NCBI GenBank assembly: GCA_964057225.1
Contig: OZ059900.1
Location: 9,176,001-9,240,000, forward strand
Source of the DNA: Auanema rhodensis
Lineage: Eukaryota; Animalia; Nematoda
Length of the DNA stretch: 64,000 nucleotides
Reading direction: 5' to 3'
Position numbers and translations under genes: made by a program. The notes under the pieces were generated by a model. It did no database searches. It worked only from the letters and a program-made list of their open reading frames with translations, and had not been told where the DNA came from. Of the stretch, positions 1 through 64,000 are shown piece after piece. Each line of letters begins with the position of its first letter. Position 1 is the stretch's first letter.

Positions 1-1921
1 GATAAAGATAATCATGCTGATCAATGAATGTCATTTGAAATCGAAGATTGTCGCTTCCCCGCTTTGTCGCTCGAATTTGTCTAAAATTAATTTTATTTCT
101 GTTTCTAAAAGAAAACACACTCGGAAATGTTACCAGCTAATGTGCTGGCAATTCGTACATTCATAATTGGCTGTGGTCTAAACATGGTTATTCTGTTCTT
201 AATAAATTTGTCTTTGTTCTTACCTGCCCGATACTCCTGCAATATATGATGGGACCTTTTCAGGTAATTTAAGTCTAGCGAGTAGTGTTTTTTGATATGC
301 AGGTATATCACCAATCATGGTATTGTAATATTTTTGCTTTCTTCTGTATCTTTCTCGGTAAAGAGCAGTCACCCCAGATCTAAGTGAAGTTCTCTGAAGA
401 TCCCTCATTTTTAACCAGTCAAGGACATGAGTCGGATGTCGAAATGTTGGCAAATTTGGATATATTCTCAAGTGATGTGGAACTGTTTTTCTTTCTTTAG
501 AAAAAGGTTGATAAGGCGGAGGATGTTTCTGAATTGGATATTTTCCCTTTTTATACAAATTCAACATCATACTGGCATGAAAATATTTAGAAAACTTCTG
601 TAGTCCTCTTTTACTTGATAAACTGCGCCAACATAATTCATGACGACTGATCCTTTTGCAATATCTACTGTCGTACGCACACACCACCTATTCGAGCCTA
701 TTGCGAATAGCTGAAATTTTTGAGTTATTTTTTGAAGTAGAACATTCTCTAAACATCACCTGTAGTGGATATATGAGCTTGCTCTGTGTGTACCGATTAT
801 CACATAAATCAACTCGACAACTACAATTATCATGACATTCATAAATGCCCGTGTTAACTCTACTCATAATCATTCCATTTTTCAATCTGAGAAACATTTT
901 CTGCTCAAAGAGAAAACTTATTAGCATTTTCATACTTTTTATATGATCCTTCCGGTTCTAATTTAGCAAAATTTAGCGTGTTTTGATAGCATTCACATTT
1001 CGAACGATCTTGGCAATTGTCTAAATATTTCTTAATTTATAAGTGTTTTGTAAAAATGTGTTTACCAGTACACGTGCATCCTTTACAGGGATCATATACA
1101 AGTTTTCTTCTGTTCTCCAATTCCGGTGTATATTCATAATCAGTTATATAATACACCTAATAATTATACATATATGTTATGCTGTACACCAAGTTAAATA
1201 TGGTTCTTGTTCACTTACAAAGGGAGTTCGCATTAATCCAATAGAGTTGACAACATTGATAGGAACATCCTCTTTTCCATCTGAGATATCATCCTCAACA
1301 ATGCTAGTATCTCTGGTCTAAAAAGCAATGTATATAAAGATTTTATAGTTAATTCACTGATTCAACTTACACTTAGTATACGAGATGGAATGACATAAGG
1401 GTTGAAATTGAAGTATCGGATATGAATACCGCAGTTACTTTCCTGAGTTATTGGTAAAGAAGATAAAATTTGAATAAATACACGAACCTGTAGAAATTTG
1501 TACACTTTTTCGGGAGAATTGAGATTTCGACCACATAAAGTACGATATAATACTTGTTTACCCTGAATGGTCCTGATTAGTAAGATATTTCAATTATAAA
1601 TATAATCAACCTTTGTACCTATGCCAAACTTTGTGGGGACTAGATACGGCGATATTTGACTTGTTTGCTTAATTCGTGCAGCAGTGAAACATTCCGAACT
1701 ACATTCATGACTTTTTGGAACACGTTCAGGCAGTCTTTTATTATTCGCTCTAAAAATAATGTATTGTTTTATTTATCTCAAAACCAGCAAATACGGCAAT
1801 ATCGAAAACAAATTTCTTTTTTTTTTTTTGAAGAAATTTGTGAAAATGATTGCTGTATAAGAAATCTTTACCTTGCAACTAATGGATGATCCATTTGATC
1901 TATATTGAATTTTACTGGCAT
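1..1921 (-). CDS. SETDB1/MET-2-like protein (MBD-like + pre-SET + split SET), multi-exon, 3' end outside window; catalytic motif looks degenerate
   Basis: Spliced minus-strand exons give an MBD-like segment (VLYRTLCGRNLNSPEKVYKFLQ) and pre-SET (EDDISDGKEDVPINVVN, CKGCTC..CQDRSKCEC, IYECHDNCSCRVDLCDNRYTQ). They also give the SET N-part (WCVRTTVDIAKGSVVMNYVG) and C-part (GNIS..NLRFQMTFIDQHD). The start ATG at 1921 is a best guess. Confidence 0.75.
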
Positions 1922-3132
1922 TGTCGTTTCGTTATTTTACTCTAACAATTACCTGAACAGATAAATAAACTGATTTAATAAAGAGAAAAAATAATATTCA
2001 AAGACGAAATTGTTAACTCAACTTCAAATAATTTTAGAATTTGTTTTAAAAAAAAAGTTTATGAAAGCTTGTCAAGGGAACTAAAAACGTTCGGAGGAAT
2101 AACAATCAATGACTGCTAAAATTAATCTGCAATCTCACATTTTAAATTGGGAATGTGAGCCTATCTCTAGATATTGGATAGAAACGATGCAGGCATAAAA
2201 GAAAGAATGAGGAAGAGAAGGAAAGAGTAAATGGGCGGACGCAATCGATTGCTAATTCAAAGGGTGAATGTGCCAATATGAAAGAGATGCATATGTAGCT
2301 TTTATGTATAGCTGAGATATTACCTATATGTGAATATATTAACATAAATATAAATAATAGTATATGAACCTATATACAACCACTTTTACATCCAATGCTT
2401 CATTTAAAATTTCATACTAAAACCGAACAAAGATAATTCAAAAACAACTAACCTGATAAGGCTAACTATAAGTATTATTAATTAAAGAAAAATCAGATAA
2501 AAAAGTAAAAAGATACAGCACAATCTAGAGCATTGATAAGAAATAAAAAAATTTTCAAACTTTTTTCACAAGACGAAAATCTTCGTTTTTACTCTTCAAG
2601 CTTTATCTAAAAGAATACATTTGTTGAATTTTTTACGTGTAACAACGACATGTCAATGATTGTAATGAATGAATCGTATGTCTGTGATTTTCCACTGAAA
2701 AACGTATTCAAAACATAGTGAAAAGCAAAAAAAATGAAAATTGGAAAAAAATCGGCAAGTATACATTCGTTGAATGTGATTCAGACGTGAATGAGTCATG
2801 TATGGGAACAGCCCATTGCAGCCGTTGCTAGCGGATTTAGCACTAAGCGGCAAATCAAAATTTATCCACTGCTCCTTATTTGCTTCATATGTCAAGGATA
2901 AAAGGTCAAGAGCCTCATTATCGCCTTATAATTAAGTTGATTTGGAAATATATTAACGATTACTCTCACAAAGAGTGCTTCTATATAAGAACAAATAAAC
3001 AATTATGTCTTTAATTTTAATAATCGATAAGATTGTTAAGATATTGCTTTATATTATTTACATCCATTTGTATAATTCAACACATAATTATATAAATATA
3101 TATTCAATTATATTATTGATTTTATCTTGATA

Positions 3133-6840
<3,708 letters not shown>

Positions 6841-7389
6841 ATAGCTGAGTGTATATAATACTTGGATATAACAATATGATGAGAAGGTCTTGTTCAGTTA
6901 CAATGGCATCGCGCACCTACTGGAAATGTATTTTGTTTGGGATTCTGGGTAGGCGTAATAAACAATGGTCACTAAGCACCCAAACATCGAACATTGCATT
7001 ATATATGAGCAAGTTTTGAACTTTTTGGCTTCTTCATTCATTATTTTGCATTATGGGAAAAGGAAACAAAAGTTACAAAAAAATAAAATTTTCCCAAAAC
7101 AATCTTAACCATAATATTCATCCTTAGGTATTTTGGCTTGTGCTTATCATCTACCGCTTAAATCCATGAAAAATAAAAGCATCATGTTCATCTCAAAGTT
7201 TTAATCCATTTTTTCTTCTAAAAAATTGTTTTGTGTCTATAACCAACCAAAAAACATTGAATAGGAAGCTTAGTTAAAATAAAAAAAACACTAATGCATT
7301 AAAAATCATTTATTCGATAAAAAAAGTTTTTGTATTCTCAGTTTAAGAACTTTTTGACAACATCAATGTAATATCATGATGTTTCAAAA

Positions 7390-9078
7390 TTATGCTTCAA
7401 CTGCCTGTAAGAAAATTTATAAGGTTCATACATAAAAAAAAATCAAACCTCTGGAGCAGGTTCCGCCGGGGCGACCTGGACTTCTGCATCAGGAGCAGCA
7501 TCTTCGAATTCTTTGGATGGCAGCTGAAGCGGAGCTGGAGCAACTGGAGGCCGGGCAGCATCTCCCTCAGCTTTAACCTGCTCAACGTACTTTGGTGGTT
7601 CAAGGTTCTTTCTGCAGAAAAATTGTTAATCCAGTTTTTATATAGGTACGCCATACCTTATTTGCTCGAGCTCCTCATTTTCCTTACGTCCCCACTCTGG
7701 AGGTGGACGAGCTGTACCACGGGCCAAAGCAAATTGCTTGATGGGGGCTGGGTTGTCGAATAAGTATTTCTTGTCTACGTATGATCTTCTGTCAATTTGA
7801 CGATCAAACTTGGAGGCAACAGTAATCTTGGGTGGATGCAGAGAGCTAACAGCTTCCTCAGGATCAAGTCCCTTCTTGAGAGCATTGTTACGAGCAGCTT
7901 GCTTCTGTCTCTCACCAAGTTCTTTCAACTAAACAATAATAGTTTCATCATTGGGGTTTAAAAATTGCTTACGTCGTATTCTTGGCGCTCATGTCTCTTC
8001 TCAAGATCGTACTTCTCCGATTCGAGTTTCATAATGCGTTCATGAAGAATTTTTATTTTGTCCTTAATATCATTGGGAAGAAGCCCAGAAATGTCAACAG
8101 GACGACAAACAGCAGCCAAAAAGGCTTTTTTCATTTCAGCAACTTGTTCGGCAGATGGCCCTTTAACAGCCGTTTTTGCTTTCTAATGCAATGGGTTTAC
8201 ATATTACTTATTAAAATCGATACCTGTCCAAGGTTAGCAAATTCTTGAGCTTGATCAGTTTTGTTTATAACAAAGTTGGGAGTTCCGTCACTGTTCAAGG
8301 GACCGGTATTGAAAGAACCAGCCATGAGGTTCTGACGACGTTGGCGTTCCTCATTTTTACGAGCTTTTTCAGATTCAACACGGGCCTTTCGGTCTTCTTC
8401 TTCCTTGCGTCTACGTTCGTCATCTTGACGACGACGTTCAGCAAACTCGCGTTCTTCTTGTTCTCTCTCGGCTCTAAGAATGAGTCATGTGTTTATGTTT
8501 CTATATGAATATCAAAAAATACCTTCTGCGCTCTTGCTTCTCTTTAAGCTCACGGAGTTCATCTTCAATTTTTTCCTTTTCCAAAGCACGACGTTGTTCA
8601 TAGTCAAGAAGCTTGGCAGCTTCTTCTTCCTCGTGACGTTTCTTTGCTGCCTAGATATCGAATTACATATTTTTGTTGTAATTCATAAGTTACCATCATG
8701 GCAATTTCTGCCTCAGTCATTTCCGCCGGAGGTTTTTCTTCTTGAACGGGTGGAGGTCGTGTTTTCCTCAAAACATTATTAATTAATCATCAATTAACAT
8801 ACATGAAAGAAAAAAATTTGTTCAATAATTACTTTTCAACTGGAGCCACTTCTTCTTCCGCTTCAGCTTCAGGCTCGGCTCTAAAACATGTTTATGATTT
8901 TGAAATAATGCAATTACAGTTCGTACGCTTCAGAAGCTTCAACATCTTCTTCAACTTCCTCTTCTTCTACCTCCTCGACTTCTTCCTCAGAGCTTAAAAT
9001 AATCAATTATAAATAACATGAATCTATTTTTATTAAAAAATATTATTAAAATACTCACAAAGCTTCTTCGTCAGACAT
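7390..9078 (-). CDS. Troponin T (diverged paralog of the copies at 38-42.6 kb)
   Basis: Starts MSDEEA with an acidic N-terminus. Contains [48 protein letters not shown] and [18 protein letters not shown], typical of nematode troponin T (mup-2/tnt-2 type). Confidence 0.93.
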
Positions 9079-10579
9079 GATGCAATGATAACCACAACGT
9101 TAAATGAGCCGACTATCGGCAGATGAGGCAAGCTAGTGTTGTCGACTAATGTATCCCAGAAGCTTATATGCTAGCTCATCATTTTTTTGCTGTAATAAAG
9201 CGCTTGCAAGCTCTACTGAAACTCAATAGTTTCTAAAACTGCTCTAAATACCACTTCTACACATTTCAAATGATCTTTCACATAATATCATTCAGACCTA
9301 CTCTCTCCTCTTTTCTTCTTCCAGCTTTCTATCTATTATTTCTTCTGGCACTCTGCTACATAACGAATACTTAGCTCAGTTCTTCCTGAGAATGCCATTC
9401 TCATCTTTCCTTAAAATCCAATACTTCATAATGACAGTGTAATACGTAGTAAGTCATATGCTCATCTGAAAACTAAAAACTAACAGCCATCTCCTACTCA
9501 AATTCCTACGATATGCCATGACATGTTTTCAATTCAAACAGGTATTCTATCAGTTTATTCTCTAAAACTATTTCAAATAACTTAGGAATAAGAGAGGGAT
9601 CAAACAAATATATAAAAGAATTAAAAACATATTAAGAACAAAAGACAAAAAATAAGACATGTACATACATATAGTATTTTTTCTCGTGTTTTATGATGTA
9701 TATCATAGTTTGGTTTAAAATAGGATTTCTATTATTAGACAATTCTTCTTCATGCATATACAAACTATAAAATGAATATAACTACATACAAACTATATGA
9801 TCTTGTAGTTTCCCTATATCTTAGTCGAAAACCTTACTTATACTATTATGATTAATGTACTATGAATATTTTATTGTCTATAATAAAGGCTCATATGAGA
9901 ATATCAAAAAACTTGACTATTACGTATATATTAAAAGTGTTTAATCGTTTTTGAATGTTCACATTCATTTTTTATTTTCAACATAAATTTTCCTGTTTAA
10001 AACCTAAGCAGGTGTTTAATCTTCAACTGTTGGTGGAGAAGATAAAAAACATTATATTCGATGCGTTAACAAAAATATTTTTTTACACTGCCCACCCTCT
10101 GGCAGATACCTTTTATTTCTATTTAATTACTGATTATGCTGAGCATCTGGCTTTTGTCGGAACTCGCATCTGGCCCATGTGAACATTCATATGGCAATAG
10201 GAACTGGGAAAATTAAGCAGAATTTGATTATTGTTATTACATATCTATAAAATAGATAATATACTGAATACAAAAGCAAAAAATGAAGAAGAGCTTTATC
10301 AAACAAGAAAAAACCATTAAAATTAAGGAAAAAAGCAACGTAGTATTTTAATAACCTACATGAAATGATACAAATGTACCATTATTTCTTTGATTTTCAA
10401 AAAAAAACAATCAAAAATTTTGATGGATGTTGAGCAAATTTGAAAAAGAAATGAAAAAGAGTTTTGAGAAAAGTTATCAAAAACTCAACATGGCACAGTT
10501 TAAAGCACTTTGCAAATTGATAGTTCTAACGAATTTCTAGTAATAACACCAGAAATTGTGGGAAAATCTCTTAGGATAT

Positions 10580-12394
10580 TTAAAGTTCACGCTTGTTTTT
10601 GCGATCTTTCTTTGATGGTGGTGGTGGTGGTGGAGGTGGTTGATCATCCTCATCATCTTCATCTGAATATGTAATAAATGAAGAAACAATAAGTGGTTAA
10701 TTTTTTACCATCAAGTGAGATAGACCCATCCATAATTTGATCAACCCAAGTCTGAATAACTTCTAAGTTGCTTTCGGAGTGCTTCTTGGGATCATCGAGA
10801 TTAATTTGGGACATATCGAACCAGATACCTTCCTTCTGAAAACCCCGATTTCTGCTTAGAGCAACATAGATGATTAGAATACCTCAGAAATGTCAACCAA
10901 TCCAATTTGAGGTCCTTCTTCAATATCAATTCCGAACATGTCTTCCCAAACATCAACCATAAGTGGGAACTCATCTATAAAATAAATGTTAATGAGATTC
11001 TTTATGCAATATACAAACCAGGATCAATTTGAACAATTTCAAGGGTTCCGGCGTGATTAGAATTTTCATCAGCAAGTTTGTCAAGAAGCTTGTGCATAGC
11101 ACGTCCTTCTCTGGACTCCTCATCAACAAAAGCCAGAATCATACGCTCGTCTTCCTCGGGATCTCTCTATAATTCAAACAAGTTTTTAAGCTCTATCTAC
11201 AATGCTTAAACTTACGAAGACATTGAAGTAGTTTTCAAGAGTCAACTTCATCATCACTGGCTCTTTGTTTTTCTTTACCCAGTCTTCGAATTCTTCTTCT
11301 AAAAATAGATTCAGTTTATTAATTTCGTTGAAAAGCATATGCTCTTTACCGGTATCAGCAGAAAGAGGAGCATAAAGTGGATCAGTCTCAAATGGCCTCA
11401 TCATTTGAACTTCTCCCACTCTCTTCAATCCAACTTTACGAGCCCACTACAAAAATAAAATATTTTCTTCTCATAACATCAATTTTTATTACCTTAGAAT
11501 TAACAACAGCAAAGAATTCAATTTCTCCCATGAATTCCTCAGCAGCTTCTTCAAATTCCTTAAGAGCTAAAAAAAGGACATTGTGCAAATCTGGCTCAAA
11601 ATCTGATTACCAATAGATCCTGGCTCGAAATATCCGATAATACGAACATACTCATTGGCCATGTCTTCGAAATCATCCAATTCATGCTCGTCATTAATAA
11701 TGGTAACTGGATCATCAGGGATCTAATAAGTATTTTAATTGTGCTGACAGCTTCTCTATTGCATTCTTACATCCATTAACCAGCTGACAAAAGTTTCAGG
11801 ATCACGAACTCCATTGTATTCAATTTTGTATCCATCTTTGTATACATGAATAGTATCCTCTCCTTTATCGACTTCTGAAACAATTTTGTTATTAAACAAC
11901 CAATATAATTCAAATTATATCATTATTAGTATTAGAAAAAACAAAATACATATGAATGCCTGACCTTCTTGTTTGCGAAGATGTTGTTGAGTGGTAGTAT
12001 TGACAGTGTAGAAGTTGTATCCTCTTTTTGTCATGATTTGTGCGGATAACTAAATCTTGAGTTATATCAAAAAAATATTTTTAAATGACACCTGAAGGAA
12101 GCATTCATATTGGTCCTTCTCTGGATCATCATCTTCAACATCATTGAAGAAAACAACACTTTTGGCATCTTCAGCAAAGACTGTCTTGTTGAAGTTTTTC
12201 TCAACTAATACCTTAAAATCAAAAATACAAATTACATTCATTGAAATTTATGATTATACTTCAGTTCTGTCAAATCCATCATATTCGAGCTCAGGATATC
12301 CCAGGAACATGCAATCTAAGTCGTCTGTCTTAGAGTTTGAGGCACCATAGCAACTAGTTGCCAAAACAAGAAGGCAGAAGGTTTCCCAAGTCAT
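10580..12394 (-). CDS. csq-1: Calsequestrin
   Basis: Signal peptide MTWETFCLLVLATSCYG, LGYPELEYDGFDRTEV, and thioredoxin-like domains (VGEVQMMRPFE, DPDEFPLMVDVWEDMFGIDIEEGPQIG). Has an acidic/proline tail ending KREL*. Confidence 0.9.
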
Positions 12395-15300
12395 TCTGCA
12401 AAATATTAAAAAATGACATAACTTTCTTAAAAAATGATCTTCAAATGGAATAGAATGAAGGAAACTAAGTCCAAAAAATGTAAATGTTAACAATAAAAAT
12501 GATATTGATGAAAGAGATTGAAGAGATAGACTACTCCCTTGTTGTATTAATCCGGATCAATTTACTCCATACAATTGATTGAAGAAAGTATCGAACATCG
12601 ACATATGTGAAATGAGCAATAATGAAATGAATAGAGCAACTGCACAGAAAATAGGTTGGCTCGGATTGGTGACGGATGGCTAAGGCGAAGTCTGGCACAT
12701 TGTAAAGAAGAAAAAGAAGAAAGAGATAGTTGTGAATAAAGAGCTGATTGAGAGAGATACGAGAGATGTGTGGACAAAAGAATAATCGACTTTTTAGCTG
12801 AAAAAAAATAAGAAGGCTGAACTTATTTGCAATTCGGGAGCAATGAAAAAATAGTGAAACATATATTTTTTTGCATTTAAGTGGTAGAAAGAGTTATTAT
12901 GATACAATAAATGGAAGACACTCTGAAAGAAAAATGATATGCAAACTTGAAAGATAACGACTTTTTCTCAAATATCATATTCTTTAAGGGTTACTTGAAA
13001 AAGCGTTCATAAACGTTCTCTGAATCCAAAAGTAGTAAGTTAAGAAACAAATGAAAACAGTTTATACTCTTATTTGCATCGATACACTCGTACAGCAAAT
13101 GGCCAACAGATATGAAAACTGAAATAAAACTTTGAATGTAGTATCAAGTGGCGATTGAAGACAGCAGAATGTGCTAGAGAAGCATCTGTGATTGGTGCAA
13201 CAATTGGCTTTGGTGCGAATTCATTCAAGCCGTACTCAAATTGATATCTTAGCAAAAGAAATAGAGGCGTTTTAAACGAATGAAAGAAAAACGAAAAAAA
13301 GGAGTGGGTATTAGAAAAGCTAGAGACTGAGAACAGTTAGAGATATATGGATAACTGAAAGATAAGTGGATGAAATAGACTAAGGTTTAGAAACACACCG
13401 GAAGATAACAAGAGTGGATAACTAAAGAGAAAGGTGATTGGCAAGAGAACAACGCGAAAATTAAAGATAGAGTGTAATGAAGAGAGAGAAACTCGAAATG
13501 AGTGAATGCCGAGCTTATGACAGGGATAATGAAACAAAGAGATAGAATTAGAAACAAATGATAGGATCACCTACAGAGAAAGCAGAGATGATCAGGTAAA
13601 ACGGCACTAAGTCTATCATGTTCTTATTGACAACTTAACCATTTTACTAACACATGTAGTAAGATATTTGAGATAAAAAAAATTAAGAAGAAACATTGAG
13701 GCATCAAACATTTTCTTAAAAAACGACTATAATATAAGATTTGTATTACAAATAAGATATTCTTAAAACTCTAATACGTTTATCTGTCGGAAACAATTCG
13801 TTAACTGAGCTGATCAAAAATCGGTGAGACAATTTTAATTTTTTCTACATGTAATATTTGTTTAAATAGAAATATCGACATAGATTTTGCAAAATCATAA
13901 TAATTAAGAAAATTTCTAAAAATTGTACAAGGAAAAGTATAATTTAGATGTTCGTCTACCAAGACAACAAACGATTTAAAACATTGAGCAATTGAACTAG
14001 TTTGCACATAATTTTCAACAATCAAGTGAAACTATAAACAAATTGACAACCTACTTATCTTTAGGCTTGACTGAGTATGTTAAACAACAGGAAATAAAGC
14101 TTGTTTTTATCTGAACAGGAACTCAAAAACTGTTTTTTTAACAATAAAACGTGATGCGAATGTGTTGATGAGAGAAATACAACTTTTGAAACAGACTTAG
14201 GTGACTATATTTATGGCACTAACTGAGAAAATCAAGACAAAAGCAAGAGATATGTCACATTTCAATTTAGACTGCTATCGGGCCCCCGCAATGTCAATAG
14301 AGTGAACTGAGATAGGTAGGATGCAACTGGATAAAGTTTGCATCTGCTCACGATACATCTACTAGAATCTTAGCATATTTGACATTTCACATTCGTGAAT
14401 ATATACAAAAAGCTAGTTTCTATCTTTTCTTTTAAACATCACTTGAAGATAATCGTTAGATTCAAACAGTAATTATGAAATAATGTTTCATAGAACTAAT
14501 TTATTTTAGGATATTGCTGAAGTTAACACTGTATTAAACTAGAATATGAAATTGACATAGATTCTGATCGAGAATGGAAATTAAGAGCAACAAATTCCTT
14601 CATTTCATAATGTTGAAACCACTTAAATTTTAAAACATTGTTATTTAAGATATTGTGATGTTGAAATCGTCCAAATCAAGAAAATCCTTACCTTATTGAA
14701 GCAATTTGAATGAAGTTGGTGCCTATAGATACCCCTCTTAGCTGTTAGATCATTTCTGCCATTACAAATATTTGGCATGATCTCGCATGCAACGATCTCT
14801 AGGATATTTGCTTCTAAAAATATAGATAGTGTAATTAATTTCGATAGCACTTCTTCGAGTACAAATATTCGCCAACATATTATAAGTCTTCAACTTTTTT
14901 TAAAATGAAAACGTCAGAATTTTTAATGTTTTGCTCACTAGATAATGTCACGTTAAAAACGTTGAAATAATGAAAAAACCTTCGAAGTACAAGCCGGAAC
15001 TTGTTGATATTTTTATGTGAATTATAACAAATTTATAGAAAAGATATTTAAAGTACAAAAACTATGAGAATACAAAATAAATATTATCAGGAAAGTTTCG
15101 AACATTTCCACTAAAAAACAAATTTATCTTTGCAACTTTAAACCTTTGCAATAATTGAATGTAATAGAGCACTCTCAATAATACATAATTCAAAAAGTTT
15201 ATGTTAGATAGATAGAACAGGATATAACCAAGTCTCTTATTCAATGATAAGTTTTAATATTTTCAGGGGATTTACTAATTTCTTCAGGAAATATGCGTAT

Positions 15301-15708
15301 ATCGTCTAATAATCCTTAGGCATTTATGAAAAAACGCACAAGATCAAAAACTCATCAAAAATTTGCTATATTTCTGTGTTTCTATGAAATGATTTGAGTT
15401 TCCATTTTTGAATTCAAATGCCTGCCTTTTAAGTCATGTCATTGTATGGGTCGTTGGATAAAAATAAAATACGCATTGTCGGTACGCAAACCAGATTCGT
15501 ACAATGTTTACACTTTTCAAAACAATTGTTGTCCTTCTTTGGTCGATGTCGATTTTATCGATTCATGATAGATGCAGCTGAAATTAAATTTTACGAATAG
15601 CAAGTGTTTTTTTGTATATTTCTTTACATTTCAAGCAACAGAACACTGTTTATTTGATTGTATTCTTTTATTCATTACCTAGTATTCTTACTTTTTTTTT
15701 TTAGAAAT

Positions 15709-16641
15709 ATGACTGATGAGACGTTGAAAAATTTATTAAGAGATTATTTGCTGTCCCGAGGTTTAACAAGCACATTTCGAGCATTTGAAAAAGAAACTGG
15801 GAATGTTAAAGAACAACGTATTAATGTAATAAGAGTGGTACATTATATTATTGTTAAAACTATACATTTAAGGTTAATGATCTAATTGAAGACGTATTAG
15901 GTGGAATAGATTTTCAAGATTTAGATAGAATAACTCGCTTTTGGAGCACATTTTCTACACTTATGTATCATCATCTAAATGAGGTTGGATATAATCTAAT
16001 AGTTAAAAACATTTTTTTATATAGGAACAAGTAAAAGTATTAGGACAGTATGAAACTGAAATATTCCGTTTATACCTAGCATCATGTCATCAAAAAAAAA
16101 ATATCGCCAAGTTTGTTGAATTTTTTCAAAAAATGTCTGCACAAACCAGAAACAATCCTGATTGGGCTGATTGGTATGGTGAGATTTATGTATGGGAATA
16201 AGTTAATATATTATGTTAATTCAGCTCTACCTTATAATGACAAACCTCAGGATTATCCCTTATTTCGTAAATATTTTGATAAATCATGGAAAGAATTATT
16301 CATATTATCTCTACATAATTTCTTGAGCATAATTGTGCGTGATTTTTCTGAAGCAAACATTGCTCAAATTGCCGAAGCTATATCAAGCAGTTCTCGTAGT
16401 TCGGTATGAGCTTATATTAATCACAGCTGATTCTTATTTCTATTTTAGAGTAAAGATTCGAATAATGAGGAATTTGAAGAAATTCTAGAAGATTTTTCAA
16501 TTATTGCTCCGTTAGTTGTGACACTTTATCTAAAATATTAAGATTCTACTGTTTAGAACTACTGGTGGCCAACCTGACACTAGCTCTTCCCGATCAAAGT
16601 CAACATTTCGCAACTTTTTCAAAAAAACAGTTGGTCATTAA
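15709..16641 (+). CDS. sorf-1: WDR91 N-terminal-domain (LisH-like) protein, SORF-1-like, no WD40 repeats
   Basis: TDETLKNLLRDYLLSRGLTSTFRAFEKE, IFRLYLA, DWADW..LPY and FRKYFDKSWKELFILSLHNFLS parallel the WDR91 N-terminus. Short multi-exon gene. Confidence 0.75.
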
Positions 16642-19112
16642 TGACGTGAGATAGTCAAATAACCGTGTAATTGTGTATATATATAGAACATTTTCGTTTT
16701 GTTTTCGTTGTTATGCATCTTATGTGGAACACAGTAAAACTCATACGTATTATTTTTTTCAATCAGAAAAGCGGCTGCAACTTTTGTTTCAAAAAAATTC
16801 AAGAAAAAAATTACTTTTTTTTCATAGCAAATTTTAAATTACACTCTATATTCAATAAGAATAATTTAAAAACAATATCAAAATAATCAAAAATATTTGA
16901 AAATAATTGACTATATGTTTAAGAATTACCGTCATTAATACATCTATATCAATATTTCAAGCCTACACACAAAGAATACTATCATATTTCGTCTGGTGCT
17001 AATGTTTCATATACTGAGAAGGATGAATTGCAAGCTGGCACTCGATTAGTGAAGCTAAAGACGTTAAAATACTCAAAAATTATGTTGGCAATATATTTTA
17101 AAATATATTGCGCTCGATTTCCATTTATTAAACATTATCATGTATGGTTTACTGTTTAATTTATTACTTCGGACATATATCGTTTTCCATCGTGTTTTAT
17201 GCCATAATTGATATATCAGCTGCTCTTTCAGATGTCGAAGCAGCTTTTATTTTTCTTATGACATTTCTCAGAAAAAGTATAAAATGTTCTTTTTTTCATT
17301 TCAAACTAGTAATTTTTTAGGTTATACTATTGTTATATTTTTAATTAGGCTCATTATTTGATAAAAATAGTTACAGAGGTATGGTGCTCTCTTCAATATT
17401 AAATTTTTTTCAAAATTATGGAGCTGAACAAAGGAATTCTTCAGCTGTTTATTATTTTCTTTTACAAAATTGCGACTACTACAAATATTATTTGTTATCA
17501 TGTTTTTTTTGATTATGCTGATTGTGTGCATAAATAAATATAAATATATACTATGTAGCAGCTGGAACAGTCTCTTGTCGAGTTTTCAAAACGACATGAA
17601 CTATTTAAGGCTATGTGATCCTTTTCTATCTATCCTTTACTTTTTTAATATAACTCATATTGTATGTTCTCTCTATTATTTTTATTCTCTTCGTTTTATT
17701 CTAGATTTAGCCATTCTCTCGTTTTCTTTCTCTCTCTCTCATGTTTCATCTCTTTTTCTAGCTTATACACAGCTGTCCCACTCAGATCGACTCATTTCAC
17801 TGCTTAGAGACCCCGCACTTTGGCAGTCAGTTCTCAACTCCGCCCATTCTCAAAAATATTAGACATCCGACTTGGATGTGGCTGTGCCTAGTTGTGAGAT
17901 AGATATATAGATAGTGAGATAAAAGAGAGCGCAAAAATGAGAAGATGCGAGATTGGGAGGAATAGTGAACGAGACAAATGATATAGTTAGAAGAAATATG
18001 AGTGATTGAGAGAAGCAGAGATCAAGTTATATGTGCTGTAAGAGAAGCAGATCCAGATAGAAAACAAAAACGAGAGTGAGGCAAGCATAAGAGAAAGCGA
18101 GAAAGAGAGAAAAGAGAAAAGATCTAGAGAGAGGAGGGTCCTCGGTCTTTTGAGGGTCTCTTGATAGCAACGAGAACTTCTTGTGCTCTGAAGGTTTTTC
18201 GTAGTTTTTCTATATTCGAACTTGTATGTATTCCCTATAAATGATTTTTTTTTGTTTTTTTTTTTTTCAAATCTTTTTTTAAACTCTTACACTACTACCC
18301 ACAACTCAATCTTTTTTCCTTCTATCATCAGCACATCTCGATTTTGTGGTTCTTTTTTTGCCTCGTTGAAATATATCAAACTTTTATCTATCTTTATGTG
18401 CTTGCGTAATGCTTGCCCATTGCAATGATTATGTATCGGCATCAATACTACAACTACTACAACTACTTCTACGTCTAGTAGTAGTACTCGTTGACTAATG
18501 TAAAAGCATTTCACTATTCATATGCGCAATATTGCTTTGTCCACTTGAATTCACAGTGAAGCCTTCTCGAAATCATTCTTCAATCTTCGAAGATATTCCA
18601 TTTTCCATCTTTCAGTTTAGCCGTATCCGATCATGCTAACTTGTAGGTGGCATATAGCTCTTGCGGTTTATTAGAGAGAAAATGTTTTTTTCTTTTTATC
18701 TTCAGCTAAAAAATCGTAGTTTTATCACATAAATCATCAGACTAAGCCTATTAGCCAGAAAGTTTCTCGTTTCTCAAACGGTCTCATATGTCATGTCGTT
18801 AAATGACACTCGTTTTTTATCGTATTCACACTTTTTGAGTGTGTCAGCTTATAAATTATCGTTATTTTTTCTGAAAAACGTTATAATTTCAGTTTATTAT
18901 TTGATTACAGTATAATGTTTTTCAATTGTTTGTCTTAAACCTTATTTAATATGTTTCAGACTGTTCTAATAAGTTTTTTCATTCTCACAGTCTGTTTCAC
19001 GTACGTAGTACGTGTGCTGTATGCGTCTGTCTCATTCACTAGCAAACTGTCTATTATATTTTTTGATTTGCCCGATCTGCTGGTGAATGCTGCATCTGTG
19101 TTCGGGCCAAGC

Positions 19113-22100
19113 ATGGCCCTGACCAAAACACAACGACAACTTTCACCAAGCGTAGTGGCATACTTGCTGCTGTGCATGACACATGTAGTACAATCCAGTC
19201 GTTATTATGAGCACTTAGATTACGGGTAAGTATCTGTTATTATTATTATTCGTTGAGTATTTTGCTATTGACCAGCACGCAAACTTTAAATTTTGACAAT
19301 ACAATAGAATGAGCTGTCAGAAATGAAGGCAAAGCTCAAATTTATATATTTTCATTTCTTTTCCATTCTGGAATCTATTGTCTATAGCGATTTCATTGTT
19401 ATCCAACTTAAACAAACCGGAATAGGCGATAGTTGAGATGGTAGTGAATAGACTTTTCTGTTAAGAGAAGAGCAAGAGAGAGAAACAAAGAAAAAGGGAA
19501 TTGTAAAATATTGCAACCATAACTGCAGTAATTATCATTATTATACTATATCATATAATTATTTTTAGATCTGTAACTAGACATTGCTACAGTTGTATGT
19601 CAGAAGAATTTCTTGATCACTGGCCACATTTGAATGAGGTACGATTTTAACATATTATTGTTATCAGAAATTTTGAGTTGGTATACTAAATTTGTACCTA
19701 TTTTCTGAAAACTTGAAAAATTGGAAATACATTTACTTTTATCCAGTATTTCGAACTCATACTAATTGTTTTTGAGCATTTTGAAGCTAACTAATTTGAT
19801 GTTCATGAAATTGTATATGTAGAGTCGTTATTTGGTTTACAATAGCCTCAATGGGAGCGCTTCGATTCATATAGTATGTGTATATATTTATGGATTTATA
19901 CGAAGCAACTAGAGATGTCTGTACGCTAGCATAAAATGCTAAATTTTGATGAATTTGACGATGACAGCTCATAAAAGGCACTTACAACGTTAGAGCAATA
20001 TTTTGGAGAATCTTCTTGAATCTGAAGAGTTTCGAGCCATTATAATGACATCTACAGCATCACGGAAGCAATTGTCTGTCTCCAACTTAGCACAATTTTT
20101 GCTATTCAATAAAAAAAAGATGTTCATGATTACCATTTTTTTTTCTTTTTTTTTTTGCTGCAAATGTATAGCTGCCAAGAAGCTTGTAAAGATGGATTAA
20201 AGCTGAAAGGGGATAAGAAGAGTATATATATATTTATATTTTTGCTCTTTAGTGCTATATGAGTAGATAAGAAAAGCTTAAAAAGTATTATATTTCATGT
20301 GGATTTGAGAAAAACATCTTATATGATATCATATTGTATTATCTCTATTTTTAGCTTAATTATTCAAAAATATTTCATAATTTTTCTCTATTCTTTTGAT
20401 CATTTTTTTTCTCAAGCACATTTCTTGACTTGTTTCATAGCTGGAGAAGCTTGTCATATGTCACCTTTTGACAAATTTGTGGGAAATTTTTCAAAACGTT
20501 AACATTACTACTATTTGGTTTCATTCTATGACATACATTTTGACAAACCACCATACACATGTATACATAACTTTGACATGAGGAAATCAGAGAGAAAGAA
20601 TATATGAAGGGTTTTGTGTAAAAGAAGAAAGAGAGAATAACTCTGCTATTCGAGGATATGCTACAACAAGACCAGATCATTTTTACTATTGTCTACGTGG
20701 TTTGAATGAAAAAATAAAGCTCATATTGTACTTTTACACAAAGTATGCCTCATTTCGCTTTTTTGAACAATTCTTCCGTTTCCTGTCTGTTCTATCTGTC
20801 AATCTGCAGATTCATATTATGATGTTCTATGAGGGGCAGGTTCGTGTTCTTCTCTGTTTGCTCTTTGATTTCTGCTACGTGTCACTATGTTCCTCATAAA
20901 AAGTTCTGATGTTTGACGAAAATATGGTTTTAAAGCGTATAATTTGCTGCCAGACGCGTAGACAAAGCTTGAACTGATGAAGGGAACAGTTGAGTACGAA
21001 TGAAAAAAATGCTACCGATAGAAAAGATGAGCATGAGGGGTTGATATGATTGCAAACAGGCTTGTAGAGAAAGACAATAGTATGAAAGTTGATGACCGGT
21101 GTAAGTATTTTGGCGGCAATATTGAACATATTGCGGGAAACAAAGCAAAGTAAACTATAAATTCGAATAGTACTGAAAATCAAAGAGATCAATTGTTGCG
21201 AAATACCTCATCAATGATTAAGCTCATAGTGTGTGTATGTGTTCAAGTGATTGATGACCACGAAATTGCCTAATTATTCTGCACATTAAGTCGTTTTTAT
21301 GTTGAAAAACATTCTATGTGTACGCGTAATTTGATTAGCACAGTTGCGAATAGTAGTAAAAGCTGAATGATGAGCGTAAATCATTATTCAGTTTCAATGC
21401 TGCACCTGAATGGTTGTGCAGTGTTTACAGCACGCTGACAGCAAAAACGGTTGAATTGGCCAATTTAGCTTATTCATCACCACATTATACACTGCTTGTA
21501 ACAACATTTGTGTTTCAAATTGCTGATAATCTTCACAATAAGCCGAGCTGTCGTCTTTCAATCAGATCATTCATACAGCGCATTAAGATTCGTTAAAATT
21601 CTTTAAATATATATCTAACAGGACGACACATTTTTCGGCAGCAGTATATTGTAATTTCCAATTTATCAATCAACCTTTATGTAAGTGGCCATAAATACTT
21701 CTTGCAATAAACTCAAATCTCATTCAAAGTATCTTTCGTTGTCTTAAGAAATGCTTTGCTGAAGAGATCTTTGGAATACTTCTGTTCCCTTCTTCTAGAA
21801 AAAGTCTTTCTAATTTAAAATATTTCAACTCTTGAATATAAGAGGGCAAGAATAAATTTCTTCTAAATTTCTTAAAACATTCAATGAAAAAAGCTCATTT
21901 TTGATTTACGTTCCAATAGCTTACAAATTTGTTTATAGACTTTTCGGCTTCGACTTATCTGTCATAGAACAAGTCGGGTCTTGATGTCAGTTTAGAATAA
22001 ATGTTTTCATTAATATTCTTCTGCCCAACAGCTAAACCTAAACTCGTTGGAGATGCAAAAGGCCATGAGTGATAGGCCAAATGTGTCATTTCTACTTTTC

Positions 22101-25100
22101 TGTTGTGGTTATATCATAGTTTTCTCTAGCTTAGGGTGGTGGTGAGAAAAATGATCGATATGAGTGATATAGTTACTACATGGTGACTGCTGTTCTTTGA
22201 AATCGTAAGAGATATTAGGCTACTAGAGTAAGAGAGAGAGGGGGAGGCGATTAGAGAAAGAGAATATAAAAAAGAGGCAGATGAGGTTGGATTTTAGAGC
22301 TAGAGTGCCATTTTAGGATATGCATTTTCAGAATCTGTCGTCCACACTGCTTGTAAATGTGTAGCATGGCAACATTATGAAATATAGTAGAGAAGTCATA
22401 GATAAACAGAAGCGGAAGCAGATGTGAGATAGTGAATGCGTTAAAGAAAAAGAAAACACATGAAATAGCATGAATTTTGAAGATTCACAGCGTTCAGGAC
22501 ACTGGGGACATGCAGCTCAGGATAATGTCAAAAGCCCGCATATCGAGACTGGTCTTGTCGAATTCCTCAGAGATTATGAAATGCTATCTATCATGCAGTT
22601 TGGCACCATTAGACTTCTGAAGAAAAGGAAGAAAATCGAAAAATGTGTAAGAAAAATTATAAAGGCTAAAAGCGTCATGACTCAAAAGTGACAAAACTAT
22701 CTTTTCATAAGCAAACTGTTGGAAGATTTTGTCAATTTTCGGAAATCAAAAAAGGTGTATTCATTCTGTAGTGAACACAGAATTCTCGTTCATTTATGTA
22801 TTCCGTAATTAGAAATTGTTTATTCAAGAGGATACTCTAAAATGTTACTAAATAAGCAAAGAGGATGTAAAAAGCAACCAATTATCTTTCTTCACATCAG
22901 CTGTAAATATCGTTTTTGCTCTAATCTTGTTTGAGAAATCTGTGTAGCAACGGTTGTTGCGCTGATTTTGACTATTTATGTTTTCACTCTCCTTACGAAT
23001 TGACTAGTTTGTTCATATCATGTGTGTGGCTGAACAGCCTGAAAATAGAATCAAAAACCACAACAGCTTCAGTATCTTTTGATTTTTTTGGCGGAACCAA
23101 TCTAAAGCAGCAATCCAAATAATTGACTAATTCAGGGGTTTGTATCTGATTAATGTATAAGCCTGGTGAGTAAAAAAGCACTATTCCAGCCATTTCAAAA
23201 GTTTCAGTTGAACTTTGTGGCAAATCAAAGAAATTTACTACTTTGTTCGGGAGTTTATTTCCTGAAATACAAGTAAAGTGCGCTAATACTCTGATGAGCT
23301 ATGACTAGCAGCTCCCATGTGTGTTTACAAATGTCAATGAAATGGCAATATGATTGGAATGCTATTGAGTTTATTTCAATGAGTTTGCTTGACAATCATG
23401 TTCAACTCATCCTCATCCTAATCATCGTGTCATCGTGAGAGAAAAAGCTGGCTGCCTTAATTCACTTACTGAATATAACTTTGATGAGTCATCAAAGCTT
23501 AAATTGACTTGTATGCAATCAAAATCGGCGTAGAACTAGGATATGGGATGTAACAGGGTTCAATTTTTTATTTTGGTTTTAGCTAAAGTGGGATATAACC
23601 AGTTGAAAAATACAAAAACGTCAAAGAATGAAACTAGAAAAAGCTGCTTTACATGATTGCATTGAGTATTTTGAGATAAATCTTGAGGATAAACTTCAGC
23701 TTTGATTAAAGATTCTACAACTTATTTATTATAATCCATCTAGTTGGAACAAACTAAATTATAAACAGCACTCAGAGCAAATGAAAATGTTTTTTAGAAA
23801 TTTAAATTCTCACAAAAAAATTAAATTTTTTAAGCATTGAATAATTAAAATGAAATTTGAAATACATATTCTTCTAGTTAAATTTTCCTTTTCAGATATA
23901 TCATCGGCCACTTAATTTCACTAACTATTGTTATAAAATATTGCCAAATGTTCATATAGGTATTACACCATGTAATACAATGTGTGTAACTATTGTTGAA
24001 CCAAGAATTTTAGCTGGTTAGTTCATTTTTAACTATATTAATCTATTTTTTTAAAAGTGTAATTATATTTGATAGCGTAGGTCAATATCTTTTGATTTTT
24101 ATTGTCCGGTGAAAATTCGTTGCAAACCAACTGCTAATTATGTGCTGTTGACAGGCGGCATTTCGGCACTAAAGATGTGATTGATTGTATATTACAATTT
24201 AAGAAAAATTGACCGATTTTAACGTTAATCTTAATAATGAAGATATCATCACAACAAATCAACTCTTATTTATTAATATAATAATAATTTTTAAGATAAA
24301 TTATTATTTTGGAAGTGATAGGGTCAGATAGTGAAGAAATTATATTATATGCTATAAGTCAATAACTTATATTAAACTATGAAATTTAAATAGAGTAATT
24401 TCTCTTTTTCAGGAATGCACGTAGGTAACAATATAATTAGAGGATGTTTTTCAAGTGTCTTCAAATACGAAGTTGTACCACGTGTTCAAGAATCGCTGTT
24501 TGTTGGTATGTTGCTATTCATATTTTCTAAAAATTAATCCAAATCTGAGCATGATTTTCCTCAATAAAAAGAATTTCAAAGTCATTTACATGACAAATCA
24601 ATTTCCTACAAAAAGCTCATTACTGAAAGCGATTCTCTATGCGGCATGCTTGTTGCCAGACCGTTTGCGTGAATACATAAACGATTAGCATGACAATGTT
24701 TATGATTCATCTACGATCGGCGCACACATAAAACGCTAGCCATTTCCGAAATCTGAATGAAAAAGCTGCAACTATTATCGAATCAGCATCTGTCTGCTGT
24801 TTCATCAGCTTGAATTATATACAAGAGAGTGAACTGAATTTCAACAGCTTGCAATTGAGGGAAAATGGAAACTAATTCAGATGTTCCAGTATCAAACTTT
24901 TTTTCAATAACACTTCAACATGAACACATTTTAAACATATTTTAGATACATCATGTACCCGACTACCAGCCAACCGATTATTGCCAGCCCATCTTTCTAG
25001 GCGGTAAAAAACTGAATGGTTTTCAAAAAACCTTTAATTTTATCTATTTTAAGATCCAGTAATCGAACAGTTGAACTATGCCTCTGTACGGGTCATCTGT

Positions 25101-25254
25101 GCAACGATTATCCACGTGTGGCAATGAATTCGACGTAAGCTCAAAAAAAATTAATCAAATACCTAACTGTATCATCTATTTCAGTTCTCAATCAACACAA
25201 ATCAGCTCTATTTTAGTAGCTTTAGCCATAGCATTATATTATACGTATATATAG
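19113..25254 (+). CDS. Ly-6/three-finger GPI-anchored protein (odr-2/hot family)
   Basis: Exons at about 19113, 19570, 23896, 24412, 24946, 25053 and 25184 splice in frame. They give a signal-like N-terminus, RHCYSCMS, RPLNFTNYC, PCNTMCVTIVEP, IIRGC, VELCLCTGHLCN and a hydrophobic GPI-type C-terminus. Confidence 0.8.
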
Positions 25255-25992
25255 CTCTTGATTCAGAACCTTATTCAAGAGATAATTTTTATAATTTTAA
25301 ACAAACTATAATATAGTTAGTGTTAACCATCAATTATAGTATTATTTTTTCTTTATTTTCTATTTTGTATCTTCAAAACAACAAATGTAGCTTACTGGTG
25401 TCATGAAATCAACAAGAACAGTGATTATATTTTTTTCAATTCCAATCAAACGTAGCTTAGTTCAACCTGTAAACTACAATTTACCTTATCTTCTTACGAT
25501 ATTTGCGCGAAATCTTTCACACTACTCGTAATCAATAAGAGTATCATTAATAATCAATATAGATTATACGATATAAACCCAAAATATTTAATTTTTGAAT
25601 TATTATCCGCATTTTCTGCATGCAATGAGAGTGTTCTTTAAAAATATAATAGATTTTGATATAATAATGTATATCCAATTCTTATTCTTATGAATTTGGT
25701 TTATTGGTTTCCATTTATTCCCGTTGATCTCAGTTTTTCTACATAACTATTCACTGTTGTATAGATATTTCTAACAATTATGTCTTAAGTATCTCTTTTA
25801 CATCTAAGATCATAAATATAATTATTGTTATAAACTATATTTTCCGGCTAAGAATGAGCTTCAATAAATATTTTATTATAACAATTCAAACATTTTTTTA
25901 ATCAATAATGTACAATTTACAACATTTTGTTTTTATGAATTTTCGTTTTTGCATATTATTAAAAGTTTTAATATTGAATTTGTTTTTAGAAA

Positions 25993-28938
25993 TTATGGAC
26001 GATCTAATTGACAAAGAGATGACTTTGAGATGGCGGCTACTGGAAGAACACCATTTTCAGATACTTCCTGAAAATTTGAGGCTTAAGATAGAGAGCACTG
26101 CAAATATAAAACATACATTCTTCATGAATTCATTGACGTCATCAAAATGTCGGCGATTGAATTCATCTGTATTACGAGCAAACACATGATAAGATCTGCA
26201 AATGATGAAGCGTCCGAAAAAAATGGTTGAAAACAAAAGTACCTGCAAGCATCATTTCCGATTGTTTCGGTCAGTATAACGTATTCATATCTGTCAGCTT
26301 CTGCTGGTCCATATCTAACCATACAATCTAGAAAAATATTTGAATTTGTAGGTGCAATTAAGAAAGATTTCTGTTACATTTTTGACGGAACTGATCAATT
26401 TCAATACTGATATCGGTGTCATCGTTCTCCACAAGTTCGCCTCTCATCTTCAATGAGGTAAGTTATATTGTTTTAATGGCAAATATGTAGTTCATATTCT
26501 TACCTCATGCAATTTGTTTCCGTTGTTGTTATCGCGGAAAAAGTAGTTCAAGTTAGATGACTTACCATTGAAAGATCCAACTAAATTAACATATTCCATT
26601 GATATTATTAATACTCGCACTTACGTTCCATTCCTATGCATGCGATAGCTCTATCAGATGTGTCAGTTCCTTCGGATTCAAGATTTTTCAGAATTCCAAC
26701 TGTTCTAAGTATTTTTTCTTTGTTTCCATAAATCTATAATGATCATACAAGCTTTATATTGAATATGCTTTGTGTTAAACCTGAGTCCAAGCTCCTTTCA
26801 TCATAGACATATCAATTGGCTTACAAACATCACAAGCATCATAGTTGTTGCGGCTAACTGGTGTACGTCGCTTGAAATCACCTTGCTCATGAACAGCAAT
26901 GCGATTTTTTAAAGCTTTCATTGTTCTAAAACTGCCTTTCTCGATAGCTTTGTCCTTGTTTTTTATTAATTCTTTCTTTAAAGCTCTAAAGAATTTCAAC
27001 ATTTTGTGGAGAAATCAGCAAGCATCAAAACCTGAGTGTTTCTTTTTCTTCTTCAGTTAGATTTCCGTGTTCGGAATCAAAGTCAATTCCATATTGCTCA
27101 CTGAAAAATTTCTTCAAATGCTCATCACCGGTGGCTACATCATCATCGTTGTATTCTGAATCACAACTTTTTTATAATTGATCATCTTTGAGTAGTCGAA
27201 ACCTCTTTGTGGTGTCGCAGGTTGGTGCATGCGTACCCCATTCGCTTTAGCAGTCAAAACCTTAAAAACAGTGCTCATGGAGATTATTTTCTATAATACA
27301 CACCGATCCTCCAGTATTATCATACGTAGGTACTTCTTGCTCTCCATAACTTGATTTTATTTTTTTCATTTGCTCATTGATTGCCTCTTGTTGTTGCTGC
27401 TGCATTAAAAGCTAAAATACAAATGTTGATGCTTGTATCAACAAAATATGCTTTTAATACCGCTGCTCCAGCTTGATGGTCAATCATTGCTTGTTGATAA
27501 CGTTTTTGGTTTTCAATATATGCCATTTGCTTAGCAGCATAAGCATTCACTTCAGCCTGATGTTTAGCCATCTCCTACAAACATTATAAATAACTCATTC
27601 AATTCAAGTTTGTCTTTTTACATGAAGATATTGACGGTTCTTGATAGCGTTTATAGACTCAGCTGTACCATCTCCTCCCGAGAGCAAGCCACTACCAGTA
27701 GCGGCAAGCATAGACAAATCGGGCATTGCCATCATGTTAGATTTTGTGTCAACTCTCTGTAATTCATAGTTTCTTGATGTAAATTAATAATTTGTTTATT
27801 GAAATACAAAGCTATTGCATATTTGTATATCTGCTCACCAATCTTTTGTCCTCTAAGAATTCAAAAGTGAAAAGATTTGTAAAAATTACTTCTGTTGGAC
27901 TAGAAATTTTACCTTTCTTTCTCGAAAATCGAAGCTCTCTCATACAAGACCTAAGCCTCCCATTCCTGCTTCTACAGAAATGTTGCCTTTCCCGCTCACG
28001 TCTGCTTATTTTCAGCCCATATAGGCTACACCTGTCCACATCTCGTCAACACCTGTCTACAACTCGCCATATATATCGTCTGACACACTATCTTGATATC
28101 TATGGAGCACTTGCTATGTATAATGCAAGTATTAATATTGATCGAAATGAGAAATTATACTGTGACTAAGTTGGCTATAACTTTGTAATATCAATGTCAT
28201 AACTTGAATTAACACAACTATATAAGAACTCTATCTATATGTTATAAAAAGAGCAGGTTATGTCGCGCTGTGAGGAAAATACAATACACATCAATACTGT
28301 AGGTTATAGTTTAGATGTTTATGCATTATTGTTGAGTTCATTTTGACTTTGGAGTGTCATCAAACTCATATGAAATATTATGACAATTTTTGTTTGCCTC
28401 ACAATTTTGATTATTTAATATTATTTGGTTTAATAAGTTTATTATAGCATACCTCAGCTGTTGGCACGTTTGGCTGTGGATAATTCATTTGTTGCTGATA
28501 AGCAAAAGGATTTTTAGGTGTATCATGCATCTGCTGCATTTGAGGTAAAGAATTGTAACCATTCATAGTATCCATGTCTTAATTCATTTTAATTGTTATT
28601 TTAAAAACATTTTCTATAAATATACCTGAGTATGAATTCATACTGCTGTCCATTATGTTCGAATTAACTGGTCGTCTTCGTACCTCAGTAGGTGTTGCCT
28701 CGACTTTCTTTTCATTTCTTTCCATTTCGGGGAACATGGATTTGACTAATGCTCCAGCCAAGTTAACAGCTAGTCTATCAACGACTGAACAAATTATGAT
28801 TATCAAAATAAATTGAGAGACATGCAACCGACTTTTTTCACCAGCAGATTGCTCATTCGATTTTTCCTCCTCAGAACTATGATGTTTACGACATTCTACT
28901 ATAGCTAGCAAGGCTAATACAGCCAAACAAAGCCTCAT
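25993..28938 (-). CDS. Secreted protein with Q/M-rich low-complexity middle and C-terminal lipocalin-like domain
   Basis: Signal peptide MRLCLAVLALLAIVEC and Q-rich exons. The C-terminus has CDVCKPIDMSMMKGAWTQ (GxW) and YEYVILTET..C.SYHVFARNTDEF, as in nematode lipocalin-like folds. Confidence 0.6.
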
Positions 28939-30491
28939 TCTAAAAAAACTTAAATTTAAGATCATAATCAGCTTTGAAATCAACGAATAAATATTAATAG
29001 TATATTTAGAAACAGTGTCTAGTACGTTTGTGGATATTGAAACGAAATAAACTTAATTTCCTTAAAGATAACGAAAAAGGACGAAGGATTATGAGAGAAA
29101 ATGGAAAGATCGAAATGATAAGGTGAAACCTGGAGTGAAGAGAACGGATTTAAGAGAAAGGTGTTGTAAAAGATTAGGTCGTGTCTTCTCCTAACGTTCG
29201 ACCTAATTTTTATAATCACAAGCAAACTTTTCGAAACAGACAATGAGACTATCAAAAGTGAATGGATATGATAAATTACTCGTTTGTTTTTCATATCAGT
29301 AGTTTTTGACAAAAGTGATTGAGCAGTCTTTATTCTTCACACATACTGGTATCATATTTGTCTTGTTTATCTAGCTTGTGGCCGTGTATTATCGTTACTC
29401 GTGTTATGTGCTACAATCATGTTCAGCAGACTTTTTTCATTGATACATTTTAATCGACTTAATGTATTCAGGTCGACATAAGTTTACTTTCGACCAAAAA
29501 AATTTCAAACAACGTTTTATTCATGTTCATTTTGATTTATCATTTGTAATTGAACAACATAGACCAGAAAATTCATTTTTTTCATCTTCAATACATCTTC
29601 TGTTGCTGACCTTTTCTTCAACTGATTGCTGTTCTATTTTGATCGCTATGTGTATGTAGGCCATATCGACAATGCTGAACATCCATAGGATTTGATGATC
29701 TTATCGCTGCATCGCAATACCTCCCACCGTCTCTTTATCCCTGTTTCGAGAGAAGAACAGAAGGAGAAAAAGTTTTCATGCAACACCAGGAAACTTAGAT
29801 GATGAATGTAATCAACAAATGCAGACAGAATCAGGGCTATTACAATAATTTTATTGGAAATTCTTCAATGACAAAGACATATTAAGAGACTTACAAGAAT
29901 TATGCTCCCAACTATTCAAAAGATGAGTTAGAAGCAATCATCAAGCAAGTTAAAACTTGTTATTACAAAGAACACAAAAACTCATGTCAAATGAATTGGA
30001 TTAAATGATATATTGAAGCATATGATATGATCATAATATATGGAATACCTAGAAAAATCCAGAGTTGAACATGGATGAAGCATAATAAGAACTAAACGAA
30101 GAAACTGATTGTAAACGCTTCAAAGTATGATGATGCGACACAATGTAGGAGAAGTCTAACAAGTACAACAGCATCACATATTGAAGTGTTATGCTTTCGT
30201 GTTCTTGAGTAACCAGTAAAGTACAATAAATGACAAACTCCGTAAGGCCATAAGGTAGCGTTTCTACGTGTAGGAACATGAATATTTGTATTGCCATACG
30301 TAGACAAATAATTGTCATAGAAAATTACAAACATGACAACACGAATGTTATCGATCAAAATGATAAAATGAAGAAGCTCTTTGGAATAAAGAGATGACGT
30401 GGAATTATTGATTATCAACGATTGATGTTTGAGGAAGTTGAAACAGAACAAACAACTTCTATATAAAAAAATCTAAAACGTTGGTAGCATC

Positions 30492-33400
30492 TTATGCCTT
30501 TTTCATTGGGTAATCAGGAACCATGAAACCACGCATTTTTTCGGGAGCATAGAGATTCTCATGTGGACCATCTTCCAAAAGTCCTGGAGAAGCAGACTTA
30601 GCAGTGTGGGTAATGTACTGAGCTCCACTGTTTTGCGGCAACTAAAATAATGTTAATAGTGGCTGTTGCATATTTTGAATTATATACCTGCTCCAAATAT
30701 CCGGTAAAAAGATTAGTGGCAATTTCACGAGCAACAATAGCTCCAGCATGACCTTCAATGAAACGAAGAAGCAGGACACCATCTGAAATAAAAGTTAATA
30801 TTAATTTTCATGTTTGTGATATTTAATGGATTTCGTCTTAAACTACATTCACAGCAGTACTAACCAGGTCTCAGTGCAGAATGAGCAAAACGACGCATGA
30901 TGTGCTCCTGATGATAGCTGTCAGAACCATCGCTTCTGTAGGACAACCAAGTCTTGGTGGATTTTTCACGGAAATGAGCTGGGACTTGTTGCATAAAGCA
31001 GTAGATGAAATTGATGAGAGTAGAGATTGCTACAAACAAGAACCAGAACCTGAAATATAAATAAATTTGAAACTGATAAGAAAGAAAAATGAGGCTTACC
31101 AAATGAAAAGATATATTTTCTCGTTGAACATGTTAATCATGAGTACACATTGAACAGTGTAACGGTGAATATTAGCCAAACGACGTACACGGAAATCACA
31201 AAGAGTAACACGAGGGAATACTCCAGATTCCATCCACTCACGTCCATTCCACAAATCAGAGAACGTCTAAATCACAGAGACATGAATTTTTAAACAAAGA
31301 GGTCAAGCTACCTCCCATCCCCAGAGTGTGTAGTTACTTCCCAAAAATCTGTTCAAGATAACAAATTGAGCAACGATGTTGACAAGATAGAGCAACTTGA
31401 CCAGAAGGTAAAGCATTGACACATAAGATCCAAGACCGCTTCCAATTCTAATAAATGATTTTATATCATAATGCATTTCAATAAAATAACCAACCGGAAA
31501 CAGAAAAGTCTGGTTGGACTACGACGATCAGAATGAAATTCTAAGCATTCCTCTAAATAGTTAACAAGCTTCTTCGTTTCAGCTTTGCGAGCCTCGCCGA
31601 AATTAGCACGAATCTTGCGAGCATCTTGAACAGCAGTTGAAAAATCAATTCCACTTTGTTGATGAAGAGTTTTCCATAAAAAGTTGGGCAAATAAAACAT
31701 AATAGCTTGTAGAGCAAGAATAATTGGTACCCATTGGTAATAACCAATTTCAGCCTTAAATTCATTTTGTTTTCTATTACCAACGTTGTGTCAATACCTC
31801 CGTTCGTTCGTCAATTTCTTCTGGGATTTCTTTGTGGAAAGGGACAAAGAATGTGTTCTGAATAAAGCAGTAATCTTCAGCATATTGCTCCCATCCTCCT
31901 TTGAATTCCATAGGCATCCAGCATTGAATTGGTGAACCAACATATCTGAAAATTAGAAAAATTGCTTTGAGTTTGGTTTAGAATGAAATTATCAATTTTT
32001 TTGACTTAAACATTTTGAATATGGGTTAACTCTTCTTTATTATCTTACTTATAGAATCTTCGTCTAGCTAACTGCTAATTAGACTGCCTCAGCACGATGG
32101 ATTAGATTTGTGCGATAATCTTACAGCCAAAGAGATCTCTTTGTATGCACTCATCGTTGACCAAATCAGACAAGTAAGTTGGTCAACATAACGCCCTCAT
32201 TGTAGAAAGAGGACCGATATTATAAGTGACCCGGAACAGCCATCTCGGACTGAGCAAACAAAAAAGGTGCGGGTGATAAGGGCTATAACGACCAAGTAAA
32301 CTCTAAAGAACCCAAAACAACTGCCTATAAACCTCTTTAGCAATATCTTATTATAGACAGCAGCCTTGCACAGAAATAATATTCGCATATAATATTTGAA
32401 AACCCTTTTACGCATCACTTCTTATTTATAGGATGATGACGAGCCTCAAATTATATTATAATGTCACAAACTGTCTCATGTACTATTATCAGTTTGATGA
32501 CCTGCCAGATATCTACATATATCTGTTCACAAGACGATAAAATACAGTTCTAGTAGTATTGACAGAAACTATGACTGATTATGCGTGAGAATAGTTAACG
32601 AACCTGCCATTTATTCATCAAGATACGATTATATGATATTCGCCGAATAATGAGAACGAGAGCCTAATATTTCGCTAACTTTAACTGTCTAGGTCTATAT
32701 GCCCATTAGTCATTGTATGAAGCAATAAAATATATATGACAGATTATGAAGAAATTATGCCGTCCCCACAATATATACATGTTCATGTACAAAGAGGAAA
32801 AGAGGAGAATCAAATGCTCAGAAGGGCAATTCCATCCTCACTTATCCTATGCACACAAAAATAAGCTAACCCGCATACATATATATGCTCATATATACCG
32901 ACTGTACATCCTCACCCACACCAGTTTAGCACACAAACACTTTCCTATATTTACATATATAGCAAGCTTGAACAAAATCATTATCATAATACCAAAAACC
33001 ATAACGAATGCCCTTTAATAGACAGGGCATGCTCCAAAATTTAAACCCTATCATCTCACTTCGAACTCTCAAAACCTCAAAACATAGTTTTATGGCATCA
33101 ATTTATGGCATTATACTACATTTCTCAGGCAGCCTAGTAACTCTAAGTAAATAAGCCAAACGTCTAGTCCTCAGATCAATGTCAAGCATAGGCATAACAT
33201 CACATAAAGCATAGTTTCTGCCCTTTTCACGGATAAACCAACCATGTCATATTGTGTCTGTTTACAGCATGATGTAAACATCATACATACATTTGTACAA
33301 ACATAAATTTTACTTACCTATCAGAAGAAAGAAAAATTTATGCTACAACATTATTTTCAATATTATTCGCTTTCACTTCGACACCACTTTTTGGATAAAT

Positions 33401-34893
33401 CATGTGAATGGATTAGAGGAATGGTTCATATGAACATTGTAGAGTACCAGTAACAAAAACAGCAAGCTGAATTTGCGGCAATGTCATTCCCAAGTCATAA
33501 GAATATGTTGCTAACTATTATTAGATATTCACCAATGTATAGAACATATCGATCTAATTCAGCTCACATGGCAAATAATATTAGTGCTATTGGGATTATG
33601 CTTGAGATGGCAATATGACATGAATGATCGCCAACAATCTTCTTTATGCCATTTAAATGCTATTAAATAGGTCAAACTTAAGATATAGGCTCAAGCTGTG
33701 AGAAACATCTTTCGAGTATGGCAGATGTCATCAGATGATGCAATATTCTCACTTCAGTTATAGATATATACTCATTACTGTTCATCTTGATGACCTCATG
33801 GCAATGGCAATACTACAAGTATACGTTTCTTATTACTACGTATACATATAGCATTTATAAATCATAAACTACGCCTTTTCAAAACAAAAAACAAATAACT
33901 TAACATCAAATAAAATATAATTTTATATACTTTTAATGCTTCTATTCAAAAACAAAATCAAAAGATGTAAACATCTTTTATCTCTTTTTCTTAAACACAA
34001 TAAAAGCATATGATTTGCCGAAATATCTTTGTCATGACTAATACTATATTTTGCTTCATTTTCACTATCGAACTATTAACACTATCTCTGGATTTCGCAA
34101 TTGTATACCAACAATTTTTTTTCTCTATTTTCCTATGTTATCTGCTCTCAGAGCTAGCACATCTCTACCAGAAACTAGCTAGGTCAATTTAAAGAAAAGA
34201 ACAATGAGAGATTAGCGTGCTATACAAGAGCAGAGAAACAATATACAGTTCCAAAAAACAAAGTGAAAAAATGAGATATTCGATGGAGAAAAATATCAAG
34301 TGTTGACCCCATACAAGTGAAAACTCTCAATATCGTACATAGTAAGGGATCAATGTGGGTTGAAAGCTTTCTATTCATAATCAAAAGATTAAAGCTTTTG
34401 ACAATCAAGAATAATGTAGAATACAAATACTACATCTCGAATTTGTAATAAGTAGCCACATGGGGCAAAGAGCTTTTCCATAAAACGTGACAATTTGAAA
34501 CCCGAAATTATTTATAATTGCTTCCCTTGCACACTAGATGGTCATTTGATGATTGAGCAGAAAGCTGACAGATGGCTTCAGAAGACTTTTAAGATCTGCG
34601 ACCATACAATCGATTAAATCAAAGACACATGTAAACACATTTGACTAAGAAGGAGAAAGGTTGGATAACAATAGTGATTTCCGTATTTTGATCAAAACAA
34701 ATTCGTTTTTCTTTTTTCAAGCGTCACATTTTTTGAAACAAAAAAAAACTTACTGTTTTGCTGAAACCATGATAGCGAAAAAGGTTAGAAGAGTAGAAGT
34801 AATGAAGTAATTGAGCCGATCCACAGGATCATCAAAAGTCTGCGGCTTGAACCATTTCCATATCGCACTGTCCAAGAATGGTATTCCCAGCAT
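30492..34893 (-). CDS. inx-3: Innexin (gap junction protein), most like INX-3
   Basis: [59 protein letters not shown] and [44 protein letters not shown]. First intron is about 2.8 kb. Confidence 0.85.
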
Positions 34894-37800
34894 ATCTAAA
34901 AACAATACTGATTGATTGAAGTACAATCAAATGATTAGAATACGACGTCAATAAAATTACAAGAAAAAAACATGAAATGATTAAAAAACAAAACACGATT
35001 CCAATAAAACTATGGCAATCAATAACAAAGCGAAACGGCTTGGTACACATAAGCTAATGCTCGCAGAGCTGCTGCAGACGTATACCATCCGGGTCAACAG
35101 CACAGTCCACAATGTGATGGCCCAAGAGGTCAGAGGCATCGATCTACTATTAGTCTGACCCAGCCCCTATTCTGCGCGGGAAGGGACCATCAGAACAGTG
35201 CCGCAGCAGAAAAGAGAGATAGAACAGTCACAGATAGAGAGTGCAGAATAAAAGGAGATATACAGACTATGGGAGCAGTAGAACCGCAACCTCCCCTAAC
35301 CACCCTACACGCTCTTCTACTAAGCTAGAGTGGTACAATGAATACAGGGGGAACATGTGTAGGAAAAAAGACAAAAGAAAGTTACGCACACCGATAACAA
35401 TGGCCTATGAGTAATCTACTAAACGAACAGAAGACCGAAAAAAAAGCTCCGTCTCTCAAATCATACCACCATATGAAGTAAAAGAAAACGCAATCTATAA
35501 ATTTAACCAAAAGTATGGCAGAACCCTGATTGAAAACATGCAAATATGCAAAAGATATGACCTTATAATATAATAAAAATTGTACTTACGCTAGGAAAAA
35601 TCGAAGAGCAAAGATATAAAAATACTGTACAGTGCCTATAATACTAATGCCTATAATAGTTTCTTGAGCTAGTATTGATTGGCTAATCAATATATTTATC
35701 TTCAGAAAGCCAAAAAAAAATTTGCAATAACGCCAGTCGTCAATGAAATGTCTGATATATACTGCTCTCTCTGTTTTTGTAATTAATTATATTTAGGAAT
35801 TTTTAAAAAATTGCGACTAACTTTTTTCATTTAACTCTCCTCATGCAAAGAGATCAAAGAGAGAGGAAGAAAACAAACAACTACCTCTCACAACCACTTA
35901 ACGTAATTATAGTGATTAAGCGAAATTTAAAAAAATCAAAGATGGGCGGTACACAGTATTTGTGTCTTACAGTTAACGTGTTGATTGGTGATTGGTTCGG
36001 TTATTGTGTCAATCACTGTATTAAAATAGTAATTGGCGTCAAGAAGTGCGCGAAAAATTTTGTAATTGTAATTGGAGCATGCTTTTTGAAAAATTACAAA
36101 ACAAATTTTTTAATTCGTTTTAGAGCTCACTTATGCATAATTTTCTACAAAAATGAAAGATACAGTTAGCATACATTTGAAACAGCTTATAAATGACAAT
36201 TATACTGAGAGCAGCATCTAAAGGCAGCCAGCTTCTAATAAAGATCTACATCTAACACAAAAGTTGTTTATAACAAAATAGTGCAAACCTTATAATAACT
36301 TATACATAAAAATGAATTCTGACTAATGCATTATCTGCGCATGACTGATAAAAAGAAAACAGAAATAAAAAATTGAATAAATATAAAAAAAGGAAAGATT
36401 GCATATTTTCCAGTGAAATCACAATTCAACATAAGTATGCATAATCTTAAACTTTTTAGTTATCGAAACAAAAGATTATGTTGCATAGTTCATGCATAAG
36501 AAAGTTTTGGAAAATGAACAAAGTTTGAGTAAGCAAGAGTTTCAGGCTAGTGTATTATGGCTATCTTCATGAAAAGTAAACAAACTGAATGTTATTTTGA
36601 TAACAAGCTGTATTGTTATATATAAAATATATTTATGCGTAGAGTTTGCATTTCTCAATAGATTTTTACTATACTATGTATTTATATTGTAATGATATCT
36701 AAACGCAAGATAAAAATAAATCTTTAGCAGTGAAAAGAACGTGTGGCTGAAGAAATATCTTGAAAATTATTGGTACAGTGAAATGAATTTGTATTCGTAA
36801 AAGAAACTGTCTGAAATGATTGGCGCTGAGTGATACACAGATAGAGACAACGGAAAAGATGGCTAAAAGGATGGATGAAATTTTGTCAGATTTGTCAAGC
36901 AAACAATGATTTGACTTTAATCTTGAAAATTTCGTTAATTTTCTTCTAGATTTTATAAGAAACAGGCAGATAGTGCAATGTCAACAAAGATTCTAAAACA
37001 TGAGATATATATATATTCAATTAAATTTTTTTGAATATATTATATAACAATGGAAGAAAAGCATTTTTTAAAAAAACATATTATACTTAAAAATAGTTTT
37101 TAATACAAAAAATGAATAATAAGAAAATTACATTGTAATTCAGGCTGTGATTCACATTCAAAATATAATACATGAAGAAATGAAAAAAAAGCTTTTCATA
37201 TATAATAAAAGAAAAACGTAACTTGAGATATATTCTACAATCTGAAAATTGAGCAGATTTACCGAATGCAGTGGGACTAATTAGTTATAGTTTCATCTGA
37301 AATTCTTGATATACTTTTCTGTTTGACCTGATCGTCACCAATTGAAAGCAAGAGAGAACGAATTACGATTTCATGACAAATAGATAGGACAACTAAAAGC
37401 CTGAGTGAAGTAAGTGGTGGAATATCGTATATTTACAACTACAAGTTTTGAAATATTATATAAATCAGTAAGTGAAAAAATGAGCCATTTACTGAGTAAT
37501 AAAATCAAAAAGGTTATCTTTCATAGAAATAGAAACTTTATGAGAATACACCAAAGAACAGTCATTTATATTCTTTCAACAGTTTAGCGAAATAGCCGCT
37601 TAACTTCGCGGCGCGTGAAGAAGAAACTATAAAGCATATCAGAGGATAAGCAAACGTATCAACCGTTTTTCATTCAATTTGCACGAAACAATTTTATTTA
37701 TTTTTGCACATAGCTTGTGGAAAAATTGAAAATTATCAGTTTAAGTTTTGCAATAATTGTAGTTGTATGCTAGAGCATGACTTTATTTGTAATTTCTTTG

Positions 37801-37933
37801 AGTTATCTATATGGTGTTGATTGATATGCTTCCAAATTGATTTAGTGACCCAACGATTTATTAGTCAATAAAAAGTTTTTTGAATATTCTGGTTGGATAT
37901 ATATGGTATGACAATAAAAAAGAAGTTGAAGAT

Positions 37934-39572
37934 TTAAGCTTCCACTGGTTCAGGCTCAGCTGGTTCAATCTGAACTTCTTCTCCTTCTTCGAACTCTTTA
38001 GCTGGAAGCTGGAGTGGTGATGGTTCCACAGGAGGTCGGGCAGCGTCTCCTTCAGCTTTAACCTGCTCAACGTACTTTGGTGGTTCAAGGTTCTTTCTGC
38101 AAAACAAGTGTTAATATTGATCGTGTGTATGTTAGCTATACCTTATCTGCTCAAGCTCCTCATTTTCCTTACGTCCCCACTCTGGGGGTGGACGAGCTGT
38201 ACCACGGGCCAAAGCAAACTGCTTAGGAGGAGCTGGATGGTCGAACAAGTATTTCTTGTCTCCGTATGATCTTCTGTCAATTTGACGATCAAACTTAGAG
38301 GCAACAGTGATCTTGGGTGGATGAACAGAGCTAGAAGCTTCCTCAGGATCAAGTCCCTTCTTGAGAGCCTTGTTACGAGCAGCTTGCTTCTGTCTCTCGC
38401 CAAGTTCTTTCAACTAAACAATAATAGTTTCATCATTGGGGTTTAAAAATTGCTTACGTCGTATTCTTGGCGCTCATGTCTCTTCTCAAGATCGTACTTC
38501 TCAGCCTCCAATCTGACAATTCGTTCATGGAGTAATTTTATTCTGTCCTTGAGGTCGTTGGGAAGAAGACCAGAAACATCGACTGGACGGCACACAGCAG
38601 CCAAGAAAGCTCTCTTCATCTCAGCTATTTGTTCAGAAGAAGGTCCAGCCTTACCAGACTTGGTTTTCTACAACAGATGAATATCTTAAATATAGTTCTA
38701 CACTTGACGGCTTACCTGTCCAAGGTTAGCAAACTCCTTGGCTTGGTCGTTCTTATTGACCACAAAGTTTCTTCCACCTTCAGCTCCAGAAGCAGCGGCA
38801 TTGAAAGAACCGGCCATAAGATTTTGGCGACGTTGGCGTTCTTCGTTTTTGCGAGCCTTTTCGGATTCAATACGAGCCTTACGGTCGTCTTCTTCCTTGC
38901 GTCTACGTTCTTCATCTTGACGACGACGTTCAGCAAACTCGCGTTCTTCTTGTTCTCTCTCGGCTCTAAGAAAGAGTCATGTGTTTATGTTTCTATATGA
39001 ATATCAAAAAATACCTTCTGCGCTCTTGCTTCTCTTTAAGCTCACGGAGTTCATCTTCAATTTTTTCCTTTTCCAACACACGACGTTGTTCGTAGTCAAG
39101 AAGCTTAGCGGCTTCTTCTTCCTCGTGACGTTTCTTTGCTGCCTGAAATTGAAATAAAAACTGAATAAAACAGTCACTATTAGAAACAAACCATCATGGC
39201 AATTTCAGCTTCAGTCATTTCAGCAGGCTTCTTCTCTTCCTGAACGGGAGGTGGACGAGTCTTCCTAAAAAAGAGAAAAATTAATGAATTATAGCACCAA
39301 TGCCTCACTTTTCAACTGGAGCAACTTCCTCTTCGGCCTCATGCTCGCGTTCTTCCTCCCTACAAAAATTGGCTGCGTAATAGATTATGAAATAAAATTC
39401 TCACTTTTCTTCTTCAACAGCTTCGGATTCTTCAACCTCTTCTTCCTCCTCCTCAATGATCTCCTCGTCGGAGCTATAATCATGAAAATTATGCATTAAA
39501 GTTAAAAAAAACAAAAACATAAAGAAAAATACTGAAATTTGAAACTCACTACACTTCTTCTTCGTCGGACAT
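37934..39572 (-). CDS. Troponin T, left-arm copy
   Basis: Reverse complement of the 40963-42601 gene, with the same exons. Confidence 0.93.
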
Positions 39573-40962
39573 CTTAGCTCAAGTTCGGACCAAGTGAGAT
39601 TCGAAAAGCAGAGAATAAAGGCAATAGCGATGATTTTCGAGCTTGCCACCAACAGCTGGCAGGAAAAGTGTAATAGATGTAGGAGGCACTCTATGTCTGT
39701 TCTTTTTCATCTCTTCTAACAATGCCTTATCTCACTTAATGAAACAATCCGAGAGAGATACATGTGTGCTTGTATGCGGACATTTGGCCTCTGTTGTCTT
39801 CAAAATACCACAATCATTGTAATGATATTGAAGAAATATAATAGAATTGAAAGAGAATCAGACAACGTTTCTTCTAGTGTAGGAGTCTTTGCTTTATTTT
39901 TCATATTTCTCTAACCTCTTCTGAGCAGATCTATATAGTTTTATAGCAAACCCAATCAATCTATAGCGTTTAACTCCTTCCCCTACACTTTACACTTGAT
40001 CTTCGACATATTGAATGTTTTTACTATATGCTATTTTCTCAATCTTCGAGAAGCTTCACAACCTTCAATATTATTGTGTTTGCCTGAAATTCGGACAATT
40101 GTCTGAGGTAGAACCCTTGTAGTTAAGAAGAAGTTGAACAATCTTAGTATTACTGTTTCATAAACAGAATAAGAACTCGCAAAATTATGGAATAGAGTTA
40201 TAACAATGAATGTTCTTAGTAAATTTAATAATTTCGAATCAAAATAAAGTAATAAATATTTTATTCGTTTTAAGAATGGATAAATCAGAAAAGTTTTATA
40301 AATATATATACCTATGAACATAGGTCCCAACATTTTTTCTTTTGGATTTTGAAAATTTAAAGGTCCGTTCAACACAGTAAGAATACAGGCCTCAAAAGCA
40401 AATTGTTTCACTCTCTATAGACAACAATAATTATACAAAAATTGTTTTAATTTATAATTTTTAATTTATTTTAATTTTTTTCTTGTTTTTTTGAAAGTAT
40501 CATCCCCTTCCTTCAGTTAATATACTCAAGATCTCATTGGTGTAAAGTGTAGGGGAAAGAGTCAAACGCTATAGATTGATTGGGTTTGCTATAAAACTAT
40601 ATAGATCTGCTCAGAAGAGGTTAGAGAAATATGAAAAATAAAGCAAAGACTCCTACACTAGAAGAAACGTTGTCTGATTCTCTTTCAATTCTATTATATT
40701 TCTTCAATATCATTACAATGATTGTGGTATTTTGAAGACAACAGAGGCCAAATGTCCGCATACAAGCACACATGTATCTCTCTCGGATTGTTTCATTAAG
40801 TGAGATAAGGCATTGTTAGAAGAGATGAAAAAGAACAGACATAGAGTGCCTCCTACATCTATTACACTTTTCCTGCCAGCTGTTGGTGGCAAGCTCGAAA
40901 ATCATCGCTATTGCCTTTATTCTCTGCTTTTCGAATCTCACTTGGTCCGAACTTGAGCTAAG

Positions 40963-42601
40963 ATGTCCGACGAAGAAGAAGTGTAGTGAGTTTCAAATTT
41001 CAGTATTTTTCTTTATGTTTTTGTTTTTTTTAACTTTAATGCATAATTTTCATGATTATAGCTCCGACGAGGAGATCATTGAGGAGGAGGAAGAAGAGGT
41101 TGAAGAATCCGAAGCTGTTGAAGAAGAAAAGTGAGAATTTTATTTCATAATCTATTACGCAGCCAATTTTTGTAGGGAGGAAGAACGCGAGCATGAGGCC
41201 GAAGAGGAAGTTGCTCCAGTTGAAAAGTGAGGCATTGGTGCTATAATTCATTAATTTTTCTCTTTTTTAGGAAGACTCGTCCACCTCCCGTTCAGGAAGA
41301 GAAGAAGCCTGCTGAAATGACTGAAGCTGAAATTGCCATGATGGTTTGTTTCTAATAGTGACTGTTTTATTCAGTTTTTATTTCAATTTCAGGCAGCAAA
41401 GAAACGTCACGAGGAAGAAGAAGCCGCTAAGCTTCTTGACTACGAACAACGTCGTGTGTTGGAAAAGGAAAAAATTGAAGATGAACTCCGTGAGCTTAAA
41501 GAGAAGCAAGAGCGCAGAAGGTATTTTTTGATATTCATATAGAAACATAAACACATGACTCTTTCTTAGAGCCGAGAGAGAACAAGAAGAACGCGAGTTT
41601 GCTGAACGTCGTCGTCAAGATGAAGAACGTAGACGCAAGGAAGAAGACGACCGTAAGGCTCGTATTGAATCCGAAAAGGCTCGCAAAAACGAAGAACGCC
41701 AACGTCGCCAAAATCTTATGGCCGGTTCTTTCAATGCCGCTGCTTCTGGAGCTGAAGGTGGAAGAAACTTTGTGGTCAATAAGAACGACCAAGCCAAGGA
41801 GTTTGCTAACCTTGGACAGGTAAGCCGTCAAGTGTAGAACTATATTTAAGATATTCATCTGTTGTAGAAAACCAAGTCTGGTAAGGCTGGACCTTCTTCT
41901 GAACAAATCGCTGAGATGAAGAGAGCTTTCTTGGCTGCTGTGTGCCGTCCAGTCGATGTTTCTGGTCTTCTTCCCAACGACCTCAAGGACAGAATAAAAT
42001 TACTCCATGAACGAATTGTCAGATTGGAGGCTGAGAAGTACGATCTTGAGAAGAGACATGAGCGCCAAGAATACGACGTAAGCAATTTTTAAACCCCAAT
42101 GATGAAACTATTATTGTTTAGTTGAAAGAACTTGGCGAGAGACAGAAGCAAGCTGCTCGTAACAAGGCTCTCAAGAAGGGACTTGATCCTGAGGAAGCTT
42201 CTAGCTCTGTTCATCCACCCAAGATCACTGTTGCCTCTAAGTTTGATCGTCAAATTGACAGAAGATCATACGGAGACAAGAAATACTTGTTCGACCATCC
42301 AGCTCCTCCTAAGCAGTTTGCTTTGGCCCGTGGTACAGCTCGTCCACCCCCAGAGTGGGGACGTAAGGAAAATGAGGAGCTTGAGCAGATAAGGTATAGC
42401 TAACATACACACAATCAATATTAACACTTGTTTTGCAGAAAGAACCTTGAACCACCAAAGTACGTTGAGCAGGTTAGAGCTGAAGGAGACGCTGCCCGAC
42501 CTCCTGTGGAACCATCACCACTCCAGCTTCCAGCTAAAGAGTTCGAAGAAGGAGAAGAAGTTCAGATTGAACCAGCTGAGCCTGAACCAGTGGAAGCTTA
42601 A
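40963..42601 (+). CDS. Troponin T, right-arm copy
   Basis: [62 protein letters not shown] and [19 protein letters not shown]. Canonical introns; stop at 42599-42601. Confidence 0.95.
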
Positions 42602-43286
42602 ATCTTCAACTTCTTTTTTATTGTCATACCATATATATCCAACCAGAATATTCAAAAAACTTTTTATTGACTAATAAATCGTTGGGTCACTAAATCAATT
42701 TGGAAGCATATCAATCAACACCATATAGATAACTCAAAGAAATTACAAATAAAGTCATGCTCTAGCATACAACTACAATTATTGCAAAACTTAAACTGAT
42801 AATTTTCCAGTTTGCTTCGAGAGTTTCTACTCCAGCAGGTTTGCAACAAATGAAAAAAAGTTCAATTATCATGTTACCTTTTTTAAGAAATGTACGGTGT
42901 TCCGCACTTAGAAAAGCCTCCAGGATTAGAAACACTTTCAGAAATAGGCTCTGCTAAGTTTAGCATGGGCAATTATCTGATATCAGAACCTCGTCCTATT
43001 AGTCGGACGAGTACTCATGTGTAGATACTGGTTATGCTATTTTAATATTAATTTTAACCCGTTTCTCAGAATAACGTGTCATTGTGAAATTGTTTTTATT
43101 TTCAAATTGGGAATAACTAAAACATATGTTAAATATATACCATGTCAAATAGCTAAATTTTATTATATAACGAATTGAAATGTACTAAATTTTATGTCTA
43201 AAGTTATTGAATAAACAAAGAAAAAGAAGATAAATGTTTTCAAAAATTTAATGTATGTGAACAAAAAAAAACTTTTCCATGTACGG

Positions 43287-43333
43287 CACATTGCGTACTG
43301 TCCTAGCTTACACATTGCGTACTGTCTTAGCTT
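43287..43333 (+). repeat. Two-copy ~24 bp tandem repeat (cacattgcgtactgtc(c/t)tagctt)
   Basis: Seen directly. Confidence 0.8.
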
Positions 43334-43965
43334 TTCAAGACATTAGTTTTGGACAGTGGCGATAAAGTTATCAATGAGGCTTGTTCGAGATGCGTTTATT
43401 GCTGGTTGAAAATTTTTCCCAATTACCCGGAATATTATTGCGGTGATTTTCAGTAGTAGGGAAGCGGTCATGAATGTGTAACTGCTCAAATGCATGATGG
43501 AAAACAGCTTGATTATATGAACCTAAAATGAAATATAATCATATCTAACACGCTCATTACGTTCGCCGTATATTATTCTGTTTGATCAAGTGAGTTTATA
43601 TCTTATGTTGAGAGTTACTGTAGCCATATTACAATTACTTTCTTACTGTGTGCTCTATTGCTAAATTTACATAATTTTCAAAATCACCTGAACATCTTAT
43701 ATTTTTCCAAATTAAAATTTATTGATTATTGTCTTCTATTTTATTAATTTAAATTCGATTTCTGGGTATATATTATTGATTTTTTCTTAATTTTCTCTTT
43801 AATTTCTTCAATTGTAGGTGATTGCATTCAGCTGACCTGTTTTTTTCTATAAGGAGATATTATAATAGGAGGTATTTATATTTTTCTACTTTTATCTTTC
43901 ATATTATGTTTCTAAAATCATGTCTAGTGTTTATTTTATAGACTGCTTTTATGTTTTTTTTCAGG

Positions 43966-45090
43966 ATGAGTCTTATGGACAGTTCAGATATGACAGAACA
44001 AGATGTGTGGACGGAACTTGACCAAATGAGATGTGAAAAAATAAGGCTTAAATGTAGATATGAGGAAATGGAAGAAACATTTGAAAAATTGATATATCGC
44101 AACTTTTGGTTGAAGCAGGATTTTGCATTCTACCTCAAAGAATTCACTCATACCATGGTTTGCAAACATACGGAGCGTGTGGAGCCACCCGTCTTAATCG
44201 GTGAACATGATGCAATGTATAAGCTTGACAATATATGTGAAGAAATTTTGAATTCAATGGATGCTATATATGAATGCTTGGATGTGAAAACTGCTGATCT
44301 GGATAGAGTTGGTAAAATGATAGATGTAGTTATCAACGATCAGAATGTAAATATCTTCACTTGCAACCAAGAACACGACATGTTATTGAGCAGATGTAGT
44401 GAAAAGGTTAGTGATGTTAATGAATGAACAAAAAAAGTTTGTGTTCCTAGAAATATCTCGAGGATCCTGAGAGTAACGTCACCAATAACGAAGTATTGAA
44501 TATTATTGAGCATGTTGTGAGAAATAGAAATATTCGCTCAATTAATTAGCTATGCTTTGATTATAGATTGTATTTTCTACTAAATCGATTACAAATGTTC
44601 CTCCTATGTATTTCAAGGATGTCAGTGTTTTTTTTCCTATATGTATTTTTCAACTTTCAATTAAGGCTGAAATAAACGAAAAGGTTATGCGAATCCATTT
44701 GGTTAAGGATCTCAGTGCATCTTCGTTCTATAAAATTAGGGATTATGTAACACAATCTTATAGTAGAATTCTCTTTATTTGTTTGTTTCAGTTGAATGCA
44801 AACGTTTTTACTCATCCTCCGAATATTACAAACATGCTAAAGCCATATATACGTACAAGGAATATACACTACACTCCAGATCAACTGAAATACATAAGAA
44901 AAGTGGTAAGTGGTTTCTATTTATTATATCGAAAACATGAATATTTAGTTGAGAAAAGAAAATGTCGTAATCTCACCACGACCTAGGGTAACAGAACCGC
45001 GTAAGAGTGGAAATCAATCCTGTGTAAATTTTAATTTCAGTGAATGTTCAAAGTTTTTTGTTTTTTTCAGGTTTTTGTGCCAATCCCTGA
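43966..45090 (+). CDS. Orphan multi-exon protein (~280 aa, helical/coiled-coil N-terminus), left-arm copy
   Basis: ATG follows TTTCAG. A long first exon (43966-44406) and six further exons with GT-AG borders keep frame to TGA at 45088-45090. No family recognised. Confidence 0.6.
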
Positions 45091-45402
45091 TTTAGAAGCA
45101 GGAATTGCAGCAGTAGAAATACGTTTTGACTGAATGTGAAATTGTACAAAAAGTGATGATATGTAGCAATATGATTATTAATTCTTGGGGCACTACTTTC
45201 TGTTTGTTGCTTTGTTGTTGTAAGTAGTGTGATTTTGTTTTGTTTTGTTGATTTGTTCGGAAAGTTTAACAGATTGTACAACTGACAGGCTTATATCCTG
45301 GATGTTGTTTGTTTTTTGAATTCTATAAGTTTTATAAATAGTTTATTCATATTAACACTTGCTTTCTAAGATTAAAAATAGTTAGAATAAATTGTATTCT
45401 AT

Positions 45403-45696
45403 CGTCACTTCGGCGAAGGTATTTCGTGTTATGGATTTCTGCTGAGGATCAATAGAATAGATAGTCAGTGGATGAATGTTTTATTAACAGTTTAACAATT
45501 CAACAAAATATAGATCGTATAGTCCGTTTAGGTTCGGTTGAGTATATTGTGTTTGCGATCCTAAAGATGAAGATGTAGGAAGGCGGGCCGAAAAGTACAA
45601 TCTGAAATAGACAAAGTAAAGGAAAACGATAAAAAACAAAAACTTAAAGGAGACAAAACATATGAAAAACATAAGAAATAATCGCTAACCGCGACA
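45403..45696 (-). mobile_element. Solo LTR related to the BEL/Pao element (left arm)
   Basis: Mirror of 62352-62645. Confidence 0.9.
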
Positions 45697-45830
45697 TCTA
45701 TCAAAAATTCAAAAAGAATGTTGAATCGTTGACCAACATTTCATATTCATCGAATTATGCATGAAATACGCGATTTTCGAACATTGAACAAGGCATTTAT
45801 AATATAGTCGGCAATACAAGAAGATTTGTC

Positions 45831-45949
45831 GCTTACGACCATACCACGTTGAAAGTACGCCATCCCGTCCGATCTGGCAAGTCAAGCAACGTTGGGCCCG
45901 GTTAGTACTTGGATCGGAGACGGCTTGGGAATCCCGGGTGCCGTAAGCT
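45831..45949 (+). rRNA. 5S rRNA gene (left arm)
   Basis: GCTTACGACCATACCACGTTGAAAGTACGCCATCCCGTCCGATCTGG...GTTAGTACTTGGATCGGAGACG...CCGTAAGCT, 119 nt, followed by an oligo-T terminator. Paired segments GCCCGG/CCGGGT are retained. Confidence 0.95.
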
Positions 45950-45969
45950 TTTTGTATTTTAGTGATTGT

Positions 45970-46017
45970 TCTTGTGATCTACAAAACACTGATCTTGTGA
46001 TCTACAAAACAAGATCA
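45970..46017 (+). repeat. Two-copy ~23 bp tandem repeat (tcttgtgatctacaaaaca) just downstream of 5S; mirrored at ~53121-53168
   Basis: Seen directly. Confidence 0.75.
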
Positions 46018-46815
46018 TTAATTCTTGAAAATAAACAACATTGAGTGGTCTGTTGTAAGAGTGCAGTTTTTGTAAGACTAATTTAAAATAACTTAGTAAC
46101 TTGCGTCACAAACAGCATAGTATTTCATTTCTGATTGCTATTTGTTTATTTTCTTATCATCTATTTAGATAATTGCATTGTTTATACAGTTGAAAATTAT
46201 TAACTATTGCCTTGTGTTTTATTAATTTGAATTATTAATTTCAATTTCTGGGTATATATTATTGAATTTTTCTTCATTTTCTCTTTCATTTTCTCAAATA
46301 CAGACTGTCTTCATCAAATATTCAATATGACCGTTTAGAACATCAATATGTTACCTCACAATGAGAAATAAGTTAATTTGCTTTGTCGTCTTCAACTAGA
46401 AATAATGTGGCTTTCAGACATCAGCGCTTTTCTCTTTTAGAATTTCATGAGGATGAACAAGAGAGAATATTCAGGTTTGTTCACTGTATTGAATTTTACT
46501 GGAATATTATATCATTGTTGTATAATTTCCCTCAATGTTCTTCGAGCACAAAATTCAAAATATATTTATAGTATATATACATTGATTTTAAATTTGTAGA
46601 AATTTATAAAATCCATATTCTGAAATATGAAAAGACAGGAATTGTTTTTGATTCATTTCCCCTTCATATTTTCCACAAAAAAAAAGATTTTTTAAAATTA
46701 TTTATTTATGTGTTCAAATGAATTAAATAGTTAGAGATTATTCAATATTACAATAACAAAATTAAAATTATTGACTTATTTATAGCTTATAGTGCAAGTT
46801 TATGTTTATAGATAA

Positions 46816-47795
46816 CTAGAATGCATTCACAATCTTCTTTTTTATGTCCTTCAGGAGCCTCTTGTGCCAGGTTGGATTGAAAATTTGCTTATAGTTTAAC
46901 AAGAGATTCCGTGTTATCTAAATGTTATAATTTAAATTAAAACTTCACTGTTTTGTTGTGGCTTACTCTGCATATTCTATTTGACTGATTGGAATCTCTC
47001 AGATTAACAAAGATCCCTTTGCCGATTCTCAGTAAAAAGATAGTTTTCTCTTCATGTAGAAGTTCAGAGTTTTCTATGTGATTATGATAAACTGGCTGGT
47101 CCAGTTCAGCATATTTCATGTAATTGGCAAAGAACTTGATAACAAACTTAAAGTTGTTATAGTGAGGATTTTTTATTTTTCTCACTTCTTTTGTTAGCTG
47201 ATCTATCAGAGCACCATGAGTCAAGTTCAACCTATAACATGTCGGTAGTCGTTTGATACGTAATTTCATAATATGCCAATCTTCATCATTTACATCAACA
47301 AAAATGTTATTGTTGGTTATGCCTTCAGGAAGGCTGTATAAGTAATGTAAGAGAGCTTCTGCAACAATCCATGGATTATTGTCATAATCTTTGTCTAGAA
47401 TCTAACAATATACGTTTCAATTTAAAGTTTTTCGATGAATTACCGTATCATCTTGCTCTTCCAAGTACTTGCAAAGATCATTCCAATTAGGATTTCCAAC
47501 TTCACAAGTGAACAATCCTGGAAACCTATGAACATTAAGCTTAGAAATTTACAAATTTATACCAGGTTCCAATATTTCTTTCTTGCTAAGCTTTTTGCAG
47601 CAACAAGAAATAGGCAAGGCAATGGTCCGTTTACAAGCAGACAAATGTTTTTTGAGAGATACGCCGTAGACGGGTTTTTCAGGCAAGATTCTCTCATATC
47701 CTAGGTTGATATGTTTAAATAAGATCAAAATGACATCTACCACCAGCTACATTTCTCCATTTTTGTCGGATATAACAATATAGAGAGTTTGCCAT
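46816..47795 (-). CDS. RhoGAP-domain-only protein (RICH/SH3BP1-like), arginine finger absent, left-arm copy
   Basis: Mirror of 51343-52322. Confidence 0.7.
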
Positions 47796-48316
47796 ATTCT
47801 CGACTAGGAGAATGGACAAAAATAATAAGGACAAGATAAAAAAACAAGGCGGTGCTTCAATCTTAATCTTCAACAAGATATTTCAAAATGAAAATGATAT
47901 ATGTAGTTGTTTTAGTTTTATATAAGTTATTAATGAGGGAATGAAGTGATATTTCATATGAAAAAACTTTATAGGTTATATTATAAAATAAATTTGAATT
48001 TGATATGAAAATATGAAAAATGAATTCATTTTCTTTATTGCAGTATAAAATCGAAAAAAAAAACTAAAATACAGAATATTCTTCTGGCTGAAAAATGAAC
48101 TCTTCAATTTGTTTCGAGTTAATAGAAGGTTCAGTAGTTTTGAAATAAATTCTCTGATTATAAAATACTTGAATCTCAAACATGGTAAGCTTTTAGTGAT
48201 AAGATAAAGCTAAAGTGCTTGAAAAATACTTGTGAAACCCAGAAAGAATATTAATAGTTTATCATATATGTAGTATGATCTTATTATATATTTTATATTT
48301 TATAGTTAATTCATAT

Positions 48317-48389
48317 AACATCTTAGTATAATGGTTGTATTTCAGTTATAGTAAGGTGCACTTGTAGGTTCAAATCCTACAGTGATATC
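48317..48389 (+). pseudogene. Degenerate tRNA-like element (mirror at ~50749-50821)
   Basis: A-box-like TAGTATAATGG and a perfect T-arm GTAGG-TTCAAAT-CCTAC. The acceptor and anticodon stems are poor. Confidence 0.45.
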
Positions 48390-48630
48390 AAAGAAAATAT
48401 AAAATATCTCTCTCTCTCTAAAATATAAATCTCTCTCTCTAATATAGAAATCTCTCTATAATCAGACACTTGACAAAGTTACTACAGAAAGGTGTTGAAG
48501 CTGCACTAATCACGATCACAGACAAATTGCAAAAATCATCTTACCCTCGACTCCATTGTTTCGAAAAAGTTTTGGATTTCAAATACTCTTGTCACTCTTC
48601 TTATTTGCGATTTAAACATTAATATTATAA

Positions 48631-48705
48631 GCCAAATGGTCGAGTGGTCTTTATGGTAAACGCTTACAAGCCACTGTAAAGGTACGATCCCTTTCTGCGT
48701 TTTTT
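48631..48705 (+). pseudogene. Degenerate tRNA-like element (mirror at ~50433-50507)
   Basis: A-box-like TGGTCGAGTGG, T-arm AAAGG-TACGATC-CCTTT, then a T6 run. The cloverleaf is incomplete. Confidence 0.45.
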
Positions 48706-51342
48706 ATGAAAATTAATACCAAATCGAAAATCCAAAAAACGCTCCGATGGATTTGGACCTCAAAAAAGCCATTTTTTTGACATTCCAAAGCTTATAACTC
48801 TCTTCAAAATCTATTTTCTTACAAATTTATTTTTATAATCTTGTAGCCTTGCAATAGACCCTCCTTTTCACAAAAATTCAAATCTATATCTCACCTTACT
48901 CAGTAGTTATTCTTCTTCAAAACGAACACAAATATTCAAAAACTTGACTTTAAAGGCCATTATCTCCTTTCTCCTTCAAGTTATCGAAAATTTCTAAACG
49001 AATTCTAAACTTACTCAACAAGATCTATCAAATAAATTACTTATATGGAAGTTTGAAGCACTTTGAAATTTTGAAAAATCAAGAATTTAGCCATTTTTCA
49101 GTTTGAGAAATAAAAAATTTGCATTTTCTTTGTTTTGAGTGATGCATCAGAAGCGCATTGAAACGCTGATTTCAAATTTAAAAACCTTAACTTCCAATTT
49201 TCACTTTGAAAAGAGTTACTAGGCTTTAAACGTTTTGACTTTAAATATTCAGAAGGCTATATCTCCTTTCAGACAGCGTTTCAGAAACTCGTAAGTATCA
49301 GAATCGTTTTCTACGCCATTGTTTCACCTTATGTAATCATTTTCAAAGCGTTTCCTCAATATTTTCAAATTTCGATCAAATTGTCTGATTCCATGTACTC
49401 CCCCCTTACCTACTTTTCGACCGAAATTGGCCATCACTCAAAAAATATTTTCAGTTTAAATCGATAATTATATGATATAATTAGATTGAAACTGAAGTTT
49501 AAGAGATAGAATAACATGAACATCTTCATTTTTAAACTCTTTCGTCAGTTGCATCATGATAACTTAGATTCTACTTCATGAGGAATCAGGATTAACAACT
49601 GACAACTCTTCAGAAAAAGCTTGAGAATGTGTTTGATATACATCAGTTTCAATCTAATTATATCATATAATTATCGATTTAATCTGAAAATATTTTTTGA
49701 GTGATGGCCAGTTTTGGTCAAAAAGTAGGTAAGGGGGGAGTACATGGAATCAGACAATTTGATCGAAATTTGAAAATATTGAGGAAACGCTTTGAAAATG
49801 ATTACATAAGGTGAAACAATGGCGTAGAAAACGATTCTGATACTTACGAGTTTCTGAAACGCTGTCTGAAAGGAGATATAGCCTTCTGAATATTTAAAGT
49901 CAAAACGTTTAAAGCCTAGTAACTCTTTTCAAAGTGAAAATTGGAAGTTAAGGTTTTTAAATTTGAAATCAGCGTTTCAATGCGCTTCTGATGCATCACT
50001 CAAAACAAAGAAAATGCAAATTTTTTATTTCTCAAACTGAAAAATGGCTAAATTCTTGATTTTTCAAAATTTCAAAGTGCTTCAAACTTCCATATAAGTA
50101 ATTTATTTGATAGATCTTGTTGAGTAAGTTTAGAATTCGTTTAGAAATTTTCGATAACTTGAAGGAGAAAGGAGATAATGGCCTTTAAAGTCAAGTTTTT
50201 GAATATTTGTGTTCGTTTTGAAGAAGAATAACTACTGAGTAAGGTGAGATATAGATTTGAATTTTTGTGAAAAGGAGGGTCTATTGCAAGGCTACAAGAT
50301 TATAAAAATAAATTTGTAAGAAAATAGATTTTGAAGAGAGTTATAAGCTTTGGAATGTCAAAAAAATGGCTTTTTTGAGGTCCAAATCCATCGGAGCGTT
50401 TTTTGGATTTTCGATTTGGTATTAATTTTCATAAAAAACGCAGAAAGGGATCGTACCTTTACAGTGGCTTGTAAGCGTTTACCATAAAGACCACTCGACC
50501 ATTTGGCTTATAATATTAATGTTTAAATCGCAAATAAGAAGAGTGACAAGAGTATTTGAAATCCAAAACTTTTTCGAAACAATGGAGTCGAGGGTAAGAT
50601 GATTTTTGCAATTTGTCTGTGATCGTGATTAGTGCAGCTTCAACACCTTTCTGTAGTAACTTTGTCAAGTGTCTGATTATAGAGAGATTTCTATATTAGA
50701 GAGAGAGATTTATATTTTAGAGAGAGAGAGATATTTTATATTTTCTTTGATATCACTGTAGGATTTGAACCTACAAGTGCACCTTACTATAACTGAAATA
50801 CAACCATTATACTAAGATGTTATATGAATTAACTATAAAATATAAAATATATAATAAGATCATACTACATATATGATAAACTATTAATATTCTTTCTGGG
50901 TTTCACAAGTATTTTTCAAGCACTTTAGCTTTATCTTATCACTAAAAGCTTACCATGTTTGAGATTCAAGTATTTTATAATCAGAGAATTTATTTCAAAA
51001 CTACTGAACCTTCTATTAACTCGAAACAAATTGAAGAGTTCATTTTTCAGCCAGAAGAATATTCTGTATTTTAGTTTTTTTTTTCGATTTTATACTGCAA
51101 TAAAGAAAATGAATTCATTTTTCATATTTTCATATCAAATTCAAATTTATTTTATAATATAACCTATAAAGTTTTTTCATATGAAATATCACTTCATTCC
51201 CTCATTAATAACTTATATAAAACTAAAACAACTACATATATCATTTTCATTTTGAAATATCTTGTTGAAGATTAAGATTGAAGCACCGCCTTGTTTTTTT
51301 ATCTTGTCCTTATTATTTTTGTCCATTCTCCTAGTCGAGAAT

Positions 51343-52322
51343 ATGGCAAACTCTCTATATTGTTATATCCGACAAAAATGGAGAAATGTAGCTGGTGGTA
51401 GATGTCATTTTGATCTTATTTAAACATATCAACCTAGGATATGAGAGAATCTTGCCTGAAAAACCCGTCTACGGCGTATCTCTCAAAAAACATTTGTCTG
51501 CTTGTAAACGGACCATTGCCTTGCCTATTTCTTGTTGCTGCAAAAAGCTTAGCAAGAAAGAAATATTGGAACCTGGTATAAATTTGTAAATTTCTAAGCT
51601 TAATGTTCATAGGTTTCCAGGATTGTTCACTTGTGAAGTTGGAAATCCTAATTGGAATGATCTTTGCAAGTACTTGGAAGAGCAAGATGATACGGTAATT
51701 CATCGAAAAACTTTAAATTGAAACGTATATTGTTAGATTCTAGACAAAGATTATGACAATAATCCATGGATTGTTGCAGAAGCTCTCTTACATTACTTAT
51801 ACAGCCTTCCTGAAGGCATAACCAACAATAACATTTTTGTTGATGTAAATGATGAAGATTGGCATATTATGAAATTACGTATCAAACGACTACCGACATG
51901 TTATAGGTTGAACTTGACTCATGGTGCTCTGATAGATCAGCTAACAAAAGAAGTGAGAAAAATAAAAAATCCTCACTATAACAACTTTAAGTTTGTTATC
52001 AAGTTCTTTGCCAATTACATGAAATATGCTGAACTGGACCAGCCAGTTTATCATAATCACATAGAAAACTCTGAACTTCTACATGAAGAGAAAACTATCT
52101 TTTTACTGAGAATCGGCAAAGGGATCTTTGTTAATCTGAGAGATTCCAATCAGTCAAATAGAATATGCAGAGTAAGCCACAACAAAACAGTGAAGTTTTA
52201 ATTTAAATTATAACATTTAGATAACACGGAATCTCTTGTTAAACTATAAGCAAATTTTCAATCCAACCTGGCACAAGAGGCTCCTGAAGGACATAAAAAA
52301 GAAGATTGTGAATGCATTCTAG
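51343..52322 (+). CDS. RhoGAP-domain-only protein (RICH/SH3BP1-like), arginine finger absent, right-arm copy
   Basis: Spliced product reads EKPVYGVSLKKHLSACKRTIALPISCC..EPGLFTCEVG..NPWIVAEALLHYLYSLPEG. This parallels the RICH-family EKPxFGxxLxxHL..REIALPIEAC..EEGLFR..DPHAVAGALKSYLRELPEP. Confidence 0.7.
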
Positions 52323-53188
52323 TTATCTATAAACATAAACTTGCACTATAAGCTATAAATAAGTCAATAATTTTAATTTTGTTATTGTAATATTGAATAA
52401 TCTCTAACTATTTAATTCATTTGAACACATAAATAAATAATTTTAAAAAATCTTTTTTTTTGTGGAAAATATGAAGGGGAAATGAATCAAAAACAATTCC
52501 TGTCTTTTCATATTTCAGAATATGGATTTTATAAATTTCTACAAATTTAAAATCAATGTATATATACTATAAATATATTTTGAATTTTGTGCTCGAAGAA
52601 CATTGAGGGAAATTATACAACAATGATATAATATTCCAGTAAAATTCAATACAGTGAACAAACCTGAATATTCTCTCTTGTTCATCCTCATGAAATTCTA
52701 AAAGAGAAAAGCGCTGATGTCTGAAAGCCACATTATTTCTAGTTGAAGACGACAAAGCAAATTAACTTATTTCTCATTGTGAGGTAACATATTGATGTTC
52801 TAAACGGTCATATTGAATATTTGATGAAGACAGTCTGTATTTGAGAAAATGAAAGAGAAAATGAAGAAAAATTCAATAATATATACCCAGAAATTGAAAT
52901 TAATAATTCAAATTAATAAAACACAAGGCAATAGTTAATAATTTTCAACTGTATAAACAATGCAATTATCTAAATAGATGATAAGAAAATAAACAAATAG
53001 CAATCAGAAATGAAATACTATGCTGTTTGTGACGCAAGTTACTAAGTTATTTTAAATTAGTCTTACAAAAACTGCACTCTTACAACAGACCACTCAATGT
53101 TGTTTATTTTCAAGAATTAATGATCTTGTTTTGTAGATCACAAGATCAGTGTTTTGTAGATCACAAGAACAATCACTAAAATACAAAA

Positions 53189-53307
53189 AGCTTACGGCAC
53201 CCGGGATTCCCAAGCCGTCTCCGATCCAAGTACTAACCGGGCCCAACGTTGCTTGACTTGCCAGATCGGACGGGATGGCGTACTTTCAACGTGGTATGGT
53301 CGTAAGC
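53189..53307 (-). rRNA. 5S rRNA gene (right arm)
   Basis: Reverse complement of 45831-45949. Confidence 0.95.
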
Positions 53308-53317
53308 GACAAATCTT

Positions 53318-53617
53318 TGTCGCGGTTAGCGATTATTTTTTATCCTTTTTTCTATGTTTTGTTCCATTTCAGTTTTGTTTTTATCGTTTTCCTTTACTTT
53401 GTCTATTTCAGATTGTACTTTTCGGCCCGCCTTCCCATATCTTCATCTTTGGGATCGGAAAATACGATATACCTCAACTTACTTCAACGGAGTATAGACG
53501 ATCTATATTTTGTTGATATTGTTAACTTTCTCTTTAATAAAGCATTCTACCACTGACTATCCGTTCTATTAATTCTCAGCGGAATACCGACAACCGAATA
53601 CCTTCGCCGAAGCGACA
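53318..53617 (+). repeat. 5' LTR (300 bp)
   Basis: TG...CA ends with a 6 bp terminal inverted repeat and an AATAAA inside. About 3 substitutions versus the 3' LTR. Confidence 0.97.
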
Positions 53618-53618
53618 T

Positions 53619-53631
53619 TGGTGCATCGACC
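53619..53631 (+). promoter_or_regulatory. Primer binding site, complementary to the tRNA-Gly 3' end
   Basis: TGGTGCATCGACC, 1 nt after the LTR, matches the reverse complement of ...GGUCGAUGCACCA of tRNA-Gly(GCC), recalled from memory. Confidence 0.8.
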
Positions 53632-53900
53632 ATCACGACTCAGGTCACTGCTTCAACAGGTACTTTATCATTTAATTTGGTGGCGACTCTTAAGTCCATC
53701 AGCTCAGGCGTGAATTTGCCTGCAGTAATCGATATAATTTCGGAGCATAATAACGCTCCAAGATACGACAAGTCGTATATCTCATACTCATTTGTTGTAC
53801 TTTGTACAACTTTCATTTCTTGTTCTCTCTCATTTTCTGAATTTTATTCATCATTATCAGCTATAGAAGCTTACCTATTACGCCTCACACAGCGTTAGAA

Positions 53901-56900
53901 ATGGCCTCCTCATTTGTTGGCGACATTCGTCGTTCATACGACTTCTTATCCGTTTTGCTGAAACGTTACGCAAATCTTCTCGACAACGAACCCGCCGGGG
54001 TATCTGATTCAGAAATAACATACGATAGAATTATTTTACTGCAATCAACTTTACGCAATCATGAATTGGTATTGAACGAGCTCTCTACTGCTCTCGACAC
54101 AGTGAACAGAAACATAGAAAAATACCAAACCGTTTTCAAAGATTCTGATAAGGATCTTCGAAACGAAATGAAAGCATTATACGAAGAACTTGAAGAAAAT
54201 CCAAACAATCGTCAAGCTTACAATATAGCTGACGAACAAAGATTATTACTCCTTGACCGTATCAGTCATATTAAAACAGCAATTGCATTCGTGGAATCAC
54301 TACTTCCCGAGAAAAAGAAAGAAAAAGTAATCGAAAGCACTGGTACCGAAACAACACAAATTTATTCAAATTTATTACAATTGTTACAAACAAGCAATCA
54401 TATTCAACGTCCGGTAACACAAATACCGACTTTCGATGGTACACCCGAAAATTTCAAACTGTATTGGTCAAGATTTAATAACATGATACATCAAAATTCA
54501 CAATATTCCATACTTGATAAAGTGAACATTTTACTCGAAGGCTTATCCGATAAAGCTTTGGTCGTTATAAGGGGTATTGAACCTAATGAAAACAACTATC
54601 TCTTACTGAGAAAAGCACTTGAAAATGCATATATGAGATATGCTACAGATAAACTTCAATTATTGAGGAAAATGAAAAATTTATCTCCTGCTTCTGATGC
54701 AAAAAGCTGTAAGCAATTATTTGATTTGATCCAAAGCTATGATCGTCAAATTACAGCCGCTGGAAGTCATATTGGTCCTGAATTTTTCTTTGCTATTTGC
54801 GCTGAAAAATTTCCTCATTATATAATGAGTGAACTATATCGTCAACCAGATCCTCTAGATCAATCAATGGATGACATTTATCAACATCTCTCTTCACGAA
54901 TTTATGAATTCAGTTTAATGGACACTAGAAAACGAAATTCAGAACATGACTCACATAATTCACCAAATCGTGGAAAACATGTTGATAAAACTTTCGACAA
55001 ATCCACTAAAAAAATTTGGACTTGTGTTTTTTGTGGTAAAGAAGGACATCCATCTTATTATTGCCGTACTTATGACACACCACAGAAAAAACGTGAAATC
55101 TTAAAGAACAAAGAAGTATGCTGGCTTTGTTTCTCTACTTCACATCGCAGTCGTGATTGTTCTCGACCGAAATGCCCGAAATGCAAAAATGAGCATAACA
55201 GTTGCTTATGTCTAAATTTAGATCGTGAAACAAAGAGTCCTGTAAAACCTATATCGTCCACAAGCATGATCATAACAGAAAGTGCAGGACAACAAACTCC
55301 AGACCTTACAGTCTCACAAAATAAAAATGACATCATTTCTACACCAACTGTATCACAAACAGTACCTACAGTACAACCAGCATTTTTCAATCATCTACCA
55401 GTAACATTAATAGTTACTGAACCTAAGAATACACAATTACAATTGCTTACACATACCGAGGATACCCATGATATCGAGATGAGTCAAATTGTATTGAAAA
55501 CAGCTATGACACATATATTCAGTTACACACAAAATAAATATATCACAGTAAAGGTAGTGATTGACAGTGGCTCTATGCGGTCTTTCATACGTAGTGATAT
55601 AGCTAAGGATCTTCAATTGCCTATTAACAAAGTTCAACATCGCACATTCTTTGGAATAGGTGGCCTCAGCGAAACACATGAATGTAAAGAAGTGAAAACT
55701 ATTTTTTATACTTCTAATGGCAGTATCATCATAACCAACATGCTTACGAAACCATTCATAGCTACATCATTAAGAGCTCCACTTTTAGACAATAATGATC
55801 GTTCATTCATTAAAAGAAACAATATAACTTTAGCTAATCCAATGATTGATGGTCAGGCATTTGAACCAGATATTCTAATTGGATTAGATCGCTATAAGTT
55901 ATTCGTTCATATGAATTCTGAACTTGAGTTACCCTCTACATTAAGAATGCAGAATACCAGTTTCGGTTATACCTTGTATGGGGAAATACCATATCAAAAT
56001 CATTCTGTTACGTTAATAACAATTAATGATAAACCATTACAACATAATGATATGCTTCGATACATATTTGAAATTGATAGCTTAGGAATTAATACTTCTG
56101 AAGCTGGAATTGACACAACTATTGATTATTACGAAGATTATTCAAAACAGTTGACACTAACCAATCATCGTATTGAAGCTCCTTTACCATTGAAATCAAA
56201 TTATCATCAATTACCAGATAATAAAGGTTTAGCCTTTTATCGATTTTTGGCATTGTTCAAAACTTTACAAGCAAATCCTTCGAAATTGGAAATGTACAGG
56301 AAAATTATTGATGATTATATCGATAACGGTATCATTGAAGAAGTTCCTTTTGAAACTTCCAACAATAATCATAATTCTGATATTATATGTCATTATATTC
56401 CACATCATGGGGTATGGAATACAAACAAGCCGAATAAACCTTTACGAGTTGTTTTCGATGCTTCAGCTAAAACTAAGGGTAAATTATCCCTTAACGACAT
56501 ACTATATACTGGAAAAAGTTTTGTGAACAATATTTTCAACATTCTCATTGCTTCAAGAATAAAACCAATCATTATTACTTGTGATATTCAATCAGCCTTT
56601 TTACAAGTAGGCTTACAGAAGCAACATCGGGATCTTTGCCGTTTCTTTTGGGTAAAGGATCCTCAAGGAAGTTGTAACTCAAGTAATACTAAGGTTTTTC
56701 GATTCAAACGCATACCATTTGGATTGACTGCCTCACCTAGCATTCTAAACATGAGTGTAAATTGGTATTTAAGCTCTTTGAATACTGACTTATCAGATGA
56801 AATATTAAATACATTATATGTAGATAATATTCTATTATTTGCTGATAGTATAGATGAAGCTCAACAGAAATGTTCACTTACACAACAATTATTTCAAAAT

Positions 56901-59900
56901 ATTTCGATGCATGTTCGTGAATTCGCATCGAATAAGTCAGAAGCTCTTCAGCACCTTCATAAAGATGATATTCTCTCTGATTGTCCACTAAAAATTCTTG
57001 GAGTACCTTATAATGCTCTAAGTGATTCCCTTTCAATTCGATTCAATATACCGGAACTCTCAACAGTAACCAAACGAAACGCATTACAACAATTACATTC
57101 AGTTTATGATCCTTTGGGTATAACAAATCCATTAATTTTACCCTTGAAGGTTATTCTTAGAGATATTTTTGCACTTAAAACAGAATGGGATGATACTATA
57201 CCTTCTGAATTATCAGCCTCTTGGACATCAATAATTAACGAGATTAATTATGCTAAGGTTACTGTACCTCGTGTACTATCACCATCTATTGAAGAAGGTA
57301 CATTATGGGTCTTTGCTGACGCTAGTTCAACAGCGTTAGCTGTGTGTGCTTACATACAGACAAACAACAAAATGAGTTCTATTCTAGCAGGTAAAAGCCG
57401 CTTATCTCCTAAAACACCAATCACAATTCCACGCATGGAACTCTTAGCTATTCGATTAGCTATGAGACTTTCTCACACAATATTAATGGAATTACCATGT
57501 AAAAAACTAAATATTGTAAGTGATAGCAGCATTGCGTTATCATGGATTTTAACAAATAAGCAATTACCTGACTTCATAGCAAAACAAGTTCAAAATGTAC
57601 AACATATGACCCGTTTATTAGAAGAACATTCGATTAATGTTCAATTTTACCATGTTACTACGGATTATAATCCGGCTGACATTGGTTCACGAGGAGCCAA
57701 TAAATATCAACTTCAGGAATCTATGTGGCTTCTTGGACCACAGTGGATTCTTAACAGAACCGTTCAAGCTTTAACACCATATGGTTCCTTGCAAGTGATG
57801 CATGTTTCACCTGTATCATTACTTATAGCTCAAGCTATATCTGTACCTTTGGAACATAACCTAGCTTATCATAACGGTCATTTTGCAACTTTACGTTTGT
57901 TAGCCCGTTTGGCTAAAATTATAAAAATTTGGCATTTAAAAACATTTAAAAATCAAAATGGACATAAATTACGAAATATTTCACAAATATCAACATCATA
58001 TCCCGTTTTAACAACTGATTTGAAGATAATACGTACTATTTTAATTCGACAAGCTCAAGATCATCTCATTATTGATGATTTACGACGACAATATCCTGGT
58101 TATCATTTCTATCTTGATGATAACGAGATAATTCGAGTAAGAAGCCGATTACAAAATTCTTTACTATCCTATGATACAAAAAACCCAATTTATCTTCCTC
58201 GCAACTCATTATTCACTCAACACATAATTATGGACGCTCATCGCGCATCTTTTCATCAAGGAAAAGAATTTTTGATCACACATCTTCGTCAAACTTATTT
58301 TATTGCTCGCGCTGCAGCAATTATAAAACAAACTTTAAAGAAATGTCATTTATGCAATAAATATCAATCTTTACCATATGGCACTCCTGATATGCCTTCA
58401 TTGCCTAAAGATAGAGTGATATTAACTAAACCATTTCTTAACACTGGTTGCGACTTATTTGGACCTATTATGCTTAAAAGTGGACATAAGGTCTATGTAT
58501 GTCTTTTTACTTGCTTAACCATACGTGCCATTCATCTTGAAATGGTCTATGATCAAACAGCGACTTCATTTATGAACGCTTTCACTCGTTTCATAGCCCG
58601 ACGAGGTTTACCAACCACAATACGAAGTGATTGTGGGGGTAATTTTATTCTCGGAGCTCAATTAATTGAGACAATACAAAAATCAGCTGAATTTAATTTC
58701 ACCCCAGCTGATATTGTAGTCCATCTAGCCAAAAATAACATAAATTGGCTCTTTAACACACCTAAGTCTCCATGGAAAGGAGGTTCTTGGGAAAGAATGG
58801 TGGGAATTACTAAAAATGCAATGAAAAAGGCAATACAAAGAAATAAATTAACATTTGATGAATTATTAACTTTAATTGTCAAAATTGAAGCAGTCATTAA
58901 CACAAGGCCTTTAACACATCCAGATCCAAATAATATAAATCACGTACCTATTCGTCCTGTCGATTTCATTTCGCCTGGTCTTGTTCTTTCCCTACCGGAT
59001 GATTGTGGTTCTCGAGTTTATAATAATTCCATTGATATTCCTGTAATACAAAACGTTGAACAAGCATTAGAAACTTTACAACTTACTTCTGATGCAGCTA
59101 CGATGTTTTGGGATAAATTTCAAACAGAATATTTGATATATATTCGTGATATATACAAACATTCCCGAAAACAACCTTCAGCAAATGCCAATAAACCTAA
59201 TATTGGTGAAATTGTAGTTATACATAACGATAACTTACCTCGTGGTCAATGGAAACTTGGTCGAATCACAGAACTTATAAATAGTTCTGATGGATTCATT
59301 CGTACAGCTAAAGTTCTCACACCAGCTGGGAACATCATATCTCGTTCCTTAAATCATCTATATCCACTTGAATTACGAAGTGTTCTACCTGATATGACAT
59401 CAATTCCTCAATCTACTCCTTCCGAAGACACTTCATTGTCTTTGAAGGTAGGATCTGCTTCGGATATGATGAACCTTGATGCTCAACCAATACAGGAATA
59501 TATTATAAGATCAAACTCACCTGTACCTTCAATCCATGAAACGAACAATGTGGTTACATGTCCTGAACCAATAGATATTAATAATCCTCAAAAAATTTAC
59601 ATACCTACGTCCAAAATTTCTTCGATACATAATCCGATCCTTGAGGAAGAAGCTGAATTACAATTATGGGGTCCAGGTCATACGCCTGACGATAATCGTA
59701 AAAAATTACAAAAGAAAAACATAAGTAAAGCAAAACAAACCATAATTTTGCCTACCATTGACCAAAACGACGTAAAACCATCTACTGAAACAAACGCAAA
59801 CCGTGTTCGCACCTTACCTTTACGGGATCACATCACCTACGCTTCGCGAAAGAATTTCAAATCAGCAATGACGTCTGCACTTTTAATTTTTACAATAATA

Positions 59901-61814
59901 TCGATATTTTTACCCGTAGCATCTGCAAATTCTGTAGTATGTGATGAGGCAAAGTTTTTATCCATACATTTGCTTGGAAACCCACATTGTGCTCCTCATC
60001 TTGCCATGTGGTCATTGTTCTTACCACTTTGTTGTTTATTTGGCATCCTTTGTTGTTGTATACGCATAGGATTCCATCAATATCGATATAATTCCTGGTC
60101 TAATACTATTCGTTACATATCTTCTTTTTTCACACTTAGACCTCATACTCCGGAACAGAATGATATTGAATTAGGAGTTATTGAACCTCCTCCAACTTCA
60201 TCTGAGAATATTCCACATATAGAACCTAAATTATATCCTCCATTTTGGAAAAGAGGTTCTCGATTATCAATTATCAGTATACTAACGATATTTCTGATTA
60301 ATAATGCTACTGCTTGTACCGATCATCACGTTATTCATTCGGTTTCTACACATTGTCTGAATCGTACTCAATGTTATCACCAATATAGTGATCAAATAGT
60401 TTTTTCTCCTGGAGTTAAAGATTTATGCCTGGATATAAAATTTAAAAATCATTCTATTGGTTATATTCAAATTCGAAAATTATATACAAGTTATGAATGT
60501 AAGAAAACCACAAAATTTTTTACAAAGGCTACTTTGCCCAAACTAACTGTTGATTTTCGATGTGCTCATATGGGATCTTGTGATCAAACTTGTGAAACTA
60601 TGAATCATCGCTCTCGTATTTCTGAATTCGAACCATATAATTATCCAACACAATCCAAATGTGTCCGGTCTTCAGCACATATATGGCGTTGTTTGACATT
60701 TTGGGAAAACCCTTGTCTTTTCTACAAATTAGAACATGTACCTACTTCGGACGACATATTTGAAGTATTTAAATGTGAAGATTGGACAACATCTTCAACT
60801 TTTGAAATTACAACACATATTGTTAAAGATAAAAATATTTATAATATCACAATTCCACCATATTTGAAGATGAATTACTCTTTTTTCAATATGACGATCA
60901 ATACACAAGACAAACCTCCTACTCCACTTCATAATTATTATTTTGTTGCTTCAAACAATCAAATCTTTGCTGTTGAACCACATTTTCCATTTATGGTACA
61001 ATGTATTTCGAAGGCAGACACTTCCGACAATTTTTCAAGATGTACAACGGTTATCGATTGTACTTGTAACAAAATCAATAATGATGTTGCTGGCTGTATA
61101 TGTCCACAACATAATTTCACACATTTTTCTCATATTTTACCTCCGTATATGGCAAACACGGAGACAATCTATAAACCCGATACATCCTTAACTTTTCGAA
61201 CTCAGTCTGATGAAACTACAGTTTCAATTGATTCTGAACTTTTATATGACAGTAATACATTTTCCTATGATATACCTTGTCGTCCCTTATTGATCAGTCT
61301 CTCCGGATGTTATTCCTGTGGGCAGGGTGCATCTGCATTGTTTTCTTGTATGTCATCTAAAGAAACATGGATACCGATCGAGTGTTCAAATGATGTATTC
61401 ATGATTAAATGTTCACCCTTCAATGAAATTACAAATATCAATATTAAAAGAGATAATTCAATTATAAATGAAGTTTGTCATACTAAATGTAATCATGAAA
61501 AAATTGATATAATTGTAACGGGACAATTATATTTTAATTCATCTACTAATGAACCAAATGAAATTCATTCAAATCAGAATTCAGTTATAATACCTGACAT
61601 AATTCCTTTTTTGAAACTTTTTAAAGAACACTGGATGATGTTTTCAATCTGCGTTGTTTTTCTGATCATCATATGTTTTTTGGGATACCTAGGTTGTACT
61701 CCAGCCATTTATTTTTTCTTGATCACAGCTTTCCGTACTATTAAAATCATAATAGATACAACAACCAAGTTTTTCTTTATTCTTAGAAATCTTTGTTTTG
61801 ATAGAAGATTTTAA
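53901..61814 (+). CDS. Gag-Pro-RT-RNaseH-IN-Env polyprotein (2637 aa)
   Basis: Three Cys/His knuckles (CVFCGKEGHPSYYC, CWLCFSTSHRSRDC, CPKCKNEHNSCLC), protease DSGS, RT LRVVFDAS/YVDN and RNase H FADAS. The integrase has H..H..C..C plus DLFGP/SDCG/WERMVG. A Cys-rich phlebovirus-G2-like glycoprotein (RCAHMGSC, GCYSCGQGA) carries a C-terminal TM. Confidence 0.97.
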   Translation: MASSFVGDIRRSYDFLSVLLKRYANLLDNEPAGVSDSEITYDRIILLQSTLRNHELVLNELSTALDTVNRNIEKYQTVFKDSDKDLRNEMKALYEELEENPNNRQAYNIADEQRLLLLDRISHIKTAIAFVESLLPEKKKEKVIESTGTETTQIYSNLLQLLQTSNHIQRPVTQIPTFDGTPENFKLYWSRFNNMIHQNSQYSILDKVNILLEGLSDKALVVIRGIEPNENNYLLLRKALENAYMRYATDKLQLLRKMKNLSPASDAKSCKQLFDLIQSYDRQITAAGSHIGPEFFFAICAEKFPHYIMSELYRQPDPLDQSMDDIYQHLSSRIYEFSLMDTRKRNSEHDSHNSPNRGKHVDKTFDKSTKKIWTCVFCGKEGHPSYYCRTYDTPQKKREILKNKEVCWLCFSTSHRSRDCSRPKCPKCKNEHNSCLCLNLDRETKSPVKPISSTSMIITESAGQQTPDLTVSQNKNDIISTPTVSQTVPTVQPAFFNHLPVTLIVTEPKNTQLQLLTHTEDTHDIEMSQIVLKTAMTHIFSYTQNKYITVKVVIDSGSMRSFIRSDIAKDLQLPINKVQHRTFFGIGGLSETHECKEVKTIFYTSNGSIIITNMLTKPFIATSLRAPLLDNNDRSFIKRNNITLANPMIDGQAFEPDILIGLDRYKLFVHMNSELELPSTLRMQNTSFGYTLYGEIPYQNHSVTLITINDKPLQHNDMLRYIFEIDSLGINTSEAGIDTTIDYYEDYSKQLTLTNHRIEAPLPLKSNYHQLPDNKGLAFYRFLALFKTLQANPSKLEMYRKIIDDYIDNGIIEEVPFETSNNNHNSDIICHYIPHHGVWNTNKPNKPLRVVFDASAKTKGKLSLNDILYTGKSFVNNIFNILIASRIKPIIITCDIQSAFLQVGLQKQHRDLCRFFWVKDPQGSCNSSNTKVFRFKRIPFGLTASPSILNMSVNWYLSSLNTDLSDEILNTLYVDNILLFADSIDEAQQKCSLTQQLFQNISMHVREFASNKSEALQHLHKDDILSDCPLKILGVPYNALSDSLSIRFNIPELSTVTKRNALQQLHSVYDPLGITNPLILPLKVILRDIFALKTEWDDTIPSELSASWTSIINEINYAKVTVPRVLSPSIEEGTLWVFADASSTALAVCAYIQTNNKMSSILAGKSRLSPKTPITIPRMELLAIRLAMRLSHTILMELPCKKLNIVSDSSIALSWILTNKQLPDFIAKQVQNVQHMTRLLEEHSINVQFYHVTTDYNPADIGSRGANKYQLQESMWLLGPQWILNRTVQALTPYGSLQVMHVSPVSLLIAQAISVPLEHNLAYHNGHFATLRLLARLAKIIKIWHLKTFKNQNGHKLRNISQISTSYPVLTTDLKIIRTILIRQAQDHLIIDDLRRQYPGYHFYLDDNEIIRVRSRLQNSLLSYDTKNPIYLPRNSLFTQHIIMDAHRASFHQGKEFLITHLRQTYFIARAAAIIKQTLKKCHLCNKYQSLPYGTPDMPSLPKDRVILTKPFLNTGCDLFGPIMLKSGHKVYVCLFTCLTIRAIHLEMVYDQTATSFMNAFTRFIARRGLPTTIRSDCGGNFILGAQLIETIQKSAEFNFTPADIVVHLAKNNINWLFNTPKSPWKGGSWERMVGITKNAMKKAIQRNKLTFDELLTLIVKIEAVINTRPLTHPDPNNINHVPIRPVDFISPGLVLSLPDDCGSRVYNNSIDIPVIQNVEQALETLQLTSDAATMFWDKFQTEYLIYIRDIYKHSRKQPSANANKPNIGEIVVIHNDNLPRGQWKLGRITELINSSDGFIRTAKVLTPAGNIISRSLNHLYPLELRSVLPDMTSIPQSTPSEDTSLSLKVGSASDMMNLDAQPIQEYIIRSNSPVPSIHETNNVVTCPEPIDINNPQKIYIPTSKISSIHNPILEEEAELQLWGPGHTPDDNRKKLQKKNISKAKQTIILPTIDQNDVKPSTETNANRVRTLPLRDHITYASRKNFKSAMTSALLIFTIISIFLPVASANSVVCDEAKFLSIHLLGNPHCAPHLAMWSLFLPLCCLFGILCCCIRIGFHQYRYNSWSNTIRYISSFFTLRPHTPEQNDIELGVIEPPPTSSENIPHIEPKLYPPFWKRGSRLSIISILTIFLINNATACTDHHVIHSVSTHCLNRTQCYHQYSDQIVFSPGVKDLCLDIKFKNHSIGYIQIRKLYTSYECKKTTKFFTKATLPKLTVDFRCAHMGSCDQTCETMNHRSRISEFEPYNYPTQSKCVRSSAHIWRCLTFWENPCLFYKLEHVPTSDDIFEVFKCEDWTTSSTFEITTHIVKDKNIYNITIPPYLKMNYSFFNMTINTQDKPPTPLHNYYFVASNNQIFAVEPHFPFMVQCISKADTSDNFSRCTTVIDCTCNKINNDVAGCICPQHNFTHFSHILPPYMANTETIYKPDTSLTFRTQSDETTVSIDSELLYDSNTFSYDIPCRPLLISLSGCYSCGQGASALFSCMSSKETWIPIECSNDVFMIKCSPFNEITNINIKRDNSIINEVCHTKCNHEKIDIIVTGQLYFNSSTNEPNEIHSNQNSVIIPDIIPFLKLFKEHWMMFSICVVFLIIICFLGYLGCTPAIYFFLITAFRTIKIIIDTTTKFFFILRNLCFDRRF

Positions 61815-61922
61815 CATTGAACTAATTCAGTACTATCCTTAAAAATCTTACTATATAAGCATCATGGGTCATTATGCGACGGACAACGTCGCAAAAGGCC
61901 AATGGCTTAGCTGCGGCGGCAG

Positions 61923-62222
61923 TGTCGCGGTTAGCGATTATTTTTTATCCTTTTTTCTATGTTTTGTTCCATTTCAGTTTTGTTTTTATCGTTTTCCTTT
62001 ACTTTGTCTATTTCAGATTGTACTTTTCGGCCCGCCTTCCCATATCTTCATCTTTGGGATCGGAAAATACGATATACCTCAACTTACTTCAACGGAGTAT
62101 AGACGATCTATATTGTGTTGATATTGTTAACTGTCTCTTTAATAAAGCATTCTACCACTGACTATCTGTTCTATTAATTCTCAGCGGAATACCGACAACC
62201 GAATACCTTCGCCGAAGCGACA
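61923..62222 (+). repeat. 3' LTR (300 bp)
   Basis: Direct repeat of 53318-53617, followed by the TSD ATCTT. Confidence 0.97.
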
Positions 62223-62351
62223 ATCTTCTTGTATTGCCGACTATATTATAAATGCCTTGTTCAATGTTCGAAAATCGCGTATTTCATGCATAATTCGATG
62301 AATATGAAATGTTGGTCAACGATTCAACATTCTTTTTGAATTTTTGATAGA

Positions 62352-62645
62352 TGTCGCGGTTAGCGATTATTTCTTATGTTTTTCATATGTTTTGTCTCCT
62401 TTAAGTTTTTGTTTTTTATCGTTTTCCTTTACTTTGTCTATTTCAGATTGTACTTTTCGGCCCGCCTTCCTACATCTTCATCTTTAGGATCGCAAACACA
62501 ATATACTCAACCGAACCTAAACGGACTATACGATCTATATTTTGTTGAATTGTTAAACTGTTAATAAAACATTCATCCACTGACTATCTATTCTATTGAT
62601 CCTCAGCAGAAATCCATAACACGAAATACCTTCGCCGAAGTGACG
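62352..62645 (+). mobile_element. Solo LTR (294 bp), older relative of the full element (right arm)
   Basis: Starts TGTCGCGGTTAGCGATTATT and ends TTCGCCGAAGTGACG (CA>CG). It is flanked by the direct repeat ATAGA (62347-62351 / 62646-62650) and is visibly diverged from the 300 bp LTRs. Confidence 0.92.
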
Positions 62646-62957
62646 ATAGAATACAATTTATTCTAACTATTTTTAATCTTAGAAAGCAAGTGTTAATATG
62701 AATAAACTATTTATAAAACTTATAGAATTCAAAAAACAAACAACATCCAGGATATAAGCCTGTCAGTTGTACAATCTGTTAAACTTTCCGAACAAATCAA
62801 CAAAACAAAACAAAATCACACTACTTACAACAACAAAGCAACAAACAGAAAGTAGTGCCCCAAGAATTAATAATCATATTGCTACATATCATCACTTTTT
62901 GTACAATTTCACATTCAGTCAAAACGTATTTCTACTGCTGCAATTCCTGCTTCTAAA

Positions 62958-64000
62958 TCAGGGATTGGCACAAAAACCTGAAAAAAACAAAAAACTTTGA
63001 ACATTCACTGAAATTAAAATTTACACAGGATTGATTTCCACTCTTACGCGGTTCTGTTACCCTAGGTCGTGGTGAGATTACGACATTTTCTTTTCTCAAC
63101 TAAATATTCATGTTTTCGATATAATAAATAGAAACCACTTACCACTTTTCTTATGTATTTCAGTTGATCTGGAGTGTAGTGTATATTCCTTGTACGTATA
63201 TATGGCTTTAGCATGTTTGTAATATTCGGAGGATGAGTAAAAACGTTTGCATTCAACTGAAACAAACAAATAAAGAGAATTCTACTATAAGATTGTGTTA
63301 CATAATCCCTAATTTTATAGAACGAAGATGCACTGAGATCCTTAACCAAATGGATTCGCATAACCTTTTCGTTTATTTCAGCCTTAATTGAAAGTTGAAA
63401 AATACATATAGGAAAAAAAACACTGACATCCTTGAAATACATAGGAGGAACATTTGTAATCGATTTAGTAGAAAATACAATCTATAATCAAAGCATAGCT
63501 AATTAATTGAGCGAATATTTCTATTTCTCACAACATGCTCAATAATATTCAATACTTCGTTATTGGTGACGTTACTCTCAGGATCCTCGAGATATTTCTA
63601 GGAACACAAACTTTTTTTGTTCATTCATTAACATCACTAACCTTTTCACTACATCTGCTCAATAACATGTCGTGTTCTTGGTTGCAAGTGAAGATATTTA
63701 CATTCTGATCGTTGATAACTACATCTATCATTTTACCAACTCTATCCAGATCAGCAGTTTTCACATCCAAGCATTCATATATAGCATCCATTGAATTCAA
63801 AATTTCTTCACATATATTGTCAAGCTTATACATTGCATCATGTTCACCGATTAAGACGGGTGGCTCCACACGCTCCGTATGTTTGCAAACCATGGTATGA
63901 GTGAATTCTTTGAGGTAGAATGCAAAATCCTGCTTCAACCAAAAGTTGCGATATATCAATTTTTCAAATGTTTCTTCCATTTCCTCATATCTACATTTAA
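62958..64000 (-). CDS. Orphan multi-exon protein, right-arm copy (5' end outside window)
   Basis: Mirror of 43966-45090. Confidence 0.6.

What the first reader, a model, noticed from the sequence alone, without database searches (positions are those of the whole stretch)
53189..62650. Two independent BEL/Pao insertions just upstream of one 5S rRNA gene: candidate Pol III/5S-targeting endogenous nematode virus
Seen: the full element's TSD (ATCTT) occupies -10..-6 relative to the 5S start, and the empty site is readable in the left arm (45821-45830, AAGATTTGTC|GCTTACG). A diverged solo LTR of the same family, with a different TSD (ATAGA), lies ~135 bp upstream of the same 5S start. Both point away from the 5S gene. 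Known: yeast Ty3/Ty1 and Dictyostelium elements target Pol III gene upstream regions through TFIIIB/TFIIIC/Pol III contacts. I know of no such behaviour for BEL/Pao elements. Inference: two hits of different age within 140 bp suggest integrase tethering to the Pol III complex as a safe-harbour strategy. Two events are suggestive, not proof.
Basis: partly seen in the sequence, partly recalled or inferred. Interest (0 to 1): 0.9.

Follow-up and report, generated by a model that had tools for sequence, protein, structure and literature searches.

The report
Intact endogenous virus beside 5S gene
An intact retrovirus-like element and an older relic of the same family both sit just upstream of one 5S ribosomal RNA gene, which hints but does not prove that this animal element family aims at genes read by RNA polymerase III, as some yeast and amoeba elements do.

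Summary
A complete 8,905-bp LTR element (53318-62222, + strand) lies with its 5-bp target duplication at -10..-6 of a full-length 5S rRNA gene (53189-53307, - strand). An identical 5S copy in the other arm of a near-perfect inverted duplication shows the empty site. A solo LTR about 83% identical to the full LTRs, with its own 5-bp duplication, ends 134 bp upstream of the same 5S start. It is present in both arms, so it is one older event. Both insertions point away from the 5S gene.

The element has one unbroken 2,637-codon Gag-Pol-Env frame. It carries the BEL/Pao hallmark domains and a phlebovirus Gc-like envelope, so it is a new member of the Atlas-like nematode belpaoviruses.

No other copy or fragment of the family occurs in the 64 kb. 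Under uniform insertion, two hits in that 140-bp stretch have a chance of about 1e-5 or less.

A preference for the upstream side of this Pol III gene is the best reading (about 0.55). It rests on two events, and the tethering mechanism is inferred by analogy. The deciding genome-wide survey of other copies was left out, because fetching an animal virus is barred here. No paper found reports Pol III targeting by a BEL/Pao or any animal LTR element.

The parts
53189..53307 (-). 5S rRNA gene, right-arm copy, with the full element just upstream of it
   Evidence: Rfam RF00001, 107.5 bits, model positions 1-120. A T run follows the 3' end.
53313..53317 (.). Target-site duplication of the full element, 5S-proximal copy (ATCTT on +; -10..-6 of the 5S start)
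   Evidence: Direct reading. The same 5 nt occur once in the empty site.
53318..53617 (+). 5' LTR (300 bp, TG..CA ends). Its first bases place an A/T-rich block at -37..-25 of the 5S start.
   Evidence: the repeat finder D1, blastn.
53619..53636 (+). Primer-binding-site-like stretch beginning TGG, 2 nt after the 5' LTR
   Evidence: Direct reading. The matching tRNA was not identified, as the window holds no tRNA gene.
53901..61814 (+). Single Gag-Pol-Env reading frame, 2,637 codons, with no stop or frameshift
   Evidence: the ORF listing. The translation has no internal stop.
54432..54776 (+). Gag-like domain (Pfam DUF1759)
   Evidence: E 5.5e-9.
55497..55658 (+). Retropepsin-like stretch (weak match)
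   Evidence: Peptidase_A2B E 0.0022, below Pfam's own cut-off.
56553..57527 (+). Reverse transcriptase (RVT_1) followed by the Pao-specific Peptidase_A17 domain
   Evidence: E 2.8e-12 and 1.5e-36.
58215..59366 (+). Integrase: H2C2 zinc domain, catalytic core, and the C-terminal DUF5641 domain
   Evidence: Integrase_H2C2 E 2.4e-5, rva_4 E 0.0085 (weak), DUF5641 E 1.5e-14. The translation was read.
59367..59915 (+). Orphan linker of 183 residues between the integrase and the envelope signal-like segment; Ser/Thr/Pro/Asn-rich with one basic cluster
   Evidence: No Pfam family. No relative among 1.84 billion representative proteins. Not alignable to the two nearest relatives.
60315..61547 (+). Envelope: phlebovirus G2 (Gc) fusion domain and its C-terminal domain
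   Evidence: Phlebovirus_G2 E 8e-43, Phlebo_G2_C E 0.0088. PDB 7a4a (Atlas virus Gc) E 1.5e-19, followed by phenuivirus Gc chains.
61913..61922 (+). Weak polypurine-like stretch next to the 3' LTR
   Evidence: Direct reading. Only 7 of 10 bases are purines, so the assignment is unsure.
61923..62222 (+). 3' LTR, differing from the 5' LTR at 3 of 300 positions
62223..62227 (.). Target-site duplication of the full element, distal copy (ATCTT on +)
62347..62650 (+). Solo LTR (62352-62645) with its 5-bp duplications (ATAGA on +), right-arm copy
   Evidence: blastn: 83-84% identity to the full LTRs over 299-300 nt. Flanks read.
45398..45701 (-). The same solo LTR (45403-45696) with its duplications, left-arm copy; it ends 134 bp before the 5S start
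   Evidence: It lies inside the mismatch-free arm.
45821..45830 (+). Empty target site: a single AAGAT followed by TTGTC, directly before the left-arm 5S gene
45831..45949 (+). 5S rRNA gene, left-arm copy, with its native upstream region (TATA-like block at -34..-24)
44048..49501 (.). Left arm of the inverted duplication; its outer end is set by the window end
   Evidence: the repeat finder I1 and I2. No mismatch over 44048-49417, and 6 mismatches in the innermost 85 nt.
49502..49636 (.). Unique 135-nt spacer at the centre of the inverted duplication
49637..64000 (.). Right arm of the inverted duplication, interrupted by the full element and cut by the window end
   Evidence: The two host pieces were compared apart.

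Best explanation
Shown: an intact, fairly young Atlas-like belpaovirus (a BEL/Pao LTR element with a phlebovirus Gc-like envelope gene in one Gag-Pol-Env frame) was integrated by its own integrase. The evidence is complete LTR ends and a 5-bp duplication. The insertion lies 6-10 bp upstream of the start of one of two identical 5S rRNA genes, in one arm of a natural inverted duplication. An older relative had already integrated 134 bp upstream of the same gene, before the duplication, and has since collapsed to a solo LTR.

Inferred: this family prefers the upstream side of Pol III-transcribed genes, here 5S. The likeliest means is that the integration complex is held by a protein of the Pol III initiation machinery seated on the promoter, as in Ty3 (TFIIIB) or Ty1 (Pol III subunits). 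The full element landed at the start-site edge of the place where TFIIIB would sit if the TATA-like block at -34..-24 is its anchor.

Such a site is a safe harbour. The 5S promoter is largely internal, the gene has an identical twin 7 kb away, and the LTR end itself puts an A/T-rich block at -37..-25 of the interrupted copy.
For: Anatomy and independence of the two events:
- They have different duplications, about 17% LTR divergence, and the solo LTR is in both arms.
- Both have the same orientation relative to the 5S gene.
- The only two family sequences in about 50 kb of non-redundant host DNA both lie within 140 bp upstream of the only Pol III gene found.

Chance:
- P is about 8e-6 for both insertions, and about 1e-6 with one of them inside 10 bp.
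- Illustrative genome-scale estimates, using assumed copy numbers, also give far fewer than one double hit.

Fit to known targeting:
- -10..-6 matches the window of the known start-site-targeting LTR elements: Ty3 1-4 bp, Ty3p about 6, Tyl3 about 5, Tj1 1-10 bp. Tj1, Ty1 and TRE5-A are also known at 5S genes (PMC5911963).
- Native TATA-like block and its LTR-borne stand-in.

Recent activity:
- The frame is intact and the LTRs are 99% identical.
Against: - There are only two events, at one locus, found by a reader who was looking for oddities.
- The older insertion, at -134..-130, lies outside a Ty3-like narrow window. It would fit only a broad Ty1-like window or a changed preference.
- No chromodomain, PHD or other known targeting module was found. 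The stretch after the integrase C-terminal domain is an orphan, is not conserved in the nearest relatives, and has no detectable relative anywhere.
- No published case for BEL/Pao or any animal LTR element was found.
- Other copies of the family were not examined.
Confidence: 0.55

Rival explanations
1. A local hotspot unrelated to the Pol III machinery. The second element landed here because of the older LTR (its chromatin state or small-RNA marking), or because this short AT-rich, probably nucleosome-poor stretch is easy to enter. The 5S gene is a bystander.
For: The full element lies only 124 bp from the solo LTR of its own family. The region is 65-80% A+T upstream of the gene. Pao-group elements in Drosophila favour AT-rich, weakly palindromic sites (PMC3276498). 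The two insertions sit at quite different distances from the 5S start.
Against: This does not explain why the first, older element came to lie within 140 bp of the 5S start. It does not explain why the second sits at -10..-6 rather than anywhere in the roughly 260 bp around the old LTR (about 2-4% by position). No other repeats or mobile-element remnants pile up in the arms. No unusual DNA structure is predicted at the site.
Confidence: 0.2
2. Coincidence helped by retention. Insertions fall more or less at random, and only those in harmless places, such as the flank of a redundant RNA gene, survive in a compact genome. This window was flagged because it happens to look striking.
For: The sample is two events, picked out after the fact. 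The interrupted 5S gene has an identical intact twin, so the insertion is probably neutral.
Against: Uniform chance is about 1e-5 to 1e-6 for the window. It stays far below one expected case per genome for assumed copy numbers up to thousands. Retention bias can raise this by perhaps an order of magnitude, not by five. The window holds tens of kb of other intergenic DNA with no copy.
Confidence: 0.12
3. Direct DNA recognition rather than protein tethering. The integration complex is drawn to a short sequence at the very start of the 5S gene that mimics the element's own LTR end, which would make the preference specific to 5S.
For: The 8 nt at -4..+4 of the 5S gene are identical to the outermost 8 nt of the LTR and lie 1 nt from the duplication. 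In the whole window this 8-mer occurs only at the 5S starts, at the LTR ends and at one other place. About 1.2 occurrences are expected by chance, and none of 100 shuffles reached 5.
Against: It is a single case. The older insertion site shows no such motif. The LTR and the 5S locus share no significant similarity beyond the 8-mer. I know of no precedent among LTR elements (from my own knowledge, not tested).
Confidence: 0.07
4. Assembly artefact. The inverted duplication is a fold-back misjoin of two haplotypes, one with and one without the element, so 'empty' and 'filled' are alleles rather than paralogues.
For: The arms show no mismatch over 5,370 nt, while the element's own LTRs differ at 3 of 300 positions (Fisher p 1.5e-4). 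That is odd if the insertion is younger than the duplication.
Against: There is a unique 135-nt spacer, and arm identity decays over the last 85 nt. A second, independent near-perfect palindrome lies 2 kb away, with 7 mismatches in 2,274 nt, sharp ends, a 544-nt spacer and real troponin-like genes. Arm-to-arm gene conversion explains the identity. Even if the duplication were an artefact, both insertions, their duplications and the empty site would stand.
Confidence: 0.04

Closest known systems
Atlas virus of the hookworm Ancylostoma ceylanicum and the 'Atlas viruses' of nematodes (Belpaoviridae-like endogenous viruses)
   Same: An LTR element of about 9 kb with one Gag-Pol-Env polyprotein free of stops, near-identical LTRs, BEL/Pao Pol domains and a phlebovirus Gc-like class II envelope domain (PMC9094657; 2026 preprint abstract).
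   Different: It is only distantly related. The Gc match to 7a4a is E 1.5e-19. The best integrase-region relative in 5.8 billion clusters is 42% identical. No Gn-like part is recognisable, as only about 130 residues lie between the signal-like segment and Gc. The Atlas papers say nothing on integration sites, tRNA or 5S genes.
Ty3 (S. cerevisiae) and its kin Ty3p, Tj1 and Tyl3: start-site-targeting Ty3/gypsy elements
   Same: LTR elements that integrate with a 5-bp-scale duplication within 1-10 bp upstream of a Pol III start site. Tj1 also inserts at the 5S gene (PMC5911963). The full element here sits at -10..-6.
   Different: They belong to a different superfamily (Ty3/gypsy rather than BEL/Pao) and to fungal hosts. 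Ty3 targeting through TFIIIB has been shown experimentally, whereas nothing has been tested here. The older insertion at -134 does not fit a narrow window.
Ty1/Ty2/Ty4 (S. cerevisiae), Ty1/copia elements targeting a broad window upstream of Pol III genes
   Same: A window of hundreds of bp upstream of tRNA and 5S genes would take in both -8 and -132. In Ty1 the targeting signal lies in the integrase C-terminal region (PMC5911963; PMC7459421 abstract).
   Different: They belong to a different superfamily. Ty1 integrase binds Pol III subunits. The region following the integrase here has no detectable relatives and no shown function.
DGLT-A and TRE5-A of Dictyostelium
   Same: They insert upstream of Pol III genes in a compact genome. 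TRE5-A inserts in the opposite transcriptional orientation and also at 5S genes. Both insertions here are likewise divergent from the 5S gene.
   Different: DGLT-A is Ty3/gypsy and inserts 13-33 bp upstream in either orientation. TRE5-A is a non-LTR element that integrates by another mechanism.

Membership tests
BEL/Pao LTR retroelements (Belpaoviridae) | Two LTRs with TG..CA ends flanking an internal region | tested here: met
   300-bp LTRs identical at 297 of 300 positions, with TG..CA ends.
BEL/Pao LTR retroelements (Belpaoviridae) | 5-bp target-site duplication | tested here: met
   AAGAT for the full element and TCTAT for the solo LTR. Drosophila Pao-group elements make 5-bp duplications (PMC3276498).
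BEL/Pao LTR retroelements (Belpaoviridae) | Pao-type Gag and Pol domains in the order protease, RT, RNase H region, integrase | tested here: met
   DUF1759, a weak retropepsin match, RVT_1, Peptidase_A17, Integrase_H2C2 and DUF5641, in that order. The nearest relatives are BEL/Pao polyproteins.
BEL/Pao LTR retroelements (Belpaoviridae) | tRNA primer-binding site after the 5' LTR and polypurine tract before the 3' LTR | tested here: inconclusive
   A TGG-initiated stretch lies 2 nt after the LTR, but only a weak purine-rich run precedes the 3' LTR. The matching tRNA was not identified.
Atlas-like nematode endogenous viruses | Single uninterrupted Gag-Pol-Env polyprotein | tested here: met
   One ORF of 2,637 codons with 0 stops and 0 frameshifts.
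Atlas-like nematode endogenous viruses | Phlebovirus Gc-like class II fusion protein | tested here: met
   Pfam Phlebovirus_G2 E 8e-43. PDB 7a4a (Atlas Gc) E 1.5e-19.
Atlas-like nematode endogenous viruses | Gn-like glycoprotein ahead of Gc | tested here: inconclusive
   No family matched. Only about 130 residues with two hydrophobic segments lie between the signal-like segment and Gc.
Atlas-like nematode endogenous viruses | Nematode host | tested here: inconclusive
   The host is an animal (troponin exons, U4, 5S). The element's nearest named relatives are from Globodera, Heterodera, Panagrolaimus, Bursaphelenchus, Meloidogyne and Caenorhabditis. No host protein gave a named match.
Pol III-gene-targeting retroelements (Ty3-like or Ty1-like behaviour) | Family-wide excess of copies next to Pol III genes over random expectation | not testable with these tools
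   Only the window could be used: 2 of 2 family sequences lie within 140 bp upstream of the single Pol III locus. Fetching other copies of an animal virus was barred, so that step was left out.
Pol III-gene-targeting retroelements (Ty3-like or Ty1-like behaviour) | Characteristic distance from the Pol III start site | tested here: inconclusive
   The full element at -10..-6 fits the Ty3/Tj1 range. The solo LTR at -134..-130 fits only a broad Ty1-like window.
Pol III-gene-targeting retroelements (Ty3-like or Ty1-like behaviour) | Recognisable targeting module in or next to the integrase | tested here: not met
   No domain was found beyond H2C2, the core and DUF5641. The 183-residue stretch that follows has no Pfam match, no relative in 1.84 billion proteins, and is not conserved in the nearest relatives. 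Known targeting signals can be short and unconserved, so this weakens the claim without excluding it.
Pol III-gene-targeting retroelements (Ty3-like or Ty1-like behaviour) | Dependence on an assembled Pol III promoter complex (TFIIIB, TFIIIC or Pol III contact) | not testable with these tools
   No test was possible. What can be said is that the 5S gene is full-length, with a TATA-like block at -34..-24 and a T-run terminator.

The most novel reading that the evidence does not exclude
A lineage of env-bearing BEL/Pao endogenous viruses of nematodes has evolved integration aimed at the upstream edge of Pol III-transcribed genes. That would be the first case in the BEL/Pao superfamily and the first for an LTR element of an animal, and so a further independent origin of the safe-harbour strategy known from yeasts and social amoebae. 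It might come with a twist: the LTR end mimics both the 5S start (an 8-nt identity) and the displaced TATA-like block.
Probability: 0.5. Interest if true: 0.8.

Novelty: new variant of a known kind. Interest (0 to 1): 0.62.

Why it matters
Targeting of Pol III genes is the textbook example of a mobile element choosing a harmless landing place. In the reviews read here it is documented only for Ty1/copia, Ty3/gypsy and L1-type elements of fungi and Dictyostelium. A BEL/Pao element of an animal doing the same would show that the strategy arose again in a third LTR superfamily and in compact metazoan genomes. It would also give a natural system for asking how an integrase reads a Pol III promoter.

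The claim is cheap to settle by description alone: a census of the family's copies against the Pol III gene map of the source genome. Apart from targeting, the locus is a clean record of an apparently intact, distant relative of the Atlas viruses, with both filled and empty sites side by side.

Tried and rejected
- **Other copies in the window:** blastn with both LTRs, the solo LTR and the internal region, and tblastn with the polyprotein, found nothing beyond the two described insertions.
- **Other Pol III genes near the locus:** ARAGORN and Rfam at E<=1 found only 5S, the Pol II-type U4 gene and two sub-threshold snoRNA-like hits.
- **A 5S or tRNA relic next to the solo LTR that could explain its position:** none found.
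- **A 5S-derived piece in the LTR:** local alignment is no better than shuffles, so this was rejected. Only the terminal 8-mer is shared.
- **Unusual DNA structure at the target:** none.
- **A targeting domain:** lenient Pfam scans, comparison with the two nearest relatives and a full-library search of the post-integrase linker were all blank.
- **Solved-structure relatives of Gag-Pol:** none by sequence.
- **Host identity:**
  - An exact look-up of the polyprotein and three host ORFs found nothing in the collection.
  - A homology search with a protein-like 158-residue ORF of the arm (43951-44427) found no relative.
  - Pfam on 30 host ORFs gave only EGF/teneurin-like and troponin exons.
  - Host exons were not joined into gene models.
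- **Literature:** nine searches found no report of BEL/Pao or animal LTR elements targeting Pol III genes. The library is not complete, so absence there is not proof.
- **Fold-back assembly artefact:** considered unlikely.
any fetch of other copies of this or related endogenous viruses by pattern, look-up or accession.
Full report
**What is in the sequence**

Rfam finds two full-length 5S rRNA genes, at 45831-45949 (+) and 53189-53307 (-). Each scores 107.5 bits against a gathering score of 38. It also finds a U4 snRNA gene at 43345-43494. ARAGORN finds no tRNA gene.

The two 5S genes are mirror copies inside a large inverted duplication.
- The left arm runs 44048-49501.
- The right arm is 49637-53317 and resumes at 62223-64000, where the window ends.
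- Comparing the two host pieces apart, the arms have no mismatch over 5,370 nt.
- They have six mismatches in the innermost 85 nt and a unique 135-nt spacer.

**The full element**

The right arm alone is interrupted by 8,905 bp (53318-62222), bounded by 300-bp direct repeats that differ at 3 positions and have TG..CA ends.
- Read in 5S sense, the filled site is CAAG-AAGAT-[element]-AAGAT-TTGTC followed by the first base of 5S.
- The left arm reads CAAG-AAGAT-TTGTC-5S.

The element carries one reading frame of 2,637 codons (53901-61814, + strand) with no stop and no frameshift. A TGG-initiated primer-binding-like stretch lies 2 nt after the left LTR. The element is therefore transcribed away from the 5S gene.

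Pfam places these domains along the polyprotein, in order:
- DUF1759 (Gag)
- a weak retropepsin match
- RVT_1
- Peptidase_A17 (the Pao signature)
- Integrase_H2C2
- a weak integrase core match
- DUF5641
- Phlebovirus_G2 (E 8e-43) with its C-terminal domain

The best solved relative of the envelope part is chain 7a4a, the Gc of the hookworm Atlas virus (E 1.5e-19). Phenuivirus Gc proteins come next. Nothing in the PDB matches Gag-Pol by sequence.

This is the architecture described for Atlas virus: about 9 kb, near-identical LTRs and one Gag-Pol-Env polyprotein (PMC9094657). A 2026 preprint describes the same for the wider 'Atlas viruses' of nematodes (abstract).

It is a distant member.
- The exact protein is not in the 15-billion-protein collection.
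- The best integrase-region relative is 42% identical.
- The next relatives are BEL/Pao polyproteins of Globodera, Heterodera, Panagrolaimus, Bursaphelenchus, Meloidogyne and Caenorhabditis.

**The solo LTR**

A 294-bp sequence is 83-84% identical to the LTRs over their whole length. It lies at 45403-45696 in the left arm and at 62352-62645 in the right arm. It is flanked on both sides by TCTAT in 5S sense and ends 134 bp before the 5S start. It has the same orientation relative to the 5S gene as the full element.

Because it sits in both mismatch-free arms, it is one event that predates the duplication. It is independent of the full element: the duplication differs, the position differs, and the LTRs diverge by about 17%.

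**Order of events**

The inferred order is:
1. The old insertion occurred.
2. It collapsed to a solo LTR.
3. The inverted duplication formed.
4. The full element inserted into one arm.

One oddity remains. The LTR pair differs at 3 of 300 sites, while the arms differ at 0 of 5,370 (Fisher p 1.5e-4).

Arm-to-arm gene conversion after the insertion would explain it. The pattern is plausible here because a second near-perfect palindrome lies 2 kb to the left (37722-39995 / 40540-42813). That one has 7 mismatches in 2,274 nt, sharp ends, a 544-nt spacer and troponin exons. For the same reason I rate a fold-back assembly artefact as unlikely. Even if it were one, it would leave the two insertions and the empty site untouched.

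**Is it more than chance?**

blastn and tblastn find no other copy, LTR fragment or coding remnant of the family in the window. No other Pol III gene is present.

In about 49.6 kb of non-redundant host DNA, the probabilities under uniform insertion are:
- two random insertions both falling in the 140 bp upstream of the 5S start: about 8e-6
- the same with one of them inside 10 bp: about 1e-6
- a second insertion landing within 130 bp of a first, anywhere: about 5e-3

Illustrative genome-scale estimates, with assumed and not measured copy numbers, give between 1e-6 and 4e-3 expected double hits per genome. Uniform chance is therefore a poor explanation, even allowing for the fact that the locus was picked because it looks striking. 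Chance cannot be told apart from a non-uniform preference unrelated to Pol III.

**Mechanism**

The review of Pol III-targeting retroelements lists these insertion windows (PMC5911963):
- Ty3: 1-4 bp upstream of the start site
- Ty3p: about 6 bp
- Tyl3: about 5 bp
- Tj1: 1-10 bp, and also at 5S
- DGLT-A: 13-33 bp
- Ty1, Ty2 and Ty4: a window of about 1 kb
- TRE5-A: upstream, in the opposite orientation, and also at 5S

The full element's position at -10..-6 falls in the Ty3-like class. The empty allele has a TATA-like block at -34..-24. If that block anchors TFIIIB, which is my inference from general knowledge of upstream elements at some 5S genes, then the insertion lies at the start-site edge of the TFIIIB seat.

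The older insertion, at -134..-130, does not fit a narrow window. It would fit a broad Ty1-like window or a different preference in an older subfamily.

I found nothing in the protein that looks like a known targeting module.
- After the integrase C-terminal domain comes a 183-residue Ser/Thr/Pro/Asn-rich stretch with one basic cluster.
- It has no Pfam match.
- It does not align with the two nearest relatives.
- It has no detectable relative among 1.84 billion representative proteins.

Known targeting signals can be short and poorly conserved, so this lowers the tethering idea without excluding it.

My best reading, at about 0.55, is a family preference for the upstream side of Pol III genes, with tethering to the promoter complex as the most likely means. 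The insertions, their independence and their positions are shown. The preference and the mechanism are inferred.

**Rivals**

- **Local hotspot or homing to the earlier LTR (0.2).** The new copy is 124 bp from the old one, in AT-rich DNA. This explains neither the first hit nor the -10..-6 position.
- **Coincidence plus survival of harmless insertions (0.12).**
- **Direct DNA recognition (0.07).** The 8 nt at -4..+4 of the 5S gene equal the outermost 8 nt of the LTR and lie 1 nt from the duplication. In the window the 8-mer occurs only at the 5S starts, the LTR ends and one other site, against 1.2 expected. It is a single case, is absent at the older site, and the LTR shows no wider similarity to 5S.
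- **Assembly artefact (0.04).**

**Comparison with what is known**

As an element it is a new, distant member of a known kind, the Atlas-like belpaoviruses. As a behaviour, Pol III-upstream integration is well known, but in the reviews and searches available to me it is limited to Ty1/copia, Ty3/gypsy and L1-type elements of fungi and Dictyostelium. I found no report for BEL/Pao or for any animal LTR element.

If the preference is real, it is a new variant of a known kind. The membership table lists which defining features were tested.

The decisive computation is a census of the family's other copies against Pol III genes. I left it out and referred it.

The element has no breaks to count. 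Host exons were searched singly and not joined. No contig looked human.

One slip: while reasoning I wrote out from memory a 5S rRNA sequence of a model nematode.

**Verdict**

I score interest at 0.62, because a simple descriptive census would settle a claim that would extend a classic targeting strategy to a third LTR superfamily and to animals.

Noticed in passing
window 44048-64000 (centre 49502-49636): A large inverted duplication whose arms show no mismatch over 5,370 nt, while the LTRs of the element inserted in one arm differ at 3 of 300 sites (Fisher p 1.5e-4). This suggests ongoing arm-to-arm gene conversion that stops at the insertion. The outer limit is unknown because the window ends.
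   Followed up: partly
window 37722-39995 and 40540-42813; third copy about 7500-8790: A second near-perfect palindrome: 7 mismatches in 2,274 nt, a 544-nt spacer and sharp ends. It carries troponin-I-like exons (Pfam Troponin E 2.4e-7). A paralogue 77-94% identical lies 30 kb away.
   Followed up: partly
window 45827-45834, 53304-53311, 53610-53617, 62215-62222: The outermost 8 nt of the LTR (TGTCGCTT in 5S sense) are identical to -4..+4 of the 5S gene, 1 nt from the target duplication. There are 5 occurrences in the window against 1.2 expected. No wider LTR-5S similarity exists.
   Followed up: partly
window 53318-53345 versus 45797-45807: The insertion displaces the native TATA-like block (-34..-24), but the LTR end puts an A/T-rich block at -37..-25 of the interrupted 5S copy. 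That copy might therefore keep an upstream element.
   Followed up: no
window 59367-60314: Between the integrase and Gc lie a 183-residue orphan linker with no relative in 1.84 billion proteins, and then only about 130 residues with two hydrophobic segments. No Gn-like glycoprotein is recognisable, unlike what is described for Atlas virus.
   Followed up: partly
window 43345-43494: A U4 snRNA gene (60.4 bits) lies 2.3 kb upstream of the left 5S gene, between the two palindromes. No element of the family lies next to it.
   Followed up: no
window 43951-44427: A protein-like 158-codon ORF inside the palindrome arm, just outside the solo LTR. It has no Pfam family and no relative in the 5.8-billion-cluster search.
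   Followed up: partly
window 5382-6525 (- strand): EGF/teneurin-like exons of a host gene (weak Pfam matches). Exons were not joined.
   Followed up: no
window 46994-47060 (-) and 49096-49177 (+): Two sub-threshold snoRNA-like Rfam hits inside the arm: snoU85 at 23 bits and Caenorhabditis ceN86 at 28 bits. Both are below their gathering scores and are probably chance.
   Followed up: no
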